The notes beneath the pieces are model-generated. The model did not search any database. It was not told the DNA's origin and was given only the letters and a program-made list of their open reading frames with translations. DNA of 64,000 nucleotides from a virus. A program made the translations under genes and the position numbers. The stretch lies in IMG/VR virus record IMGVR_UViG_3300050120_000230, positions 150,325 to 214,324 of that record, one strand, 5' to 3'. Shown in pieces: positions 1 to 64,000 of this stretch (positions within the stretch are counted from its first letter, which is position 1; each line of letters opens with the position of its first letter).

Positions 1-539
1 TTTGCGCGATAACTTATGATTTGAACATTACCCGGCACATATCCGATATTCGAATCGATTCTATCTAGTGAAGGTGCACTTTCTCGATCTTGATGCGTTG
101 GTTTGACCAAAATAGAAATGTTCAAAATTGGACATGTTTTGGGGATTGGTGGCAAATTGGTTAACGTCAAATCAAAATGCACGCCTGATTTTTTTTGCTC
201 TTTGCTTCGCAGCAGAGAGCATCTTCGCCAGCACCATCTTTGGTGTCACGATCAGTGCTGCAACTCTTTCCCGAGCACATTCACGATGGCATTCCACACA
301 ATTGTTGATCGAGGTGTATCTCACAGACACATGACCTCGTTTGCACGGAATGCCTGTGAAGAATAATTTCGACTTACTTTTCGTCGCTGCATCTCGATTT
401 GCTGGAAGAGATAGCACATCGAGATCAATGTGTTTCAGCTTCGACGGCCCGCGTTTCATATGCATATTTAGCGTGAATCTGCTTGACCAAACTTTCTAGG
501 GTGGTAAGTTGATTTTCCAGTCAATCGAGGAGAACATCT

Positions 540-974
540 ATGGGCGCGCGCACCACCACCACCCTCGGCGATTTCGGCCGCAGCATCCGCAACGAACCGG
601 CCTACGGCATCTACAAGCATCGTTTCTATCTCGCGAAGGACACCGTCCCCGCCGCCGAAGTGGAAGCGTGGCTTCGCAAGGCATATGTCGAGGCCCGCTC
701 CGGCCGCCTCTATCGCGTCGTGAAGTATCGTCACGCGGACGGCAATCACTACGTCGATTACATCTGGATGCAGAAGTGCACGGACAACGACGAGATGTTC
801 ATCAAGATGAACTGGGGCTTCGAGAAGCACAAAATCGCTCGCGGCGAACGCGTCGCCCGCCGGAAGCTGACCAAGGAACAGAAGTCCGAACTGGACGAAC
901 TGATCGCCTACCACCGTCGTCGGTTCTACGAGATCAACGACGAGGCTCTCGCCGCGAAGGAAGCGCAAGCCTAA
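540..974 (+). CDS. hypothetical protein; carries an internal copy of the FK[LM]xW family motif (DEMFIKMNWG)
   Basis: ORF with AGGAGA Shine-Dalgarno 7 nt upstream of the ATG; non-repetitive composition; motif shared with the paralog family. Confidence 0.5.
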   Translation: MGARTTTTLGDFGRSIRNEPAYGIYKHRFYLAKDTVPAAEVEAWLRKAYVEARSGRLYRVVKYRHADGNHYVDYIWMQKCTDNDEMFIKMNWGFEKHKIARGERVARRKLTKEQKSELDELIAYHRRRFYEINDEALAAKEAQA

Positions 975-1396
975 TGCGGCTCCAATGGCAATTCAACGAC
1001 GGCTTGGGGTGGCGCGGTGGCGCCACCCTTGAGTCGGTCACCGTCGCGGAAGTGGCTGAAGCTGCCAAGGAAGCCCACTGGAGCCGGTGGCCGAACGATC
1101 ATCTCCGTGTCATGAAGGAAATCGCCCCGCAGCAGTATCGCATGGTGTGGTGGCAAGACGGCCATGCGGCCGAAGAAAGGATGTCCGATGCCGGTATCTG
1201 ATGTCAGGGAAGCGCAAGATCAGATCAAGGCCGTCGTGGCGAAGCTGAAGAAATCGGCCGACGATTTCGAACCAGTGACGCTCGAACCCAACGAGGCGAT
1301 GTGGGCGTTCCGCATCATCACCGAAGGGTTTCCGGGGCTCGCCCCGAAGTGATCCTGAACGATGATGCCAGCCCCGAGGAAAAGCAAGCGGTCCTG

Positions 1397-2092
1397 ATGG
1401 ACATGTTTGCTCCCGAGCCACTCAACGAGGAACTCGTGCCGTTCCTCGCGCAAGGGCGGCTGGGCCAAGGCATCTATCATCCGCTGATCCACGACCCATT
1501 TTACCAAGAGGCAATGAACAAGCGGATCAACGCGATGTTCAAGCACAAGACTGAAGCGGTGGCGAAAGCTATCGAAGAGGGACGCTGGGCCTCAATGCTG
1601 TTTCTGCATGAGCGCCCCTATCGTCTCGAAGCGTTGGAGGAAATCCTCTACACGCACGAGATCGACGATCCCGAGATCGTCTGGCCGCTGATCGCCAGCG
1701 TGTGGACCGACAGCGAGAACATCAATCAGAACTTGGATCAGTGGCTCGAAGTGTGGGATTCCTCGATCCCGCGCCGGTTCGAACTGGTCATGGACGAAGA
1801 AGAACGCGCGGCGCTCGCCGCTCTTCCCGAGACCTTCGAAATCTATCGCGGCATGGGCGCCGAAGAGGCCGCCGATGGGATGTCGTGGACGACCGACAAG
1901 GTCAAGGCGACATGGTTCGCCCATCGGTTCTCCGGGCTCACCGAGCACATGCCCTATCTGGCTACGGCGACCGTAGCCAAAGCCAATGTGCTGGCCCACT
2001 TCCTCGGCCGCAACGAAAGCGAGATCGTCGTGTTGCCGGAGAACGTGGAAGGTATGGTGGTCAAGCGCCTTCGCAAAAAGGTGCGAAAGTGA
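1397..2092 (+). CDS. hypothetical protein
   Basis: long ORF; start set at the first in-frame ATG after the upstream ORF stop; ends in a GTGA overlap with the next gene. Confidence 0.45.
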   Translation: MDMFAPEPLNEELVPFLAQGRLGQGIYHPLIHDPFYQEAMNKRINAMFKHKTEAVAKAIEEGRWASMLFLHERPYRLEALEEILYTHEIDDPEIVWPLIASVWTDSENINQNLDQWLEVWDSSIPRRFELVMDEEERAALAALPETFEIYRGMGAEEAADGMSWTTDKVKATWFAHRFSGLTEHMPYLATATVAKANVLAHFLGRNESEIVVLPENVEGMVVKRLRKKVRK

Positions 2093-2403
2093 GTTTCGAT
2101 GAAGCCCGCCGTTTCCGCGACCAGCCAAGCCCGTCCTTGGAATTTTCCGCCTTGGATGTTTACAAGCGACGTACCGAGATCACCGACAGCATCGACGTGT
2201 GGTTCACCGATACGGGCCAATGGCGCTATCTTGCCATGCAAAACGGGAAAATCAGTGACGAAGTGCGCGAGTGGTGTGAAGCCAATTTCAAATCAGCATT
2301 CACCTTCAGCAAAATGACTGTCGCGGCTATCACAGCCGAGAACCTGCATCTTCACGTCACCTCAGATACAGACGCGCTCAATTTCATCATGCGGTGGTTC
2401 TAG
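2089..2403 (+). CDS. paralog-family protein with conserved C-terminal W-x3-N-[LF]-K...DAxxFK[LM]x[WF] module
   Basis: GTG start overlapping the upstream stop (GTGA); C-terminus ...REWCEANFKSAF...DTDALNFIMRWF matches the family consensus. Confidence 0.55.
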   Translation: MSFDEARRFRDQPSPSLEFSALDVYKRRTEITDSIDVWFTDTGQWRYLAMQNGKISDEVREWCEANFKSAFTFSKMTVAAITAENLHLHVTSDTDALNFIMRWF

Positions 2404-3167
2404 ACGATGGCGTGAACGAGGCGTTTGACCTCGTCAGTGGCGTGCAGAGGAACGTGATTATAGATCATCTCCGGCGGACCATCGTCCTCGACGCGAACGA
2501 TCCCCACGATCCGGGTAGACCCGTCGAAACCGACGACGTTCGGAATGCGAACGGAGTGCCGTGATTTCAGTTCCGGGTGTTCCATTCGAGAGAAAATTCG
2601 GACGAGCTTTTCTTTGGTATCTCCCCAAGTGAACTCGGCTTCTCCATCGACACCGAGTTTCATTTCAAGCCACGCCTCTGCGGCTTCGTGGATCAAACCT
2701 TCGGGAAGGTCACCGTGTTGATCTCCTGCGAGTTCGGAGAAACCAACCGCCAACCGCTCGACATAGTTTTCGAAACTTTCGTCGCCCGGATACATGTCTT
2801 CGATCTCGGGACTACGAAGCTGATAGCCATCGGCTTGCAGCATGGACTTCAACACATGGTCGAAGATGATGTCGATGGTGTCCTCGTCCGGCAAGGCTTT
2901 CTTCATATCGACTTCGATGACGATCAGCAAATAGTCAGCGATCTCGTGCGCGTTGAGATAGTCTCGCAACTGGATGGCATACCGAGACGCGTAGACGCCC
3001 TCTAGGCTGGCCCAACGCATGTCATCGTAGTTGCCGCCATTATGGTTCGGCACGAGCCCGTGGGCTTGAATAGAAACCAGATTCGTCAGACGCGTGACAT
3101 GCAGGTAGAATGACCGAACGTCCGTCAACTGCCTCTCGACCAAATTAATCCATTCGCGCATTCCCAT
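2400..3167 (-). CDS. hypothetical protein
   Basis: ORF 2400..3266 trimmed to Met34 (MGMREW...), which lies immediately after an ATAAATATG late-promoter-like element; upstream portion looks non-coding. Confidence 0.5.
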   Translation of the reverse strand: MGMREWINLVERQLTDVRSFYLHVTRLTNLVSIQAHGLVPNHNGGNYDDMRWASLEGVYASRYAIQLRDYLNAHEIADYLLIVIEVDMKKALPDEDTIDIIFDHVLKSMLQADGYQLRSPEIEDMYPGDESFENYVERLAVGFSELAGDQHGDLPEGLIHEAAEAWLEMKLGVDGEAEFTWGDTKEKLVRIFSRMEHPELKSRHSVRIPNVVGFDGSTRIVGIVRVEDDGPPEMIYNHVPLHATDEVKRLVHAIV

Positions 3168-3207
3168 ATTTATCGACGGCACATTTGGTTTGCGATAATT
3201 TGAAAAT

Positions 3208-3786
3208 GTGCACCATCCTTTCACTCTCGCGTCGGTCAAGAAGGGCTCCCTCAAACTTGAGGGCACCGGGCGCGTGTTTCCTATGCAGCTTCTTCCGGTC
3301 TTTGCGTCGGCAGAAGAAGCTCATCAGTGCATGGGGTTCCATTTTTCCATGTGGCTCGAAGCCAACCCCGACGTGACGGACTATCGCTTGGCGTTGGATA
3401 TGGAAGTTTGCGACTCGCCAATTACCGTGCATCGTCAAGCGCCGGTGTGGATTTTCTTCGGGAAACTGAAAGACAAAAATGCGTTCCAAAGATGGATTGC
3501 ACGTTACAGGGAGTGGTTCGGCGGAAACGATATCGACCGCGCCTATTTTCCAGTATTGCCGATCAGCGGCCGTCACACACTGACTTTTCTGACTATTCCT
3601 TCTGGGATGAAACTCGATCCTAGAATGATGGACATGACTTTCCCTGATGGCAGCGTCGAACGTTGGGCGTGGGTATTGAGTAATTGTCGCAACCCAGTCT
3701 ATGTGACCCCTAACGGGCTTGCATTCACGTCTGCGAAAGAAGCTCTCCATTTCAAACTGCGATGGTCCGAGGCCCAAAATGTCTGA
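3208..3786 (+). CDS. paralog-family protein (C-terminal ...RWAWVLSNCRN...AKEALHFKLRW)
   Basis: family C-terminal module present; N-terminal start uncertain. Confidence 0.5.
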   Translation: MHHPFTLASVKKGSLKLEGTGRVFPMQLLPVFASAEEAHQCMGFHFSMWLEANPDVTDYRLALDMEVCDSPITVHRQAPVWIFFGKLKDKNAFQRWIARYREWFGGNDIDRAYFPVLPISGRHTLTFLTIPSGMKLDPRMMDMTFPDGSVERWAWVLSNCRNPVYVTPNGLAFTSAKEALHFKLRWSEAQNV

Positions 3787-4207
3787 GAAACCCAACGACC
3801 CATGGACTACGGCAAGTGGCTCACGCATCAAAGCGTGGTTTGTGATGCGTCTCGATCTGCCTATGTCGCAGGGCAAGTTCGGTATCCAAATTGGGCACGG
3901 CACCGATTTCATTCACATGGTCGGCGCCCAGAATCCATTCTACGAAACGTGGCTTGATCCGCACGGCGGAAACCGCCGTAAGATTGCCCTACGCGCCAAG
4001 ACTCTCGCCGATCTCGAAGTCGTAAAATCTGAATGCGACAAGGCTGGCATGATTACGAAGCTCATCATGGATGCGGGTCTGACCGAGTTCGGCCAACCGA
4101 CCATCACCGGATTGGTGATTCTCCCGCACGATGACGGCACAATCCCGAGCGTTTTGAAGCGGGCTCAAGCATGGCGGCCGACCGATGGCACAGCCCCGAC
4201 CAGCTAA
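3779..4207 (+). CDS. Pth2-type peptidyl-tRNA hydrolase
   Basis: KAWFVMRLDLPMSQGKFGIQIGHG... resembles the PTH2 core (RTDLxMgkGKiaAQcsHA); size about 140 aa; start overlaps the upstream stop. Confidence 0.55.
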   Translation: MSEKPNDPWTTASGSRIKAWFVMRLDLPMSQGKFGIQIGHGTDFIHMVGAQNPFYETWLDPHGGNRRKIALRAKTLADLEVVKSECDKAGMITKLIMDAGLTEFGQPTITGLVILPHDDGTIPSVLKRAQAWRPTDGTAPTS

Positions 4208-4628
4208 CGGACCTCGCGGCTATACCGGTCCACCCGGCTGCGTTGGTCCACCGGGTGTCACACGTCCGTATGGCACCCATGTGACTTCCTTGCCGGGAGT
4301 CTCTCCGTATTTGATGGCCCAATTCAGAGATCAATTTTACCACATGCAACATCGCAAGGGACGTAACGACAATCGAATTTGGCTGCTTGTCAAACTCTTA
4401 AAATGGACAAAGGTCGATCTGCCCATCGAAACCATCAGTCTGGCCGGAGGCCAACGTGATTCTTCTACAGACATGGGTCTGGTGTTTGCCAATTGTGACA
4501 GGGGTGTCCAGAACATTAAAGATTGGTGCGATAGCCAGTGCCGAAAGCCGTGGCGTTATGAACCGTCCGGCACATTTCTTTTTCGTTCAATGAACGATGC
4601 AGCCATTTTCAAACTTAGGTGGTTCTGA
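4185..4628 (+). CDS. paralog-family protein (C-terminal ...IKDWCDSQCRKPWRY...NDAAIFKLRWF)
   Basis: family module at C-terminus. Confidence 0.5.
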   Translation: MAQPRPANGPRGYTGPPGCVGPPGVTRPYGTHVTSLPGVSPYLMAQFRDQFYHMQHRKGRNDNRIWLLVKLLKWTKVDLPIETISLAGGQRDSSTDMGLVFANCDRGVQNIKDWCDSQCRKPWRYEPSGTFLFRSMNDAAIFKLRWF

Positions 4629-4837
4629 TGCCCGAACCGGTCGTTGAATATTGCGTTGAGGAAGCTGACACTGACGGGAAGGGCACCGAGATCGGCTGGG
4701 GCGGGTGGAGCACTCACTCGACCGAAAAAGAGGCCGAAGACGCGATGTGGGCGATGCCCAAAACTGAAGGCCGCCTGCGCGTCGCTAGGGTGACCACTGA
4801 GACACTTTGTGTGCGAGACTGTCCCAGTGAGCGGTAA
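4619..4837 (+). CDS. small hypothetical protein
   Basis: short ORF coupled to upstream stop (TGATG). Confidence 0.3.
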   Translation: MVLMPEPVVEYCVEEADTDGKGTEIGWGGWSTHSTEKEAEDAMWAMPKTEGRLRVARVTTETLCVRDCPSER

Positions 4838-5144
4838 TTCTCCTGAGCCCCTCAGAGAGGCTCTGTGGGCCGTTTTGGAGGGCATCCATTGCCGGATACC
4901 CGACAATGATGGCGATGGCTCTGAAACATCTTTCGAGAACCTGCGCTGGATGGTGGATCGCTGCTTGTCCGACGAGACCATGCCGCTCGACAAGGTCAGT
5001 CGGTGGGTGGGCTTCATCCAAGGCGTTCTGGCAACCAAGGGCTTGCTCAGTGTCGCCGAAGAGCGAGATCGAACGAGGCCGATCTTTCACAAAGCCTATC
5101 GCGAAATGGGCATCACGCCCCCGGCAAGCACCAGCCGTGGTTGA
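4809..5144 (+). CDS. hypothetical protein
   Basis: GTG-initiated ORF with protein-like composition. Confidence 0.4.
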   Translation: MCETVPVSGNSPEPLREALWAVLEGIHCRIPDNDGDGSETSFENLRWMVDRCLSDETMPLDKVSRWVGFIQGVLATKGLLSVAEERDRTRPIFHKAYREMGITPPASTSRG

Positions 5145-5358
5145 AAGAGTCTCTGACGTATTTGATCGCGAGTGGCCCTATCAAATCACGTTCTATACTC
5201 CCATTCTGTCGGACGGATCGCTCTATGAGATCAAGAAATGGTGTGTCGATAATCTCAAGGGCGATTGGAGCTATTTCAGTCGCGGCAGTTTTTTCGAGGT
5301 GTTCGTCTTTGATGACCACACCGACGTGATTTTCTTCAAAATGAATTTCGAATGTTGA
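5137..5358 (+). CDS. paralog-family protein (..IKKWCVDNLKGDWSYF...HTDVIFFKMNF)
   Basis: ORF 4906..5358 has a junk-like N-terminus; an in-frame GTG at 5137 overlapping the upstream stop gives a 74-aa family member. Confidence 0.4.
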   Translation: MVERVSDVFDREWPYQITFYTPILSDGSLYEIKKWCVDNLKGDWSYFSRGSFFEVFVFDDHTDVIFFKMNFEC

Positions 5359-5606
5359 CCCGCGTCGTTCACTGCAAACGAGAGCCCTACGATGTCTACA
5401 TCGGGCGGGGATCGAAATGGGGCAACCCGTTCGTAATCGGCAAGGACGGAGATCGGCCAACCGTGATCGCAAAATATTGCGACTATATCGCCCAACGTCC
5501 CGACTTGCTGGCAGATGTCCATGAACTTCGTGGTAAGGTCATCGGCTGTTGGTGTGCCCCACAAGCGTGCCATGGCGATGTGCTCGCGGAACTGGCGGAT
5601 TCATGA
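5352..5606 (+). CDS. DUF4326-like small protein (GNPF...CWCAPxxCHGD motif)
   Basis: VYIGRGSKWGNPF and CWCAPQACHGDVL motifs typical of DUF4326-type phage proteins. Confidence 0.5.
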   Translation: MLTRVVHCKREPYDVYIGRGSKWGNPFVIGKDGDRPTVIAKYCDYIAQRPDLLADVHELRGKVIGCWCAPQACHGDVLAELADS

Positions 5607-5878
5607 AAGTCTTTGTTTCGGATTCTATCATCAGAGATGGCCGCGATTTCTATGACTGGCTACGTCAGTCAAATTGGCGACTCGTGACTTCGCATTCCAA
5701 AACGGACGGGAAAGGCAAAGATGTCGGTGCGAGCGTCTACGAAACAGATGAACTTTCGGACGGCGAAATTCTTCTTTTGAAATTGCAGTGGCCCATCATT
5801 GGCGCGGTTGCGAATGATGGTTCGGTGCGATGGTCATCGGACGATTTCAGGTGGCTGGTAAAAGCTGGCTACGACTAA
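5603..5878 (+). CDS. paralog-family protein (..FYDWLRQSNWRL...DGEILLLKLQWPI) with C-terminal extension
   Basis: ATGA overlap with upstream stop; family motif internal. Confidence 0.4.
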   Translation: MKVFVSDSIIRDGRDFYDWLRQSNWRLVTSHSKTDGKGKDVGASVYETDELSDGEILLLKLQWPIIGAVANDGSVRWSSDDFRWLVKAGYD

Positions 5879-5886
5879 ATAATTCC

Positions 5887-6234
5887 ATGGAAAACATGGG
5901 CAAGACGACGATTGATCTGGCTGACGACAAGCAGATGGTCATCTCGAAAGATTTCGATGAAGATTTGGGACACCCGGTCTACACGGCCACGGTGCAAGGG
6001 GAGCCTAGCCCGGTCGCAAAAATTGTCGAAAGTGATATCGATAACTGGCTGAGCAATCAAACGCTCGCCAAGTCGTTGCAAGCACACGGCCTTACGAACC
6101 AAGCGGTCAACAATGCTCTAGAAGGTCTGGCTAATTTCCACGCCAGCTTCAAGACCGACGAAAACACCACGTTCGATGTGAGCGTTGATCCCGTCCACGA
6201 ATCGGTGGGCGTCGGAGTGACGATCAAGTTCTAA
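5887..6234 (+). CDS. hypothetical protein
   Basis: ORF 5830..6234 trimmed to MENMGKTT...; TAAATAAT element upstream. Confidence 0.4.
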   Translation: MENMGKTTIDLADDKQMVISKDFDEDLGHPVYTATVQGEPSPVAKIVESDIDNWLSNQTLAKSLQAHGLTNQAVNNALEGLANFHASFKTDENTTFDVSVDPVHESVGVGVTIKF

Positions 6235-6521
6235 GGAACAAGTTTCTCGACCGTCCAGATGCCGAGTTCTTCGCCATATGGATCGACACCGATTTCGCCA
6301 CGACACAGCGATGTCCACGCCGTCCCAACCCATCCATTTTCGTATTCGGGCATCCCGGCGCCGCAGAGGCTCAACTGATAGCCGAGATGTTTTTCCAGAG
6401 CGTGGTCGAACGCTGCGGGATCATGCGTCGCATCGTCATCTTCGAACGTGAATTTCTGCTCGCCGTTCAAAAACACAACATACGTCGTCATCGCAAACCC
6501 CATCTCGTGCAACGAATACAT
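6231..6521 (-). CDS. hypothetical protein
   Basis: ORF 6231..6737 trimmed to Met73 (MYSLHEMGF...); the upstream 70 codons are Cys/Arg/Pro-rich and fall in the structured non-coding region. Confidence 0.4.
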   Translation of the reverse strand: MYSLHEMGFAMTTYVVFLNGEQKFTFEDDDATHDPAAFDHALEKHLGYQLSLCGAGMPEYENGWVGTAWTSLCRGEIGVDPYGEELGIWTVEKLVP

Positions 6522-7294
6522 ATCATCAACTGGTTTGGGTGGAAAGGCCGCGAGTGCACTCCGCACCGTTTCGGCAAATCCCGCTACGCATAGCGGGCAG
6601 ACTAGCGGCCGGTCCCAGCCTTTCCCCCAAACCAATTGAGTGGTGAGTGTCGGACGACACAGTCCTGTCGGTCTGCATCCAGATTCCCGAGTCGGGCATT
6701 GCTCCCGAATTCTCCGCGAGGGGGTTATGATACCCAAGCGGTGGTGCTGTTACCCTCGGCGACAACTCAGCGGCCATCCCTCCACCCGTCATCCCTCGAC
6801 CCGAAAGTTGCCGGGATGGCGAATTCGTGGCACCCACTTCGTTGCACAATCAACCCCGGTATGGACTGCCGGGATGTGCACTAAAGGAGGGGGCAAGGCG
6901 CCGCAAGCTGGTCCCCTCTTTTTCTACCGAACTTCAGATGTCCAATCCTACGTGCTCGGCGACAGTTCGAATATTCCGCTACTGGGGGTCCTTTTTCAGG
7001 AGGCAGTCTACCCCCTTACTAAAAGACCCTTTTCGCGAGGACATCCGCTCTCCCCGATCTGCGCTGCGGAGACTAACCCGCCCGCTCTGACCGAAGTGCG
7101 CTACGCCCAAAACCCTTCGTGTGGTTACAAGAACCCCCGGCTCAATACGCTTAGGCTCAGCCCGCATTGGGCCTGCCCCAGCAACCTTCCGGCGTTGAAA
7201 CCGGCGTTTACGCGTCTTCGCTTACCGCACCCCACCACGAGGTGTTTCGGCTAGAGATGGTGGCCCGGAGGCTCATGTAACCACACGCATACTG

Positions 7295-7394
7295 TGCGGG
7301 GACTAGGGCTCGAACCTAGTGTCTTCCCTACCTCACCGAGTGTGGCCACACCCTCGTATAGTAGGACTGCTCTAACCCGCTGAGCTACCCAACA
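7295..7394 (-). ncRNA. tRNA-like element with D-arm, T-arm (CTAGG-TTCGAGC-CCTAG) and a 29-nt palindromic insertion in place of the anticodon loop; acceptor strands do not pair
   Basis: GCTCAGCGGGTTAGAGC D-arm and canonical T-arm found by eye; inserted hairpin contains GTGTGGCCACAC. Confidence 0.4.
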
Positions 7395-7616
7395 AAACCT
7401 TTTCGGACTTACCGGTTCATCACCGCGCCGAGCGTGCCCCGAAGGGCGGAATTGGCACCACGAGGAAGACTTGCACTTCCATACCCTTGTCAACAGCAAG
7501 GCTCATCATATTCCCGCAGATCGTGGCCACGATCTCCGGCTTTTAGATCACCGTGGTATCTCGTGCCCTCTCGGGCATGTTCATGTTGGTAGCCGTTCCC
7601 CGCTAAGGGACAGTCT

Positions 7617-7673
7617 TATTCGTGGTGGGGATCGAACCCACGACCCAAGGCTCTACCGCTGAGCTACACGACC
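7617..7673 (-). ncRNA. anticodon-arm-less mini tRNA-like element (acceptor + D-arm + T-arm, 57 nt)
   Basis: GGTCGTG-TA-GCTCAGCGGTAGAGC-CTTGGGTC-GTGGG-TTCGATC-CCCAC-CACGAAT; only 8 nt between D and T arms. Confidence 0.4.
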
Positions 7674-8467
7674 TACACTACCACACTTTCACTCAGTTCG
7701 CGTGCACGCTCCCCGAGCTAAACCTAGATTGCGTGAACCTCTCAACGATAGAGCGGAAGGATCAGGCCGCTTCATTGCTTCCACGGCCCATACGATCCAA
7801 TCACCACGCAACCAAACCTTCGTGCCCATTCGGGCGAAATCTCCAACCACGCCCTCGCTCTAAGCGAACGACAACGGATCGGCGAGGTGTCATCGCTGTC
7901 TAGCCCACGATGGTCCCCTTCGGATCGCTCACGCTATATTTCAAGACGCAGCGCCGCAACTTTTTGCCCATTCAGGCGAATTGGTGGAGGGACTTCCCTC
8001 TCCAACGAAGCGGCTCGCGCGGGGCCATCTCCAAAGTCGGAGTGTGAAGTTGGGCCTACCCCCTAAGCAATGGCATTTCGGCCACTCAGGTTTATCCCAC
8101 TTTTCCAGCCTAGTCTCGGGTCTAGAAATCCCTACCTTCAGCTTCTCTCGACACTGAGGGCCAGACACTTCCTCCTGAACCCTCGCGAGGGTTAGAGAAT
8201 CTGCGCTGACACTTTTAGCTCGGAATGCTCACGCAATCCCGCCTCAGTAATTCGTGTTGCCTTCCCGAGATCAGAACGCTGGTAAACCGCCGGGCCAAAC
8301 CCTTTGGCTCTTCCAAGGACTTCTGGTTAGCTAATGCCGAACCAGCGCCCCGTTCTCAAGAACAACCTCAATCTACACCGCCCCCGAGAACGGTCAAGCA
8401 ATTTCTTTTGGTTGACCAAAAATCTTTTCGTGGGAGTATTCAATCTATAGTCAGCCGGGAGAACCAT

Positions 8468-8938
8468 GTGCAATACGAGACCCACATCTTCAGCAAGAAT
8501 GAGCCGTGGGCCACCGAATGGCACATCCTCTACTTGACAGCCGCCGACGCGGAGAAGGTGTTTCTCAGCACAAATGAATCCGTGAAAGGCTACCGTCGCA
8601 ACGGTGGCGAATGGGCGCGCGCCAGTCATGATAGCTATCGCTATCTCAGGCGTGAAGTTGATGAATGGGTCCGTGCCAATGCCGGACCCCAAGAAGGTGA
8701 AGTGTGGGAATGCGACCGCTACTACCACGCGGACGAGCCTCTCCCAGCATTGCCGCAACGCGCCGGTCGCCGAGCATGGCTGGATGCCTTCAAATGCTGG
8801 CCAGAAGTCTACGGAAACTACCATCATCACCAGTGGGCGGCCGGATCGCACCTCGACACCGAAAAGAAAGGGATCAGAGCTTTCATTCGGTTCAGAAGCG
8901 AGACGACCGCTGTGCTGTTCAGGACGCTGTTCCTGTAA
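8468..8938 (+). CDS. paralog-family protein (...HQWAAGSHLD...IRAFIRFRSETTAVLFRTLFL)
   Basis: ORF 8225..8938 trimmed to in-frame GTG preceded by GGGAGA; upstream part lies in the structured region. Confidence 0.45.
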   Translation: MQYETHIFSKNEPWATEWHILYLTAADAEKVFLSTNESVKGYRRNGGEWARASHDSYRYLRREVDEWVRANAGPQEGEVWECDRYYHADEPLPALPQRAGRRAWLDAFKCWPEVYGNYHHHQWAAGSHLDTEKKGIRAFIRFRSETTAVLFRTLFL

Positions 8939-8940
8939 AT

Positions 8941-9014
8941 TGGCAGGGGTGGAGAGAATCGAACTCTCGTCTTGGGTTTTGGAGACCCCTACTCTACCAT
9001 TGAGCTACACCCCT
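8941..9014 (-). tRNA. tRNA-Trp (anticodon CCA)
   Basis: manual cloverleaf: AGGGGTG/CACCCCT acceptor, loop CTCCAAA, T-arm GAGAG-TTCGATT-CTCTC, CCA encoded; A1-U72. Confidence 0.75.
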
Positions 9015-9094
9015 ATTAGATAACTTGGGATACCACCGGTTGCAAATCAGGATATATACGTAATACTTACGTATTTCCGGGGGCTATCACGACA

Positions 9095-9364
9095 ATGACT
9101 ACTCCATCTACGATCAACGGCGCCACTGTGACTATTGTCAGGATTGGCAAATCTCTCGTTTCCTTGCAGTCACAAAATCTCGTCACACAACCCGCAAGCG
9201 CCGGGCAGATGTCCTTCCAGATCAATTGCGATTCGAAGCTGCTGATCGCGAACTCGAAGATCACGATTTTCTCTTCGACGTTCGGTGCGAAGATCGACAA
9301 CGTCACCGTCCTCGCCGATCATTTCGGCGCGGGTAGTCACCAGATCACTGGCCACGTCATCTGA
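9095..9364 (+). CDS. small hypothetical protein
   Basis: 89-aa ORF between tRNA genes; weak RBS. Confidence 0.3.
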   Translation: MTTPSTINGATVTIVRIGKSLVSLQSQNLVTQPASAGQMSFQINCDSKLLIANSKITIFSSTFGAKIDNVTVLADHFGAGSHQITGHVI

Positions 9365-9368
9365 ATTG

Positions 9369-9458
9369 AGAATCAGGTGGGACTCGAACCCACGGGGACA
9401 AGCTTCGCTTGTTACGGGGGTAAAAACCCCGCCCTCTCGCCGCTGAGGTGACTGATCC
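9369..9458 (-). tRNA. atypical long tRNA-like gene (90 nt, long variable hairpin ACAAGC-GAA-GCTTGT, anticodon loop TTTTTAC reading TTT); identity uncertain
   Basis: acceptor GGATCAG/CTGATTC, T-arm GTGGG-TTCGAGT-CCCAC, anticodon stem CGGGG/CCCCG; three nt between acceptor and D stem. Confidence 0.45.
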
Positions 9459-9498
9459 ATTTATTGAACATTCGTAGAGATATCAATACTATTGGTTA

Positions 9499-10092
9499 AT
9501 GTTTTGTGAATTTTGTTCTGACTTGATTTCTTCTCGATATGGTTCTGGTCGTTTTTGTTCTTCCAAAAGTGCCAGAGGTTTCAGCACCAAAGCTAGGCGC
9601 GCAGAGATCAATTCCAAGGTCAGCAAGAAATTATCGAATAGACCGTCTGGTCGAACGCTCGATTGCGTGACCATTTCTTTTCTGGCTGACAAACGACGTG
9701 AAAAACTCATGGAACTGCCATGGGAATCAATTGGCCTATACGCCAAAAAATCTCGCGTTCTGGGTGAACAAAATCACCGGTGCAATGGATGCAACCTTGA
9801 TGAATGGCGGGGCCAGCCGTTGGTTTTGGAAATCGAACATAAAGATGGCAATAACCAAAACAACGCCCGAGAAAATCTCGAAGGCTTGTGTCCGAATTGC
9901 CATAGCCAAACGCCAACATGGCGTGGTCGTAACAAGGGTCGATCTAAATCAATCTCAGATCAAGAATTCATCGAACATCTGCAAGCTGCTAGCAGCATTC
10001 ATCGCGCGCTGTTGAGCTTAGGTCTCTCAGCGAAGGGAACGAATTATAACCGTGCGAGAACTCTCATCCAATCACATGGCATTTCTATGTGA
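9499..10092 (+). CDS. HNH endonuclease
   Basis: HNH signature ...CNGCNLDEW...EIEHKDGNNQNNARENLEGLCPNCH; stop abuts tRNA-Lys. Confidence 0.65.
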   Translation: MFCEFCSDLISSRYGSGRFCSSKSARGFSTKARRAEINSKVSKKLSNRPSGRTLDCVTISFLADKRREKLMELPWESIGLYAKKSRVLGEQNHRCNGCNLDEWRGQPLVLEIEHKDGNNQNNARENLEGLCPNCHSQTPTWRGRNKGRSKSISDQEFIEHLQAASSIHRALLSLGLSAKGTNYNRARTLIQSHGISM

Positions 10093-10168
10093 TGGTGAAC
10101 CCCCTCGGATTTGAACCGAGAATCTCCTCCTTAAAAGGGAGTTGCATTAACCGTTATGCTAGGGGTCC
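10093..10168 (-). tRNA. tRNA-Lys (anticodon TTT)
   Basis: GGACCCC acceptor, D GCAT/ATGC, loop CTTTTAA, T-arm CTCGG-TTCAAAT-CCGAG, CCA encoded. Confidence 0.75.
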
Positions 10169-10354
10169 GTTAGAAAGTAGCATTCAGAGGTGAATTCATC
10201 TCGGGATATTCTGTCGCGAGAACAGACCCTTCATATGTTCCCCAGCCAACGAAAGCCAGAACTAAAGCAATGATTGTGGTGCCGAGCGCGATTTTGAATG
10301 TCTTTTGCATAGCAACAATTTATCTCTCTGAGATGTTGCGATGCAATATATTTG

Positions 10355-10438
10355 AGGGCGCGGTGGGACTCGAACCCACGGTGTGCTTACGCAAAAAGAT
10401 TAAGAGTCTTCCCCCTTCGCCGCTCGGGACACGCGCCC
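10355..10438 (-). tRNA. atypical class-II-like tRNA (84 nt; Tyr/Ser-like D-loop GAGCGGCGAA, 15-nt variable arm) whose anticodon loop reads CTCTTAA (CTT); identity uncertain
   Basis: acceptor GGGCGCG/CGCGCCC, T-arm GTGGG-TTCGAGT-CCCAC; anticodon stem AAGA/TCTT. Confidence 0.45.
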
Positions 10439-10442
10439 ATGT

Positions 10443-10517
10443 TGGTGGATCGGGAGAGATTCGAACTCTCGACCTTGGGCTTAAGAGGCCCCTGCACTAC
10501 CGCTGTGCTACCAATCC
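10443..10517 (-). tRNA. tRNA-Lys (anticodon CTT)
   Basis: GGATTGG acceptor, loop CTCTTAA, T-arm GAGAG-TTCGAAT-CTCTC, CCA encoded. Confidence 0.7.
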
Positions 10518-10521
10518 ATTG

Positions 10522-10609
10522 TAGTCCTGCTTGGATTCGAACCAAGATCACGCCCCGATCTGGGACTACGGATTATAAATCCGACGCTCTGCCGTTGAGC
10601 TACAGGACC
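10522..10609 (-). tRNA. atypical long tRNA (88 nt, about 21-nt variable region) with anticodon loop TTTATAA (TAT); Ile-UAU-like or other, uncertain
   Basis: GGTCCTG acceptor, D GCTC-AACGGCA-GAGC, T-arm CTTGG-TTCGAAT-CCAAG. Confidence 0.45.
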
Positions 10610-10667
10610 AAAGGGTCTGCTGTAGCAGCGATATTCGTTTACTCATTTGGTCCTCCTCTTTTTGCTG

Positions 10668-10751
10668 TGCGCTCGGCTGGGCTCGAACCAGCAAGACCTT
10701 CCGGCCGCTCCGTTTTAAGTGGAGTGTGGCTACCAGTTTCACCACGAGCGC
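10668..10751 (-). tRNA. tRNA-Leu (anticodon TAA)
   Basis: class II: 3-bp D stem, loop CTTAAAA, 15-nt variable arm, T-arm GCTGG-TTCGAGC-CCAGC. Confidence 0.7.
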
Positions 10752-10756
10752 ATGAT

Positions 10757-10838
10757 TGGTGCCCCTCCTCGGATTCGAACCGAGATGCTTTCGCGCCAGA
10801 TTTTGAATCTGGTGTGTCTACCGTTCCACCAGAGGGGC
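10757..10838 (-). tRNA. tRNA-Leu (anticodon CAA)
   Basis: loop TTCAAAA, stem CCAGA/TCTGG, 11-nt variable arm (GCGAAAGC), CCA encoded. Confidence 0.75.
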
Positions 10839-10881
10839 ATAGAAACCTGAAGATCACATGGCGTGAACCTCAAGTCCATAT

Positions 10882-10963
10882 TGGTGCGGATGGAGGGAAT
10901 CGAACCCCCACGCTTTCGCAACAGATTCTAAATCTGCCGTGGCTACCGTTACACCACATCCGC
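10882..10963 (-). tRNA. tRNA-Leu (anticodon TAG)
   Basis: loop TTTAGAA, variable TGCGAAAGCGT, T-arm GGGGG-TTCGATT-CCCTC, CCA. Confidence 0.75.
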
Positions 10964-10971
10964 ATTGTAGT

Positions 10972-11058
10972 TGGTGCGAATAGCAGGACTCGAACCTGCA
11001 CGGCCTTTCGGCCACTGACTTCTGAAGCCAGCGCGTCTACCTATTCCGCCATACTCGC
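10972..11058 (-). tRNA. tRNA-Leu (anticodon CAG)
   Basis: D GCGG-AATAGGTAGA-CGCG as in bacterial Leu, loop TTCAGAA, 15-nt variable arm, CCA. Confidence 0.8.
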
Positions 11059-11066
11059 ATTGTATT

Positions 11067-11148
11067 TGGTGCCCAGAACAGGACTCGAACCTGCACGCCG
11101 AAGCAACATCCTCTCAGAATGCCGTGTCTACCGTTTCACCATCTGGGC
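11067..11148 (-). tRNA. tRNA-Leu (anticodon GAG)
   Basis: loop CTGAGAG, variable TGCTTCGGCGT, CCA. Confidence 0.75.
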
Positions 11149-11156
11149 ATTGTAGT

Positions 11157-11232
11157 TGGCACAACCGACTGGGCTCGAACCAGTGGCCTCATCCTTCGGA
11201 GGGATGCGCTCTTCCAACTGAGCTACGGCTGT
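11157..11232 (-). tRNA. tRNA-Arg (anticodon CCG)
   Basis: loop CTCCGAA, stem CATCC/GGATG, A1-U72, CCA. Confidence 0.7.
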
Positions 11233-11244
11233 AAATGATGTGCT

Positions 11245-11321
11245 TGGCAGAGACGACAGGGATCGAACCTGTGACCTCCTGATTCGTAGTCAGGCGCTCG
11301 TTCCGGCTGAGCTACGCCTCT
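11245..11321 (-). tRNA. tRNA-Arg (anticodon ACG)
   Basis: loop CTACGAA, stem CCTGA/TCAGG, T-arm ACAGG-TTCGATC-CCTGT, CCA. Confidence 0.75.
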
Positions 11322-11346
11322 GCAAAGCACATCATCGAAGTGTGTT

Positions 11347-11422
11347 TGGCTGGAACGGAGGGGATCGAACCCACGACCTTCAATTCCGCAAACTGACGCT
11401 CTTCCAACTGAGCTACGTCCCA
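11347..11422 (-). tRNA. tRNA-Arg (anticodon GCG)
   Basis: loop TTGCGGA, stem TCAGT/ATTGA, CCA; T-stem has one U-U mismatch. Confidence 0.65.
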
Positions 11423-11847
11423 GCAAAACACACTTTATCAACGCCCCCGACCCATGGAAAAGCCGGGGGCGCCTATTCATCAACCTCACCGGTGGCGACC
11501 GGCGAAGCCTTGGATTCAATTGTCAAAGATCGGTTAAGGTTGAAGGGAAGAAAGCGAACAAGAAAAAACCCCGGAGGCGGTGGCCCTCGGGGTTCGTGTA
11601 GCTCTGAAGATTTTGGGAAGGCTTTTAGCCGTTACTCCCACCATCACCATGCACACGACTCCCCGAGCCCGCCAACCACTTCAGTCGGAGGGTTTTCAGT
11701 CGGAGAGTGGCGAGGCGCCGGTTCATGGAAAGGTTCAGAGTCCTTGGTGTTGGGTTGCAAACGCAGCAGTTGCCACGTCGTTCAGATTTTATTTATCACC
11801 GATGTGCTGACCATCTGTCAACATTCTTTTTTGTGGTGAACCAAAAA

Positions 11848-12267
11848 TTATCTGATGGCGGCTTCCTTGCCGCCCATTTTGGTGTAGAGCCGCTCGGCCG
11901 TCGCCAAGCTCTCGCGTCGGCTGATGGGCTGATAAGCCCAGTTGCCTTTGTGGTCTTTACTGAACACAACGTAGTAGGGCGACGGCTTTCCATTCCGAGA
12001 CACATTTTCGGCGCGAGCCAGCGCATATCGCCCATCGCTCTTGAGAATAGTCCAGCTTGGGGTCGATTGCATCGTGCTTTCGACGAGGTTCATTAGGTCA
12101 CGCATTCTCATGACGGTATTTAGCGGCTGACCGATCATGACCACACGATCTTGAACAGCAGGCGATCTTCGTCTCGGCTGAAGCAGAAATAGGTCATCCA
12201 AATCGAATGTGATCCGATCAGAGGTGAATCTCTTTTTTTCCGGCGAGTGCAAGAGAAGGCGGCCCAA
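11848..12267 (-). CDS. hypothetical protein
   Basis: 139-aa ORF with protein-like composition. Confidence 0.4.
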   Translation of the reverse strand: MGRLLLHSPEKKRFTSDRITFDLDDLFLLQPRRRSPAVQDRVVMIGQPLNTVMRMRDLMNLVESTMQSTPSWTILKSDGRYALARAENVSRNGKPSPYYVVFSKDHKGNWAYQPISRRESLATAERLYTKMGGKEAAIR

Positions 12268-12590
12268 GGCCCGAAGGCCATCGTCGCCAACATGGGCATT
12301 TCATCCAAAAACCGTTCGTTTTGGAACGTCGGCGTGGCCCATCGATAGTTGAGTTTGTTGTCCCGCACGCATTCAAGCGCCGTTCTGAGATGAATGGGCG
12401 AAGAGTGTGAAACTTCGTAGTCGGTTCTGTTTTTCGCGTGCAGATCGATGTAACCGGAGGGGATCATGGAGAACTCTTGCTCTCCCCCGAAAGATTGTTG
12501 AACGACGCGCACCCAATTTCGTTTCCGCTTCATGAGGTGGGGTAGGCTTTGAGCAGTTCCTCGAACATGTAGCCGAAGCACGAATCCCAC
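12135..12590 (-). CDS. paralog-family protein (C-terminal ...SRDEDRLLFKIVWS); start uncertain
   Basis: family motif at C-terminus; overlaps neighbouring ORF so true start probably internal. Confidence 0.35.
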   Translation of the reverse strand: MGFVLRLHVRGTAQSLPHLMKRKRNWVRVVQQSFGGEQEFSMIPSGYIDLHAKNRTDYEVSHSSPIHLRTALECVRDNKLNYRWATPTFQNERFLDEMPMLATMAFGPWAAFSCTRRKKRDSPLIGSHSIWMTYFCFSRDEDRLLFKIVWS

Positions 12591-12952
12591 GTCTGACCAG
12601 ACGGGCCGACTTCGTTACGAAGAGCTTGTCGAACTGCTCTATCGGCTTCCCAGACGGCGATGTGTGCGAGCGCCTTGGCAAGCGTCGGTTCTTTGCAGGC
12701 GATGGCGATCTGCTCTTGCAAGGGCGTAATGGTCATGACTTCGTCAGCCATTGATGATCCTCTGGATTTCTTCAGGACTCTTATCCTGCCAAAAAGTCCC
12801 GGTCGGGTAGATATATTTTTTGAACATATCGGTAGCCCACGTCCCGCCGGGGTTCAGTAGGTCTTCGGACGTTGCGTTGATGACGCAGTCTGCTGTCGCC
12901 CAAGCTCTAGCCATTGCTTCTTCGTCGGCTGGATCGACGGCCGACACTTGGG

Positions 12953-13861
12953 TCACAGCATGTCAGCCGTGATTTCGAGGGGAAGAAGCTTGGCGATGTA
13001 AGCTTTCTCAAGCTCCAAGGCGACCTGTCCGTGTTCGGTCTTCAACCAACTCGCGGCGCGATGTGCGGCCGAAATGTAGTGTGACACGCCGGGGTCGGCC
13101 TTGGCCTGTTGTTCCAAAAACTCCGGGTCAAGGTGGATGCGTTTGTCGGTGACGATGTTCACGGCCACGCGGTGTAGGCGCTTATCGAAGGTAGTCGTCC
13201 GTTTGATCTTGGTGGCCACGTTTTTGTCGGTGATGTCCCTGACCATATAGGTCGGCGTCGTCAACTCGGCGTTGAAGCCATGCCCGGCGGGGCGGGCGTC
13301 TTTATCGAAGATCGTCTTCCAGACTTCGCCACGATGTTTCCATTCTGCGCTCGGAACGGAACCGGGTCGTTCGTTGTCGTGCCACCAGAAGTGTTTCACG
13401 AGGCCAAGCCGCATGAACTTGTTGATCCACTCGTTGTGTTCGCAGCGAATGATGCCGTAGACGGCGCCGTCATAGGGGATGATGGAAACTTCGAAGTCGA
13501 AATCGTAGTCGGGGTTTCGGTATCCGGTTTTCTTGATCTCGCGTTGTGAATCCATCATCTCTTGATAGACGCCGGACAGCACTCTGGTCGGCATGGGTTT
13601 TTCCCGTGCCAAGGCGTCGTCGATGTTTCTCTGACTGGTGTTCGCGTAGAGATCGAGAATCTTGGCGTGCGTGAGCGCCTTGAGAGTCTCGCGCCATTGG
13701 GCGAGCCCGCGTTCGATCTCGAATATGTTGGTGGTCGTGAACTTCACGCCCCGACCAATGTGCCAGCCCATCTGATTCCACGCCCGCTTGTGATCGCGCG
13801 ACCCTATAGGCCGTAATTTTTTCGTCAACCAGTTTGATCCGCATAAATATCGGACAGTCAT
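12953..13861 (-). CDS. hypothetical protein (302 aa)
   Basis: long ORF, non-repetitive composition. Confidence 0.5.
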   Translation of the reverse strand: MTVRYLCGSNWLTKKLRPIGSRDHKRAWNQMGWHIGRGVKFTTTNIFEIERGLAQWRETLKALTHAKILDLYANTSQRNIDDALAREKPMPTRVLSGVYQEMMDSQREIKKTGYRNPDYDFDFEVSIIPYDGAVYGIIRCEHNEWINKFMRLGLVKHFWWHDNERPGSVPSAEWKHRGEVWKTIFDKDARPAGHGFNAELTTPTYMVRDITDKNVATKIKRTTTFDKRLHRVAVNIVTDKRIHLDPEFLEQQAKADPGVSHYISAAHRAASWLKTEHGQVALELEKAYIAKLLPLEITADML

Positions 13862-13875
13862 TTGTCCGGTGAGTC

Positions 13876-14967
13876 ATGCCTCTTGTTAACAACGTCCGCA
13901 CTACACCCGGCTCGGACGTAAAATTCTTCGCGAACACGACGCCCGATGCAAACTCGGTTGCTAAGGTCGATGCTGTCCCGACTGTTGCTGGACCTCCGGG
14001 TCCGCAAGGTGTTGGCATTCGTTCTATTACGATTTCCGACAGCGATGACCTTCTTTTCACTCTAACTGACAACACCACTATTGACGCAGGTACTCTGCCG
14101 CCCGGTCCCACTGGTCCAACTGGACCTACTGGTGTCACTGGGCCGCCGGGTCCGATTGGTAATATCGGCCCACAGGGTATCAAGGGCGACAAAGGCGACA
14201 CGGGTGCAACCGGCACGGCTGGTATTCCGGGTGTTCAAGGTCCGAAGGGCGACAAAGGCGACACTGGTCTGACGGGTTCCGTTGGCCCGGAAGGCGATCA
14301 CGTCACCAACGCGGTCATCAACGGCTCGAATCACATCATCTTCACGCTGAGCGACAACAGCACTATCGACGCTGGTCTGTTGCCTCCCGGCCCGACCGGC
14401 AACGCAGGCCCCACGGGTCCGCAGGGTCCTCAAGGCGTGGACGTGGCGAACGCGACGATCAACGGTTCGAACCATCTCATCTTCACGCTGTCGAACTCGG
14501 CTGTTATCGATGCCGGTCCTTTGCCGCCCGGCCCCACGGGTGGCATTGGTCCGACTGGACCGGCTGGTCCCGCTGGTCCGCAAGGTAACGCTTCGACGGT
14601 GGCTGGCCCGGCCGGACCCGCAGGCCCGAACTTCGAAACGGTCGTCAATCTCAACACCGCCACCGGAACGGTCACGCTCGATCTTGGCTCGAACAGTTTC
14701 TACAATCTGACCCTCACCGGCAACGTCACCATCGCGTTCTCCAACACGGCGCTGACGACTCGTTCCTATACGGCCGTCGTTTCCATCAAACAGAATTCCA
14801 GCGGTGCGGGAACGTTCACGGTGACGTGGCCGGGAACCTGCAACACGCCGGGCAACGTCGTCTATTCGCAATCGACGGGTCTGGGCGCCACTGACCTCTA
14901 CACCGTGTTCACGATCAACGGCGGGGCGAGCTACTTCCTCAGCCAAATTGGGCAACTGTATTCCTAA
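13876..14967 (+). CDS. collagen-like triple-helix repeat protein, probable tail fibre / structural protein
   Basis: long G-X-Y runs (GPPGPQG..., GPTGPTGPTGVTGPPGPIGNIGPQGIKGDKGDTGATGTAGIPGVQGPKGDKGDTGLTG); preceded by GCATAAATATCGG late-promoter-like motif. Confidence 0.8.
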   Translation: MPLVNNVRTTPGSDVKFFANTTPDANSVAKVDAVPTVAGPPGPQGVGIRSITISDSDDLLFTLTDNTTIDAGTLPPGPTGPTGPTGVTGPPGPIGNIGPQGIKGDKGDTGATGTAGIPGVQGPKGDKGDTGLTGSVGPEGDHVTNAVINGSNHIIFTLSDNSTIDAGLLPPGPTGNAGPTGPQGPQGVDVANATINGSNHLIFTLSNSAVIDAGPLPPGPTGGIGPTGPAGPAGPQGNASTVAGPAGPAGPNFETVVNLNTATGTVTLDLGSNSFYNLTLTGNVTIAFSNTALTTRSYTAVVSIKQNSSGAGTFTVTWPGTCNTPGNVVYSQSTGLGATDLYTVFTINGGASYFLSQIGQLYS

Positions 14968-16214
14968 TGCTCTACCGCTATCTTCGCCCTCTGCCGGTCC
15001 TCGCTACGCCCATTGGTTCGGTGCCTCTACCGTTGACGATGGATCGCGGAGCTTTGAGCACTATTTGGAAAGACGTTCCTACGCCAATCGCTATGCGTTC
15101 GGCTGATGGCACGAAAGTCGTGTTTGGCTCGACAGTGTCGGGAGCCCCGCCGAAGAGCTACATCCAAGGCTACGATTTCACGAACGCTATGGGGACTGTC
15201 TTCTCTACGGCCGGGAACGGCGTGGGTATCCTGATGGACACGCCCGGTGTCACCAACTCAACTGGTTTCCAACCGACCATTCGAAACATCGGCATTAGCC
15301 CGGACGCGCATTACGCGATTGGTATCGCTTCGACGAACGGCAAGATCGGCACCGGCAGCATCGCGGAATACACTTCGATTCAGTATTTCAAGCTGACCAG
15401 TGGTCAATACACGCTTGTCTTCCAGCGTCCGTCTACCAAGAACAAGGACCGGAACCAACTTCTCAATTTCTACGATGCGACGAGCTACACGCAGAACTTG
15501 GAGTTCACGGACGGCACAACAAACGAGGCCCTGCAAAACCTCCTGTTGAGCGACACTGCCTCGCCGACTGTGGTCAATCAGTTCACGACGGCCCTATTCA
15601 TCAAGGTGCTCACCTCATTCACGGTCGGGGGCGATGTCGTTGTCGTCTACACGACCTTGCAGTCCGGCCCGCAGAACACGGCCATCCTATACGATGTCTA
15701 CCGGCCTGCCGCAGGCTCCGTCTTCACGGCTATCGTGCAAGGTGTTCAGTTCCCCGGCTACGACAACACCGTTTGCGCGGCATTGCCGCAGTTCGAAGCC
15801 ATGCCCGGCAACAAGGTCGCCATGTCGTTGACTTGCACGACCATCTCTTTGAACCCGAGCCTGTTCCTCTATCAGTATGATGGAGCCGGTGGTTTCACGG
15901 CTCTGCCCATCGACGTGCCGCTATCTGGTCCGGCACAAGGATCGACGTTCAACAATTACAACCAGAATACGGTCCAGATGTCTTATGGCGTCGGCGCCAG
16001 CAAAAACATTCTGGCGATCAACAATGCGAGTGGCCAATTCCTCTATCGCTACACGGGAACTGGTCTTCAAAAGGTCCCGCACGCTCAATTTTTGCCGAAT
16101 CCGGCAGTCGTGACATATATTTGTGCAGACTACCTCGGCAGGCTTTTTGTCTATTGTAACAACCAGTTCGGCGGCAGCACCGCGACCGGACAACTCTTCG
16201 ATCTCGGGGTCTAA
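14967..16214 (+). CDS. probable fibre/structural protein (415 aa)
   Basis: coupled to the collagen-like gene; Thr/Ser/Gly/Asn-rich beta-rich composition. Confidence 0.55.
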   Translation: MLYRYLRPLPVLATPIGSVPLPLTMDRGALSTIWKDVPTPIAMRSADGTKVVFGSTVSGAPPKSYIQGYDFTNAMGTVFSTAGNGVGILMDTPGVTNSTGFQPTIRNIGISPDAHYAIGIASTNGKIGTGSIAEYTSIQYFKLTSGQYTLVFQRPSTKNKDRNQLLNFYDATSYTQNLEFTDGTTNEALQNLLLSDTASPTVVNQFTTALFIKVLTSFTVGGDVVVVYTTLQSGPQNTAILYDVYRPAAGSVFTAIVQGVQFPGYDNTVCAALPQFEAMPGNKVAMSLTCTTISLNPSLFLYQYDGAGGFTALPIDVPLSGPAQGSTFNNYNQNTVQMSYGVGASKNILAINNASGQFLYRYTGTGLQKVPHAQFLPNPAVVTYICADYLGRLFVYCNNQFGGSTATGQLFDLGV

Positions 16215-16231
16215 CTTTTTTCGGAACATTT

Positions 16232-16270
16232 TTTATTGACGGGCTTTTGGTGCTCTGACATAAATAGGTT
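16232..16270 (+). promoter_or_regulatory. sigma70-like promoter (TTGACG-N17-CATAAAT)
   Basis: TTGACGggcttttggtgctctgaCATAAAT upstream of a small ORF. Confidence 0.35.
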
Positions 16271-16318
16271 TCACAAACGGGGTTCGCCCCGCCAATCGTT
16301 CTAGGAGACTGCTTTTCA

Positions 16319-16462
16319 ATGTCGCTCGTGGCCAACGCCATTTTCGCAACCATTACCACCGCGCCAATCGGCGTGGCGATGGCTGCTGGCGTTGTCGTGG
16401 CCGCCCCGATGTTCCAAAATCAGCCGGTTTTCCAACCCGTGACCGGAGGCCGTATGTCATAA
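16319..16462 (+). CDS. small hydrophobic peptide (47 aa)
   Basis: GGAGA RBS, hydrophobic ORF MSLVANAIFATITTAPIGVAMAAGVVVAAP..., followed by a hairpin + T-run. Confidence 0.4.
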   Translation: MSLVANAIFATITTAPIGVAMAAGVVVAAPMFQNQPVFQPVTGGRMS

Positions 16463-16490
16463 ACTGACCAAACTCAGTTTCAGACATGCG

Positions 16491-16528
16491 AAGCCTCCGA
16501 GGGGAAACCTCCGGGGGCTTTTTTAATG
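16491..16528 (+). terminator. rho-independent terminator
   Basis: GC hairpin (cctccgagg...cctccggggg) followed by TTTTTT. Confidence 0.5.
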
Positions 16529-16567
16529 CCCTGAAACCAAGCCAATACCACCGCACTGCGATTTTGT

Positions 16568-16642
16568 AGTCTCTTAGCTCAGCGGTAGAGCAGCGTCTTG
16601 ATAAGGCGAAGGTCACTGGTTCAATCCCAGTAGGGACTACCA
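16568..16642 (+). tRNA. tRNA-Ile (anticodon GAT)
   Basis: loop TTGATAA, T-arm ACTGG-TTCAATC-CCAGT, CCA; A1-U72. Confidence 0.75.
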
Positions 16643-16657
16643 AATCGCAGGACTTAC

Positions 16658-16732
16658 GGGCGAATAACTCAGCGGTAGAGTGCCTCTTTCACACGGAGGA
16701 AGCCGGGGGTTCGATCCCCTCTTCGCCCACCA
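16658..16732 (+). tRNA. tRNA-Val (anticodon CAC)
   Basis: GGGCGAA acceptor, loop TTCACAC, T-arm GGGGG-TTCGATC-CCCTC, CCA. Confidence 0.7.
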
Positions 16733-16836
16733 CTACTCGATGAGTGACGTAGCTCATCAAGGTCTTTGACATCGTTGATAGCGTGAAATAACGGCCGCTC
16801 CCGTGATCGGGGGCGGCCGACTAAGAAGAGTTTTGC

Positions 16837-16909
16837 TGAGGATTAGTTCAGTTGGTAGAACGCCACACTCTGAATGTGGATGTCCGAGGTTCGAGTCCTT
16901 GATCCTCAG
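16837..16909 (+). tRNA. tRNA-Gln (anticodon CTG)
   Basis: U1-A72 acceptor TGAGGAT/ATCCTCA, D GTTC/GAAC, loop CTCTGAA; no CCA encoded; flanked by inverted repeat gaagagttttgc/gcaaaactcttc. Confidence 0.7.
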
Positions 16910-16966
16910 CAAAACTCTTCTAGTTTTTTCACAAGCGTCCGTCGCAAGACGGCGCCTGTGAACTAA

Positions 16967-17051
16967 TGGGGAATGGTGTAATGGTAACATCCCTGACTTT
17001 GAATCAGGAGACGAGGAGTTTATGTAGGTTCGAGCCCTACTTCCCCAGCCA
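16967..17051 (+). tRNA. tRNA-Gln (anticodon TTG) with unusually long (15-nt) variable region
   Basis: TGGGGAA/TTCCCCA acceptor, loop CTTTGAA, T-arm GTAGG-TTCGAGC-CCTAC, CCA; variable AGACGAGGAGTTTAT. Confidence 0.55.
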
Positions 17052-17073
17052 TATTTTACGCGATGTGTTTTGG

Positions 17074-17151
17074 TGCGGGATGGTAGCAGTCTGGTAGCTC
17101 GTTAGCCTCATAAGCTAAAGGTCAGCGGTTCAAATCCGCTTCCCGCACCCA
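17074..17151 (+). tRNA. tRNA-Met (anticodon CAT; elongator-type or Ile2-lysidine)
   Basis: fMet-like body (AGTCTGGTA D-loop, CTCATAA loop, T-arm AGCGG-TTCAAAT-CCGCT) but U1-A72 paired; CCA encoded. Confidence 0.7.
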
Positions 17152-17171
17152 AACACATCGCGAACCTTTGA

Positions 17172-17249
17172 CGCGGGAAGGACAAGACAGTTAGTCACTA
17201 GCCTCATAAGCTAGACATCTGGCAGATGCGAGCACTGCTCCCGCACCCA
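17172..17249 (+). pseudogene. degenerate duplicate of the tRNA-Met gene (tRNA pseudogene)
   Basis: shares the TAGC-CTCATAA-GCTA anticodon arm and TCCCGCACCCAAAC 3-prime end with the upstream tRNA-Met but lacks D and T arms; C1xA72 mismatch. Confidence 0.5.
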
Positions 17250-17324
17250 AACTTGGCACGGTGATGAACCGGTAAGTCCACAGAGTTATTGACTTGGTGC
17301 TACGAAAATCCGTAGCTGCAAGGT

Positions 17325-17657
17325 ATGAATGATCCACCCAAATTCGTCCGAGCCAGCCGCGAATATCGAGAGCATCTCATCGCTTTCGTTCAGCGGGCAG
17401 TTTGGGCGAGAGGACAGCCGGGTTTCGAGTTCGATGTGATGGGACGAACGTTCCTGATCGCGACCGAGACTGACTACCTTCCGGGTTGGTCAGCCCGGCC
17501 TCTAACTCAACCGGACTTGATCTTCTTCAAAATGTTGTCGCGAGAACGCGATGACAACCACTGGGGCGCCTATTGGCGTCGCGGCAAGGGGATGAAGGTT
17601 TACGGAAACAGCACCGTATTCGAGCGGGACATGCTTTTCCTCAAGTTCGCAGAATAA
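17325..17657 (+). CDS. paralog-family protein (two copies of the motif: DLIFFKMLS and ERDMLFLKFAE)
   Basis: 110-aa ORF between tRNA arrays; family motif at C-terminus. Confidence 0.5.
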   Translation: MNDPPKFVRASREYREHLIAFVQRAVWARGQPGFEFDVMGRTFLIATETDYLPGWSARPLTQPDLIFFKMLSRERDDNHWGAYWRRGKGMKVYGNSTVFERDMLFLKFAE

Positions 17658-17822
17658 GCGAAATATCGTACAACACGAAAAGCGATAAATCGTGCAAGGA
17701 ATCATCGGGATCAGCGTCGGCAGTTCCTCCCCTCGGGGTGTGAAAACGGACCCCCGGTGACTTAGGCTAGAGGGTTGTAGGTGACCTGTATTTGACTGGG
17801 AACCTTCGTCCATGTGTTTTGT

Positions 17823-17899
17823 CAGGGTGTAGCTCAGTCTGGTAGAGTGGCGTCCTCGGATGGCGAGGGTCGCAGGTTCAAATCCTGCCACCCTGACCA
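17823..17899 (+). tRNA. tRNA-Pro (anticodon CGG)
   Basis: C1-G72 acceptor CAGGGTG/CACCCTG typical of Pro, loop CTCGGAT, CCA; flanked by inverted repeat catgtgtttt/aaacacatg. Confidence 0.7.
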
Positions 17900-18071
17900 A
17901 ACACATGGTTCACCAAATGGATGTGCTTTCCGAGAGGCATGTTGTGCATCGTCAAGAACAATCACCGTCCGTAGAGGGACGCCCGAGCGGGTTGCGGAGA
18001 TTGTAGGAGACGATGTGCCAAGCGCGCGAACGGCTGCAAATCGGCATGTCTCGCGGTAAGCACATCCATGA

Positions 18072-18147
18072 TGGATAGTAGCTCAGTTGGTAGAGCTTTC
18101 GGTTGTTACCCGAATGGTCGCAGGTTCGAGCCCTGCCTATCCAGCCA
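18072..18147 (+). tRNA. tRNA-Asn (anticodon GTT)
   Basis: loop TTGTTAC, stem TTCGG/CCGAA, T-arm GCAGG-TTCGAGC-CCTGC, CCA. Confidence 0.7.
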
Positions 18148-18166
18148 AAATGACCTTCGGGTCTGA

Positions 18167-18241
18167 TTGGACGTAGCACAATGGTAGTGCAACTCCCTGT
18201 TAAGGAGAAGGTTGTAGGTTCGAGTCCTACCGTCCGAGCCA
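18167..18241 (+). tRNA. tRNA-Asn (anticodon GTT), second copy
   Basis: loop CTGTTAA, D GCAC/GTGC, T-arm GTAGG-TTCGAGT-CCTAC, CCA. Confidence 0.65.
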
Positions 18242-18331
18242 TTTCTGGGTGGGCTGCAACCCCCAACTTCATCCATCGGGTGAAGAGGTGAGACGCACAA
18301 AGCGCGTCTCTGACAAAGCGCAGCACATCAT

Positions 18332-18407
18332 GGGGCCATAGCTCAGTTGGTAGAGCGATTCCTCGGCAGGGAATAGGTCGCCGGTTCGACTCCGGCTGGC
18401 TCCACCA
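18332..18407 (+). tRNA. tRNA-Ala (anticodon GGC)
   Basis: G3-U70 identity pair (GGGGCCA/TGGCTCC), loop TCGGCAG (C at position 33), CCA. Confidence 0.7.
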
Positions 18408-18605
18408 TTAAAGAAAGCCCCGCTGTTTCCAGCGAGGCTCCCTAGACCGAATCCACCACCGCACCGAAGCGCGGACATCAAAGGTGGACATCGTCACAAG
18501 GGATGTCAAGACCCGCTGTCCAAGGCTTGGACGGCACTCGCTGTCCAAGGCTTGGACAGCACTCCGCACGGTGATGAGCCGATAAGTCGGCAGATTTTGC
18601 CCACC

Positions 18606-18640
18606 AAAAAAGGCCCCGGCGAACCGGGGCCTTGATGGCA
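18606..18640 (-). terminator. rho-independent terminator for the minus-strand gene ending at 18661
   Basis: ggccccggcgaaccggggcc hairpin followed (minus strand) by TTTTTT. Confidence 0.6.
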
Positions 18641-18660
18641 CTGCACCGAAGTGCGGATGC

Positions 18661-18858
18661 TTAGGCGGTTTCGGCGTCCGAGCGGGTCGCGTATTCGGCC
18701 TTCAGGGATTCGAGGATCGACTGCTTGGCGGTGGCGTCGGTGACCGACGTTTCGCCGAGTTCGCGTTCGACCTTGGAAATGGCGTTCTTGATGTGCGGGG
18801 TTGCCATCTTCGACACCGGGGTTTCCGTGGTGCCGGACTTCCAGACTGCTTCAGCCAC
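18661..18858 (-). CDS. small hypothetical protein (65 aa)
   Basis: GTG start with AAGGAGG 7 nt upstream; terminator immediately downstream. Confidence 0.55.
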   Translation of the reverse strand: MAEAVWKSGTTETPVSKMATPHIKNAISKVERELGETSVTDATAKQSILESLKAEYATRSDAETA

Positions 18859-18980
18859 AAGGGCCTCCTTGGTAGGTGGGTGGGAGTGCTAACCGGTTTG
18901 GTTAACGAAAACCATATATCCACCCCTGCGGCGTCATGTCAACAGCACAAAATCGTGCACTGCTCGTTGAGGGAAAACAC

Positions 18981-19054
18981 GGGGTAATAGCTCAATGGTC
19001 GAGCACCGGCTTCGCAAGTCGGGGATCAGGGTTCGATTCCCTGTTACTCCACCA
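18981..19054 (+). tRNA. tRNA-Ala (anticodon CGC)
   Basis: G3-U70 (GGGGTAA/TTACTCC), loop TTCGCAA, T-arm CAGGG-TTCGATT-CCCTG, CCA. Confidence 0.7.
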
Positions 19055-19079
19055 AACATAAATAGTTTCAACTACATAT

Positions 19080-19155
19080 GCTGTCTTAGCTCAGTTGGTA
19101 GAGCGCCGTATTGGTAATGCGGAGGTGGTGGGTTCGATCCCCGCAGTCAGCACCA
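19080..19155 (+). tRNA. tRNA-Thr (anticodon GGT)
   Basis: loop TTGGTAA, stem CCGTA/TGCGG, CCA; one acceptor mismatch. Confidence 0.65.
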
Positions 19156-19158
19156 TTT

Positions 19159-19235
19159 CAGGGTATAGCGCAGCATGGTAGCGCGTCACGTCGGGAACGT
19201 GAAGGTCGCAGGTTCAAATCCTGCTATCCTGACCA
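19159..19235 (+). tRNA. tRNA-Pro (anticodon GGG)
   Basis: C1-G72 acceptor CAGGGTA/TATCCTG, loop TCGGGAA (C33), T-arm GCAGG-TTCAAAT-CCTGC, CCA. Confidence 0.65.
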
Positions 19236-19241
19236 ATTAGG

Positions 19242-19547
19242 TCAATCCATACAGAACGGATTGGCGATGTTCGTCAGCGGCACAGTGTCCAAGATGATCG
19301 GGTTTTTGAAGAACTCGGACGTAAATTGATGCGAACCATTCGGGTTCATATATCGACGAGTTGCGGCCGTTTGGGCTCCCTTGACGGTTTTGAATACGCC
19401 GCTGAACCACATGATTTTATCAGCATCGCGTGGTGAGGTAACGCCGTACTGCCAAACGGTCATACCTTTCGGGTGTTCGATCCCTCTGGCATAGAACTTC
19501 TGCTCAATGGGAGCGTCATTCTCCGTGATGATTTCTCTCATACGCAT
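19242..19547 (-). CDS. hypothetical protein
   Basis: ORF 19242..19658 trimmed to an internal Met because its 5-prime end would overlap tRNA-Pro(TGG). Confidence 0.35.
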   Translation of the reverse strand: MRMREIITENDAPIEQKFYARGIEHPKGMTVWQYGVTSPRDADKIMWFSGVFKTVKGAQTAATRRYMNPNGSHQFTSEFFKNPIILDTVPLTNIANPFCMD

Positions 19548-19580
19548 ATGAATATTTAGGCCGCATGGCCAAACAGACAT

Positions 19581-19657
19581 CGGGGTGTAGCTCAGCTTGA
19601 TAGAGCATCCGGTTTGGGACCGGAGGGTCGGAGGTTTGAGTCCTCTCGCCCCGACCA
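19581..19657 (+). tRNA. tRNA-Pro (anticodon TGG)
   Basis: C1-G72 acceptor CGGGGTG/CGCCCCG, loop TTTGGGA, T-loop TTTGAGT, CCA. Confidence 0.7.
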
Positions 19658-19686
19658 ATTCAGAGACCTTCCCAAAGGGTCTCTAC

Positions 19687-19763
19687 GGTAATGTAGCTCA
19701 GTCAGGTAGAGCAGCGGGCTCATAACTCGCGTGTCGCTGGTTCGATCCCAGCCATTACCACCA
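19687..19763 (+). tRNA. tRNA-Met or tRNA-Ile2 (anticodon CAT)
   Basis: GGTAATG/CATTACC acceptor, loop CTCATAA, T-arm GCTGG-TTCGATC-CCAGC, CCA. Confidence 0.7.
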
Positions 19764-19764
19764 C

Positions 19765-19839
19765 GGACGATTAACTCAGCGGTAGAGTGCCTCTATGACA
19801 TGGAGGAAGCCACTGGTTCGATCCCAGTATCGTCCACCA
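19765..19839 (+). tRNA. tRNA-Val (anticodon GAC)
   Basis: one nt after the preceding tRNA; loop ATGACAT, T-arm ACTGG-TTCGATC-CCAGT, CCA. Confidence 0.7.
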
Positions 19840-19901
19840 ATTTACTTGACGAAACGCCCGTCCATGAGATCATATGTTGATCTTGCAAAGGGAGGGCATC
19901 C

Positions 19902-20177
19902 ATGACGACTGTGAAACTCTCCGAAGCGGAACACAACGCTCTCTCACTTCTGGTTCGCTCGGGCGGCTCGATCCTCACGTCGGCCATTCCCGATAAGAAC
20001 GAGAAGGACGTGTTTGACAACGTCGAGGCAGGCATCAAGGTCTACGTGAAACTTGAGACCCGTGGTCTGGTTGTCGTGACCGAGGAAGAGCCGTTCGAAC
20101 TTGAAGACGGCACCGAGTTCCAGTTCACGAACGAAGTCTACATCACCGACGAAGGTCGGCACGCTATCAACCGCTAA
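19902..20177 (+). CDS. hypothetical protein (91 aa)
   Basis: strong RBS AAGGGAGGG; acidic, protein-like composition. Confidence 0.55.
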   Translation: MTTVKLSEAEHNALSLLVRSGGSILTSAIPDKNEKDVFDNVEAGIKVYVKLETRGLVVVTEEEPFELEDGTEFQFTNEVYITDEGRHAINR

Positions 20178-20240
20178 CAGGCCACATATGGCCTATTAGG
20201 CGCCGGAAACGGTTCTAATAGGCCAACTATGGCCTCTTAT

Positions 20241-20315
20241 GCTTGGGTAGCTCAGGGGTAGAGCAGTGGGCTGAAAATCCGCGTGTCGTTGGTTCGATTC
20301 CAACTCCAAGCACCA
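20241..20315 (+). tRNA. tRNA-Phe (anticodon GAA)
   Basis: loop CTGAAAA, D GCTC-AGGGGTA-GAGC, T-arm GTTGG-TTCGATT-CCAAC, CCA. Confidence 0.75.
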
Positions 20316-20485
20316 TTTTGGTTATTTTGACCGCAAGGTAGATCATACCGCCCGGCCAAAGCAAACCGCCCCACAAAACTTGGCACAGAAATGTGCACAA
20401 GTCGAAGTGGTTGGATTTGATCTCTATGACCTGAAGAAGGCCCCAGAAGATCAATCCAATCAAAGAGTAAACAATCCATGGGCTC

Positions 20486-21616
20486 ATGCCCATATTTAGA
20501 GAGGAACGGTCCCTTGGAGTTTCACGGCTAAGCCCAGAGCGCCTTAATCGGTATCTGGCACTGCAAGATTTGACCGACGCATCGTCGGGCGAACACGCAA
20601 TCAACCTCGTGCTGGACAAGCTGGTAACGGCAATTGAGCAATGGTCGGGCCTCAAGGCAGACATCGTTCGGTCCACTCCTATCGTTTCCGTTCGGGACAA
20701 CTACGACCGGCTCTACTATGAGCCGGACGCGGTCGCACGCTCTGCGCGCTATTCCCACTACGTTGACGATGAGCACATTCTTCGCACCCACACGACGGCG
20801 GCCATTCCCGGCCTGCTGACGGAGACCACGGCCGACCGGCTGATGGTTCTACCGGGTCTTGTCTATCGCCGCGATGTGATGGATCGGATGCATGTGGGAG
20901 AACCGCACCAAGTCGATCTCTGGGTCGCTAGGCGGTCAAGGCTCCGTCGTGATGATCTGTTGAAGATGATCGGCGCGGTTCTCAACGCGATCCTGCCCGG
21001 CTGCGAATACCGCTGCAACGAGACAATCCATCCATACACAGTAAATGGCTTGGAGGTCGAGGTTCGTGTGGACGACCGGTGGATAGAGGTGCTCGAATGT
21101 GGGGAAATCCATCCGTGGCTTTTGAACGACAACGGCTTGCCTAGTCAGGAGTGGTCGGGCTTGGCGATGGGGCTGGGCCTAGACCGCCTTGTAATGCTCC
21201 TGAAGGGCATGGACGACATTCGGCTGCTTCGCAGCACGGATGCTCGTATTGCCCGCCAGATGGCTTCCCTGAGCCCCTACGAGGCTGTTTCGAACCAACC
21301 TATGACCAAGCGGGATATGTCGCTCACGGTGAGTGATCCTGACATCGAATTGATCGGAGATCGCATCCGGGTGGCGCTCGGTGATCGGGCTGACTGGTTG
21401 GAAGAGATCGTGGTCGTTTCGGCATCGAGTTGGGATGAAGTCCCGGCCGTGGCGAGGGAGCGTCTTGGGATGGCGCCTGAGCACACGAACCTGTTGCTGC
21501 GGCTCATCATGCGCTCACCGTCCGAGAGCATTCCGAAAGAGATCGCCAACGAAATCTACGACATAGTCTATGGCGAGCTTCACGAAGGATCGGCGGGGTA
21601 TCAGCGTGTATCATAA
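20486..21616 (+). CDS. pheS: phenylalanyl-tRNA synthetase alpha-subunit (PheS)-like class II aaRS catalytic core
   Basis: motif 2 VLPGLVYRRDVMDRMHVGEPHQVDLWV (cf. [27 protein letters not shown]) and motif 3 SGLAMGLGLDRLVMLLKGMDDIRLL (cf. [25 protein letters not shown]); ILRTHTTAAIPGLL matches LLRTQTSGVQIRTM; lies directly after tRNA-Phe. Confidence 0.75.
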   Translation: MPIFREERSLGVSRLSPERLNRYLALQDLTDASSGEHAINLVLDKLVTAIEQWSGLKADIVRSTPIVSVRDNYDRLYYEPDAVARSARYSHYVDDEHILRTHTTAAIPGLLTETTADRLMVLPGLVYRRDVMDRMHVGEPHQVDLWVARRSRLRRDDLLKMIGAVLNAILPGCEYRCNETIHPYTVNGLEVEVRVDDRWIEVLECGEIHPWLLNDNGLPSQEWSGLAMGLGLDRLVMLLKGMDDIRLLRSTDARIARQMASLSPYEAVSNQPMTKRDMSLTVSDPDIELIGDRIRVALGDRADWLEEIVVVSASSWDEVPAVARERLGMAPEHTNLLLRLIMRSPSESIPKEIANEIYDIVYGELHEGSAGYQRVS

Positions 21617-21766
21617 ACAAGACGGGAAGGCCCTTAATGCATCGTTTATGATGCACTACGGTCGATTTCACAGTCTAGTGCATCAGTTTTGATGCATTAC
21701 GCAATTCGCCAAAAATGACGAGTTATGAACAAAAATAGCCCTAACTCGTCAAAATTGGCGAATTAT

Positions 21767-21841
21767 GTCGATGTAGCTTAGTGGCTAAAGCATCCGGTTG
21801 AAACCCGGAGATCGGCGGTTCGAACCCGCCCATCGGCACCA
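21767..21841 (+). tRNA. tRNA-Phe (anticodon GAA), second copy
   Basis: loop TTGAAAC, stem TCCGG/CCGGA, T-arm GGCGG-TTCGAAC-CCGCC, CCA. Confidence 0.65.
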
Positions 21842-21900
21842 TTATACTTGACCAATAGTCAGACTGCGGTAGATTGAACTTAAGCAGAAGGAGTCGACCC

Positions 21901-22176
21901 ATGACTGTGCGCGGAAAGTTCAATATAACCCTCGGTGGCGCCATGACGTTCTTGGGTCGTGCGGTAATCGTCGGCGTGGTCATTGCCTCGATAGGTCTCG
22001 TGGTCCATTTGGTCTCATCCGAGATGCATCTGGAACTTCAGAACCGCGAGGCGCGCGGCGTCATGGAAGGTCAGTGCTCGCAAATGAAGTGGTCGCTGGA
22101 CACGAACGCCTACAGCAAGGACAACATGCCGATCTACAAGCACGTCTACGCTGAAATCTGCAAGGACGTGAACTAA
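21901..22176 (+). CDS. small membrane protein
   Basis: GAAGGAG RBS before ATG at 21901; one strong TM helix (GGAMTFLGRAVIVGVVIASIGLVVHLV). Confidence 0.55.
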   Translation: MTVRGKFNITLGGAMTFLGRAVIVGVVIASIGLVVHLVSSEMHLELQNREARGVMEGQCSQMKWSLDTNAYSKDNMPIYKHVYAEICKDVN

Positions 22177-22427
22177 AGCCAGAACGTCTTGAAGAGGACG
22201 GCATCGCGTTCGTCCTCGAAGCCGATCACCGGCGACGAGACATAGGGTAGGGCGCCATCCGGGTTGTCCGAAAACACCTTCGTTTGCTCTTCCCACTCGC
22301 CTTTGACGTTGACGATCAGCCATTCACGGACGTGCGGCTGAACCCGGCCGCGACGGCATCGGTTGTTTCTCTCGTCCGTTTCGAAATTGTATTGCCCAGT
22401 CTCGGGCGTCAGTCTGAGCCAGATCAT
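22173..22427 (-). CDS. paralog-family protein (...VREWLIVNVKGEWEE...FEDERDAVLFKTFWL)
   Basis: 84-aa ORF; whole length resembles the 46201..46449 member. Confidence 0.55.
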   Translation of the reverse strand: MIWLRLTPETGQYNFETDERNNRCRRGRVQPHVREWLIVNVKGEWEEQTKVFSDNPDGALPYVSSPVIGFEDERDAVLFKTFWL

Positions 22428-22444
22428 CTGACATAAATATCGGT

Positions 22445-22759
22445 ATGCGAGATTGGATCAAGCTTTTTGAAGATCAAGACGATGATGCTCAGGCGCTCTA
22501 CGCTCGTGAGCATTACATCGAGCACATGATCGTGCACACTTGCGCTCAGGCTGGGATGGACTTGGTCTCTCAGCGGCCGATCCTCTACGATGAGCAGGAC
22601 AATCGCACCGCGACCATTCGTGTCGCCGACTCGGTGACGTTGGAGCAACTCGCCAAGATCACGCATCTTGGGTCTGGTTGGACGATCCTTGGCGCCCCCA
22701 ATGGGTACGGCGTGAGCGTCCAATTCATCGTCGATCCGAAGCTCGACCTAGGGAAATAA
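22445..22759 (+). CDS. hypothetical protein
   Basis: ATG directly after ACATAAATATCGGT late-promoter-like element. Confidence 0.5.
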   Translation: MRDWIKLFEDQDDDAQALYAREHYIEHMIVHTCAQAGMDLVSQRPILYDEQDNRTATIRVADSVTLEQLAKITHLGSGWTILGAPNGYGVSVQFIVDPKLDLGK

Positions 22760-22768
22760 CCGCAAGGG

Positions 22769-22977
22769 CTCAGCTACTATTCCTGAGAGTCACGCAACCG
22801 GTGTAGCTGGTGCGATACTGGTCGGATTATTAACGACTATCACTTCCTGTTTTGGTCGGAAGAACCATGGTTCTCAGCTATTGTTCCTGAGAGTCACGCA
22901 ACCCGTATAGTCGGTGCGATACTGGTCGGAATAGTAACAACCATCACTCCCTGTTTGGGTCGGGAGCACCAAGACCT
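22769..22977. repeat. tandem duplication of a ~104-bp intergenic unit (2 copies, about 85% identical)
   Basis: ctcagctactattcctgagagtcacgcaacc... repeated at 22769 and 22873. Confidence 0.7.
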
Positions 22978-23045
22978 TTTAATAGCCGATCTAGGTATGT
23001 AGGTCAAACAATTTCGTTGACCGAATTTCAAATCACCATGAAACT

Positions 23046-23495
23046 GTGCGGATGGAAGTTTGTCTCATTCGCCCCGACCATTTCGACGCCATGGATGACA
23101 TCCTGAATGGTAATGGGATGCCGCTCGCTCGTGCGTTCCCGCCGACCTATTTCGTGGCGCTGGATAGAGGGGAAGTCATCGGTGGTGGGGGATACGCCAA
23201 GATCAACCCAAGTACGGGCTGGCTGGCGTCTGTGGCCGTCGCCAAGCACCGCAAGCGCACCGGGGTGGGTTCGGCTGTCGTTGCCGCCAATCTACGCTAT
23301 GCGGCCGAACGTGGAATGGGGTCGATGTGGCTGGAAACGTATTTCTGGAACAGCCGGTTCTATGAGAGCCTTGGTTTCGAAGGCATCGCACCCGCCCTCG
23401 TCCCGGCTCGCATCAAGGAGTGGAGAACCAAGAAGCACTGCCGCTTCATGGCGAACACTCTATTGCCAGCGCATTTTGAAATGAAGCGCCTCTGA
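23046..23495 (+). CDS. GNAT-family N-acetyltransferase
   Basis: acetyl-CoA binding region VAKHRKRTGVGSAVVAANLRYAAERG and C-terminal YESLGFEGI. Confidence 0.6.
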   Translation: MRMEVCLIRPDHFDAMDDILNGNGMPLARAFPPTYFVALDRGEVIGGGGYAKINPSTGWLASVAVAKHRKRTGVGSAVVAANLRYAAERGMGSMWLETYFWNSRFYESLGFEGIAPALVPARIKEWRTKKHCRFMANTLLPAHFEMKRL

Positions 23496-24053
23496 TTCGT
23501 TCATGAATTTGAAGACTGCTTTGATCGGATCATCACCGCCGGGTCCGTAACGGCGATACGTCCACTTCGTATGCGGAGCATGGGCGATCAGCCAATCGCG
23601 AAGCTCCGGCGTCATGGTCCCAGTACCATTCGACAGTTCTTCGCGATCTTCGAGGATCACGACACAATCATTGTCGCCGAAGAAAGGATCAACCATGGTC
23701 ATCGGTCCTTCGAAGTAAATGTTGCGATGGGAAAAAGAGTTCACCAGCGCATACGTGTTATCTACTGCTTTATAGTGTTCGATTATGCGATGTGCAAGTT
23801 TTGAAATGTCGCTTTCATCCCAAAAACTGATCTCGACTTGCCCCGCCCTAGAAAAATCAACGTCGTAGGCTTTGCGATCCGTGTGACGTTTCAGAACATT
23901 GTCGTCGAGCCAATTGCGAACCTTGGCGTTCAAACAAAAGATGTGATGAGTTCGATCCTTATCATCGACTACCCACCGCCAATGCCCCAATTCTGCTTGA
24001 AGCTGATGTGTGAGTTCGAAGACATATCTATGTGGACGATGGCGTCGTCTCAT
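23460..24053 (-). CDS. paralog-family protein (...LRDWLIAHAPHTKWTY...NESEALHFKMRWQ)
   Basis: family module at C-terminus. Confidence 0.5.
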   Translation of the reverse strand: MRRRHRPHRYVFELTHQLQAELGHWRWVVDDKDRTHHIFCLNAKVRNWLDDNVLKRHTDRKAYDVDFSRAGQVEISFWDESDISKLAHRIIEHYKAVDNTYALVNSFSHRNIYFEGPMTMVDPFFGDNDCVVILEDREELSNGTGTMTPELRDWLIAHAPHTKWTYRRYGPGGDDPIKAVFKFMNESEALHFKMRWQ

Positions 24054-24391
24054 AGGAACATCAGTTTGAATAGCGCCGCGTCTTCCTGTCGGAAGAACTC
24101 GATAAACAGGTCTCGATTTGTCGTGTCTGCGTCGGACAACACCCCGTAGCGCGTTCTAAACGTCTCGGACGAGTGCGGTGCATTCCGGCTCTCTCGGCGC
24201 TCAGCCGGAACGTTGTCTTCGATCCAACGAAATGCTTTCTCGGCTCTGGGTTTGAACGTGTCATAGTTGCACCGAAGTCGGAAAACGTTTCCACTCTCGT
24301 GCGCTATGTCCGGCGGGGTGAACTCCATCAAAAGCGGAATGTACGGGCAGTAGTACCCGGCTATTTCTTCGTCTTCGATCTTGACTACCAT
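24050..24391 (-). CDS. paralog-family protein (...AFRWIEDNVPAE...QEDAALFKLMFL)
   Basis: ORF 24050..24640 trimmed to Met84 (MVVKIEDEE) adjacent to the stop of the upstream gene. Confidence 0.45.
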   Translation of the reverse strand: MVVKIEDEEIAGYYCPYIPLLMEFTPPDIAHESGNVFRLRCNYDTFKPRAEKAFRWIEDNVPAERRESRNAPHSSETFRTRYGVLSDADTTNRDLFIEFFRQEDAALFKLMFL

Positions 24392-25326
24392 GTCGTGTTC
24401 TTGTCGTCCGCGCCGCACGCCTTCAGCCATTGGAAGAGGGGCACACTGCCATCGTAGAGCATGTTGATATGGTCCGGCCGATAGTTCGCCAGCGAGATCG
24501 GGGGACCAACGCGGCCCGGTTCGGGCGAGATGAGATAGGTCCCGCACATTTGCGGCGGAAGATATTTGTGCAAGCTGATTTGCGACTGCGGACCATTGCC
24601 GCAGCCACCACCGATGTTCATGATGTCTGCGATATGCCACGCCATGGGTTTGCCGAACGGCAACCGCGTGGTTCGAATGTTTTCAAGAACGATCAGGTCT
24701 CGCGCCGTGATCGACATGTAACGCACACCGTGCATTCTTGCGACGATGCAGACGGAATCGAGCACGATGTTGTATTCGGTCTGCATCATGGCCCGATGCT
24801 CTTCCGAGTATTTGTCGATCAGCAATTGCATCAGGCCATCGGCGCGCTGCTCTCGCGAAAGCGAATCGTGCCATTTGGAAAAATCTTCACCTCTTTCGTC
24901 GATGCGATTCTTGGCGCCGACGAGACGGCCGATCTGAAAGTCCAAGGTCGTGGAAAGGTTGTGTGCGTCGCCGAGAGCATCATCCAGTTCTTCGAGGAAC
25001 ATGAAAAGTTTGGCGAGCGATTCACCGTTGGTCGCAAACAGTTCAAGGAACTGACGGTTGTGCGAACCTTTTTCGTGCCCCTCCGCATGAAGCAGGACGG
25101 TTTCTTTTCCGAAGTCCGCGCGGAAGGTGCGGGCCATTCGATCCATGCACCAAGGGAAGCCGTTCGTCCAACCGTAGAGCGGTCGGGGACTACCGTAGCG
25201 TTGGCGGTCATCCAGCCATTTGCTGATAATGTTCCACGATCCGTCCTCGCCCATCGCAAGTTTTTGCTGAAGGCTCAGGCGTTCGTTCAGTCCATATTCG
25301 TGGAGCTTTGTGAAGCCATCTCCCAC
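24385..25326 (-). CDS. hypothetical protein (313 aa)
   Basis: long ORF with protein-like composition. Confidence 0.5.
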   Translation of the reverse strand: MGDGFTKLHEYGLNERLSLQQKLAMGEDGSWNIISKWLDDRQRYGSPRPLYGWTNGFPWCMDRMARTFRADFGKETVLLHAEGHEKGSHNRQFLELFATNGESLAKLFMFLEELDDALGDAHNLSTTLDFQIGRLVGAKNRIDERGEDFSKWHDSLSREQRADGLMQLLIDKYSEEHRAMMQTEYNIVLDSVCIVARMHGVRYMSITARDLIVLENIRTTRLPFGKPMAWHIADIMNIGGGCGNGPQSQISLHKYLPPQMCGTYLISPEPGRVGPPISLANYRPDHINMLYDGSVPLFQWLKACGADDKNTTW

Positions 25327-25778
25327 GAATTGTCTCCTTCAGCGTTGCCGGTAATCAGGTCGGTGAAGAGCATGACCAGCGGGACGATATTCTGGTTGGA
25401 ACAGCCGACCACGAATTGATGGTCCGCATATTCTTTCCCCTTTCTGTCAGTATAAACTTTGGGGACGAAAGCCGCAATCAGGATGTCGTTCCCGAGTTTA
25501 ATCTCGACCCAGCGAGCAAACCGGATGACGGCGAATCCGTTGCCCTTGAGACGCACCGGGCAGGAACCTCGCTCCCATTGAATACCGCAAGAGGCGCCAC
25601 TACCCTGCAAGTTGGTAGATGAAGTGAGGTGCAACAGAAGTCGTGTCCAACTTCCGGCTCGCTGCGTCAACGCATCTACGGACGTAAAGAGACTTGTCTC
25701 TGCATCATCGAGCACGAACACTTCTGGTAGAAATTGCAAAGCCTCAACCACGCGAGGCGGCTTCTTGAAATCCAGCAT
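25287..25778 (-). CDS. hypothetical protein
   Basis: 163-aa ORF in minus-strand gene block. Confidence 0.4.
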   Translation of the reverse strand: MLDFKKPPRVVEALQFLPEVFVLDDAETSLFTSVDALTQRAGSWTRLLLHLTSSTNLQGSGASCGIQWERGSCPVRLKGNGFAVIRFARWVEIKLGNDILIAAFVPKVYTDRKGKEYADHQFVVGCSNQNIVPLVMLFTDLITGNAEGDNSWEMASQSSTNMD

Positions 25779-26042
25779 TTGAAATCTTCAAAATATATTG
25801 GACAACCTCCGGCGAAATAGTCGGAGGCGTAGATCAACGCGACTTGGTGTAGGTTCCGTCTCCGTGGCGCTCTACGAAACAGAGCCAGCGAACTTTGCCG
25901 TTCCGACAACGGCGAGGCATCCACGCAAATACGTGAAAGCCATAGCATTCAATCGGGCTGCGGATTTCATCATCACACCACGGCGTGCCGATCTTCACTC
26001 CGACCGAGTTGTGCTCATCGATGTCGAGCCAGATGAGGTCAC

Positions 26043-26459
26043 TCATATGGCTGTCTTCGCCAGCATTCGCAGAACGGCCGCGACGTGATCGGAAGACGCA
26101 CGACACTTGAACTCGCTCATTCCACCGAGCTTACTCGGATGACTGGCGAGCACCAACGTCTCTCCCTCGTTTCGAGTGAGCGAAAGGATCAACAATTTCC
26201 CGTGGGATCGAGATTGCTCGTTGCCGAATGTGAACACCGTGTGTCGCACGTCGGCGTGCGTGCCGCTGATGTCCCAGCCCATCCAATTGAGTCGGTCATC
26301 CTCGTCGGGAGTGTCCCGCATATGGATGACCAAATTGTCCATGAAGCCGTCCCAGAGGCGCGGGCCTTTTACGGAGACACGCTCATCGGTCAGGTCGATG
26401 GGAAGGCGTTCGACCGCCTCCATCGTCGTGTCCAGTTCGTCGAGCGTGAAAACTTTCAT
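26043..26459 (-). CDS. hypothetical protein
   Basis: 138-aa ORF. Confidence 0.45.
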   Translation of the reverse strand: MKVFTLDELDTTMEAVERLPIDLTDERVSVKGPRLWDGFMDNLVIHMRDTPDEDDRLNWMGWDISGTHADVRHTVFTFGNEQSRSHGKLLILSLTRNEGETLVLASHPSKLGGMSEFKCRASSDHVAAVLRMLAKTAI

Positions 26460-26497
26460 ATGGCCAGACTACACATCTCGAACTGGTTCACCAAATA

Positions 26498-26725
26498 TTA
26501 TGACCAGAACAGCTTGAAAAAGAGAGCGTCCTTTTCGAGCGCAAACATCACATCGGGTGGGGCGTCTTTGTTAGGACGAAAATACACCGGACCCATGAGA
26601 TTATCTCGACACCATGCAAGCAGTTCCGGTTTGAGGACAAACGCGTGCCCGCTGAAATATTCCACGCCTTGCTCTGGCACCACCACCGCCAGAGGATATT
26701 CGATATCGTTTTCCTTAAGAAACAT
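26498..26725 (-). CDS. paralog-family protein (...LLAWCRDNLMGPVYF...EKDALFFKLFWS)
   Basis: 75-aa ORF ending in the family module. Confidence 0.55.
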   Translation of the reverse strand: MFLKENDIEYPLAVVVPEQGVEYFSGHAFVLKPELLAWCRDNLMGPVYFRPNKDAPPDVMFALEKDALFFKLFWS

Positions 26726-27248
26726 GGCGGGCGAGGATGGGAGGACCGACGCGAGTGATGACCAACATAGTCACCAGAAGCCCGGCGGACATTAACAGGC
26801 ACGCAAGAGCAAGATGAGGGTGCCCGGCGCGAACCATCAGAATGTAGTAGACACCGGCCATGAAGACATGCGCGTAGCGTGTGCGATAGCGAAGCAGCAC
26901 TGATCGGACAGATCGATAGGCTTCGGCTTTCTTGGTCCCTTGCAATCGTCTGATGGCGAACGGGACCACGCCGAAAGCACAGATAATGTAGCCAAGACCG
27001 ATGACCGCGACGACGAGATGAAACCAACATTGGATCGTCACCGGCCATGCGATCCATTTCAGATGCCAGCGTGTTTCATTGGCGCCGCCGAGCAGCAAGA
27101 CCATCACGCCAATGCAGCCCCAGAAAAGATTCTGGACATGGGTCGCGCGATCTTTCTGCCGGGCTTCATCGAAACGTTCCCGCTGCATGTCTTCCGGCAT
27201 AATTTGCTTGAGGATGCCAGCGAGATGAATGATCGATGCCCGCCTCAT
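26715..27248 (-). CDS. integral membrane protein (about 4 TM helices)
   Basis: hydrophobic stretches VMVLLLGGANETRWHLKWIAWPVTIQCWFHLVVAVIGLGYIICAFGVVPFAI. Confidence 0.5.
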   Translation of the reverse strand: MRRASIIHLAGILKQIMPEDMQRERFDEARQKDRATHVQNLFWGCIGVMVLLLGGANETRWHLKWIAWPVTIQCWFHLVVAVIGLGYIICAFGVVPFAIRRLQGTKKAEAYRSVRSVLLRYRTRYAHVFMAGVYYILMVRAGHPHLALACLLMSAGLLVTMLVITRVGPPILARHVS

Positions 27249-27709
27249 GCCGGGACCAGTGCTTCAACGAGTTCACCGATGTGTCGAGCTTCATACGACG
27301 CGCACCGACACCGCGCCGCTCGCTCGCGGTCGTCCTGTTGCTCATACAATTCGACGCGAGCGCGTTGGGCGTGCATCCGTTCCTTCGCGAGATCGACGAT
27401 GATTGTCTTCAATTCGGCCGCCGTTTTGGCGCTGATCTTGGAGATCAATTCGACGATGGCGTCCGCCTCCAACGCGGCGCTCCATTCGGTCTCATAGGAG
27501 AACGTGCGGCCCTTGGCGAGGTATCGCAGGGCCTCAACCTCGCTCACGCGTTTTCGCTCGTTGGCGATGCCTAGGGCGGCCTCTTTGAGCCGTCGCATGT
27601 TCAAGGGTCGGCTGGTCGCCATCCGCGTGTTAGGGCCTCTGGTTATGCTGCCGCGTGGTGTATTGCTCGACCAGTTCGGCGACCATCGCATACAGAATGG
27701 GGTCACCAT
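27245..27709 (-). CDS. hypothetical protein
   Basis: 154-aa ORF, helical charged composition. Confidence 0.45.
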   Translation of the reverse strand: MVTPFCMRWSPNWSSNTPRGSITRGPNTRMATSRPLNMRRLKEAALGIANERKRVSEVEALRYLAKGRTFSYETEWSAALEADAIVELISKISAKTAAELKTIIVDLAKERMHAQRARVELYEQQDDRERAARCRCASYEARHIGELVEALVPA

Positions 27710-28316
27710 CCTTCAGCGCGGGCAGCAGATCGGCCTTCTCGCTCATCCACTTCCGAGCGAAGCCCGGATCATGTTCAATGATCGAGGGCGCGTTGGACAG
27801 GATGTCGGCCAGCTTGTCCGTTTTCACGTCGGCGTCTTGTTCGGCGGTGTGGACCAGATCGAGCGCCTTGCGTTCGGCACGATTGCCATCCCACGGCATA
27901 CTCACGTCGGTCAGACCAGACGTGATCCGTCGAACTTCCAGACCGAACCTGTGCCCATCCACCAAGCCGCCGAATTCTTCGATCAGGTCCAACGTGATAC
28001 CCTCGACCAGAATCAGTTTGGCTCCACTCTTCAGGAATTTCGCGGTATCTTTGACCCGAGTGCCGTGTTCGTCGGTGAAGTAGCGAGTATCTTCAACCAA
28101 ATCGTGGAACATCATCGCCACTTGCTGGGCGACAGTGATCTTCGACCCGCGTGGCAGCCATTGCAGGATCGCGACGCACTCAGCCGGGTGAACGATGTAG
28201 GGCTCGCCAGAATATTTCCGCATCTGACCCACCGCAGCGTGACCCGCCATAGCGAAGAAGTAAGCCTTCTCCACACGGTGGTCGCTCAGACTAGGGGTTT
28301 GGTTCCATTGGGTCAT
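27630..28316 (-). CDS. HD-domain phosphohydrolase
   Basis: HD motif region ...YIVHPAECVAIL...MMFHDLVEDT... Confidence 0.55.
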   Translation of the reverse strand: MTQWNQTPSLSDHRVEKAYFFAMAGHAAVGQMRKYSGEPYIVHPAECVAILQWLPRGSKITVAQQVAMMFHDLVEDTRYFTDEHGTRVKDTAKFLKSGAKLILVEGITLDLIEEFGGLVDGHRFGLEVRRITSGLTDVSMPWDGNRAERKALDLVHTAEQDADVKTDKLADILSNAPSIIEHDPGFARKWMSEKADLLPALKDGDPILYAMVAELVEQYTTRQHNQRP

Positions 28317-28346
28317 GTCCCAAATCTACCCTAAAAACGAGTTTGG

Positions 28347-28634
28347 TCAACGAAAATGGTCCCACTTCATGCGGAATAGCATCTCGGCGCCGGGGTTCGG
28401 AAATTCCAACTCGACCTTTGTCGGCCGCGTCATCCAGCCGCCTTTGTTTCCCCAGCCGTTATGCGACCGTGCTTTCTTTTCATGATAGCTAATTTTGGTG
28501 CCAGCGATATTGTTCTGCATCCATTTTGCGAACTCGGGTTCGAAATACGGATGGTTGATGCACTGCCATGTAGAAGGTGCTTGGAAAAATCTCTCATCGT
28601 AGAAATCGGAAAGGAAAAGCGTCAATGGTGCCAT
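28347..28634 (-). CDS. paralog-family protein (...FAKWMQNNIAGTKISY...GAEMLFRMKWDHFR)
   Basis: family module near C-terminus. Confidence 0.5.
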   Translation of the reverse strand: MAPLTLFLSDFYDERFFQAPSTWQCINHPYFEPEFAKWMQNNIAGTKISYHEKKARSHNGWGNKGGWMTRPTKVELEFPNPGAEMLFRMKWDHFR

Positions 28635-29190
28635 AGGAAATGATCCACGATGGCGAACACTACGACGACAACGAGCAAGATCGTCGAAAGGATACTTGGG
28701 GCTCCATCTTCTCCGCGAGGGCCGCGCTCACCCTGCTCGCCACGAGGGCCTGTCGCCCCGGTTGCACCCGGCGGTCCCGATATCATTTGACTCTCCGATT
28801 CGCGAAGTCACTGAACTCTTTCAAGCGACGTTCGACGGGTTCGGGATCACCGTTGGAGACCCTTATTAGGTCTTGATAGATCGATGGCGACGCCACGGCG
28901 TCAAATTCTTCGAACCACCTACGCCGCTTCGCAGCCCACCAGTATGGGTTTTCGCTTCGAGTATAGCCGTAGCGTGCAGCCTCCCCACCGTCGCGCGGCG
29001 TCAGCGTGATGATGCTGGGCATTCGGGGATTTCTTTGATCGTATCGAGATCAGGATAGGGCTTCATCACATGCGGATACATGTAATTGATCTGCTCGTGG
29101 ATTGGCAGAGCAATGAGCTTGTCCCAGAGCCGTTCAGCTTTTTGCCCACCTTTGTTCAACGTTTTGATGCGGCGCTGAACGAGAGATTTC

Positions 29191-29517
29191 TTAGACATAG
29201 AGCACCACGATCCGGCCGACGCTGGCGAACTGGTTGTAGTTCAATTCATGTTTCTCGCAAACGACTTCTCGCACACGTTTGCGTTTGGCCATGCCCTTCA
29301 ACACCAGCCGGGCCATAGCGAGACGATCTTCATCCCGCTCTGGCACCATGGCGTAGACAGCGGCCTTCCGAGGGATCACCCGAACGCGCCCGGCGTATGG
29401 GTTTTCTTCGCCATCCTTGTAGTAGTCAGGCACGTCCATGCGTGTGTGCTCGGCGTAGAGGGTCTCCACGCTCTCGACGGTCACGCCTTCCAGACCTGTT
29501 TGAATGATCGCGGTCAT
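29191..29517 (-). CDS. hypothetical protein
   Basis: 108-aa ORF in coupled minus-strand block. Confidence 0.4.
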   Translation of the reverse strand: MTAIIQTGLEGVTVESVETLYAEHTRMDVPDYYKDGEENPYAGRVRVIPRKAAVYAMVPERDEDRLAMARLVLKGMAKRKRVREVVCEKHELNYNQFASVGRIVVLYV

Positions 29518-29870
29518 TTGCCAGCCAATAGGTCCATGAACCCTATGAAACTGGCAGCATCAGCCTTGGCCTCTGCTTCGGTTCTCAACGGGGGATAGGG
29601 AACCTCACCGTCAATCACCTTGAAGTCCGTGCCTTCGCGAACTCCCGTCTTCAGGGTGCGGAAGTTCCACGCACCGGTCGCCTTGCCCAGTGAGAGGGAG
29701 GTATCGTCATCGGGATACGGTTCTTGACGCACAAGGCATTGGTCGCCCTTGCGAATCTTCATGAGACTCCCACGCCGCCATTCAACCTCAACGTCGATCA
29801 GCGAGATGACGCGAAGGTTTTGCTGAAGGTGAACAACGATGCCGTTGCTCATCGTCGTCGATGTCCACAT
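29514..29870 (-). CDS. hypothetical protein
   Basis: 118-aa ORF. Confidence 0.4.
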   Translation of the reverse strand: MWTSTTMSNGIVVHLQQNLRVISLIDVEVEWRRGSLMKIRKGDQCLVRQEPYPDDDTSLSLGKATGAWNFRTLKTGVREGTDFKVIDGEVPYPPLRTEAEAKADAASFIGFMDLLAGK

Positions 29871-29878
29871 GTCGTCCT

Positions 29879-30250
29879 CTACGAACAGTTCGAGATGATG
29901 TGCAGTTTCACCGGCGATGTTATCTGAAACCGTTCGAGCAGGATAGAGGACACTTCGGCGATTTCTTGAGTCAACCGCTCAACATCGAAGGCTTCGAAGA
30001 ACGTTGAACCGTCTGACCACTTGCCTTTGTCGCACGCGATTACCCGGCCGATATAGCGATAGTGGGCGCTGTCCATGTCAGTGAACGTCACCAGATCGCC
30101 GGGCTTTGGCTCGTAGATCACCAGATCGCCGTAGCGGTCGGACCAGTCGTCATAGGCGTGTTGGCCATTTTGCCCATCGGTCGGAAGTTTGCCCCACTGC
30201 GGACCAACGTCGGTTCCGATTAGAACATAGGTGTCAACGTTCGTGCCCAT
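29879..30250 (-). CDS. hypothetical protein
   Basis: 123-aa ORF. Confidence 0.4.
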   Translation of the reverse strand: MGTNVDTYVLIGTDVGPQWGKLPTDGQNGQHAYDDWSDRYGDLVIYEPKPGDLVTFTDMDSAHYRYIGRVIACDKGKWSDGSTFFEAFDVERLTQEIAEVSSILLERFQITSPVKLHIISNCS

Positions 30251-30253
30251 GTT

Positions 30254-30763
30254 CTAGCTCACGTAGTTGATGAGATGCAGACCGAAATTGGTGTCTGCGA
30301 TGCTGGGCGGGGGTTCGATTCCTTGCGCGACGAGATAAGCGAAAGCCGCTTTCTCCCATGTCGCGATTTCGGACTTCAGGTCCGTGGTCGGGATTGGATA
30401 AGAAGCGAAGCACTGGCGACCGTATCCGCCCGCCTCGCCGCCGTAACCGATGAAGATGCCATTGTTGCGGTGGGCATCGCCACGATTCCAGTCATAGTAG
30501 ACGGTCTCTGCGATGAACAACTTCTTGTTCGGGTTGGTTTTTTGGAAAGCTTCCACGAAACAATCGCGGGTGCCTTGCTCTTCGACGATTATTTCCACCT
30601 TCTTGCCACAGGCTGGACAGAAGGTGTTGTCCACCCGCTCGGGATGATCGCAGCTTGGCGTAGAGGTTGACGGCCACTTAATGTCGTTCGTCCAGAGTAG
30701 GACACCGATACCGCCATAGGCGCGTGTTGTGATGCTCATTTTGCATCCCATTCTTTTTTGCAC
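30254..30763 (-). CDS. hypothetical protein
   Basis: 169-aa ORF with Cys pairs (CDHP...CPACG). Confidence 0.4.
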   Translation of the reverse strand: MQKRMGCKMSITTRAYGGIGVLLWTNDIKWPSTSTPSCDHPERVDNTFCPACGKKVEIIVEEQGTRDCFVEAFQKTNPNKKLFIAETVYYDWNRGDAHRNNGIFIGYGGEAGGYGRQCFASYPIPTTDLKSEIATWEKAAFAYLVAQGIEPPPSIADTNFGLHLINYVS

Positions 30764-31089
30764 TCAGGGCACTCGCCCACGTCGAAGCGGGTTACGCCGT
30801 GAAAGCATCGCCAGAATTGACCGCTCGTGACCATGGTCCTGAACGGTGGTTCGTAGAAATTGCGTGGCCGCCCTTCGAACTCGATCTCGCGCATCACGAT
30901 GGTGCTGCATCGATTGACTTCGGCCGCCAGTTTGTGCGGTGTTGCCATGAAGACGGGCATGTCGCCCTCGTCGTCCCAACCACAAAAATAATGACCGGTT
31001 TTGCCACCCATCGTGCAGTTGCAGCGTTCGAGATCATCGCCCTCTGGCATGATCCCCGTCGCGGAGAGGAACATCGTCGCGGTAATCAC
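30736..31089 (-). CDS. hypothetical Cys-rich protein
   Basis: 117-aa ORF with CNC...C and GECPECKKEW motifs. Confidence 0.4.
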   Translation of the reverse strand: MITATMFLSATGIMPEGDDLERCNCTMGGKTGHYFCGWDDEGDMPVFMATPHKLAAEVNRCSTIVMREIEFEGRPRNFYEPPFRTMVTSGQFWRCFHGVTRFDVGECPECKKEWDAK

Positions 31090-31550
31090 AGGGCTTCCAG
31101 CGCAGCCTTGGCTTCGGAGATAGCGAGGTGCATGTCTTCGATATCTTGGAAAGACATCTGAGCGGCGCCATTGAGAGCTACGTGCACGTTGATCCCGGCG
31201 GTCGAGTCCCGAGCGGCGTAACGGTCGATCTCGTCTTGCGTCATCGGATATCGAAAATCTGCGGGAGTTTTTCCTCCGTAGGTTTTCGATATGGCGAGGT
31301 AGTGCTTGTAGTTGTAGCCTTTGCCCAAATTGACGATGATCGTCATCTGAGCGCCCGCTGTGCTCTTTCGAATCTCGACTTGCGGAAACCCGAGTTTCAC
31401 GCCGGTGAGTTTCGCCTTCCAGCGTTCCTCGTCATTCTTCGACATATTGGGAACGAAGCCACCCACGGGTCCACCATCAAACCCGTGAGCGTCTTTCCAT
31501 TCCTGAGTGGACTGCACCTTCTGCGGCTTGTCCCACATCAGGATGCCCAT
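31086..31550 (-). CDS. hypothetical protein
   Basis: 154-aa ORF. Confidence 0.45.
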   Translation of the reverse strand: MGILMWDKPQKVQSTQEWKDAHGFDGGPVGGFVPNMSKNDEERWKAKLTGVKLGFPQVEIRKSTAGAQMTIIVNLGKGYNYKHYLAISKTYGGKTPADFRYPMTQDEIDRYAARDSTAGINVHVALNGAAQMSFQDIEDMHLAISEAKAALEAL

Positions 31551-32395
31551 CAGTGTTTCCCCGTCGCGATGACGGCGGCAACCGGTTGTTCGGAATCCAC
31601 CACCGTGACGTTGGCCGTGCCGTTCTCGGCCGCCTTGGCGACCGCTTGGGCGCGCATGACCTTGGTGTAGTCGGTGACCGACCGATCCGAAGGAGCCTTC
31701 GTGCGAGCCGCATCCGCCTGCGCTTGCAGGGATGCGGTGACCAACTTCTCATTGGCATCCGCGATCTTTTCGGTGGGATACATGCCGCGCAATTGGACGA
31801 GACCGTAGCGAACGATTTTGTCCGACTGATCGCCAAAACCCTGAGCCTGATAGTAGGCAATGGTCTTCGCTTGAATGCGGTTCGTGATGGCTTTTTCGAC
31901 CGCGTCACGATCTCGGATCGAACCGTCCTTGAAGCCAAACCCAGCCATAGCGTCACGCACGGCAGAACGGACGATGGTGATCTCGCGGTCGGTGTAAGGT
32001 CCCGGCAGCCGAGACTTCACGTTCGTCAAATTACGCGGGTCGATGGCCCAACTGACGCTCACCGGCACTTCGATGCTGACGCCGTCGTTGGTGACAGACG
32101 TGATCGAAGTGTAGTCGGGATCGGCATTGGCGCCATCGGTCATGAAGTTCAGATCGCTGAACTCCATGGTGACTTTGTCGGCATGAGACAGCGGGACCAC
32201 GTAGTGGAGGCCGGGACCAATAATGTTCGGCTGAACGACACCGAATCGAGTGGTGAACGCCACCTCATGGCTCTTCACCGTCACCCACTGACCGGGGCCA
32301 ATCAGAGTAAGGAACGAAACGATGGCGATGATCCAGATTGCGATCACGCCAGCCTTACGCATCGCCTTGTAGGAGATGACAAATTCTTGGTCCAC
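31550..32395 (-). CDS. SPFH / band-7 (HflK/HflC/stomatin-like) membrane protein
   Basis: N-terminal TM helix followed by VKSHEVAFTTRFGVV...PGLHYVVP... SPFH-type core and Ala/Gln-rich coiled-coil tail. Confidence 0.65.
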   Translation of the reverse strand: MDQEFVISYKAMRKAGVIAIWIIAIVSFLTLIGPGQWVTVKSHEVAFTTRFGVVQPNIIGPGLHYVVPLSHADKVTMEFSDLNFMTDGANADPDYTSITSVTNDGVSIEVPVSVSWAIDPRNLTNVKSRLPGPYTDREITIVRSAVRDAMAGFGFKDGSIRDRDAVEKAITNRIQAKTIAYYQAQGFGDQSDKIVRYGLVQLRGMYPTEKIADANEKLVTASLQAQADAARTKAPSDRSVTDYTKVMRAQAVAKAAENGTANVTVVDSEQPVAAVIATGKH

Positions 32396-32445
32396 GGGTA
32401 GCCCCCAAAAGAGTGCCCTCGCCGAAGCGAGGGCTGACCGGTGCC

Positions 32446-33162
32446 TTACTTACGGACGCCGACGAATTGCAGCAGGAATTGGAACAGGTTGATGAAATCG
32501 AGGTAGAGGTTGAACGCTGACAGGTTGGCTCGAACGACCATATCGCCGCCATTCGCGTAATCGCTCTTCAGGCGTTGCGTATCGTAGGCGATGAAGCCTG
32601 AGAAAATCAGCACGCCGATGGCCGAGACGATGAAGTGCATACCGGGGATGAAGATCGAAGCGATCATCGCGACGATCAGCCCGAAGAGAGCCGCGAACAG
32701 GAATCCACCAATGGGTCCAAGATCGCGCTTCGTTGTGTAGCCCCACAGGCTCAACGCACCGAACATCGCCGACGTTATGACGAACGTCGAAGCCAGCGAC
32801 ATACCGGTGTAGATTTGGAACAACACGCCGCTGCTGATGCCGAACATCACGGAAGACGCGTAGAACAGGAAGGCGCTTCCCCCGCGTGTGGCCGTGTTCT
32901 TCAGCAGCCATCCCATGACGAGGATCAGCACGATGGGGCCGAAGCAGACGGCCATCCCGAGGATCGTGTAATCGATCTTGCCGTTAGGCAGCGTGTGGAA
33001 AAAGGCGTTGCCGAATGCGGTGTTGCCGGTCAACCACGCAAGGGCGGCCGTAATCAGCAATCCCACCGCAAGGCGATTGTAGACGCTGATGAGAAAGGCG
33101 CGAAGCCCGATGTCGTAGTCGGCGTCAGTGCGAACGCCGGAAACAGTTTGATCCAAGTCCAT
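32446..33162 (-). CDS. Bax-inhibitor-1 / YccA-family 7-TM protein
   Basis: seven hydrophobic helices; overall architecture and ...FIAYDTQRLK... region typical of BI-1/YccA. Confidence 0.65.
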   Translation of the reverse strand: MDLDQTVSGVRTDADYDIGLRAFLISVYNRLAVGLLITAALAWLTGNTAFGNAFFHTLPNGKIDYTILGMAVCFGPIVLILVMGWLLKNTATRGGSAFLFYASSVMFGISSGVLFQIYTGMSLASTFVITSAMFGALSLWGYTTKRDLGPIGGFLFAALFGLIVAMIASIFIPGMHFIVSAIGVLIFSGFIAYDTQRLKSDYANGGDMVVRANLSAFNLYLDFINLFQFLLQFVGVRK

Positions 33163-33171
33163 AGATTCCTC

Positions 33172-33456
33172 CTAGTTCCACCAGCCGAACCACAAACCCC
33201 AACCATCAATCGAGCCAAGCGGCGCGAGGAAGGCGAGGACGAACAGACGAATCCATTCGTGGTGCTGGAAGCAGTATACTAAGTGGTGAACATAGCCCAC
33301 GAGTGCGAGAATCCAAATAACAATCCACGCGATGCCCATTCCGGCAATGATACGCATCATGGTTTTTTCCTCAGCGGATTTTTTGAGTTCAGGAGACTGA
33401 ACGGGTTCAGCATGTTGCGTTCGCTCACCAGCTTTCCCTTTCCAGCAAAATTTCAA
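33172..33456 (-). CDS. small membrane protein
   Basis: 94-aa ORF with two TM helices and C-terminal WGLWFGWWN. Confidence 0.4.
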   Translation of the reverse strand: MKFCWKGKAGERTQHAEPVQSPELKKSAEEKTMMRIIAGMGIAWIVIWILALVGYVHHLVYCFQHHEWIRLFVLAFLAPLGSIDGWGLWFGWWN

Positions 33457-33877
33457 GTTTGGTCGCCGCGCCTCTCAACCGCACGAGCGTCGTCCGTCCT
33501 TCGATGCGTTCGCGCACCTCTTGGAGGATCGCTTCTAGTTCGGCCGCAAGATCGTCGCGGTGCAGGACTTTGTCGTCGGCTTCAGTCATCGGCTCCGTAT
33601 TTCCCGAACTCGGAGGCGGTCACGGTAAACGGTTCGCAGGCGGCCTCGATTTCCGCGATGAATGCCTCGGCGTGCTTCGAATCGACCATCATGATCCGAT
33701 GGAGCATGGTGCCCGAGCATTTCGGGAAATCGATCATCAGTGGGCCGGATTGAACCGAGCGCGTGGCAATCCCATCGTTGATGGCTTTCATCTCGATGTC
33801 GAAAATCGCTTCTCGTGCTGCGGATGGAAAAGCGAAATCCAGATAGCGATAGTCCCAGTTCTCGCGGAAGCGAATGC

Positions 33878-34099
33878 TCACAGACGGCCCTCGCGACGAT
33901 CAATGCTGCGTTGTTCTTCGACGGTCACGCAAACGAACTCCCGCTTGCTTGCATAGCCACACGAGCGAGACATGCAGAACCACACGTCCTTTTGTTTCTC
34001 GACATCAATCGAGCCGCATTCCGGGCAGGAATACCGGGCGGTCAGCTTACCATCGGTATAGACCTTGCCGTAGATGAGTGTGACTTCGGGCGCTTCCAT
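33878..34099 (-). CDS. zinc-ribbon protein
   Basis: CPECG...C...SRSCGYAS Cys4 arrangement. Confidence 0.4.
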   Translation of the reverse strand: MEAPEVTLIYGKVYTDGKLTARYSCPECGSIDVEKQKDVWFCMSRSCGYASKREFVCVTVEEQRSIDRREGRL

Positions 34100-34425
34100 C
34101 AGCAGTCACCGAGGTTGTCATCGGCGGTGAGCCACCCCTGCCGCCACCAACCCCGTTCGCCATCGCGATGATAGGGGTTGCGATCAAGGGCCACCGTCCC
34201 GGTCACTCGGGCTGCGAAGCCCTCGTCGCGGATACGTTGGACGATGCCGGGCTCGTTGCGAATGATGTTGGCGACGTAGCCGAGCAGCGGATCATGCGGC
34301 ATCGGTTCGGCGCCACGTTCCACCAGTTGGGCACTCATGCGACCTTCGGGATCGCCGCCCTCATTGCGCTTCATGACACGAAGACCTTCACGCGCCGTAG
34401 CGATGTCGTTTTCGACCCAACTCAT
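34099..34425 (-). CDS. hypothetical protein
   Basis: 108-aa ORF. Confidence 0.4.
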   Translation of the reverse strand: MSWVENDIATAREGLRVMKRNEGGDPEGRMSAQLVERGAEPMPHDPLLGYVANIIRNEPGIVQRIRDEGFAARVTGTVALDRNPYHRDGERGWWRQGWLTADDNLGDC

Positions 34426-34838
34426 GCCGCCACCTTCGGGATGACCTTGGAGACGTAGACCAAGTGGTCAACGAAGAACGCTTTCTCGACGGCGCCGCCG
34501 GGGACGCGGTTGAGAATGTCCCGGCCTTCGGCTTCGGTCGTTGCGGCTTTCACCAGCGGCCAGAAATGGGCGGCGATCTCGGCCGCTGCGATGGTCTCTT
34601 CCTCACGGGCAGCGACATAGCGCGCCACGATCTTGGCTTCGGTATCCTTGGGCGGCGTGGCGGCGCGAAGCGTCGCAGTGGCCCTCACCAGATCATTGAT
34701 CTCGGACTCTCCGGCCAGCCCGGCGCGGATCATCGCGACGACGTGTTCGAGGTTCGTGACCGCGTTTTCCATGGATGAAGTCATGTTGGTCCCTCCCTCA
34801 AGTGGCGGCCAGATTCGCAGGTTTTTGCGTTTCGTCAA
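34422..34838 (-). CDS. hypothetical protein
   Basis: start preceded by GAGGGAGGG RBS and TTGACG-N17 promoter-like element on minus strand. Confidence 0.5.
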   Translation of the reverse strand: MTKRKNLRIWPPLEGGTNMTSSMENAVTNLEHVVAMIRAGLAGESEINDLVRATATLRAATPPKDTEAKIVARYVAAREEETIAAAEIAAHFWPLVKAATTEAEGRDILNRVPGGAVEKAFFVDHLVYVSKVIPKVAA

Positions 34839-34907
34839 CGAAATTCTAAGCGCGGGACGGCAGAGCCGCCCACACGATCCCCGTGATGGTGAGAACGATT
34901 ATCAACA

Positions 34908-35486
34908 TCAATAGCCCTCCAACATGCCCGAGAACTTCAGGGCTTGGCCCATGGCGGAAACGCCGTAGACATCTTCGTATTCGCGAATGCGCGCGTCGAG
35001 ATCGTCTTCCTCGGCGGCCCACTTGGAGATGTCGGGGTCAAACCGGTCGCCGTCCACTTCATCTTCCTCGTCGTCGAGGAAGTCTTCCAGCGGCGGCACG
35101 TTGTCCATGAACGCCTTCATCGTGGCGTAGGAATATTCGCGCGGGCGGACGTTGTAGCGATCCTTGTAGAGATCGCTGTAGCTGTCGGCCATCCACGGAT
35201 CGACCAGATGGCCGGGGGCCTCGGCGCCGTAGGCGGCCAGTAGGGCGGGTTGAAGAACGGTCTTGTATTCGGCGGTGCGAGCAGTTTGCTCAGCATCCGA
35301 GCACCGAAAAAAGCCTTCGGTCAGTTCGGAGATGCGGTCCACAACGATGGAAAGTTCGTTCATCTTGCCCATGAAAGTATCTCCTGTGCCGTTGGCGTTT
35401 CGCCATTGATTAGAGTTTCGCACGGATATGAATCTGGTCAACCAAAATAAATTGACTTGGAGACCTCTCCTAACGCCTTCTGACAC
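34908..35486 (-). CDS. hypothetical acidic protein
   Basis: 192-aa ORF. Confidence 0.45.
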   Translation of the reverse strand: MSEGVRRGLQVNLFWLTRFISVRNSNQWRNANGTGDTFMGKMNELSIVVDRISELTEGFFRCSDAEQTARTAEYKTVLQPALLAAYGAEAPGHLVDPWMADSYSDLYKDRYNVRPREYSYATMKAFMDNVPPLEDFLDDEEDEVDGDRFDPDISKWAAEEDDLDARIREYEDVYGVSAMGQALKFSGMLEGY

Positions 35487-35488
35487 TC

Positions 35489-36175
35489 ATGTTCGTCGAA
35501 GACATCATCAACGATCTGGCTCACCGGATTGCCGCAGCAGATAAGGACCCCGTTGGGGCCGCTCTGCGCGAGGACCCGTGGACGCAAAAGTTCGTGGAAA
35601 GCCTGCAAGGCTCGGTGAAGTCTGGACGTGCTCTTTCGACAGAGCAAGGCCGAGTTTTCTTGAACGTGTTGCGGCGCCTGAAGCGCCAGTGCGGTGGCCC
35701 GGTAAGCGGCATGTCTGCCGAACTGCTCGATCAGTTTCTATTGGCGCCTCGCTTTCGAAACCCACCGTATCAATCCACGCCGGTGAAGAAAGAGGTTCGC
35801 TACCTCGGGGACAATAAGCTGGGATTTCGTTGCAAACGATCCGATGAGATCATGCACGACATCAAAGCCATGTCTAATCGTGGCCGCGATAGCACTTGGA
35901 AAGAACAACACCGCCCATACTTCAATCGGCAGCACAAGTTGTGGGTGATCTCCATCACCGCTGACACCTACCAAAGCGTGGTCAAACTGATCGGCAGTCA
36001 TGGCTTCGACGCTGACGACGCGGTGATCGAATATCTCGCATTGGCAGACAGCAGTCGAGGCCAAGCCAGCACCTTTGTTCTCGATGATACGACGGGCTCC
36101 ATTGTCGTCAACATCTGTGACAATCCTGTGCTCGAAAGCTGGGTCAAGCGCGTGATCTTTGGGGAAATCCTGTGA
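35489..36175 (+). CDS. hypothetical protein
   Basis: 228-aa ORF, first of a long plus-strand coupled gene block. Confidence 0.5.
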   Translation: MFVEDIINDLAHRIAAADKDPVGAALREDPWTQKFVESLQGSVKSGRALSTEQGRVFLNVLRRLKRQCGGPVSGMSAELLDQFLLAPRFRNPPYQSTPVKKEVRYLGDNKLGFRCKRSDEIMHDIKAMSNRGRDSTWKEQHRPYFNRQHKLWVISITADTYQSVVKLIGSHGFDADDAVIEYLALADSSRGQASTFVLDDTTGSIVVNICDNPVLESWVKRVIFGEIL

Positions 36176-36960
36176 ACCAAGATTTTCTCATCTCTGGTTC
36201 ACCGGGCATGGCACGCCGTCTTGTGCAATTGGCTTCCGTTTGCACAATCAATCTCGATCCTGCGGTCGTCGCTCTGGCTGGCACTGGCTTCCTGACTGAC
36301 GAAGATTTCGCGCCATATCCGAAGCTTTCGCTGACCGAACGCTCAGCCGTTCAGCGCATCATCGACTTCGAATTCCGTTGTGTGTTCCCGGCCCAAGGAA
36401 CAGTCGGTGGCATGGTGCTATTGGCGGCAGCGAAACTCGCCAAGATCGAACCGATCTTCGTGCTCACGCGCCGTGAACGCTACTGGCAATCCTTCGCCGA
36501 AGAGATGAAAATCCCGCCCGAGAATCTCGTGATGATGACGCGCATTGATCGTCGCAAAGGGCCGGACCCCGACCTGATCCGTGACCGTCGCCATGGTCTA
36601 TTGATCGTGGACGAGATGATGGACTCACTGGAATCCTCGATCCTCGCCATGGATTTCCAGAAGACGGTTATTCTCTCCAATCGACGACTCATCACCGATC
36701 TCACACAGGCGATCACCGTGCTCTCGCCGGACTCACCGACCGACCTTCTCACCAACATCAATCCGTATTTCAAGAAAGACTTGGCGGCGGCTGGCTTCAA
36801 GACGACACGCCGCGAAGATTTGGCGTTCATGCTGGGTGTCGTCACCGATCTCATGGTGTTCACCTCCGAGCCTGATCCCGAAGACATCGAGATCGACCCC
36901 GAACTGTTTGCCCGGTTGGAGCGCAATGTGGCGCTCGGCCACCTCCGTTTGGACGGCTGA
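36172..36960 (+). CDS. hypothetical protein
   Basis: 262-aa ORF overlapping upstream stop. Confidence 0.5.
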   Translation: MNQDFLISGSPGMARRLVQLASVCTINLDPAVVALAGTGFLTDEDFAPYPKLSLTERSAVQRIIDFEFRCVFPAQGTVGGMVLLAAAKLAKIEPIFVLTRRERYWQSFAEEMKIPPENLVMMTRIDRRKGPDPDLIRDRRHGLLIVDEMMDSLESSILAMDFQKTVILSNRRLITDLTQAITVLSPDSPTDLLTNINPYFKKDLAAAGFKTTRREDLAFMLGVVTDLMVFTSEPDPEDIEIDPELFARLERNVALGHLRLDG

Positions 36961-37100
36961 TCTTCATAAATAAGTATATGTAAAAGCTCGATATTTTCGA
37001 GCAAAGGTCTAGCTAGTATTTCTGACTAGACAGAAGATATTGCATTTCAAGTTCCTCAGCAATTACGCTGAGGCTATTCATTTTTACTGGTATATTTTAA

Positions 37101-38558
37101 GTGAAAACTGCTGTTCTCAAGATCAGCGACCAAGTCAACTGCAAGCTAGAGGGCCTAGAGCCTGAAGTTCGCCGCAAGATTTCGGACGCCTGCAAATATT
37201 TCGTGCCCTACGCTCGCCATATGCCCGCTTTCAAGCTCGGGCGGTGGGACGGGAAGATTGCGTTCGCGTCCATCGGCGGCAGCACGTTCATCAATATGCT
37301 TGATCGCATCCTGCCGTTGGTGATCGAAGCGGGTTACGACATTCAGGTTGATGATCGTCGTCCGAGCTACAGTTTTGAGTTCCCTGAGATCACGGAAGAC
37401 ATGCTGGCCGAAAAGGTCTGGCCGGAAGGTCACCCTATTGCTGGGCAGTCGATCATGCTGCGCGACTATCAGGTGCAGGCGATCAAGACCTATCTCGACA
37501 ACCTGCAATCCATTCAGTCGATCTCTACCGGCGCCGGTAAGACGCTGCTGACGGCCACGCTGTCGTCGCTGATTGAGCCCTACGGCCGCTCCATTGTCAT
37601 TGTGCCGAACAAGAGCCTCGTCGAGCAAACCGAGGAAGATTACCTGAACCTTGGCCTCGACGTGGGCGTGTTCTACGGCGACCGCAAGGAATGGGGCAAG
37701 ACCCACACCATCTGCACATGGCAGAGCCTCGGAGCGTTTTCCAAGAAGACCAAAGCAGGCGAAGCCGACATTCCGATTCACGACTTCCTTGACGGTGTGG
37801 TCTGCGTAATGGTGGATGAAGTGCACTCGGCCAAGGCTGACGTGCTGAAAGACCTGTTGACTGGGCCGATGGCTCACATCCCGATCCGGTGGGGCCTTAC
37901 CGGCACCATCCCGAAGGAAGACTTCGAATATATGTCGCTGGCGGTTTCGCTCGGCCCGGTGGTCGGTGAAATCAAGGCATCGGACCTGCAAGCGCAGGGT
38001 GTCCTTGCACAGTGTCAGGTTGAAGTGCTTCAACTTCAGGACGAGGGTGAGTTCGGGACCTACCCAGACGAATACGAGTTTCTCACGTCTGACAAGACGC
38101 GTCTCGATTACATCGCCGCCCAGTGCAAGAAATTTGCGCTCGAAGGCAACACCCTGATCCTCGTGGATCGTATCGAGTGCGGAAAATATCTGCGCGACGC
38201 AATTGGCGATGAAGCGGTGTTCGTCTCTGGCGAAGTGAAGACCAAAGATCGTCGCAAGGAATACAAGGAAGTCCAGACTTCCGAAGGCAAGATCATCATC
38301 GCCACTTATGGCGTTGCGGCGGTCGGTATCAACATCCCGCGCATCTTCAATCTCGTGCTGATCGAGGCTGGAAAGAGTTTTGTCCGCGTCATCCAATCCA
38401 TCGGCCGGGGCATCCGTAAGGCAGAGGACAAGGACTTCGTCCAAATCTACGACATCACGTCGTCGATGAAGTTCTCGGCACGTCACCTCACCAAGCGGAA
38501 GGGTTTCTACAAAGACGCCAACTATCCGTATCACGTCACGAAGGTGAACTACCGGTGA
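37101..38558 (+). CDS. uvsW: UvsW-like SF2 DNA helicase
   Basis: Walker A STGAGKTLL, DEVH box MVDEVHSA; C-terminal VSGEVKTKDRRKEYKEVQTSEGKIIIATYGVAAVGINIP...IQSIGRGIRK closely parallels T4 UvsW; N-terminal KLGRWDGKIAF parallels T4 RYGNWDGRIRL. Confidence 0.85.
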   Translation: MKTAVLKISDQVNCKLEGLEPEVRRKISDACKYFVPYARHMPAFKLGRWDGKIAFASIGGSTFINMLDRILPLVIEAGYDIQVDDRRPSYSFEFPEITEDMLAEKVWPEGHPIAGQSIMLRDYQVQAIKTYLDNLQSIQSISTGAGKTLLTATLSSLIEPYGRSIVIVPNKSLVEQTEEDYLNLGLDVGVFYGDRKEWGKTHTICTWQSLGAFSKKTKAGEADIPIHDFLDGVVCVMVDEVHSAKADVLKDLLTGPMAHIPIRWGLTGTIPKEDFEYMSLAVSLGPVVGEIKASDLQAQGVLAQCQVEVLQLQDEGEFGTYPDEYEFLTSDKTRLDYIAAQCKKFALEGNTLILVDRIECGKYLRDAIGDEAVFVSGEVKTKDRRKEYKEVQTSEGKIIIATYGVAAVGINIPRIFNLVLIEAGKSFVRVIQSIGRGIRKAEDKDFVQIYDITSSMKFSARHLTKRKGFYKDANYPYHVTKVNYR

Positions 38559-38977
38559 CCATTGATCTAAGCAAACTGGCTTTGAAACCCGGAAGCCCTC
38601 CCGTCCACTTGTGGCGTGATCCGAACCCAGTTCCTTTTCCAAGAAAAACAACGCCCGTGACTCGAAAGGCTCCGGCTTTCGTCATAAGCACAAAATCATA
38701 TTCCGACGATGATCTTGTGCGAGATGAGATGGGATTGAGGCAAGTATATGCATCCGCCGTGATTTTGGTTTTCGATCACGAAGGAAATGGCAAATACGTT
38801 TTTCGGTTCGTGAAAAACAGACATGCGTCCGATTTTGTAGAGACGGAGTATTACGAAAGACTTCGATCTACTATCACCGGAAATTTGACGTTTTATCCAA
38901 CCTCTGCGGAATACGAGTTTGGGTCCTTGGTAATGGACGTGGTTGCGTTCATTGACATGAGGGCAAAATATCCATGA
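38555..38977 (+). CDS. hypothetical protein
   Basis: coupled to uvsW stop. Confidence 0.45.
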   Translation: MTIDLSKLALKPGSPPVHLWRDPNPVPFPRKTTPVTRKAPAFVISTKSYSDDDLVRDEMGLRQVYASAVILVFDHEGNGKYVFRFVKNRHASDFVETEYYERLRSTITGNLTFYPTSAEYEFGSLVMDVVAFIDMRAKYP

Positions 38978-39354
38978 CCCGTGAAAACTCAGTCGAACGT
39001 CTGCTTGCCCGCGTAGATGAGATCGTGGACTTCACGCCGTATTTTCCGAACACGATTGTTGTCGTGCCGCACAGCGATTTTCGTGGAGTGGTGGCCAATG
39101 CGTTGATCGATGCATACACCAAAGCCGGGCAATATCTGAAGTGGGCCAGAATTGGCACCGTGGGCAACTACGATTTCTTGACCCAGATTTTCACCGTCTC
39201 CACGAATGCACTGCGCGGGCGGACGGTCGATACTCTCTACATGCCACCGCCGGATGGACTGACAAAAAATCAACTTCATCACTACAATGAGATGATGAAC
39301 TCCATGTATCCCGTCATATCGTCGATGCGCTTCTCAAGACTATACGTGTATTAA
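38974..39354 (+). CDS. hypothetical protein
   Basis: 126-aa ORF. Confidence 0.45.
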   Translation: MTRENSVERLLARVDEIVDFTPYFPNTIVVVPHSDFRGVVANALIDAYTKAGQYLKWARIGTVGNYDFLTQIFTVSTNALRGRTVDTLYMPPPDGLTKNQLHHYNEMMNSMYPVISSMRFSRLYVY

Positions 39355-39390
39355 ATTGCACCGGAGTCAACGACTTAGTATAGTCAACTC

Positions 39391-39930
39391 TTGTTCGGGC
39401 AATATTCCGCCCTTTCTAGGAGTAACATGAGAATCCTTCTTCCTGATAACATCTCCTTCAACATGGAAGAGGTGCCTAACCAAGTAGACGATCTTCGGTA
39501 TTGTGTCCTTGATTACTCAAACCAAGCCGATGTTGATTTCTACTTCATTCCGTTGATTTTCTTGGACCAGTTCCCTCGTCCGGCGGCCGATCTTCAGATT
39601 GGAAATTATCGAATCCAAATGCCACTCGATTGGTCGATCATCATCGCGGACAAACATCTTGGCGCCATGGAGATCGTGGAACTCAAGCACCTCAACGACC
39701 GTGACTTCGACGCTTTCGTGCTCAATCCGATCAATGGCTACATGCCGCAGTTCCTTGAGATCACGATACAAAACGTCTTTCCAGACGTGACGTGGAATAT
39801 CCCGAAGTTGAAGCGCGGCCACATTCTAGCTGTCCCACTGTCAGACACGCCGGGAGCACCCTGTGCTTTCTTCGTGAAAGACACCAACAAGTTGCCCGAT
39901 GGGCTCGACATCTCAAAGGTCTTCGCATGA
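39391..39930 (+). CDS. hypothetical protein
   Basis: 179-aa ORF with AGGAG RBS. Confidence 0.45.
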   Translation: MFGQYSALSRSNMRILLPDNISFNMEEVPNQVDDLRYCVLDYSNQADVDFYFIPLIFLDQFPRPAADLQIGNYRIQMPLDWSIIIADKHLGAMEIVELKHLNDRDFDAFVLNPINGYMPQFLEITIQNVFPDVTWNIPKLKRGHILAVPLSDTPGAPCAFFVKDTNKLPDGLDISKVFA

Positions 39931-40118
39931 CGAACTCTGACATCACCTTCCAACAGTGGCTTGCTGAAATCGACAAGCTTGCCGCCGCCGAAGGTTGCAC
40001 CACTCCCTACACTCAACAGACCGGTTACGAATGCTGGGCAGACGCTTACGCCGATGGTGTCAGCGCAGCCGAAGCATGGTCCGAAGAGAAGGCGTGCGGC
40101 GCCTACGACGTAGCTTAA
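39927..40118 (+). CDS. small hypothetical protein
   Basis: ATGA-coupled 63-aa ORF. Confidence 0.35.
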   Translation: MTNSDITFQQWLAEIDKLAAAEGCTTPYTQQTGYECWADAYADGVSAAEAWSEEKACGAYDVA

Positions 40119-40140
40119 CCTCCAACCCCGAAAGCAAGAC

Positions 40141-40629
40141 ATGACACGCACTGAACTCGAAACGCTCATCACCCAATACGAAAACCAAGTCGGTCGGGGC
40201 AAGATGGACAACGCGGCGCTGACACTCGCCGAAATCATCCGCAGTCTTGCGGATGTGATCCTCCCCCAAGAGGCCAAGCTGAACCCGCCGCCGTGCGCGC
40301 CGTGTGACGTGTCGATCCCGAACAATCCGGTCTTGATCGATCAGTTCAAGTCCACGATCAGCGTGGACGTGCCTGAAGCCGAACCTGTCGTTGAACCGGT
40401 GGTTGAGCCCGAACCTGTGATCGAACCGGTCATTGAAGCACCGGCCGAACCCGTTGTCGAAGTTGAGACAGTGATCGAAGCGCCGGTCGAAGAGACGGCT
40501 GACTCGACAGTCGATGCAGCGGACGAAGAGCCCACTGAAGAAGCGGCGGCTGAAGAGCCTGCCGCTGAGGTCACTGCCGAAGACGGCGTCGATCCCGCAC
40601 CCAAGACGCCGAAAAAGCCGAAAGCCTAA
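40141..40629 (+). CDS. Pro/Glu/Val-rich repeat protein
   Basis: periodic EPVVEPVVEPEPVIEPVIEAPAEPVVEVETVIEAPVEE tract followed by acidic tail and KTPKKPKA. Confidence 0.5.
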   Translation: MTRTELETLITQYENQVGRGKMDNAALTLAEIIRSLADVILPQEAKLNPPPCAPCDVSIPNNPVLIDQFKSTISVDVPEAEPVVEPVVEPEPVIEPVIEAPAEPVVEVETVIEAPVEETADSTVDAADEEPTEEAAAEEPAAEVTAEDGVDPAPKTPKKPKA

Positions 40630-40781
40630 CCCGGTTGGAAAACATCTCCCCGCGAGAAAGAATGATCCTCGCGGGGAGATGGAGCAACCAAACAGCGGGA
40701 GACTGTCGGAAAAATTGACACTGGCGTCTACCGGTATTTATGCTGATATGGTAAACGAGTTTCGATAAGGCGTATTTTCCC

Positions 40782-41312
40782 GTGGCAGCCCACAAGCTAG
40801 ACATCTTCGAAACGCTCGCAGCTATCGATAAGCGAGACGGGGAGTTCTACGCCCGCCTGCCTGAAGAAATGCAAAAAGGTTTCGCGCCACCGGTGGTGCT
40901 TCGCTGGGCAAGCGCCGCTGAAGGCCCGGCCGCCGAGCATTACATTTGGCTGGTCAACGACCGGGCCAATGTGAACTTCCACGACATTTGGGAACACCCC
41001 GAGCTTCAATATAAGCTCTTGGCCTCCTGCGGCTATGGCCGGGGTCAGCGCCACCAGTGGATTCCGATGGTCGGAAAAAATGCTAAATCCGATCAGGTGA
41101 GGGAGTTCCTCTGGCAGTTTTGGCCCGATGCGAACGCCATGGAATTGGACATCCTGTTCAAGCAATTCACTGACGAAACGTTTGAAGATTTTGTGCTGTC
41201 GAGCGGATGCGCGCCAGACGAAGCCAAGGAGATTTTGAAAGCATATGGGCGTCTCACAGGTAAGACCGCAGCTAAACCCAAAGGCAAAAAAGGCAAGTCC
41301 GCCATCGCCTGA
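40782..41312 (+). CDS. hypothetical protein
   Basis: 176-aa ORF. Confidence 0.45.
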   Translation: MAAHKLDIFETLAAIDKRDGEFYARLPEEMQKGFAPPVVLRWASAAEGPAAEHYIWLVNDRANVNFHDIWEHPELQYKLLASCGYGRGQRHQWIPMVGKNAKSDQVREFLWQFWPDANAMELDILFKQFTDETFEDFVLSSGCAPDEAKEILKAYGRLTGKTAAKPKGKKGKSAIA

Positions 41313-41982
41313 GTTTACCTGTGACTACTGTAAGAAGTCCTACGTGAATGAGAGGACGTTTCTCGTTCATATGTGCGAACCCAAGCGCCGTTGGCTCGAT
41401 CAAGACGCCAAGCATGTGAAGCTCGGGTTCTTCGTTTTCCAACGGTTCCACGAGGTGAACTACAAGGGTCGCCGAGAGAAGACATTCGACGATTTCATGC
41501 AGAGCCAATTCTACACATCGTTCACAAAATTTGGACGATATCTGCTGAACGTCAATGCCATCAATCCCAAGGGGTTCATCGACTTCCTAATCAGGACGGA
41601 AGTGAAGCTCAACAAGTGGGAAAGCCCTCTCGTCTACGAAACCTACGTGAGGGAGTTGAACAAGAAAGAAACGCCTGACGCGGCCATCGAGCGGAACTTC
41701 CTCTTGATGCAGCAGTGGGCGAATGACACCGGCGAACCTTGGACGGATTTCTTTCGCAAGATCGAACCGGCCTTGGCCACCAATTGGATCAGATCGGGCC
41801 GTATCAGCCCGTGGATTTTGTTCACTGCGTCGAGCGCGAAAGACCTGTTCGCTCGGCTGTCGGATGAGCAATTGGCTCTGGTCCAGAAAAACATCGATCC
41901 AGACTTTTGGAGCTTCAAGCTCGAAAAGGCCGGAGACGATGTGGGATTCATCCGCGAGCAGCTAGACGCAGCGGGTCTGTAA
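41245..41982 (+). CDS. hypothetical protein (start uncertain)
   Basis: 245-aa ORF overlapping the previous ORF by 68 nt; probably starts at a downstream Met. Confidence 0.4.
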   Translation: MGVSQVRPQLNPKAKKASPPSPEFTCDYCKKSYVNERTFLVHMCEPKRRWLDQDAKHVKLGFFVFQRFHEVNYKGRREKTFDDFMQSQFYTSFTKFGRYLLNVNAINPKGFIDFLIRTEVKLNKWESPLVYETYVRELNKKETPDAAIERNFLLMQQWANDTGEPWTDFFRKIEPALATNWIRSGRISPWILFTASSAKDLFARLSDEQLALVQKNIDPDFWSFKLEKAGDDVGFIREQLDAAGL

Positions 41983-41992
41983 GGGGACGACT

Positions 41993-42400
41993 TTGACACC
42001 GGAAGAGAAGGCCGCGCTGCTGGCCATGATGTATGAGCAGCCGGACGAAACCGAAAATACGGAAGACGGTCTGGACATTTTGAAGCGAGTGCGGCCGGAC
42101 GTGGATTACGATGATCCCAATCCTCCACCACTGGCGAGGCCGTTGACTGAGCCTCCCGGTGTCCGATTCGAAACGGATGGTCGATACGTCACATTGACGG
42201 TCGATGGTAAGAAGGTGAGCGTCGCCAGCGGGACCTATTGCAAGTCGCTCGAAAAGCGCATCGAGCAACAGGATCGATTGTTTCTGCAAATGAAATCGCA
42301 GGTTAAGGCAATGCGGCAATTGGTGAACCAGCACGTCGGTGAATTGAGCGACGTGTGGCGGGAACTGGATCGCAAGATCAACCTGCGTGATTTGCCATGA
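41993..42400 (+). CDS. hypothetical protein
   Basis: 135-aa ORF. Confidence 0.45.
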   Translation: MTPEEKAALLAMMYEQPDETENTEDGLDILKRVRPDVDYDDPNPPPLARPLTEPPGVRFETDGRYVTLTVDGKKVSVASGTYCKSLEKRIEQQDRLFLQMKSQVKAMRQLVNQHVGELSDVWRELDRKINLRDLP

Positions 42401-42861
42401 CCACGGTCATCTTGAACGATTTCGTTACGGATAGCCGAACGGCTATCCTGTTCAACTACCCGCAGGACTTCCAGCGGGTGAACACTTTTTGGGAGACGGA
42501 GGATCAGCTTCTCACCAACCTGCAAGGTAACGAAGCGTTCAAGGATCGAACGCGATGGTGTGATCTGTCGCCGACCCATTTTCGTTTCCTCATCATGTCG
42601 AACCTGAACAAGGTTTCGGCTCTGAACGACGACGAACGTGGCGACCCGAACAACATCATCATGGCCAGCCTGACGTTCCTGCTGACGGGCTTCATCAAGT
42701 GCCTTGAGACGCGGACGGAGAGCACGCTCGAACTCATGCGTATCAATCGTCTTGGCGATCATGAGGTGCTCTACGACTATGCCGGGAGCATCAACATGAG
42801 CCTCGAATCACTTCGCCCAAAATCCGGCCTTCGGGTCATCGTGGACAATACCGGGGCCTAA
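42397..42861 (+). CDS. hypothetical protein
   Basis: 154-aa ORF. Confidence 0.45.
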   Translation: MTTVILNDFVTDSRTAILFNYPQDFQRVNTFWETEDQLLTNLQGNEAFKDRTRWCDLSPTHFRFLIMSNLNKVSALNDDERGDPNNIIMASLTFLLTGFIKCLETRTESTLELMRINRLGDHEVLYDYAGSINMSLESLRPKSGLRVIVDNTGA

Positions 42862-43245
42862 ATGTCGATCAAAGATATGCCGATGGGTGGCAACGTTAAG
42901 ATTTTCACGATGACGAAAATCCCACCCAAGGTTGGCGTCCGCAGCCCCATGAATCGCGTGGGCAAGCCGTTCTACGACACGACGAAGGGCCACGACACGA
43001 TCACTGACATCACCAAAGAAATGTTCGAGAATTATTGGGGCGCCTCGATGCTTCGCAATGTGGGGTTCGAAGTTGTCCGAGTTTTTTCTATCCCGAATGG
43101 TGAGCGCGACAATCAAGAAACGATCATCAAGACCGTGAGAGCAGCGTGCAAAGGTAAGCTCGCTGCACTCGTGACCGATACCACCTTGAAAATCGCTCTC
43201 GAAAAAGAAGAGGACTCTGTCCTCCTGAAGATGTTCCTTGGATGA
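42862..43245 (+). CDS. hypothetical protein, weak family-like C-terminus (...EEDSVLLKMFLG)
   Basis: 127-aa ORF. Confidence 0.4.
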   Translation: MSIKDMPMGGNVKIFTMTKIPPKVGVRSPMNRVGKPFYDTTKGHDTITDITKEMFENYWGASMLRNVGFEVVRVFSIPNGERDNQETIIKTVRAACKGKLAALVTDTTLKIALEKEEDSVLLKMFLG

Positions 43246-43676
43246 CCTACGCCGTCAGCATCGCTGGCAACCAAGACAGCGTCCATTGGGATAGCATCAC
43301 CCGATGGGTCGAAGCCGTCGCTGGTCCACCCGGCGAACGCTGGTGTCTCTCCAACGACGACGAAGCCTCCATCTACATTTTCAAGCACCGAGCCCACGCC
43401 GAGCATTTCAAGCGAGTGTGGTCCTTCACGCCGCTGATTTTGGGTTACGAAGTGTGGGAAGAATTTTGCAATAGCCGTCTCAGCCGTGCAAGAGTGGATG
43501 ATTATTGGAGGCATCGAAAGTGGCTCCCGAAAGTGGTCTTGTTTTTCGACCGACCAAAGGCGGTAAGTTCGACATTCGGCGGACAGAGACATTTTTCGAT
43601 GCGGCATAAGTGTTGGTTCTTCGAAAACTACACCGATGCATGGCTATTCTGGATTGAGCATTACGAGGGCAAATAG
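43242..43676 (+). CDS. hypothetical protein, weak family-like motifs (IYIFKHRA..., DAWLFWIEHY)
   Basis: 144-aa ORF. Confidence 0.4.
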   Translation: MTYAVSIAGNQDSVHWDSITRWVEAVAGPPGERWCLSNDDEASIYIFKHRAHAEHFKRVWSFTPLILGYEVWEEFCNSRLSRARVDDYWRHRKWLPKVVLFFDRPKAVSSTFGGQRHFSMRHKCWFFENYTDAWLFWIEHYEGK

Positions 43677-44272
43677 TGCGCGTTACGACCGACATCGACA
43701 TCGATTTTGCCGACCGCGATATGGCGCTGGTTGGTCTGATGCATGTCGCCGCCAGCATGGAGCAGAAAGGTCAGCTTTCTCGTCACCCGACTGGGGTCTA
43801 CTTCCAGAACATCCCCACCGATCCGATCACGGGCTACTCGTCATTCAACTACGAGCAGGCGGCCGACAACGGCTATTTCAAGATCGACTTCCTCAACAAC
43901 TCGATCTACGGCGACGTGCGCGACGAAGAGCACCTCATTGCGTTGATGGCCGATCCCGACTGGGAAATGTTGGAGGTCGAAGAGATCGTGTCGATGCTCG
44001 CACACATCCACAACAGTTTCGGGTTGGTGAGCCAAATCCGACCCAAGAGCGTTGACGATCTGGCCGTTATCCTCGCGCTGATGCGGCCGGGCAAACGCCA
44101 CCTGATGAGTCGTTCACGCGAAGAAATCGCCGCCGAAATCTGGAAGACCGGACAAGATGGTTTCGTCTTCAAGCGTGCCCACGCGATTGCATATGCGGTT
44201 AGCATTGTCGTGCAACTCAATTTGCTTTGCGAAAAAACCGCCGCAGCAATCGATGAGGCTGCTGGCCAATGA
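43676..44272 (+). CDS. hypothetical protein
   Basis: 198-aa ORF. Confidence 0.45.
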   Translation: MRVTTDIDIDFADRDMALVGLMHVAASMEQKGQLSRHPTGVYFQNIPTDPITGYSSFNYEQAADNGYFKIDFLNNSIYGDVRDEEHLIALMADPDWEMLEVEEIVSMLAHIHNSFGLVSQIRPKSVDDLAVILALMRPGKRHLMSRSREEIAAEIWKTGQDGFVFKRAHAIAYAVSIVVQLNLLCEKTAAAIDEAAGQ

Positions 44273-44631
44273 ACACTTGCTACGTCGAGAATACCACTAG
44301 ACGCCCGATGACACTCTGTTATGACGTGATGAAGGGATGGCATCACCTCTACACAATGGAGATGATGAAACTCCAAAGTGGTGAACTCACACTCAACGCG
44401 GGGCGCTTTGCTTCGTTCGTCAGAGATGAGCAACCGCACACTGTCACTTTGCGCGTGGATGGCAATGGCGATCAAATGCAACGCCGTCTCGCGGAACTCA
44501 TCACATGGATCGCGGGCCAGCCGGGACTATGGTCTTTCACGTTGAACGCCGAAAGTGTCGGCCGCACGTCGATCACGTTTAGCTTCAATCACGTCACGAC
44601 CGCCGTGACGTTCAAACTGGTCTGGTTTTGA
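44269..44631 (+). CDS. paralog-family protein (...LITWIAGQPGLWSF...TTAVTFKLVWF)
   Basis: family module at C-terminus. Confidence 0.5.
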   Translation: MNTCYVENTTRRPMTLCYDVMKGWHHLYTMEMMKLQSGELTLNAGRFASFVRDEQPHTVTLRVDGNGDQMQRRLAELITWIAGQPGLWSFTLNAESVGRTSITFSFNHVTTAVTFKLVWF

Positions 44632-45350
44632 TGGGCAAAGTCATTCTCGTCCCCGCGATGTCGCGATTTGAAATCCCTGTCCCGGCCAATGGTGGCCAGT
44701 TCACCGGAATGTCGCACGTCTATCCAGTTCAGATGAACATGACATCGGGCTACAACGACGTGGTCGCTGGCGTGCAGTCGCATGTTCTGGCAGCGTCGGT
44801 GACGATTCAAGACCCGAAGACTGAATACCACTACCATGATCCAATGCTCAGCTATGCTGCGTTCTACAGCTTTTCAGGGTCTTCGGGCGGCACCAACATA
44901 ACCAGTCGAGCACTCGGCGGCGCCTCGCCGCTGATTCACCGGGTTGATGCGACCATGGTCCCGCGCATGTTCTGGGATCACACCGAAATTGAAGACATCG
45001 TCCACGAACGGTTCCATGGTCATTTGCTGGTTCAAATCAACAACCAGTCATCCGATTACCGTGAGCCATCGACTTGGAATTTCTGTGCGGCCGATGGTCG
45101 AGATAACGCGGCCTTGTCTGATATGTTGACCCGCCGCAAATCGAACAAGCTGGAATCGCACAAGGGACTGAGAACTGAGGTCGCCGCGTGGCTTCGAGCT
45201 AATGCGACCGACTACGATCTCTTCGATGCGGCCCATTTCGCCGAGCCGAATGACGAGGTTTACATTCGCAACGCGACCGAAGCGATCCACTTCAAAATGA
45301 AGTGGCACAAACAAGAGCCGGACCCCGAGGAAATCGAGGTTCCGTTCTAG
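44628..45350 (+). CDS. paralog-family protein (...VAAWLRANATDYDLF...ATEAIHFKMKW) with short C-terminal tail
   Basis: 240-aa ORF. Confidence 0.5.
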   Translation: MMGKVILVPAMSRFEIPVPANGGQFTGMSHVYPVQMNMTSGYNDVVAGVQSHVLAASVTIQDPKTEYHYHDPMLSYAAFYSFSGSSGGTNITSRALGGASPLIHRVDATMVPRMFWDHTEIEDIVHERFHGHLLVQINNQSSDYREPSTWNFCAADGRDNAALSDMLTRRKSNKLESHKGLRTEVAAWLRANATDYDLFDAAHFAEPNDEVYIRNATEAIHFKMKWHKQEPDPEEIEVPF

Positions 45351-45372
45351 CGATTTTGGTTGACCAAAATCA
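45351..45372. promoter_or_regulatory. best example of the recurrent dyad motif ATTTTGGTTGACCAAAAT (candidate operator/promoter element)
   Basis: near-perfect 18-bp dyad; related copies at about 8406, 11835, 16237, 17897, 18896, 26478, 28343, 34821, 35437, 47903, 50512, 56517. Confidence 0.4.
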
Positions 45373-45664
45373 TAATTGTGAGAAACTGATCCTTCAATCG
45401 CAGGAGGGATCGCATGGCCGTTTTCGCAGAGAAGATCGCGCGTCCCATCGGCCCGGCCGACATGGAATTCTACTATGGCGGCATTGTTTTACGGATGGCG
45501 CTGTTGCTTTCCGGCTACGACGACGCTGGATGGGTCGCTGCGAGCGTCAGGACGCGCATACGCTGGCTTAATCGTGCAGCACGGGCAACGTGCAGCCTTT
45601 TCAATGATTCGGCTGTAGCGGCTCGCCTGCCCCTTCTGGCGCGTAACCTTCAAGAGCGTTCGAA

Positions 45665-46204
45665 GTGATCGACTACGAAGACGGCATGGACGACGATGAT
45701 GTGCGGCAGGCCGAAGACGAACGCCTCCGAGTCATGCGCGCAAGGCAAGCCGAGGTGGATTTCTGCGAGACCCTCTGTGGGATCGCCCCGTCAGAAGTCA
45801 TGGGCCTGTTGGCCAAGATGATGCGGCAGGAGTTCTATCTCTTCCGCACGTCCACCGGCGGCAAGCGGGTTCGCAAATGGAAAGGCGAGCTTCTCGGCAT
45901 CAACGTCGAAGTGACCGAGGTGGATACCGGCAGTATGCCCCTCATGGGCTTTGATAACCGCATGTCGTCCGTGGACTACCACGTCGAAAACGTCGAGTGG
46001 GAGTTTCGAGTTTGCGTGGGCGGCTCCGACAGCTATGTTCGTGACGACGTTCCGCAAGGCAACGCGAAACTGGGTAAGCATCGCGTCAAGGTATCCTATC
46101 CGTGGTTCGAGGGCGATGAAGACACCTATCGCAGCGACATGTCGTTGATCCGACTCATGGGTCTGAACAACGATGACGAGGATTCGAAGGAAGTCATGAT
46201 TTGA
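45665..46204 (+). CDS. hypothetical protein
   Basis: 179-aa ORF. Confidence 0.45.
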   Translation: MIDYEDGMDDDDVRQAEDERLRVMRARQAEVDFCETLCGIAPSEVMGLLAKMMRQEFYLFRTSTGGKRVRKWKGELLGINVEVTEVDTGSMPLMGFDNRMSSVDYHVENVEWEFRVCVGGSDSYVRDDVPQGNAKLGKHRVKVSYPWFEGDEDTYRSDMSLIRLMGLNNDDEDSKEVMI

Positions 46205-46449
46205 AGCCGACTAAGCCGCTTCCGACACACGCAGTTCGCCTGAATCCAATCGACCACGGTTATGCTCTCCGATCCGTTGCCGCAAGCTGGCGAGGCGTTC
46301 GGTATGACATTCGACCGGAAATCAGAACTTGGATGAGGGCCAATTTCAAGCACTTCCGCTACGACCGCGTTCATCGACGGTATGGCGAAGTCATCATCCG
46401 TTTCGATGACCCCAGAGACGCGGTGCTGTTCAAGCTCTTCATGTCCTAA
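46201..46449 (+). CDS. paralog-family protein (...IRTWMRANFKHFRY...RDAVLFKLFMS)
   Basis: 82-aa minimal family member. Confidence 0.55.
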   Translation: MKPTKPLPTHAVRLNPIDHGYALRSVAASWRGVRYDIRPEIRTWMRANFKHFRYDRVHRRYGEVIIRFDDPRDAVLFKLFMS

Positions 46450-46456
46450 ATATGGG

Positions 46457-46861
46457 ATGCGCGCGCGAGAAATCTTCGAGGCCCCGGAACAACTGCGTCT
46501 CTCGATAGAGCGCACCAGCGACACTGCATGGCTCATCACGGCGACCATGGGAGATGAACTGGCGGGAACACTGAGCATTGCCCCATCCCGCTCTGGCTAC
46601 GGCCTGCCGGGCAGCTATTCTGTCATGAACGTCGGCGTGAACCCGCAATATCAGCGCAAGGGCATCGCCACGGCCATGTATGATTTCGCCTACAAGAAGG
46701 GTTTCGCGCCCTTGACGCCTGATCCGAAGCAATCGCCGGACGGGCAGGCATTCTGGGCGAGGGCATACGAGAAAAAGCTGAGACTCGGTAAACCGCGTCC
46801 GACCCATGAGTGGGGCAAACTTCGTGGTTTCCGCAAGCCTCGCAATGGGCCGCCGGAATGA
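46457..46861 (+). CDS. GNAT-family acetyltransferase
   Basis: QYQRKGIATAMYDFAY acetyl-CoA binding motif. Confidence 0.5.
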   Translation: MRAREIFEAPEQLRLSIERTSDTAWLITATMGDELAGTLSIAPSRSGYGLPGSYSVMNVGVNPQYQRKGIATAMYDFAYKKGFAPLTPDPKQSPDGQAFWARAYEKKLRLGKPRPTHEWGKLRGFRKPRNGPPE

Positions 46862-47904
46862 AGCTCTTCGAAGTCCACAAGCAGGGCCAGACGTTCTACG
46901 AGACGGATCACCGGTATCTCTACCACCTGACCGATCATCACGGGTTCGCTTACACCGTGGATCAAAACGCGTTGCGCGCAATGCGACAGGGCTACGTCAG
47001 CACGACGTATGATGCCAACAAGAACGGCGTTTTCGGTTACTCGCATTACGACTTCAAGTTCGTGCTCGACGGCAAGGCGCTCGTGTCAGAATACGGCGGT
47101 TTCAACTACGACCACCACATCATGGTCGGCGACGCAAAGAACATCGAGTCGTTGGATGAACGCGAGATCGGTATCGAGACGGGCGAGATTGAACCGTTCA
47201 GCCAATACCTTCTCGGCACCCAACTTCTGTTCCCGATTTTCAGTCAGAAATCTATCCAATGGCTGCTCTACGACAACAAGGAAATGTCGGGATGGGGCAC
47301 GAAGCGGACGCAGGCTCCGCGCACCATCGAGACGCTCTACAAGGTCATGGTCGAGTGGAAGAAACCGATCTGGGTCTACGACACCAAACCGCGCAAAATG
47401 AACGCCCACGAGATGCAATTCATCGAAGATGTCCTGAAGCTCCACAACGCCGGTGCGAACTTCGACGAGGGGATGCGAGAGCTTTCCGCGAAATACCCGA
47501 TCAAGGATCACTGGGACAAAGATTTGGATCGCCGGATGGTGGAACGCCGCCAGCAATCCGAGGTGATCTACAAGGCCCTGAACAAATATTATCAGGGGCG
47601 CCCATACCAGAAGGTGGACACGAGCGTCGTTCGCAATCTCATCACCAAAGCGATCAATGTGCTCGGGCTCGGGAACAACATCGAATCTGTTGTGCTTGGA
47701 GCAATTGAAGAGCAGGGCTTGTTCCACCAGATGATGGCCCCTGTGGATTGGGGAATTATCCTCAAGCCGCTCATGGATGGCGATGTCGAGGACGCTCTAG
47801 AGCATATCCAGTGGACCGGCCGTGAGAAGGCCAGCCACAAGCGTCGATATGATGCCGACCCGGAACAATTTGCCTATTCGAACCACGTTGGAACGCGTTT
47901 CTAA
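46858..47904 (+). CDS. hypothetical protein (348 aa)
   Basis: ATGA overlap with GNAT stop. Confidence 0.5.
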   Translation: MKLFEVHKQGQTFYETDHRYLYHLTDHHGFAYTVDQNALRAMRQGYVSTTYDANKNGVFGYSHYDFKFVLDGKALVSEYGGFNYDHHIMVGDAKNIESLDEREIGIETGEIEPFSQYLLGTQLLFPIFSQKSIQWLLYDNKEMSGWGTKRTQAPRTIETLYKVMVEWKKPIWVYDTKPRKMNAHEMQFIEDVLKLHNAGANFDEGMRELSAKYPIKDHWDKDLDRRMVERRQQSEVIYKALNKYYQGRPYQKVDTSVVRNLITKAINVLGLGNNIESVVLGAIEEQGLFHQMMAPVDWGIILKPLMDGDVEDALEHIQWTGREKASHKRRYDADPEQFAYSNHVGTRF

Positions 47905-48003
47905 TTTTTGGTTAACGAGATTTTGACTTCAGTGCGATACCTGCCTATTGTGCGGAGATCGGGCGGTGACGCCTGAATTTCACTGAAGGAAGACAAAAAA
48001 ACT

Positions 48004-48543
48004 ATGAAGCAATTTATTGCGACTTTGGCCGCTGTGGCGGCTTTCGCGGTTGCCGGTTCGGCTGCTGCGGCTTCTCCGGTTGCGGGCTATTACGTCCAAG
48101 GCTCCGGTGGTCAGAACTACCAATCCGACCGTGACAGCGGCACTGCCCTGTCCGCGTCGTTCGGCAAGGACTTCGGCAAGGTCCGGGTTGAAGGCGAATA
48201 CCTCGCGACTCGCGGCACCAACTCCGCGACGCTCGGCGACACTGCCGCCAACCTCGTGAACGCCAACGTGTTCTATCAGCCGATCACGTTCGCGAACATC
48301 ACCCCGTTCATCGGAGCGGGCGTCGGTTACGGCGAACTGTTCCGCAGCGGCGTGGTGGGTGACCAAAATGGCGTCGTGTTCAACGGCACCGTGGGCGTCT
48401 CCTATCCGATCAGCGGCAAGCTGAGCGCGGTTCTGCAATATCGTGAGTTCCTCGCGAACTCGATCCAGTTCCGCAAGGCTCCGGGCAACACCGACAACTA
48501 CAAGGCGTCGGTTGCCACCATGGGTCTGCGCTACACCTTCTAA
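48004..48543 (+). CDS. outer-membrane beta-barrel protein (Lom/Ail/OmpX-like)
   Basis: signal peptide MKQFIATLAAVAAFAVAGSAAAA, alternating beta-strand pattern, C-terminal aromatic ...GLRYTF. Confidence 0.6.
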   Translation: MKQFIATLAAVAAFAVAGSAAAASPVAGYYVQGSGGQNYQSDRDSGTALSASFGKDFGKVRVEGEYLATRGTNSATLGDTAANLVNANVFYQPITFANITPFIGAGVGYGELFRSGVVGDQNGVVFNGTVGVSYPISGKLSAVLQYREFLANSIQFRKAPGNTDNYKASVATMGLRYTF

Positions 48544-48570
48544 GGTTAACGCCCCATTGAAGTAGTTATG

Positions 48571-48602
48571 AGGGGCGGGGGCAAGTTCTCCCGCCCCTTT
48601 TT
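48571..48602 (+). terminator. rho-independent terminator
   Basis: aggggcggggg...cccgcccc hairpin followed by TTTTT. Confidence 0.55.
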
Positions 48603-48613
48603 CTTGACACGAC

Positions 48614-49831
48614 ATGGAACTCTTCTATGGTGTGTCGTATACAGTCTCGGAGGCTCACTTGCCAGAACCGCTCTTGTTCGGGATCATTTTGATCCCCGTC
48701 GCGATTTCGTTGTTCTGCAAGTATGCCTTGCGGTTCGAGATTTCGTGGCTCGAATTCGCCGCGCAACTGGTGATTGGTTTCTGCGTCTTCAGCCTGATTT
48801 GGGCTGTCGGTCGCTACTCGGCCGCCGGAGACACCGAAATCCTCAATGGCACGGTGCAGTCGAAGAACGCATGGCGTTTCTCCTGTCCGACCAACACCAG
48901 CAATCCGTGCCGCAACGGCTATTCCTGCCACTCGCACCAAGTCTGCTCGACCGTTGGTAGTGGCAAGGACGCCCATGAGTCGTGCCATGAAGAGCACGAT
49001 ACCTGCTACGAATACGACTGGGAGCAGAACTGGTATGTGAAGTCGAACGTGCCGACCGCTTCCGAGATCGAGATCAAGCGCGTGGACGCGCAGGGCGCCT
49101 ATATGCCGCCGCGCTACGACAAGGTTCAGGTCGGCGACCCGGTCTCCGGCACACATGCCTACAAGAACTGGGTGAAGGCTTCGGTCAACTCGCTCTTCAA
49201 GGAAGATGCGGGCAAGGACGAGACCTACAAGGCGCTGATGAAGCCCTATCCCATCGGCATCGTCGATTACTACAACATCGACCGGATCGTGACGCCCAAT
49301 TTCCCGCTCGCCAACAAGCAAGCTTGGAACTGGGAACTGTCCAAGATGCTGGGCAAGCTCGGCCCGAGCCGTCAGATGAACATGGTGGTGGTCATCGCCA
49401 ACAACGTTCCGCGCGACTACGCCTATGGCGTTCGTCGTAGCTGGCAGGGGTTCAAAAAGAACGACGCGATCATCGTGATCGGCCTGCAAAATGGCAAGGT
49501 GTCGTGGGGCGAAACGATGTCGTGGTCGAAAAACTCGATCTTCAACATCGAAATGCGTAATATGGTGACCGATCTGCAAGGGACGGACATCAATGCGGTG
49601 AACCCCGCGACGTTCTTCGCCAACGTTCAGACGATCTCCACCAAGGACTTCGTCCGCCGCCCGATGAAAGAATTCGAGTACCTCAAGGGGGACATCCCGC
49701 CGCCGGTTTGGTTGATCGTCCTCTCCGTCATTCTCGCCATCCTGTTTGGCGTGGGAACCAGCGTGCTTTTCAACAACGTCGATCTTGACGCCGCGATCTT
49801 CTCCGGCCGTCGCAACCAGAATTGGAGCTAA
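48614..49831 (+). CDS. membrane protein (N-terminal 2 TM + C-terminal TM, Cys-rich periplasmic region)
   Basis: 405-aa ORF. Confidence 0.5.
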   Translation: MELFYGVSYTVSEAHLPEPLLFGIILIPVAISLFCKYALRFEISWLEFAAQLVIGFCVFSLIWAVGRYSAAGDTEILNGTVQSKNAWRFSCPTNTSNPCRNGYSCHSHQVCSTVGSGKDAHESCHEEHDTCYEYDWEQNWYVKSNVPTASEIEIKRVDAQGAYMPPRYDKVQVGDPVSGTHAYKNWVKASVNSLFKEDAGKDETYKALMKPYPIGIVDYYNIDRIVTPNFPLANKQAWNWELSKMLGKLGPSRQMNMVVVIANNVPRDYAYGVRRSWQGFKKNDAIIVIGLQNGKVSWGETMSWSKNSIFNIEMRNMVTDLQGTDINAVNPATFFANVQTISTKDFVRRPMKEFEYLKGDIPPPVWLIVLSVILAILFGVGTSVLFNNVDLDAAIFSGRRNQNWS

Positions 49832-50460
49832 CTTTGTCCGACACCACCGCAACTCGTTCGGGGCCGAACGGCCTCATCATCGGCCTCTGCGTCGCCGCAG
49901 CCGTCGTGGCCGTGCTCTTCGTCATGCTGTTCAGCAGCTACACCGGCGCCGTCGCCTATGGTGCTCAGTCCGAGCAGCAGATCAACGCGACGTGGGAGAA
50001 CAACAAGCAAATCCTCGGGACCTACACGACCAAGATCGGCGAAATGGCCCAAGTCCCCGGCATGGCTCGCGGCGACCTTCAGAAGGTCATCCAGACCAGC
50101 ATGTCGGCGCGCTACGGCGAGGATGGGTCCAAGGCCACCGTGCAGTGGATTCACGAGAACTATCCGGGCTCCGTTGACCCCGCGCTTTATCGCAACATCC
50201 AGACCGCTATCGACGCGGGCCGTACCGACTTCTCGGAGAACCAGAAGCGCCTTCTGGACCAGAAGCGTGAATACCAGACCCACCTCGCCTACGTGGTGCA
50301 GGGGTTCTGGCTGCACGCCGCTGGCTATCCGAAGATGGACCTGAACAAGTTCAACGTGGTCACCTCGACTTCGGCCGAACACTCGTTCACCACCGGCGTC
50401 GATGACGGCGTGAAGCTGCCGAGTTCCGACCCGGCGCCTGCGGCTCCGGCCAGCAAGTAA
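49822..50460 (+). CDS. LemA-like single-pass membrane protein
   Basis: N-terminal TM then ...QINATWENNKQILGTYT... region resembling LemA; moderate. Confidence 0.4.
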   Translation: MELTLSDTTATRSGPNGLIIGLCVAAAVVAVLFVMLFSSYTGAVAYGAQSEQQINATWENNKQILGTYTTKIGEMAQVPGMARGDLQKVIQTSMSARYGEDGSKATVQWIHENYPGSVDPALYRNIQTAIDAGRTDFSENQKRLLDQKREYQTHLAYVVQGFWLHAAGYPKMDLNKFNVVTSTSAEHSFTTGVDDGVKLPSSDPAPAAPASK

Positions 50461-50476
50461 GCGTTCACCCATCGGC

Positions 50477-50510
50477 AATACTGGGAGAGGCGGGGCATGT
50501 CCCCGCCTTT
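50477..50510 (+). terminator. rho-independent terminator
   Basis: ggagaggcggggcatgtccccgcc hairpin followed by TTTTCTATTT. Confidence 0.5.
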
Positions 50511-50580
50511 TCTATTTGGTTGACGAGAATCACTTCTGGGGTAAACTGTAGGCATAAGGGAACAACCCGGAGGCACAACT

Positions 50581-51018
50581 ATGACCGAGCGCATGACTTT
50601 CACCACCGTCAATGGCTACAAGGCTTCCGCTGCGGATCAGGTCGATACCATCCGCAAGCTTCTCGAAGGCTTCGGCTCCATCGCCTACATGTCCGGCACG
50701 CGCGGCATCGAAATGAAGCTCGGCGCCGAAATCAACATGCGTCTGGCCATCCTTCACAATCTGTTCGCCCGCATGACGGTCGCTGACCAGATCGACGAAG
50801 AAGAACTCGAAGGGAAGGGCGCGCGCATCGACCGCCTCGACAAGCAAGGCCGCGAAGTTCTCCGCGAAGAACTGGCCTTCATCGCCGGGACCGTCAACGA
50901 CCCCTATCTCTACGCCTCGGAACCGGTCAACTACCAGCAGGCCGCCGTCATCAACCTCCACAAGGCCCGCGACATCCTCGCCTATCGTGTGGAACGCAAC
51001 ACGCGCGACCCGGCCTGA
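50581..51018 (+). CDS. hypothetical protein
   Basis: 145-aa ORF downstream of TTGACG-N17-TAAACT promoter-like element. Confidence 0.45.
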   Translation: MTERMTFTTVNGYKASAADQVDTIRKLLEGFGSIAYMSGTRGIEMKLGAEINMRLAILHNLFARMTVADQIDEEELEGKGARIDRLDKQGREVLREELAFIAGTVNDPYLYASEPVNYQQAAVINLHKARDILAYRVERNTRDPA

Positions 51019-51196
51019 TGCGTCGCGAAGTCGTAACCGTGGGGGCGCTTTTGCGTCGTGGCTTCCGGCGAATGCTGGACCAAGAGGGTGTTTCCTATTC
51101 GGAAGACAGGGGGTTCCTCGACAGCCAGTTCATCGTCAAGGGTGAACCCGAGGCGATGGCCCGCGTCGAAAAGCGCATCAAGGACACGCTCGGGAA

Positions 51197-51766
51197 ATGA
51201 AGGCCATTTCCAAAGCCATCAAACGCGTTGAGGTAAAGGCCACCATCGAACGCAAGTATGAGGTGGTTCTCACGAACAGCGAGAACCAGACCATTTGCGC
51301 GCTGCTGACCAATTCGCTCCGCGAGGCCCTCACCGAGGCAGCGGAGTGGGCCGACTTCTGTGGCATCGTTCTAACGCCGTATCGCGTCATGGGTAAGATC
51401 GTAGAGCCGGTCACCAAGGACACCTACAAGCAAACCACGCTCAAGACGTTCGCGCAGCTTCATGCGGAATATCGGACGAGCGGTGGCGAACTGAATTGGA
51501 ACAAGCTGATGCATTGGGAGTGGCAACGCTTCCGGGGCACCTACAAGGACAAGGAAGCCATGAAGTTGTGGCTCCTGCCGCATTTCATGGAGAGCAAGCC
51601 GCCGACGTTTGATGAGGCGGTGGCCCGTGCAGGGACCAAAGACTCCCCGGCCGTCGAATGGCTGAGCGCCAACGCCACGGGCTCGTGGATGCCTTCCAAG
51701 GGCGGCTATCGGTTCTCCGATGATCGAGATGCCGCTCTGTTCAAACTGTTTTTCGCTGGAAACTAG
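51197..51766 (+). CDS. paralog-family protein (...AVEWLSANATGSWMP...DDRDAALFKLFFAGN)
   Basis: 189-aa ORF. Confidence 0.5.
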   Translation: MKAISKAIKRVEVKATIERKYEVVLTNSENQTICALLTNSLREALTEAAEWADFCGIVLTPYRVMGKIVEPVTKDTYKQTTLKTFAQLHAEYRTSGGELNWNKLMHWEWQRFRGTYKDKEAMKLWLLPHFMESKPPTFDEAVARAGTKDSPAVEWLSANATGSWMPSKGGYRFSDDRDAALFKLFFAGN

Positions 51767-51775
51767 GAGGATCGC

Positions 51776-52165
51776 ATGTTCGAGATTCACGGCGAGGCCG
51801 ATTCGAAAGTTCTCTACGATCTGTGCACCGAGCTTGGCGCGGATTACCGCAAGACCGCCGTCGTGCCGCTGGCGAGCGACATTGACACACGCATCGCCGC
51901 CGCACTGGCCGTGCCTGTGGCGCCCTACGCCAACTCCTTGGAAGCGGCTTTCGCGTTGAGGGACATCGTTTTCCCGAACGTCGAATATCTGAACGTGGAT
52001 TTTCGCGAATATTTCTATGCGGATCACGGCATGTCCTATCATTGTGACGTGCGACATGAATACGGAGAAGGCTGCGGCCGGGGCTCCACCCGCGCCCGCG
52101 CGCTGGTGTGCGCTATCCTGATGCACGTCATCTATGCGTTGGATGAGCAACGGACTTCACGCTGA
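51776..52165 (+). CDS. hypothetical protein
   Basis: 129-aa ORF with GGAGGA RBS. Confidence 0.4.
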   Translation: MFEIHGEADSKVLYDLCTELGADYRKTAVVPLASDIDTRIAAALAVPVAPYANSLEAAFALRDIVFPNVEYLNVDFREYFYADHGMSYHCDVRHEYGEGCGRGSTRARALVCAILMHVIYALDEQRTSR

Positions 52166-52587
52166 TGTTCTACGAGAAGGCCCTGCGTGGCCTCTCCATC
52201 GATGAGATGCAAAAGCTCATCAACATCATCGTAGCCGAAGGTCAGCGAAGCCAACCCCTCCTGACCGACTACGGGAAGATTACCAACGACGTTGTGTGGC
52301 TGCATAGCATCATGGGTATCGCGTTGCAGTTCACCTACCACAAGGGCAACGTGAACGTGCCGTCGTTCCGTCTAGAGGGTTCAGAGTGGGCGATCACTTT
52401 CAAAGGGTCGCGAAGCTCATCGCTGATGCCGCGCTTTCACGATTACATCGAAATCAGGATCGGGCCTCTGGAACGTACCATGCGTCCGCCGCCCACCGCG
52501 ACTAAGTTTTTCGCGCACCAATTTCGGCGGCGTGGTAAACTGTCGGACTTCAAGCACGACCTGACTTTGCTGAGGCTGACCCTGTGA
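52165..52587 (+). CDS. hypothetical protein
   Basis: 140-aa ORF. Confidence 0.4.
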   Translation: MFYEKALRGLSIDEMQKLINIIVAEGQRSQPLLTDYGKITNDVVWLHSIMGIALQFTYHKGNVNVPSFRLEGSEWAITFKGSRSSSLMPRFHDYIEIRIGPLERTMRPPPTATKFFAHQFRRRGKLSDFKHDLTLLRLTL

Positions 52588-52883
52588 CCAGATATCGATT
52601 GAACATCGAAAGCGTAGCTCGTGTCGGCGGCTTCGTTGCGATGCTGTCTGTGTTTTTTATTTTGATGGGAACAACACCGGAAGATAGTGTGCCGCCGTGG
52701 TGGGCCATCGCTCCCATGATCGTGTTGTTTTTGATGAGCGTCATCTATCTCTCTGGCGGCAACGCAGGCATGAAGTATTTCGGAGACTGCCTCGCCAAGT
52801 TCTTCCTCATCAAGATCGAACCCGCCGATGAGATTTCCGAGATCGACGAGGATCGCTGCAAGGGCCGAGAGGTTCCAGATTGA
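52584..52883 (+). CDS. small membrane protein
   Basis: two TM helices. Confidence 0.4.
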   Translation: MTRYRLNIESVARVGGFVAMLSVFFILMGTTPEDSVPPWWAIAPMIVLFLMSVIYLSGGNAGMKYFGDCLAKFFLIKIEPADEISEIDEDRCKGREVPD

Positions 52884-53188
52884 AGCTCTTCCTCGACGAT
52901 GAACGGTTTCCTCCGAACGATGGTGCGTTCTGGATCATCGTCAGAGACGTGGGCGAAGCCGTGACGTTGATGGAGCAGACCGGCTGTCCGGGTTTCCTGT
53001 CGTTCGATCATGATCTCGGGAAGAACGTCCCCACGGGTTATGATCTGGCTCACTGGATGGTTGAGCGAGACATGGACCAAGATGGCAAGTTCATCCCCGC
53101 CAATTTTGAATACTACGTTCACAGTCAAAACCCACCGGGGGCCGCGAACATCAAGGCTTTGCTCGACAATTACTTGAAACAGCGGTAA
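52880..53188 (+). CDS. hypothetical protein with receiver-like acidic pocket (LFLDDER...SFDHDLG)
   Basis: 102-aa ORF. Confidence 0.4.
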   Translation: MKLFLDDERFPPNDGAFWIIVRDVGEAVTLMEQTGCPGFLSFDHDLGKNVPTGYDLAHWMVERDMDQDGKFIPANFEYYVHSQNPPGAANIKALLDNYLKQR

Positions 53189-53593
53189 ATAGGGTCTCCA
53201 CCAACGGAGAACCCCGATGAAACAGAAGCAGCCGCGCAAGGCGCGGAACATGGTGGCGAAGGCAATGCACGAGTGCAAGCTGTTCGCCCCGAAAGCCATC
53301 CCCTCCAAAAAGGGCAAGGGCACCATCTACAACCGTAAGAGCCGGAACGCCAAAGAGCCTTCCGGCTCTTATTATTTTGGACTACTGGTTCGCTCCGACA
53401 TATACTTTGGGCATGGCGTTTGCATTTAGAAACTTCGTGATTGCTATCGGTTGCTTGGGCGTTGTGCTCGGCTTCGGCGGCATGATCGTGGATTGTTTCT
53501 TCAATGCCGTCTGGCCGGTCACCGCAGTGGGGTTCTTGCTTTGGTGGATCGCTGGCGAAACGCTCTGCAAAATAGACGGAGACGAGGATTAAC

Positions 53594-53866
53594 ATGCCAT
53601 CCATGGAACTAGATGCATCTGACATTCAATTGCTGGCCAAGGCCAAGCAAGGCCCCGTATATCGCGGGCTGTTCGGCTGGCCGATCAACTCGATGATCGG
53701 CCCCATGCGAATCCAACACATGGTAGACTACGGCTACCTGCAATTCATTTACGACTGGGGTAAGGATCGCCCGGCCGTCCGCATCACGTCGCTGGGAGAC
53801 TGTCGCCTGCGAGAAGAGTTGGAGCGCGACGTGCAGATCGTTCGGGGCGTCGATATTCGCGTCTAA
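53594..53866 (+). CDS. hypothetical protein
   Basis: 90-aa ORF with GGAGA RBS. Confidence 0.4.
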   Translation: MPSMELDASDIQLLAKAKQGPVYRGLFGWPINSMIGPMRIQHMVDYGYLQFIYDWGKDRPAVRITSLGDCRLREELERDVQIVRGVDIRV

Positions 53867-54184
53867 GCGAAGAAAAATATTGCAGCCCAATCTCGTATAC
53901 CATATATTCAAATCTCGGGTCGGCCAAACGTGCACGTTCGGCTTTTCCGAGTTACGCCCGTCCAAGCGACCGCATGAGGACGTTAAACTAAAGGGTGGTG
54001 GCTTTTAGCCCGGTTGGGTCGAAACCGGCTCTTGTTTAGGGGACCAAGTTCAACATCCTCTGCGCTCGCTTGTGGCGCGATGGCGCTAGTCATCATTACA
54101 GGTCGGCCCCGCTCTGGGCCGCATTATGGGGTAAGCTACCCCTTGAAAGGCCCCGGCGTATGGCATCGCCGGGGCTTTGGCATG

Positions 54185-54433
54185 TCAGGGCGGATAATCC
54201 ACCCAGAACCCCAGTTTGAACATCACGCCGTGTTCCGCTTCCGTGAAGAACATGAACGTGTTGTTCCATTCGGCATCATAGCCACTGTGATCCGCCCAAC
54301 GCAGAGCGCGCCCAATTTCTTCGGTAGTCGCCCTTCGACAGAGTATGTCGAAAAATGCGACGCGAAACGGATACTTCTCCGCGAACTCGCCCGTCGCTTC
54401 AGCCGTCCAAGAGACTTTGTAGGACGGAATCAC
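54185..54433 (-). CDS. paralog-family protein (...ALRWADHSGYDAEWNNTFMFF...HGVMFKLGFW)
   Basis: ORF 54185..54571 trimmed to GTG overlapping the upstream stop (GTGA). Confidence 0.45.
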   Translation of the reverse strand: MIPSYKVSWTAEATGEFAEKYPFRVAFFDILCRRATTEEIGRALRWADHSGYDAEWNNTFMFFTEAEHGVMFKLGFWVDYPP

Positions 54434-54861
54434 GCGGCCAGTTCCAACAGATCGTCTTTCAGATCGTTCATGAACTGGTTGGCCAACCGCACGGCATGAT
54501 CGGAGTTGGCTTTCACGCCATCCGCCCAAACCTGCTGAAGCTTCGCATCGGTGAACACCTCGTCGGCACACGATGCATGTAGCGCGTCTCGGCGTTTCTG
54601 AATGATCGCGACGGCCTGCCGCACGTCGCTCATCGTAAACTGGCTGGTGGCGATTTTGCCGAACAGTTTTGCTTCCAAAGCGGCCGGGCCAAGTTCATCT
54701 CGGCGGCGAGACTGCGCTTCGTGCTTGGCGCCATGGCGATTACCTCCCACGAGGTTCCACGCGTTCGACAGGTGGCTCAGGCGAGCCCGGTCGGAACTGG
54801 ACAAGGTGATGACGGTTTCGATCTTCATGGCGGCCTCCTTCATTTCCAGTATACCCCACAT
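54430..54861 (-). CDS. hypothetical protein
   Basis: 143-aa helical ORF. Confidence 0.45.
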   Translation of the reverse strand: MWGILEMKEAAMKIETVITLSSSDRARLSHLSNAWNLVGGNRHGAKHEAQSRRRDELGPAALEAKLFGKIATSQFTMSDVRQAVAIIQKRRDALHASCADEVFTDAKLQQVWADGVKANSDHAVRLANQFMNDLKDDLLELAA

Positions 54862-54879
54862 TCTGGAAATGATGACCGC

Positions 54880-55212
54880 CTAGTAGGATTTTAATTTCGG
54901 AGGGTTTTCCATACCGGGCCAATGTGTCGGCTCCGGCATGGACTCGTCACTGAAGAACAGCCTGAACATCGCGCGGTCACGTTCGTCTCTAAAGGAGAAC
55001 GATCCGTAGCGATTGCTCCACACCATATGGCTCTTCAAGTTGCGGTCGCACCAGTCGAGCATCTCGTTCATTTTCACGCGACTGTAGGGCTGAGCCATCG
55101 ACATCTTGTCCGTCGATGTCCAATATTCACAGGCCGGATAGAGACCGAACTCAAGCGAACCTTTGCGCTGCTGAAGTTCGTTGATCGGTTCGAGATACCA
55201 GAACTTGGCCAT
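54880..55212 (-). CDS. paralog-family protein (...MLDWCDRNLKSHMVW...DERDRAMFRLFFS)
   Basis: 110-aa ORF. Confidence 0.5.
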   Translation of the reverse strand: MAKFWYLEPINELQQRKGSLEFGLYPACEYWTSTDKMSMAQPYSRVKMNEMLDWCDRNLKSHMVWSNRYGSFSFRDERDRAMFRLFFSDESMPEPTHWPGMENPPKLKSY

Positions 55213-55964
55213 CAGGCTGCTTCCGGCTGTCTGAAGTCGAACGTCAGCCTGAACTCGACCATGTCGGTCAGGTTCTCGAACATGAAGCGATACGGTTGTT
55301 TCGCCTTGGAGTCCTCAATCTCGTCTTCATCGGGAAGCCAGACGGTCCACCGCCCGCCGTGACGGGTCCTGCCCCAAATATCGCGCGCGACTTGCCCGGC
55401 CGTGGCATGGCCGACCAAGAATACGGCGGTGTGGAACTCGACACCCGCCTTGATGGCGTCCTTGAGATGATCTTCAGGGATGAAGCCCGAATGTGGGTCC
55501 GTCCAGAACGGCGTCTTGAAGTCGTTGAAAACTGGCGGCAGGCCGCTGTTGAAACGTATGATCCGAACAGTCTGCAAGCGGTTCCTCGTGCGTTTCTTCA
55601 AATCCACCATCGGATCATGCCCTTTGGCGATCAACGCTTTGTCTATCTGCCGGTCGCGAGAGATGTCATTGAACATACCGAACGCACTGTCGCGCATGGT
55701 CTTTTCCAAGACCATCGTCTTGATGTATCTCTTGATCTCCTGCTTTTGAGCATGGAGATTGTTGATGCCGGGCGAGCGCCCGTATTCCATCAGTTCCGCG
55801 ATCTCACGACCGCGAGTAGCCTTGCCTCTATACCATTCGAGGATTTCTTTGCGGTAAGGCATTAGGGGAACATCGAGACGGAAATGCCGTTCGCGGTCGC
55901 GATGTCCGCAGCATCTTTGAATTCGATTTTCTGCGACCAATACTCCCCACGATTGAACGACCAC
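55212..55964 (-). CDS. paralog-family-related protein (...LTDMVEFRLTFDF)
   Basis: 250-aa ORF. Confidence 0.45.
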   Translation of the reverse strand: MVVQSWGVLVAENRIQRCCGHRDRERHFRLDVPLMPYRKEILEWYRGKATRGREIAELMEYGRSPGINNLHAQKQEIKRYIKTMVLEKTMRDSAFGMFNDISRDRQIDKALIAKGHDPMVDLKKRTRNRLQTVRIIRFNSGLPPVFNDFKTPFWTDPHSGFIPEDHLKDAIKAGVEFHTAVFLVGHATAGQVARDIWGRTRHGGRWTVWLPDEDEIEDSKAKQPYRFMFENLTDMVEFRLTFDFRQPEAA

Positions 55965-56464
55965 CCCACGCGGTTCCAGATCGCTTCACAGACCTCGGAG
56001 TCGGTGATGCCGGGGAACTTGTCTTCGAGGGGCGCCAGCTTGTCACGGGCCACGACGTAGGCCACCGTGGCTCGGGCTTCATCGTCCAACGCGACGGTGA
56101 TGCCCTTGGCGGCACTCACGGCGTCTTTGACGATGGCGGCCACGGCCTTATCACCGGCGGGGCTACCGGCCGAGAAACGGGTGGCTGACGGCGCGCGGTA
56201 GACCGGCGCGGGCGCTTCCATCAATTCGGCGACCCGGCCCGGCAGGCGGTCGATGGTCGTGGTCATAAGCCCCGACACGTCGAACTGTCCGGTCCTGCCA
56301 TCAGGGAGAGTCCATTCGACGATGCCCTTCAGGCTGTAGGGCCGGATATATTCGATGGGGAACACGTCTTCGCCGATGGTGAAGGTGATCTTCTCGCCGT
56401 CTACGAGCAGGATGATGGGAATGACGGTTTGACCGATGACCGCTTGGGTCTTCCACTCTCGCAT
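55862..56464 (-). CDS. hypothetical protein
   Basis: 200-aa ORF; divergent promoter region upstream. Confidence 0.45.
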   Translation of the reverse strand: MREWKTQAVIGQTVIPIILLVDGEKITFTIGEDVFPIEYIRPYSLKGIVEWTLPDGRTGQFDVSGLMTTTIDRLPGRVAELMEAPAPVYRAPSATRFSAGSPAGDKAVAAIVKDAVSAAKGITVALDDEARATVAYVVARDKLAPLEDKFPGITDSEVCEAIWNRVGWSFNRGEYWSQKIEFKDAADIATANGISVSMFP

Positions 56465-56550
56465 TGTTTGCTCCTAGTTGGGCCGGACGTGCTTCAACGA
56501 TCAAGATACCATTCTTCCTATTTCCGTCAACGAAAACGCTAAATAGGTAT

Positions 56551-57141
56551 ATGCGTGCTTTTGAAGTCCTGTGTGAAGGTTATCGATACGTCGGCAATTG
56601 CACAGACCGATCTACGGCTCCCCATCTTCAAGACATGATGGACAAGGCTCGACAAATCACCTACCGAACTTTTGTAAAGGCCGTGGGGCTGGACAGCCTG
56701 CGCGGTATCTTTGCTGACTATTCGTGGGGTCATCATCGCGGTGACCTTCGCATGAAGAACGATCCCTACGTCACGTATTTCCGTAGTGTCTTCAACGGCG
56801 AGCAATGCTATTATGTCCGGCATTCGGGCATCGAATACATCTTCATCGACGACAAAGATGAGGTTGAGGACGCCGATGCACCGGCCGCCATGCCGGTCTC
56901 GGCCAACGACTGGTCGATCACGGGCGATGGCCAACTTCATCGCGGTTTGGGACGTGCTCCGACATTCTACGGCACGAAGACCCCCACCTCGTTGACGATC
57001 AACAGCACAGAGCAGCCGAGCAAGAATGCGTCGCTGACCATGATGCGGATGATTAAGCAGTCGAAACTTGAAACGGTGACCTTCGCGGACGACGAAGAGC
57101 CCGCCAAAGAGACCCTACGCTGGCTCAACCAGTTCGTCTGA
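56551..57141 (+). CDS. hypothetical protein
   Basis: ORF 56464..57141 trimmed to ATG following TAAATAGGTAT element. Confidence 0.45.
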   Translation: MRAFEVLCEGYRYVGNCTDRSTAPHLQDMMDKARQITYRTFVKAVGLDSLRGIFADYSWGHHRGDLRMKNDPYVTYFRSVFNGEQCYYVRHSGIEYIFIDDKDEVEDADAPAAMPVSANDWSITGDGQLHRGLGRAPTFYGTKTPTSLTINSTEQPSKNASLTMMRMIKQSKLETVTFADDEEPAKETLRWLNQFV

Positions 57142-57423
57142 GTCTTTCATCTTCTCGAAAATAAAGCTCGACAGGAGCCGTCCCTCAAAATTGGGGATGT
57201 GACGGTTCATCTCGGCTGTCGATTTTTGATGGATCGAGATTTCTTGAGTGCGCTGCATGTTCTTCAGCGCCGCAGTCTCGTTGCGATGACAGAACCACTT
57301 CAGGCTCAGTTTGTCGCCATCGGGGCGCCACTTGCCGAAATATTCCCAAATTTGCCCGTCAACTCTACCCCAGCCCCAAACGGTAGCGGTTTCGCGATCA
57401 TATAGATGAAAATGCCAGTCCAT
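57115..57423 (-). CDS. hypothetical protein
   Basis: 102-aa ORF. Confidence 0.4.
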   Translation of the reverse strand: MDWHFHLYDRETATVWGWGRVDGQIWEYFGKWRPDGDKLSLKWFCHRNETAALKNMQRTQEISIHQKSTAEMNRHIPNFEGRLLSSFIFEKMKDSDELVEPA

Positions 57424-57470
57424 TAGACTCCCCTTGCGGCAAAACTACAGCAAAGATTGTGCCAAGCAAG

Positions 57471-57914
57471 TTAGTCTGGACGGCGGACCAATGTCACCTG
57501 ACGCTTGCGAACCCGGCGAGCGATAGTTTCTTGGAGGCTGACACATGGGCCAGCTTGGAGATCGAAGTTCTTACGGTCGAAATGCTTCAGGTAGGGGCGG
57601 AACGGTTTGAAGCGATCCTTCAGGAAAATGTTGATAGGAATTTGGCGGTTGCTACCCCACCACCATTCGAGCCCGTAGTTGAGGAATTGACGACGCAGTT
57701 TCTCGTCAGGAATCGAATCCAGCACATACATCGAGAGAAGTTGGTTATCCGAGTTCTGAATGATCCCAAGGTAGGGTGTGTCCAACAGCACACCATAGCT
57801 CAAGAATGGGAACTTCGTCAGGATAAGGGCGATGCGCTCGTCTTCCATAAGACCAATACTGAAAGCTTTGTGGGGGTATTTATACTCGCACAAAACCACA
57901 ACCTTTCGTCTCAA
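57471..57914 (-). CDS. hypothetical protein
   Basis: 147-aa ORF. Confidence 0.4.
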   Translation of the reverse strand: MRRKVVVLCEYKYPHKAFSIGLMEDERIALILTKFPFLSYGVLLDTPYLGIIQNSDNQLLSMYVLDSIPDEKLRRQFLNYGLEWWWGSNRQIPINIFLKDRFKPFRPYLKHFDRKNFDLQAGPCVSLQETIARRVRKRQVTLVRRPD

Positions 57915-57925
57915 ATAAATATCGG

Positions 57926-58522
57926 ATGCGCTATCACGAGATCATCAGAGAAGACACCGCCGTAGACGGCTTGATGAGCTATTGGGACCTCGTGGATTAC
58001 TATGATTTGAAGGACGCTGCCGACAAACTACACGACGCATCGCTTCCATGGATTAATCGTAATGCGACTTCAGCAATCGCCCGGCTCGCCACCAACAAAA
58101 AGATGCGTCTGCTCTCAAAGTTGAAACTATTTTGCTCCCTAGAAGGTCCGCGCAGCTATAGCGACAAATGGACGACCCCCGAGGTGTTCGAGCACGTCTT
58201 GCACCAGCCCGTGACCATGTGGCGCGGCGGTGGTGGGGTCTACGATCCCAATTATGCCTACCCTCTGCCGTGGACGAGTTTCACGGTGAAGGAAGCCCGT
58301 TCGGAAACATTTTCGAAATATGACGGCACCCGCGCAACGCGAACTTTCAGGCTGCCACTCCGCGATCAATATTGGATAATCAAGCTGACGATTCCCCTCG
58401 ACAGCATTTTGCTTTATCTGCCCCACGGCTCGGATGAAGAAGTGATCGTCAGCACAGAGATCGCACGCGCCGCCGAACTCGTTACCCAGACCAATACCGG
58501 GATGGCCAATGAGGTATCGTGA
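57926..58522 (+). CDS. putative R-S-E-type ADP-ribosyltransferase-like protein
   Basis: TMWRGGGG (Arg), TSFT (Ser-Thr-Ser-like) and SDEEVIV (Glu-x-Glu-like) in the order expected for Alt/ModA-type ARTs; ATG directly after AAATAAATATCGG. Confidence 0.35.
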   Translation: MRYHEIIREDTAVDGLMSYWDLVDYYDLKDAADKLHDASLPWINRNATSAIARLATNKKMRLLSKLKLFCSLEGPRSYSDKWTTPEVFEHVLHQPVTMWRGGGGVYDPNYAYPLPWTSFTVKEARSETFSKYDGTRATRTFRLPLRDQYWIIKLTIPLDSILLYLPHGSDEEVIVSTEIARAAELVTQTNTGMANEVS

Positions 58523-59747
58523 ACTCGTTGAGAGCCGCTCGGCTCCGCTCTACCACATCATGGAGTTCAAGAAGGCGATCAGCGTTTTCGAAGCAGATAT
58601 GATGCCCGCCCGCTGGGAGCACTTGGTGCCGAAGATCGGCAAGCTGCTCGGGAACAGTTTCACCCGCAACAAAGAATTCAAGAACCGGCTCGTGCGGATC
58701 ACCGTTGACCAAGCCAGACTGGCACATACCCATCGCATCATCCCGGTCGATGGCGAACGCATTTTCATGCACACCACGAAGAGCGCCGAAGACCCGACAC
58801 CGGAGCGTGGTGAACTTTCTCTCGGCCGCCGAGGTGACCGCGATATGAACACCACACCACTCGCCGAAGAGTTCGTGGTCGGCGACATCAAGCAGCTTCA
58901 CCGGTTCATCACCAAGATTGAAATCGGCACACCCAATTTCTCGGTTATCTCCGGCGCCAACGCCATTCACTTGTTGGAAACCACACAGGCATATGCCGCA
59001 AAATACGGTATCGAACTGGTCGTTTCCCAGCGGTTCATCGACAACGTGGAAGAGATCAAGCAACGGTGGGCCGATGAGGCTGCCGAAGACGAACTTGATG
59101 AGATGGCGCCGACCGATCAAATGCGCTCGACCACGTTCTACCATGGCACTGGCGGGACTGTGAACGCCAAGGCTATCATGAAGCAGGGCCTCAAAGGGCG
59201 TGAGACGCAGGGCAAGAGTCACTTGGCCCCGGTCGCAGGTAAAGCCTATCTGTCGCAAGACCTACGCTATGCGATCATCTATGCGCTCGGTGGAGACTAT
59301 CTAGGCCATGCCACACCGAAGTTCGCCACCGAAAGCGGCGATCCGTATGGCTATCTGTTCGTGGTCAAGGGTGACAGCTTGGAGACGGCCCAGCCGGATG
59401 AAGACTCTGTCGGACAGTTCCTCTACGATTTCTATCACAAGTCCAAGGATGAGCAGATGGCTGATCCGCACGGCGTCTCAGTGGCGACTTTCATCGCCCA
59501 GTCTGTCACGGACGGCCAGCGCCGCGCCATTCGCGATGGAGAATACTCCTACTTTGCGGCCGGTGGGAAACGTGCTCTCAAGAAAATGCCAGATTGGATC
59601 AAAGAGTATCTGATAAAGCACGGCGCGCATGTTGCGGCGACTGGCAAGCTCATGCCGTCAGAAGTCTGGCGGATCGACCGTCGCAAATCGGACAAGCTGG
59701 CCAAGGATGGTTCCAATTTCTTCGAGATCGCCAAACGAGTGAAGTGA
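58509..59747 (+). CDS. hypothetical protein (412 aa)
   Basis: N-terminus MRYRELVE similar to the start of the preceding ORF. Confidence 0.45.
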   Translation: MRYRELVESRSAPLYHIMEFKKAISVFEADMMPARWEHLVPKIGKLLGNSFTRNKEFKNRLVRITVDQARLAHTHRIIPVDGERIFMHTTKSAEDPTPERGELSLGRRGDRDMNTTPLAEEFVVGDIKQLHRFITKIEIGTPNFSVISGANAIHLLETTQAYAAKYGIELVVSQRFIDNVEEIKQRWADEAAEDELDEMAPTDQMRSTTFYHGTGGTVNAKAIMKQGLKGRETQGKSHLAPVAGKAYLSQDLRYAIIYALGGDYLGHATPKFATESGDPYGYLFVVKGDSLETAQPDEDSVGQFLYDFYHKSKDEQMADPHGVSVATFIAQSVTDGQRRAIRDGEYSYFAAGGKRALKKMPDWIKEYLIKHGAHVAATGKLMPSEVWRIDRRKSDKLAKDGSNFFEIAKRVK

Positions 59748-60079
59748 CTTACATATCAGTCACAACGGCCTCTTATGACTGATATGTCAGTCAGCGAAAA
59801 AATAGTGCCGGTTGGTGTCCTGATCGTAGATGATGTAGACACCATCGGCTTCTAGAAACTCGCACTCATGGCCGTCGATTTCTTGCTCAATATGTTCGTC
59901 CGGTGGGACGTTGGCATAGAACTCGTTCTCGGTGATGTGCTCTGCCTGTTGATCCGCGTATTGGAAGTCTTCTTCCGTAGCCCACGGCAGTTCGGGAACA
60001 ATGCACCGTCCGGCATCGTCGAATGACGTAACGCACGTTCCAACGCAGTGATAGCCTTCTGCGATGATGACCGTCCTCA

Positions 60080-61864
60080 TTAGAGCATGGTCATCAGCTT
60101 ACGCCAGTTGTCCGTCAGACGCAGATCGAAGCACTGCTGGACAAGGCGGAAGTTGACCTGACGCTTGAGCTTGCCGGTCGTGTAGAGTTCGCGCAGATAG
60201 TCCATGACTTCCTGCTTCATTTCGTCGGTCAGACCGGGCGTCTTGATGTGTCCCTTGATCTTGTCGATGTAGTCCAACATGTCAGCCGACGAGAAGTTCA
60301 TGTTGATCGAGAAGGCGCGCGTCAGAATCGCGCTGTCCCACTCGGACTCATCCATGTTGGAAATGAAAATGATCCGGCCACGGAAGTCGATCTTGTTCGG
60401 AAGGTGACGTTCCAGATAGGCTTGTGTCTTCAGCAACAGGTTGTAGCTGTAGCGATACTTGCCGGTGCCGCCTTCGGCCTCGTCACCTTCCGGGGTTTCA
60501 TCGTCATCGGGGATGTCGTCGAAGTCATCTTCATTCTTGCTGTTGATGACGTAGCGTTCGAACGTTTCCAGATCGCCTTCTTCGGGCTTGCCGCGCAGGA
60601 TGCGGGAAATCTTCTCGACGTAGATGTCACGTTCTTTGGGTTCGAGAACGCCAGTGTTGATGGTGCCGCGAACGTCATATGAGATTTCGCGAACAGGATC
60701 GGTGTCAAGCGCGCCCTTGAGCATGTTGACGGCGTTCTTGTCGTCCACGACGCTGTCGCAGTCATCGAAGATGACCATGCCGTCGATCTGTTCGATCAGC
60801 GTGCGATAGAGGGCGACCGTGGTGATACGGCCCTTCTTGACGATGTAATTGACGCCGGGCTTCAGACCAAGTTCGTTGATCGTCTTCATGACGACGAACG
60901 TCTTACCCGATGACGGGGCGCCGGTGATGAGCAGGGACTTGATGAAGTTCGATTCGCCACCGGCGACCAGCTTCACCTTGTCGTGCAGCATGTCATATTG
61001 TTCATCCATGCTGTCGCCCTTGCCACCGGTGGTTTCAAGTTCACGACCCAACATGCGCTCAAGCTGAGCAGAATAGTCTTCGAGACCGGGGATGCGGAAC
61101 CACGCGCCCTTGGGTTTGCGGCCCATCAGATAGATTTTGCCCTGACCGGCAAGGCGGCGGACGGTCTTGGCCTTGGCCAGCGCCAAAGCATCTTGATAGG
61201 CCGGATCGACGGATGCGTCAGGCGCCTCGACCGGACCACCCATGGCTTTGCCAAGTTCGGTGTCGGTCTGATCGGGTTCACCAGCACCGTGACCGGAAAG
61301 GTTCCAGTGGTGGGCGTCCACTTTGTATTCGTTGCCCATGCGAACGTCGCCGGGAATTTGCACTTCGTTTTCGGCCGCCAGAGCCATCATCTGAGGCATC
61401 GTGATCTTGGACGCGCCAGCGTCGCCGAACTTGGCGACGGCCATACGCATGAACTCTTGGGCGTTCGAACGTCTCGCCATTTCATCGAGTTCGACGCTTT
61501 CGTTCACTTCGCCCTCTTTGCCAACGCTGGGATGATTGATCCATTCAGCGACTTGATCTGCCATTTGCAGGAAAGAACCTGTCACAGGAATATCCAGAAC
61601 ATAGTCCGGTTCACGGCTGATGTCGAACTGTTCCCAGACATAAATGCTGTCAACTCCAATGGCGCCAGTCGAACGCGACCAAGCAAGACCAATGGCCTTG
61701 GTAGAGTTGCCGAGAACGTAAACAACACCAAGATGATCTTCGCCAAGTTCGTAGACGCGCTTCGGACCACCGACGCGTTCAAGTTGACCCAGCTTGTTTT
61801 GCAGGATGTTAGCCACGCTAAGCGGGAGACGAGAACTGTCACCTTGGAATTCAACTAGACGCAT
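60080..61864 (-). CDS. AAA+/P-loop ATPase (594 aa)
   Basis: Walker A GAPSSGKTF, Walker B MVIFDDCD. Confidence 0.6.
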   Translation of the reverse strand: MRLVEFQGDSSRLPLSVANILQNKLGQLERVGGPKRVYELGEDHLGVVYVLGNSTKAIGLAWSRSTGAIGVDSIYVWEQFDISREPDYVLDIPVTGSFLQMADQVAEWINHPSVGKEGEVNESVELDEMARRSNAQEFMRMAVAKFGDAGASKITMPQMMALAAENEVQIPGDVRMGNEYKVDAHHWNLSGHGAGEPDQTDTELGKAMGGPVEAPDASVDPAYQDALALAKAKTVRRLAGQGKIYLMGRKPKGAWFRIPGLEDYSAQLERMLGRELETTGGKGDSMDEQYDMLHDKVKLVAGGESNFIKSLLITGAPSSGKTFVVMKTINELGLKPGVNYIVKKGRITTVALYRTLIEQIDGMVIFDDCDSVVDDKNAVNMLKGALDTDPVREISYDVRGTINTGVLEPKERDIYVEKISRILRGKPEEGDLETFERYVINSKNEDDFDDIPDDDETPEGDEAEGGTGKYRYSYNLLLKTQAYLERHLPNKIDFRGRIIFISNMDESEWDSAILTRAFSINMNFSSADMLDYIDKIKGHIKTPGLTDEMKQEVMDYLRELYTTGKLKRQVNFRLVQQCFDLRLTDNWRKLMTML

Positions 61865-62191
61865 GTTTTGCCCTTGACAGAAGTATAGATGGTGATATTT
61901 ATGTTAGATTGGAGGGATACAAACGTGTCCAGCTTCGAAAACTGCTCGCCGGAAGAAATCGCGGTCTTTGCGAAGATCGCCGATGGGGAACCTGTGGAAA
62001 AACAGGACCCCGAGATCGTTCAACGACTGTTAGAACGAAATCTTCTGACCCACATCACATCGACAGACCTGACGGTCCCAGCCATGGTCTGGAACCAGTG
62101 GAATCACTTCAAGGGATGACGTTCCAGAGGCGCTGCCCAAGGCCGCCTCCGTAGAAGTCTCTCAAGCCGTCTCCCTAGTCTAAATAAGGGC

Positions 62192-63952
62192 ATGACGGCC
62201 ACCATCAACGTTTTCAACATGCCTCAAGTCGTGACGTTGACTCTGGGTGGCGACACCGGAGCCACACTCATGAACTACCCGGTCAATAGGACTGACTTCA
62301 AGCTCGCCAAGGGCGTCACGACCGAGATCATGTTCTTCGTGAAGGACACGGATCGGCATCCGATTACTGTCTCCGGTCTGGCAAATGCTGGAATCGTTGG
62401 TCTGCGTTTGATTGTCACCGACATCGACGACAACGTTTTGCTACTTGGTAGCCAGAACTCGACCACGACGACGTACACCATTTCGCAGGGCGAGACGGTG
62501 ACGACATATTCGAACAGTGCGATGTTCACGTCGAACACGGTCACCATTTCCTCGACTTCCAATTCTTCTGGTTCGAACTCGATTGTCAGCAACACGACGA
62601 TGACCACGGTTTTGACCGTCTCTCCGGGCGCTGGTGATTACGTGGTCCCCGACTTCGTCAATGCCATTGTGGTTGAGACATGGGGTCCGGGCGGCGCGGG
62701 TGTGCTTTCTCCCGAAACTGGCGCCGGTGGCGGCGCCTACGCGCTCAAGAACTTCACGGTCACGTCCGGCGAAACGTTCCCGTTTTTCGTCGGCAATTCG
62801 TCTGCACCTGAAAAGGCGACGTTCTGGGGCAACTCGACTGACCACAACGCCGCGACTTTTGGTGCGTTCGGTGGTGCTTGGGTCGCGAACAATGTCACCG
62901 ACGTTTCAGCCCAACTCGGTTCCCCGTTCGGCGCTTACGACGTGGGCTACTACGGCGCCCCGCCGATCACCGGGCAACTGGACGGCCGCGCATCGGCGTG
63001 GTCGGGCGGCAACGCTTCTACCAATCCGGCTGGGGTCAATGTAAGCACAATCGAAGGCGGCGGCCAGAGTAACGGCGTTGTGGGCACCTCGCCCGGCGGC
63101 GGCGCCCCGGCATCTATCAGCAACAGCACGATGTATGGCGGCAATGGCCAGCTTCGCATCACGGAATACTACGATCAAGAGGCTATCGCGAACGCAATTG
63201 CGAACGCGCAGTCGAACTCCAATTCGATCTCGAACACCGTGACTTCCAATTCGAACGTGACGACCAATTCGGTGACGATCACGAACACCGTCACTACCTC
63301 GGTTACTTACTTCAGCAACGTCGTGACCCTCGACCCGAGCGTCTTGGTCCCGGCTCCGGGTATCGACCCCGCCAAGGGCGTTTGGATGCTTCGTCTAAAG
63401 GCCACCGACATCGTCGATTGGCCGCTGGGCTTCCTGCGTTACTCGGTGATTGCCGACCGGATCGGTGGAGATCAGGTGATGCTCTACACCGACCGTGGCT
63501 ACGGACCTTATAGTTCGCTGCTAGTGATCGATGGGCCGTTCCCGATGCCAAACGAAGCCACGAACGTTACGGCCAACAGTATGGTCATGCTCGGCCAAAG
63601 TCTACAGAGCGGCGCCTACGCGGGTCCTGCCCAAGTCCGCAATTTGAGTGGACTGTCGAGCGTTGTCTATCACATGGGTGGCGTTGGTGACGGGTTCACT
63701 GGCTCGGTTACAATTCAAGGTTCATTGGATAATTCCATTTCGCAAAACGACGCGGACTGGATGCCAGTGGAGATTACCGATTCCACCGGTCAAGGCACCA
63801 TTTCTGGCGGGACGATCACCTTCAATACCCCACCGACTCTAACGGATTTTAACGTTACTGTGCGTGGCAACTACATGTGGCTCCGTTTCATCGTCACTGA
63901 AATGACCATTGGCGCCAAAGCGTTCACCAGCCTTGACTTCCGAGCAGACTGA
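62192..63952 (+). CDS. Gly/Ser/Thr/Asn-rich structural protein, probable tail fibre or baseplate component
   Basis: 586-aa ORF with low-complexity NSxxSNT runs and Gly-rich segment (GPGGAGV...GGGAYA...GGGQSNGVVGTSPGGGAP). Confidence 0.5.
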   Translation: MTATINVFNMPQVVTLTLGGDTGATLMNYPVNRTDFKLAKGVTTEIMFFVKDTDRHPITVSGLANAGIVGLRLIVTDIDDNVLLLGSQNSTTTTYTISQGETVTTYSNSAMFTSNTVTISSTSNSSGSNSIVSNTTMTTVLTVSPGAGDYVVPDFVNAIVVETWGPGGAGVLSPETGAGGGAYALKNFTVTSGETFPFFVGNSSAPEKATFWGNSTDHNAATFGAFGGAWVANNVTDVSAQLGSPFGAYDVGYYGAPPITGQLDGRASAWSGGNASTNPAGVNVSTIEGGGQSNGVVGTSPGGGAPASISNSTMYGGNGQLRITEYYDQEAIANAIANAQSNSNSISNTVTSNSNVTTNSVTITNTVTTSVTYFSNVVTLDPSVLVPAPGIDPAKGVWMLRLKATDIVDWPLGFLRYSVIADRIGGDQVMLYTDRGYGPYSSLLVIDGPFPMPNEATNVTANSMVMLGQSLQSGAYAGPAQVRNLSGLSSVVYHMGGVGDGFTGSVTIQGSLDNSISQNDADWMPVEITDSTGQGTISGGTITFNTPPTLTDFNVTVRGNYMWLRFIVTEMTIGAKAFTSLDFRAD

Positions 63953-64000
63953 TGAGGCAATATATCGACATCGTTTCTGAAGAGAATTCGCAATTGGACG

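What the first reader, a model, noticed from the sequence alone, without database searches (positions are those of the whole stretch)
45351..45372. Recurrent dyad-symmetric intergenic motif TTTTGGTYRACCAAAA (>=12 copies)
Near-palindromic copies occur at about 8406-8423 (TTTTGGTTGACCAAAAA), 45353-45370 (ATTTTGGTTGACCAAAAT), 35437 (GGTCAACCAAAAT), 11835 (GTGGTGAACCAAAAAT), 18896 (GGTTTGGTTAACGAAAACC), 28343, 34821, 47903, 50512, 56517, 16237, 17897 and 26478. All are in intergenic spacers, often 30-60 bp upstream of starts on one or both strands. The embedded TTGAC resembles a -35 hexamer, but the extended dyad suggests an operator for a dimeric phage or host regulator, or a phage-specific promoter class.
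Basis: seen in the sequence. Interest (0 to 1): 0.6.

Follow-up and report, generated by a model that had tools for sequence, protein, structure and literature searches.

The report
Dyad-flanked -35 promoter family, huge phage
The repeated near-palindrome is the -35 region of a family of ordinary bacterial-type promoters in an uncultivated giant soil phage; its conserved symmetric flanks hint at an extra, still unidentified, DNA-binding regulator.

Summary
TTTTSGTTGACSAAAA (S = G or C) has 12 strand-specific matches with at most 2 mismatches, against 0.14 expected. Of 17 distinct sites, 14 lie in the 20% of the window without called genes.

The window comes from an uncultivated huge phage with 31 tRNA genes. 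Its nearest cultured relatives, Atu_ph07 and Phosso, share about 37% amino-acid identity.

Copies with a TTGAC centre are promoters. Pooling the window's phage and five relatives, 32 of 45 such dyads have a [T/G]AnnnT hexamer exactly 16-17 bp after TTGACS, against about 2 expected. All 12 window copies point at a gene. Ten have a Shine-Dalgarno start 25-41 nt after the -10, and two are leaderless. The -35 block and the -10 are conserved at orthologous sites while the spacer is not.

The symmetric flanks are not a general promoter requirement, because plain TTGACA/T promoters in the same phages lack them. The flanks are conserved across relatives at 59-84% identity. A smaller set of copies with other centres (7 observed, 1 expected) has no -10 of its own. 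These sit on the transcription start or beside the -35 of plain promoters.

That pattern suggests a dimeric regulator, but it is not proven and no candidate protein was found. This is a new member of a known kind, of moderate interest.

The parts
477..510 (+). Class A promoter: ATCTGCTTGACCAAAC, 16-bp spacer, -10 TAAGTT (505-510). Gene start 540.
8406..8439 (+). Class A promoter with the perfect motif TTTTGGTTGACCAAAA, 16-bp spacer, -10 GAGTAT (8434-8439). Gene start 8468.
13801..13834 (-). Class A promoter: AACTGGTTGACGAAAA (13834 to 13819), 16-bp spacer, -10 TAGGGT (13806 to 13801). Gene start 13771. On the + strand an ATAAATA element at 13843 faces the collagen-like gene.
19840..19873 (+). 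Class A promoter with a weaker left flank: ATTTACTTGACGAAAC, 16-bp spacer, TGa-GATCAT. Gene start 19902. Orthologues at L246 18864 and L247 19616.
21842..21875 (+). Promoter with weak flanks: TTATACTTGACCAATA, 16-bp spacer, -10 TAGATT. Gene start 21901.
23011..23054 (+). Class A promoter: ATTTCGTTGACCGAAT, 17-bp spacer, -10 GAAACT (23040-23045), then 6 nt and the ATG at 23052 of a GNAT acetyltransferase. Predicted leaderless mRNA.
28314..28356 (-). Class A promoter: TTTTCGTTGACCAAAC, 16-bp spacer, -10 TAGATT (28328 to 28323), then 6 nt and the ATG at 28316 of an HD-domain (p)ppGpp-hydrolase-like gene. Predicted leaderless. The arrangement is conserved in five relatives.
34811..34844 (-). Class A promoter: ATTTCGTTGACGAAAC, 16-bp spacer, TGc-GAATCT. 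Gene start 34784. Orthologue at L246 2947.
35414..35447 (-). Class A promoter in a divergent intergenic region: TTTTGGTTGACCAGAT, 16-bp spacer, TGc-GAAACT. Gene start 35372. Orthologues in L246, L247, L248, L249 and L250.
45354..45387 (+). The reported site. Class A promoter with the perfect motif TTTTGGTTGACCAAAA (45354-45369), 16-bp spacer, TGa-GAAACT (45382-45387), Shine-Dalgarno AGGAGG, ATG at 45414. Orthologues at L090 365 and L093 7181.
50482..50547 (+). Terminator hairpin (50482-50514) directly followed by a class A promoter: ATTTGGTTGACGAGAA (50514-50529), 16-bp spacer, -10 TAAACT (50542-50547). ATG at 50581. Orthologues in L090 and L093 keep the -35 block and the -10 but not the spacer.
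56503..56536 (-). Class A promoter: TTTTCGTTGACGGAAA, 16-bp spacer, TGg-TATCTT. Gene start 56464. Orthologues at L090 11469 and L093 17707.
47906..47951 (+). Class B dyad TTTTGGTTAACGAGAT (47906-47921) with no -10 of its own. It lies 1 nt upstream of a plain promoter, TTGACT-N17-TATTGT (47923-47951), for the OMP beta-barrel gene. Dyad and promoter are conserved in L090/L091 and L093.
18896..18947 (-). Plain promoter TTGACA (18947 to 18942), 17-bp spacer, -10 ATATAT, then GG, then class B dyad TTTTCGTTAACCAAAC (18911 to 18896) covering the predicted transcription start of gene 18661-18858. The arrangement is conserved at L246 20144.
11791..11846 (-). Class B dyad TTTTGGTTCACCACAA (11846 to 11831), 19 bp upstream of TTGACA (11826 to 11821). 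This promoter, with -10 TGATAA/ATAAATA, heads the minus-strand tRNA array.
97..170 (+). Two weak copies, GTTGGTTTGACCAAAA (97-112) and AATTGGTTAACGTCAA (155-170), with no convincing -10.
26481..26496 (.). TTCAC variant AACTGGTTCACCAAAT in a 38-bp spacer of a minus-strand gene run. On the minus strand TAGTCT follows after 9 nt. Orthologue at L246 11850. Its status is uncertain.

Best explanation
The TTGAC-centred copies are the -35 regions of a family of sigma-70-type (housekeeping-sigma) promoters in an uncultivated huge phage. This phage lineage has no RNA polymerase of its own and uses the host enzyme.

The full element is wTTTsG-TTGACs-ArAw, then 12 variable bp, then often TGn or GGn, then [T/G]AnnnT. 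That gives a 16-bp (rarely 17-bp) spacer between -35 and -10. Transcription is predicted to start about 7 nt after the -10. This yields either a 19-35 nt leader with a Shine-Dalgarno site or, for the ppGpp-hydrolase-like gene and a GNAT gene, a leaderless mRNA.

Shown by computation: enrichment, intergenic location, orientation, fixed -10 spacing, and conservation at orthologous sites.

Inferred: that host RNA polymerase with a group-1 sigma reads these elements, and that the genes are early or host-takeover genes.

The symmetric flanks (TTTTsG and sAAA) are an additional conserved module specific to this phage subclade. My estimates for who reads them are about 45% a dimeric, probably phage-encoded, regulator; about 35% RNA polymerase or sigma itself; the remainder unknown. 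A regulator would sit on the -35 of these promoters. It would also sit on the start site, or the upstream edge, of some plain promoters.
For: 1. Enrichment and location. There are 12 matches with up to 2 mismatches against 0.14 expected, and 14 of 17 sites are in noncoding DNA.

2. Fixed -10 spacing. Among all TTGAC occurrences in five sequences, 22 of 26 with at least 8 of 11 flank matches have [TG]AnnnT at N16/17. Only 18 of 257 with 5 or fewer matches do (Fisher p = 4e-18). In eight sequences (about 220 kb), 27 of 45 TG-centred dyads have the hexamer at gap 12 and 5 at gap 13, against a background of about 1 per gap (p about 3e-31).

3. Orientation. All 12 window sites point at the next gene. 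Ten have 25-41 nt to a start codon with a Shine-Dalgarno site.

4. Conservation. The orthologous promoters for 45354, 50514, 56521, 28341, 34829 and 35432 are found in relatives at 59-84% protein identity. They keep the -35 block and a TAnnnT/GAnnnT hexamer, while the spacer sequence changes.

5. Extended -10. All -10s that begin with G are preceded by TGn.

6. Independent scan and terminators. The generic sigma-70 scan finds 50520 and 56530 independently. Strong terminator hairpins abut the promoters at 50482-50529 and 48570-48609.

7. Lineage context. The lineage (jumbo phage group 2.2, Atu_ph07-like) encodes sigma factors and gp33 but no RNA polymerase (PMC7824862). Its nearest cultured relatives are Phosso and Atu_ph07.

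8. Flanks as a separate module. Plain TTGACA/T promoters in the same phages and in Phosso lack the flanks. Dyads with non-TG centres are enriched, 7 against 1.0 expected, and 5 of the 7 are noncoding. They have no -10 peak of their own. They sit 2 nt after the -10 of TTGACA promoters at 18896 (conserved in L246) and at the primase gene, and just upstream of the -35 at 47906 (conserved in two relatives).
Against: - There are no transcription start data, and no host or culture is known.
- The -10 hexamers are weak by the E. coli standard (GAAACT, TAGACT), so activity may need help.
- The right flank is less conserved than the left. At some orthologous sites it reads CACTC or GATA.
- The class B set is small (about 7 good sites in 83 kb), and its positions relative to promoters vary.
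- No helix-turn-helix or sigma domain appears in the precomputed or tested Pfam hits for genes of the 83-kb region or the relatives' loci.
- Counts pooled across relatives include orthologous sites, so they are not independent.
Confidence: 0.85

Rival explanations
1. The whole 16-bp element, flanks included, is read by RNA polymerase itself. The reader could be a phage-encoded RpoD-like sigma, or a host sigma region 4 plus alpha-CTD with an extended -35 preference. No separate regulator exists. The non-TTGAC copies would be decayed or very weak promoters.
For: - The left flank is the best-conserved part and directly abuts the -35.
- Group 2 jumbo phages encode sigma factors, some close to RpoD (PMC7824862).
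- The flanks occur with TTGAC[C/G] but not with TTGAC[A/T], as expected for two promoter classes read by two sigmas.
- No transcription factor candidate was found.
Against: - Class B dyads are enriched and intergenic but show no -10 peak at any spacing.
- Two unrelated plain promoters carry a dyad at the same place, 2 nt after the -10 (18896 and 66450). That arrangement, and the 47906 arrangement, are conserved in relatives.
- The two flanks are reverse complements of each other, which a single asymmetric sigma contact does not require.
Confidence: 0.35
2. The element is an activator site of the T4 middle-promoter type. A phage factor bound at about -32 would recruit host polymerase, with or without an AsiA-like anti-sigma. 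These would then be middle rather than early promoters.
For: - The -10 hexamers are weak and often carry an extended TGn, as T4 middle promoters do (own knowledge).
- The left part, TTTTGGTTGA, matches the MotA box (a/t)(a/t)(a/t)TGCTT(t/c)A at 8 of 10 positions (own comparison).
- Class B sites lie at replication genes (gp32, primase) and at a tRNA array.
- AsiA occurs in some group 2 jumbo phages (PMC7824862).
Against: - A full TTGAC -35 sits at canonical spacing, whereas MotA promoters lack a -35.
- The matching A lies 18 nt from the -10 here, not 12 +/- 1.
- The element is symmetric, whereas the MotA box is not.
- Dyads placed on the transcription start (18896, 66450) suit repression, not activation.
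Confidence: 0.12
3. The element is purely an operator or other protein-binding repeat with no promoter function, and the TTGAC is coincidental.
For: Dyad symmetry, and multiple dispersed intergenic copies as with the phiC31 CIR or L5 stoperator sites (own knowledge).
Against: - 32 of 45 TG-centred copies have a -10-like hexamer at exactly 16-17 bp.
- All 12 window copies are co-oriented with genes.
- The -10 is conserved at orthologous sites.
Confidence: 0.04
4. The element is a hairpin-forming repeat: an RNA stem-loop, terminator or REP-like element.
For: The two perfect copies can fold into a 6-8 bp stem with a 4-nt loop, at -4.1 and -8.6 kcal/mol.
Against: - Most copies are imperfect. The G/C positions 5 and 12 do not covary at orthologous sites.
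- No T-run follows the stem.
- Real terminators in the window are GC-rich hairpins that lie upstream of the motif.
- The motif lies upstream of the predicted transcription start.
Confidence: 0.03

Closest known systems
Sigma-70-type early promoters of T4-superfamily and other lytic phages (TTGACA, 17 bp, TATAAT, with phage-specific extensions)
   Same: A TTGAC -35. A TAnnnT-type -10 at 16-17 bp. A frequent extended -10 (TGn). Dense placement in front of small genes of unknown function, often right after terminators. Use of host polymerase in a lineage without its own RNA polymerase.
   Different: The -35 is embedded in a 16-bp near-palindrome, TTTTsGTTGACsAAAA, with flanks conserved across a phage subclade. 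The sixth -35 base is C or G rather than A. The spacer is 16 bp rather than 17. The -10 is TAgAcT or GAAACT-like. The cultured relative Phosso has plain TTGACW promoters.
Dispersed phage or plasmid operators that overlap many promoters: phiC31 conserved inverted repeats (repressor c), mycobacteriophage L5 gp71 stoperators, RK2 KorA/KorB operators (own knowledge)
   Same: A short motif, symmetric in phiC31 and RK2, repeated at many promoters across the genome. It overlaps the -35, the -10 or the transcription start. That is how the class A and class B copies are placed here.
   Different: No cognate binding protein has been identified. The phage is a 400-570-kb, apparently lytic, T4-like phage rather than a temperate phage or plasmid. 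Most copies double as the -35 itself. Binding is untested.
T4 middle promoters (MotA box at -30 plus a sigma-70 -10)
   Same: A conserved upstream box plus a TAnnnT -10, often with TGn. There is partial sequence resemblance (TTTTGGTTGA against WWWTGCTTYA).
   Different: A canonical TTGAC -35 is present. The box lies 6 bp further upstream and is symmetric. No MotA or AsiA homologue was found in the sequence available.

Membership tests
Sigma-70-type (group 1 sigma) promoter | A -35 hexamer close to TTGACA | tested here: met
   TTGAC[C/G] is invariant in the 12 class A window sites and in their orthologues.
Sigma-70-type (group 1 sigma) promoter | A -10 hexamer TAnnnT (A at position 2, T at position 6), 16-18 bp downstream of the -35 | tested here: met
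   27 of 45 sites have it at spacer 16 and 5 at spacer 17, against about 1 per position as background. Counting by flank matches, 22 of 26 against 18 of 257. Position 1 is T in about 60% and G in about 40%; the G cases carry an upstream TGn.
Sigma-70-type (group 1 sigma) promoter | Lies upstream of, and is co-oriented with, a transcription unit | tested here: met
   12 of 12 are co-oriented, with 6-41 nt from the -10 to the start codon. 14 of 17 are intergenic.
Sigma-70-type (group 1 sigma) promoter | RNA polymerase holoenzyme binds and initiates about 7 nt after the -10 | not testable with these tools
   Needs 5'-end mapping or in vitro transcription.
Operator of a dimeric regulator (phiC31 CIR or KorA/KorB-like regulon) | Dyad symmetry with both half-sites conserved | tested here: met
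   The half-sites are TTTTsGT and AcsAAAA. The left flank is strongly conserved. The right flank (A, A/G, A) is moderately conserved, and is absent from plain TTGACA/T promoters.
Operator of a dimeric regulator (phiC31 CIR or KorA/KorB-like regulon) | Sites occur independently of the -35 function, at varied positions on promoters | tested here: inconclusive
   Non-TG-centred dyads number 7 against 1.0 expected, 5 of 7 are noncoding, and they have no -10 peak. Two lie at a transcription start, one next to a -35, and three arrangements are conserved in relatives. The sample is small.
Operator of a dimeric regulator (phiC31 CIR or KorA/KorB-like regulon) | A cognate DNA-binding protein, with binding demonstrated | not testable with these tools
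   No HTH, RHH or sigma Pfam hit appears among genes of the 83-kb region or the relatives' loci. Only about 15-20% of the genome was visible.
T4 MotA-dependent middle promoter | A MotA box (a/t)(a/t)(a/t)TGCTT(t/c)A centred at -30, 12 +/- 1 bp from the -10, replacing the -35 | tested here: not met
   A TTGAC -35 is present at canonical spacing. The resembling decamer ends 18 nt from the -10. The element is centred near -32.5 and is symmetric (consensus from own knowledge).
Intrinsic terminator or REP-like hairpin repeat | A stable GC-rich stem followed by a T-run, or a stem kept by compensatory change | tested here: not met
   Only the perfect copies fold, at -4 to -8.6 kcal/mol. No T-run follows. 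Positions 5 and 12 do not covary across orthologues.

The most novel reading that the evidence does not exclude
The 16-bp dyad is the operator of a phage-encoded dimeric global regulator in a clade of 400-570-kb soil phages. The regulator would control a regulon of at least about 17 promoters in the 83 kb seen here, and probably more than 100 genome-wide. It would occupy the -35 of a dedicated promoter class. It would also occupy the start site or upstream edge of plain promoters for the primase gene, gp32, a tRNA operon and an outer-membrane protein gene. That would be a KorA/KorB- or phiC31-CIR-like global circuit timing gene expression in a lytic T4-like giant phage.
Probability: 0.4. Interest if true: 0.55.

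Novelty: new member of a known kind. Interest (0 to 1): 0.35.

Why it matters
The result gives a ready-made promoter model for an uncultivated clade of very large soil phages: a 16-bp -35 module, a 16-bp spacer and a TAnnnT -10.

- The model allows operon and timing-class prediction. It separates this promoter class from plain TTGACA promoters and from a T4-late-like ATAAATA class.
- It predicts leaderless mRNAs for a phage ppGpp hydrolase and an acetyltransferase.
- If the symmetric flanks prove to be a regulator site, they would reveal a global transcription switch in huge phages and give a handle, by DNA pull-down, to find the protein.

Otherwise this is an ordinary, if unusually well-defined, phage promoter family.

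Tried and rejected
- Near-identity search of 8 kb against GenBank phages gave no match.
- An exact 39-mer around the site was searched in IMG/VR, with no match.
- An exact scan for the 16-mer in IMG/VR returned about 120 mostly single, apparently random hits and was uninformative.
- The metagenome-contig scan with the 405-aa protein added only one close relative, which was already in hand.
- The genome-contig scan found nothing.
- An iterated position-weight matrix with a low threshold drifted into noise and was abandoned for mismatch counting.
- Distant low-GC relatives (L002-L089), the Atu_ph07 locus and Phosso lack the motif, so they could not be used for footprinting.
- A possible second spacing class, with the dyad 9 nt before a -10 (26481, 3183 and their orthologues), is not supported statistically.
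- The hairpin or terminator reading was rejected.
- The MotA-box resemblance was rejected on position and on the presence of a -35.
- Pfam and PHROGs scans of genes downstream of the motif, and of the small gene behind the class B site at 18896, gave no DNA-binding candidate.
- Literature string searches for the motif found nothing relevant.
- The tandem 99-nt repeat at 22769-22971 was checked for RNA structure and Rfam matches, without result.

Full report
**Source and context**

The window has 55% G+C and is densely packed with short genes. It carries 31 tRNA genes in two arrays between 8.9 and 21.8 kb. It also encodes a PheRS-like protein, a DEAD/ResIII helicase and a collagen-repeat protein.

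It has no close match among GenBank phages. Identical proteins occur on two Logan contigs from run SRR35930614 and on a 415-kb JGI contig. The nearest cultured relatives of a conserved 405-aa protein are Sinorhizobium phage Phosso (469 kb) and Agrobacterium phage Atu_ph07 (490 kb), at 37-38% identity. The DNA therefore belongs to an uncultivated huge phage of the T4-like 'group 2.2' jumbo phages. These encode sigma factors and gp33 but no RNA polymerase (PMC7824862).

I extended the window by about 10 kb on each side, using the two contigs, to an 83.4-kb region. I also fetched syntenic loci from five relatives:
- Relative A, loci L090 and L246, 77-84% protein identity, 58-59% G+C.
- Relative B, loci L093 and L247, 65-68% identity. 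These lie on the 569,661-bp contig JAWVHG010000015.1.
- L248, L249 and L250, 59-62% identity, 49.5-52% G+C.

Yes. After orienting the copies, the consensus is TTTTSGTTGACSAAAA. It gives 2, 2 and 8 strand-specific matches at 0, 1 and 2 mismatches, against 0, 0.01 and 0.13 in shuffles. Of 17 distinct sites with up to 3 mismatches, 14 lie in the 20.5% of the window outside called genes and tRNAs (p = 8e-8). In an unbiased 8-mer comparison of noncoding against coding DNA, pieces of the motif are the top enriched words: AACCAAAA, GTCAACCA, CGTTAACC.

The other three are not:
- 16237 is a plain TTGACG without the flanks.
- 17897 is the 3' end of tRNA-Pro, beside a poor variant.
- 26478 is a TTCAC variant.

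**What the TTGAC-centred copies are**

They are promoters. I took every TTGAC in five sequences and graded it by how many of the 11 flank positions match. Of those with at least 8 matches, 22 of 26 carry a [T/G]AnnnT hexamer 16-17 bp after TTGACS. Of those with 5 or fewer matches, 18 of 257 do (Fisher p = 4e-18).

I also scanned all gaps from 0 to 30 nt after the dyad in eight sequences (about 220 kb). The 45 TG-centred dyads show a single sharp peak, with 27 at gap 12 and 5 at gap 13. The background is about one per gap (p about 3e-31).

In the window:
- All 12 sites point at the next gene (p = 2e-4).
- Eleven have a 16-bp spacer and one a 17-bp spacer.
- Ten have 25-41 nt between the -10 and a start codon preceded by a Shine-Dalgarno sequence.
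- Two have exactly 6 nt between the -10 and the ATG. These are the GNAT gene at 23052 and the HD-domain (p)ppGpp-hydrolase-like gene at 28316.

The -10 hexamers are TAGATT, TAAACT, TAAGTT, TATCTT, GAAACT (three times), GAATCT and similar. Those that begin with G are always preceded by TGn, the extended -10. The generic sigma-70 scan independently reports 50520 and 56530. It also shows strong terminator hairpins ending directly at the promoters at 50514 and 48604.

**Comparative evidence**

At the orthologous intergenic sites of relatives A and B, the -35 block and a TAnnnT hexamer are kept while the 12 bp between them diverge. For 50514 the three versions are:
- ATTTGGTTGACG...TAAACT
- ATTTTGTTGACG...TAGACT
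- ATTTGGTTGACG...TAGAAT

The same holds for 45354 and 56521 and for 34829 and 35432.

Upstream of the HD gene, all six phages keep the same layout: motif, 16-bp spacer, a -10 hexamer, then 6-7 nt, then the ATG. The -10 hexamers are TAGATT, TAGACT, TACTAT, TATTAT, TATGCT and TATGAT. No Shine-Dalgarno sequence is present. This is a conserved predicted leaderless mRNA.

The motif is absent from the more distant, lower-GC relatives, from the Atu_ph07 locus and from 41 kb of Phosso. Phosso's promoters are plain TTGACW-N16/17-TAnnnT. The promoter function follows the common phage pattern. The 16-bp form is an innovation of one subclade.

**The symmetric flanks**

I selected sites only by TTGACN-N16-[TG]AnnnT, which gave 48 hits. 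The intergenic ones with C, G or T as the sixth -35 base nearly all carry wTTTsG on the left and A-A/G-A on the right. The TTGACA/T promoters lack both flanks: 40715, 47923, 48604, 61874, 11821, 18942 and their orthologues. The flanks are therefore not a general requirement of the polymerase that reads TTGAC promoters in these phages. The two flanks appear together and are reverse complements of each other.

Dyads whose centre is not TG or CA (TTAAC, TTCAC, TAAAC) are also enriched. There are 7 with up to 2 arm mismatches against 1.0 expected, with a maximum of 5 in 200 resamplings. Five of the 7 are noncoding (p = 1e-3). They have no -10 peak at any spacing. Their positions are informative:
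- At 18896 (minus strand), and at extended coordinate 66450 in front of the primase gene, the dyad starts 2 nt after the -10 of a plain TTGACA-N17 promoter. It therefore covers the predicted transcription start. The 18896 arrangement is conserved in relative A.
- At 47906 the dyad ends 1-2 nt before the -35 of a plain promoter, in all three phages.
- At 11831 it lies 19 bp upstream of the -35 that heads a tRNA array.
- Another copy follows a terminator upstream of the gp32 gene.

Occupying the -35 or the transcription start is how repressor operators are placed. This is the main evidence for a dimeric regulator.

Several points count against that reading:
- The right flank is weaker than the left and is lost at some orthologous sites.
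- The class B set is small.
- No helix-turn-helix, ribbon-helix-helix or sigma domain is detectable in the genes of the roughly 83 kb or the relatives' loci. These cover only a fraction of each genome.

The alternative is that a phage RpoD-like sigma, or the host polymerase, reads the entire 16 bp. That remains plausible.

**Rejected readings**

A hairpin function is unlikely. Only the perfect copies fold, and weakly. The G/C positions 5 and 12 do not covary across orthologues. No T-run follows the stem.

The element is also not a T4 MotA box. A full -35 is present, the resembling decamer lies 6 bp too far upstream, and the element is symmetric.

Neither motif string appears in the searchable literature in a relevant context.

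**Verdict**

The finding is a real and well-defined cis element: the -35 module of a conserved sigma-70-type promoter family in an uncultivated clade of huge soil phages. Promoter function is supported by spacing, orientation and phylogenetic footprinting. It is not yet supported by experiment.

The dyad extension is a genuine subclade-specific feature, and who reads it is unknown. I put about 45% on a dimeric regulator and about 35% on polymerase or sigma itself.

This is a new member of a known kind, of moderate interest. The interest would rise if the regulator reading were confirmed.

Noticed in passing
window 13843, 16260, 19058, 22433, 36966, 57915 (+); 61902, 57883, 40741, 11796, 3173 (-); three more in the flanks: The heptamer ATAAATA occurs 14 times in the 83-kb extended region. 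All 14 copies are in the 15% that is noncoding (p about 3e-12), and nearly all point at a gene 0-130 nt downstream, including the collagen-like structural gene. It resembles the T4 late promoter TATAAATA and is probably the late promoter class of this phage. Three copies share ATAAATATCGG.
   Followed up: partly
window 27630-28356 (-) and 23011-23495 (+): The HD-domain (p)ppGpp-hydrolase-like gene and a GNAT acetyltransferase gene start 6 nt after the predicted -10, with no Shine-Dalgarno sequence. These are predicted leaderless mRNAs. The HD arrangement is conserved in all six related phages examined.
   Followed up: partly
window 8941-11422 (-) and 16568-21841 (+): There are 31 tRNA genes in two arrays. 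Several are 85-91 nt long. The octamer AGCACATC (often AGCACATCAT) lies directly 5' of several tRNAs (11244, 11326, 18059, 18322). It may be a shared leader or processing signal.
   Followed up: no
window 22769-22867 and 22873-22971: A tandem pair of 99-nt noncoding repeats (86% identical) lies upstream of the GNAT promoter. One related copy is present in relative A (L246). There is no Rfam match and no significant predicted fold.
   Followed up: partly
window 3208-3786, 4344-4628, 5137-5358, 8468-8938, 22173-22427, 23460-23702, 26498-26725, 51197-51766: At least eight small proteins end in a similar C-terminal tail, roughly [D/E]xxA[L/I/V]xFK[L/M]RW. This suggests a paralogous family of small proteins, possibly early proteins, of unknown function.
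   Followed up: no
window 9499-10092 (+): An ORF with an HNH-like motif (CPNCH) exactly fills the gap between two tRNA-Lys genes. It may be a homing endonuclease. Two chance-level motif matches (9553, 9758) lie inside it.
   Followed up: no
window 48570-48609 and 50482-50529: Strong GC-rich terminator hairpins with T-runs are immediately followed by a -35 hexamer, forming terminator-promoter junctions. The annotated start of the 405-aa gene at 48614 is probably too far upstream, because the promoter's -10 (48626-48631) falls inside it and the homologues are about 20 residues shorter.
   Followed up: partly
all motif copies: The central six bases of the dyad (GTTGAC, GTCAAC, GTTAAC) fit GTYRAC, the HincII-type recognition sequence (own knowledge). 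No link to restriction or modification was examined.
   Followed up: no
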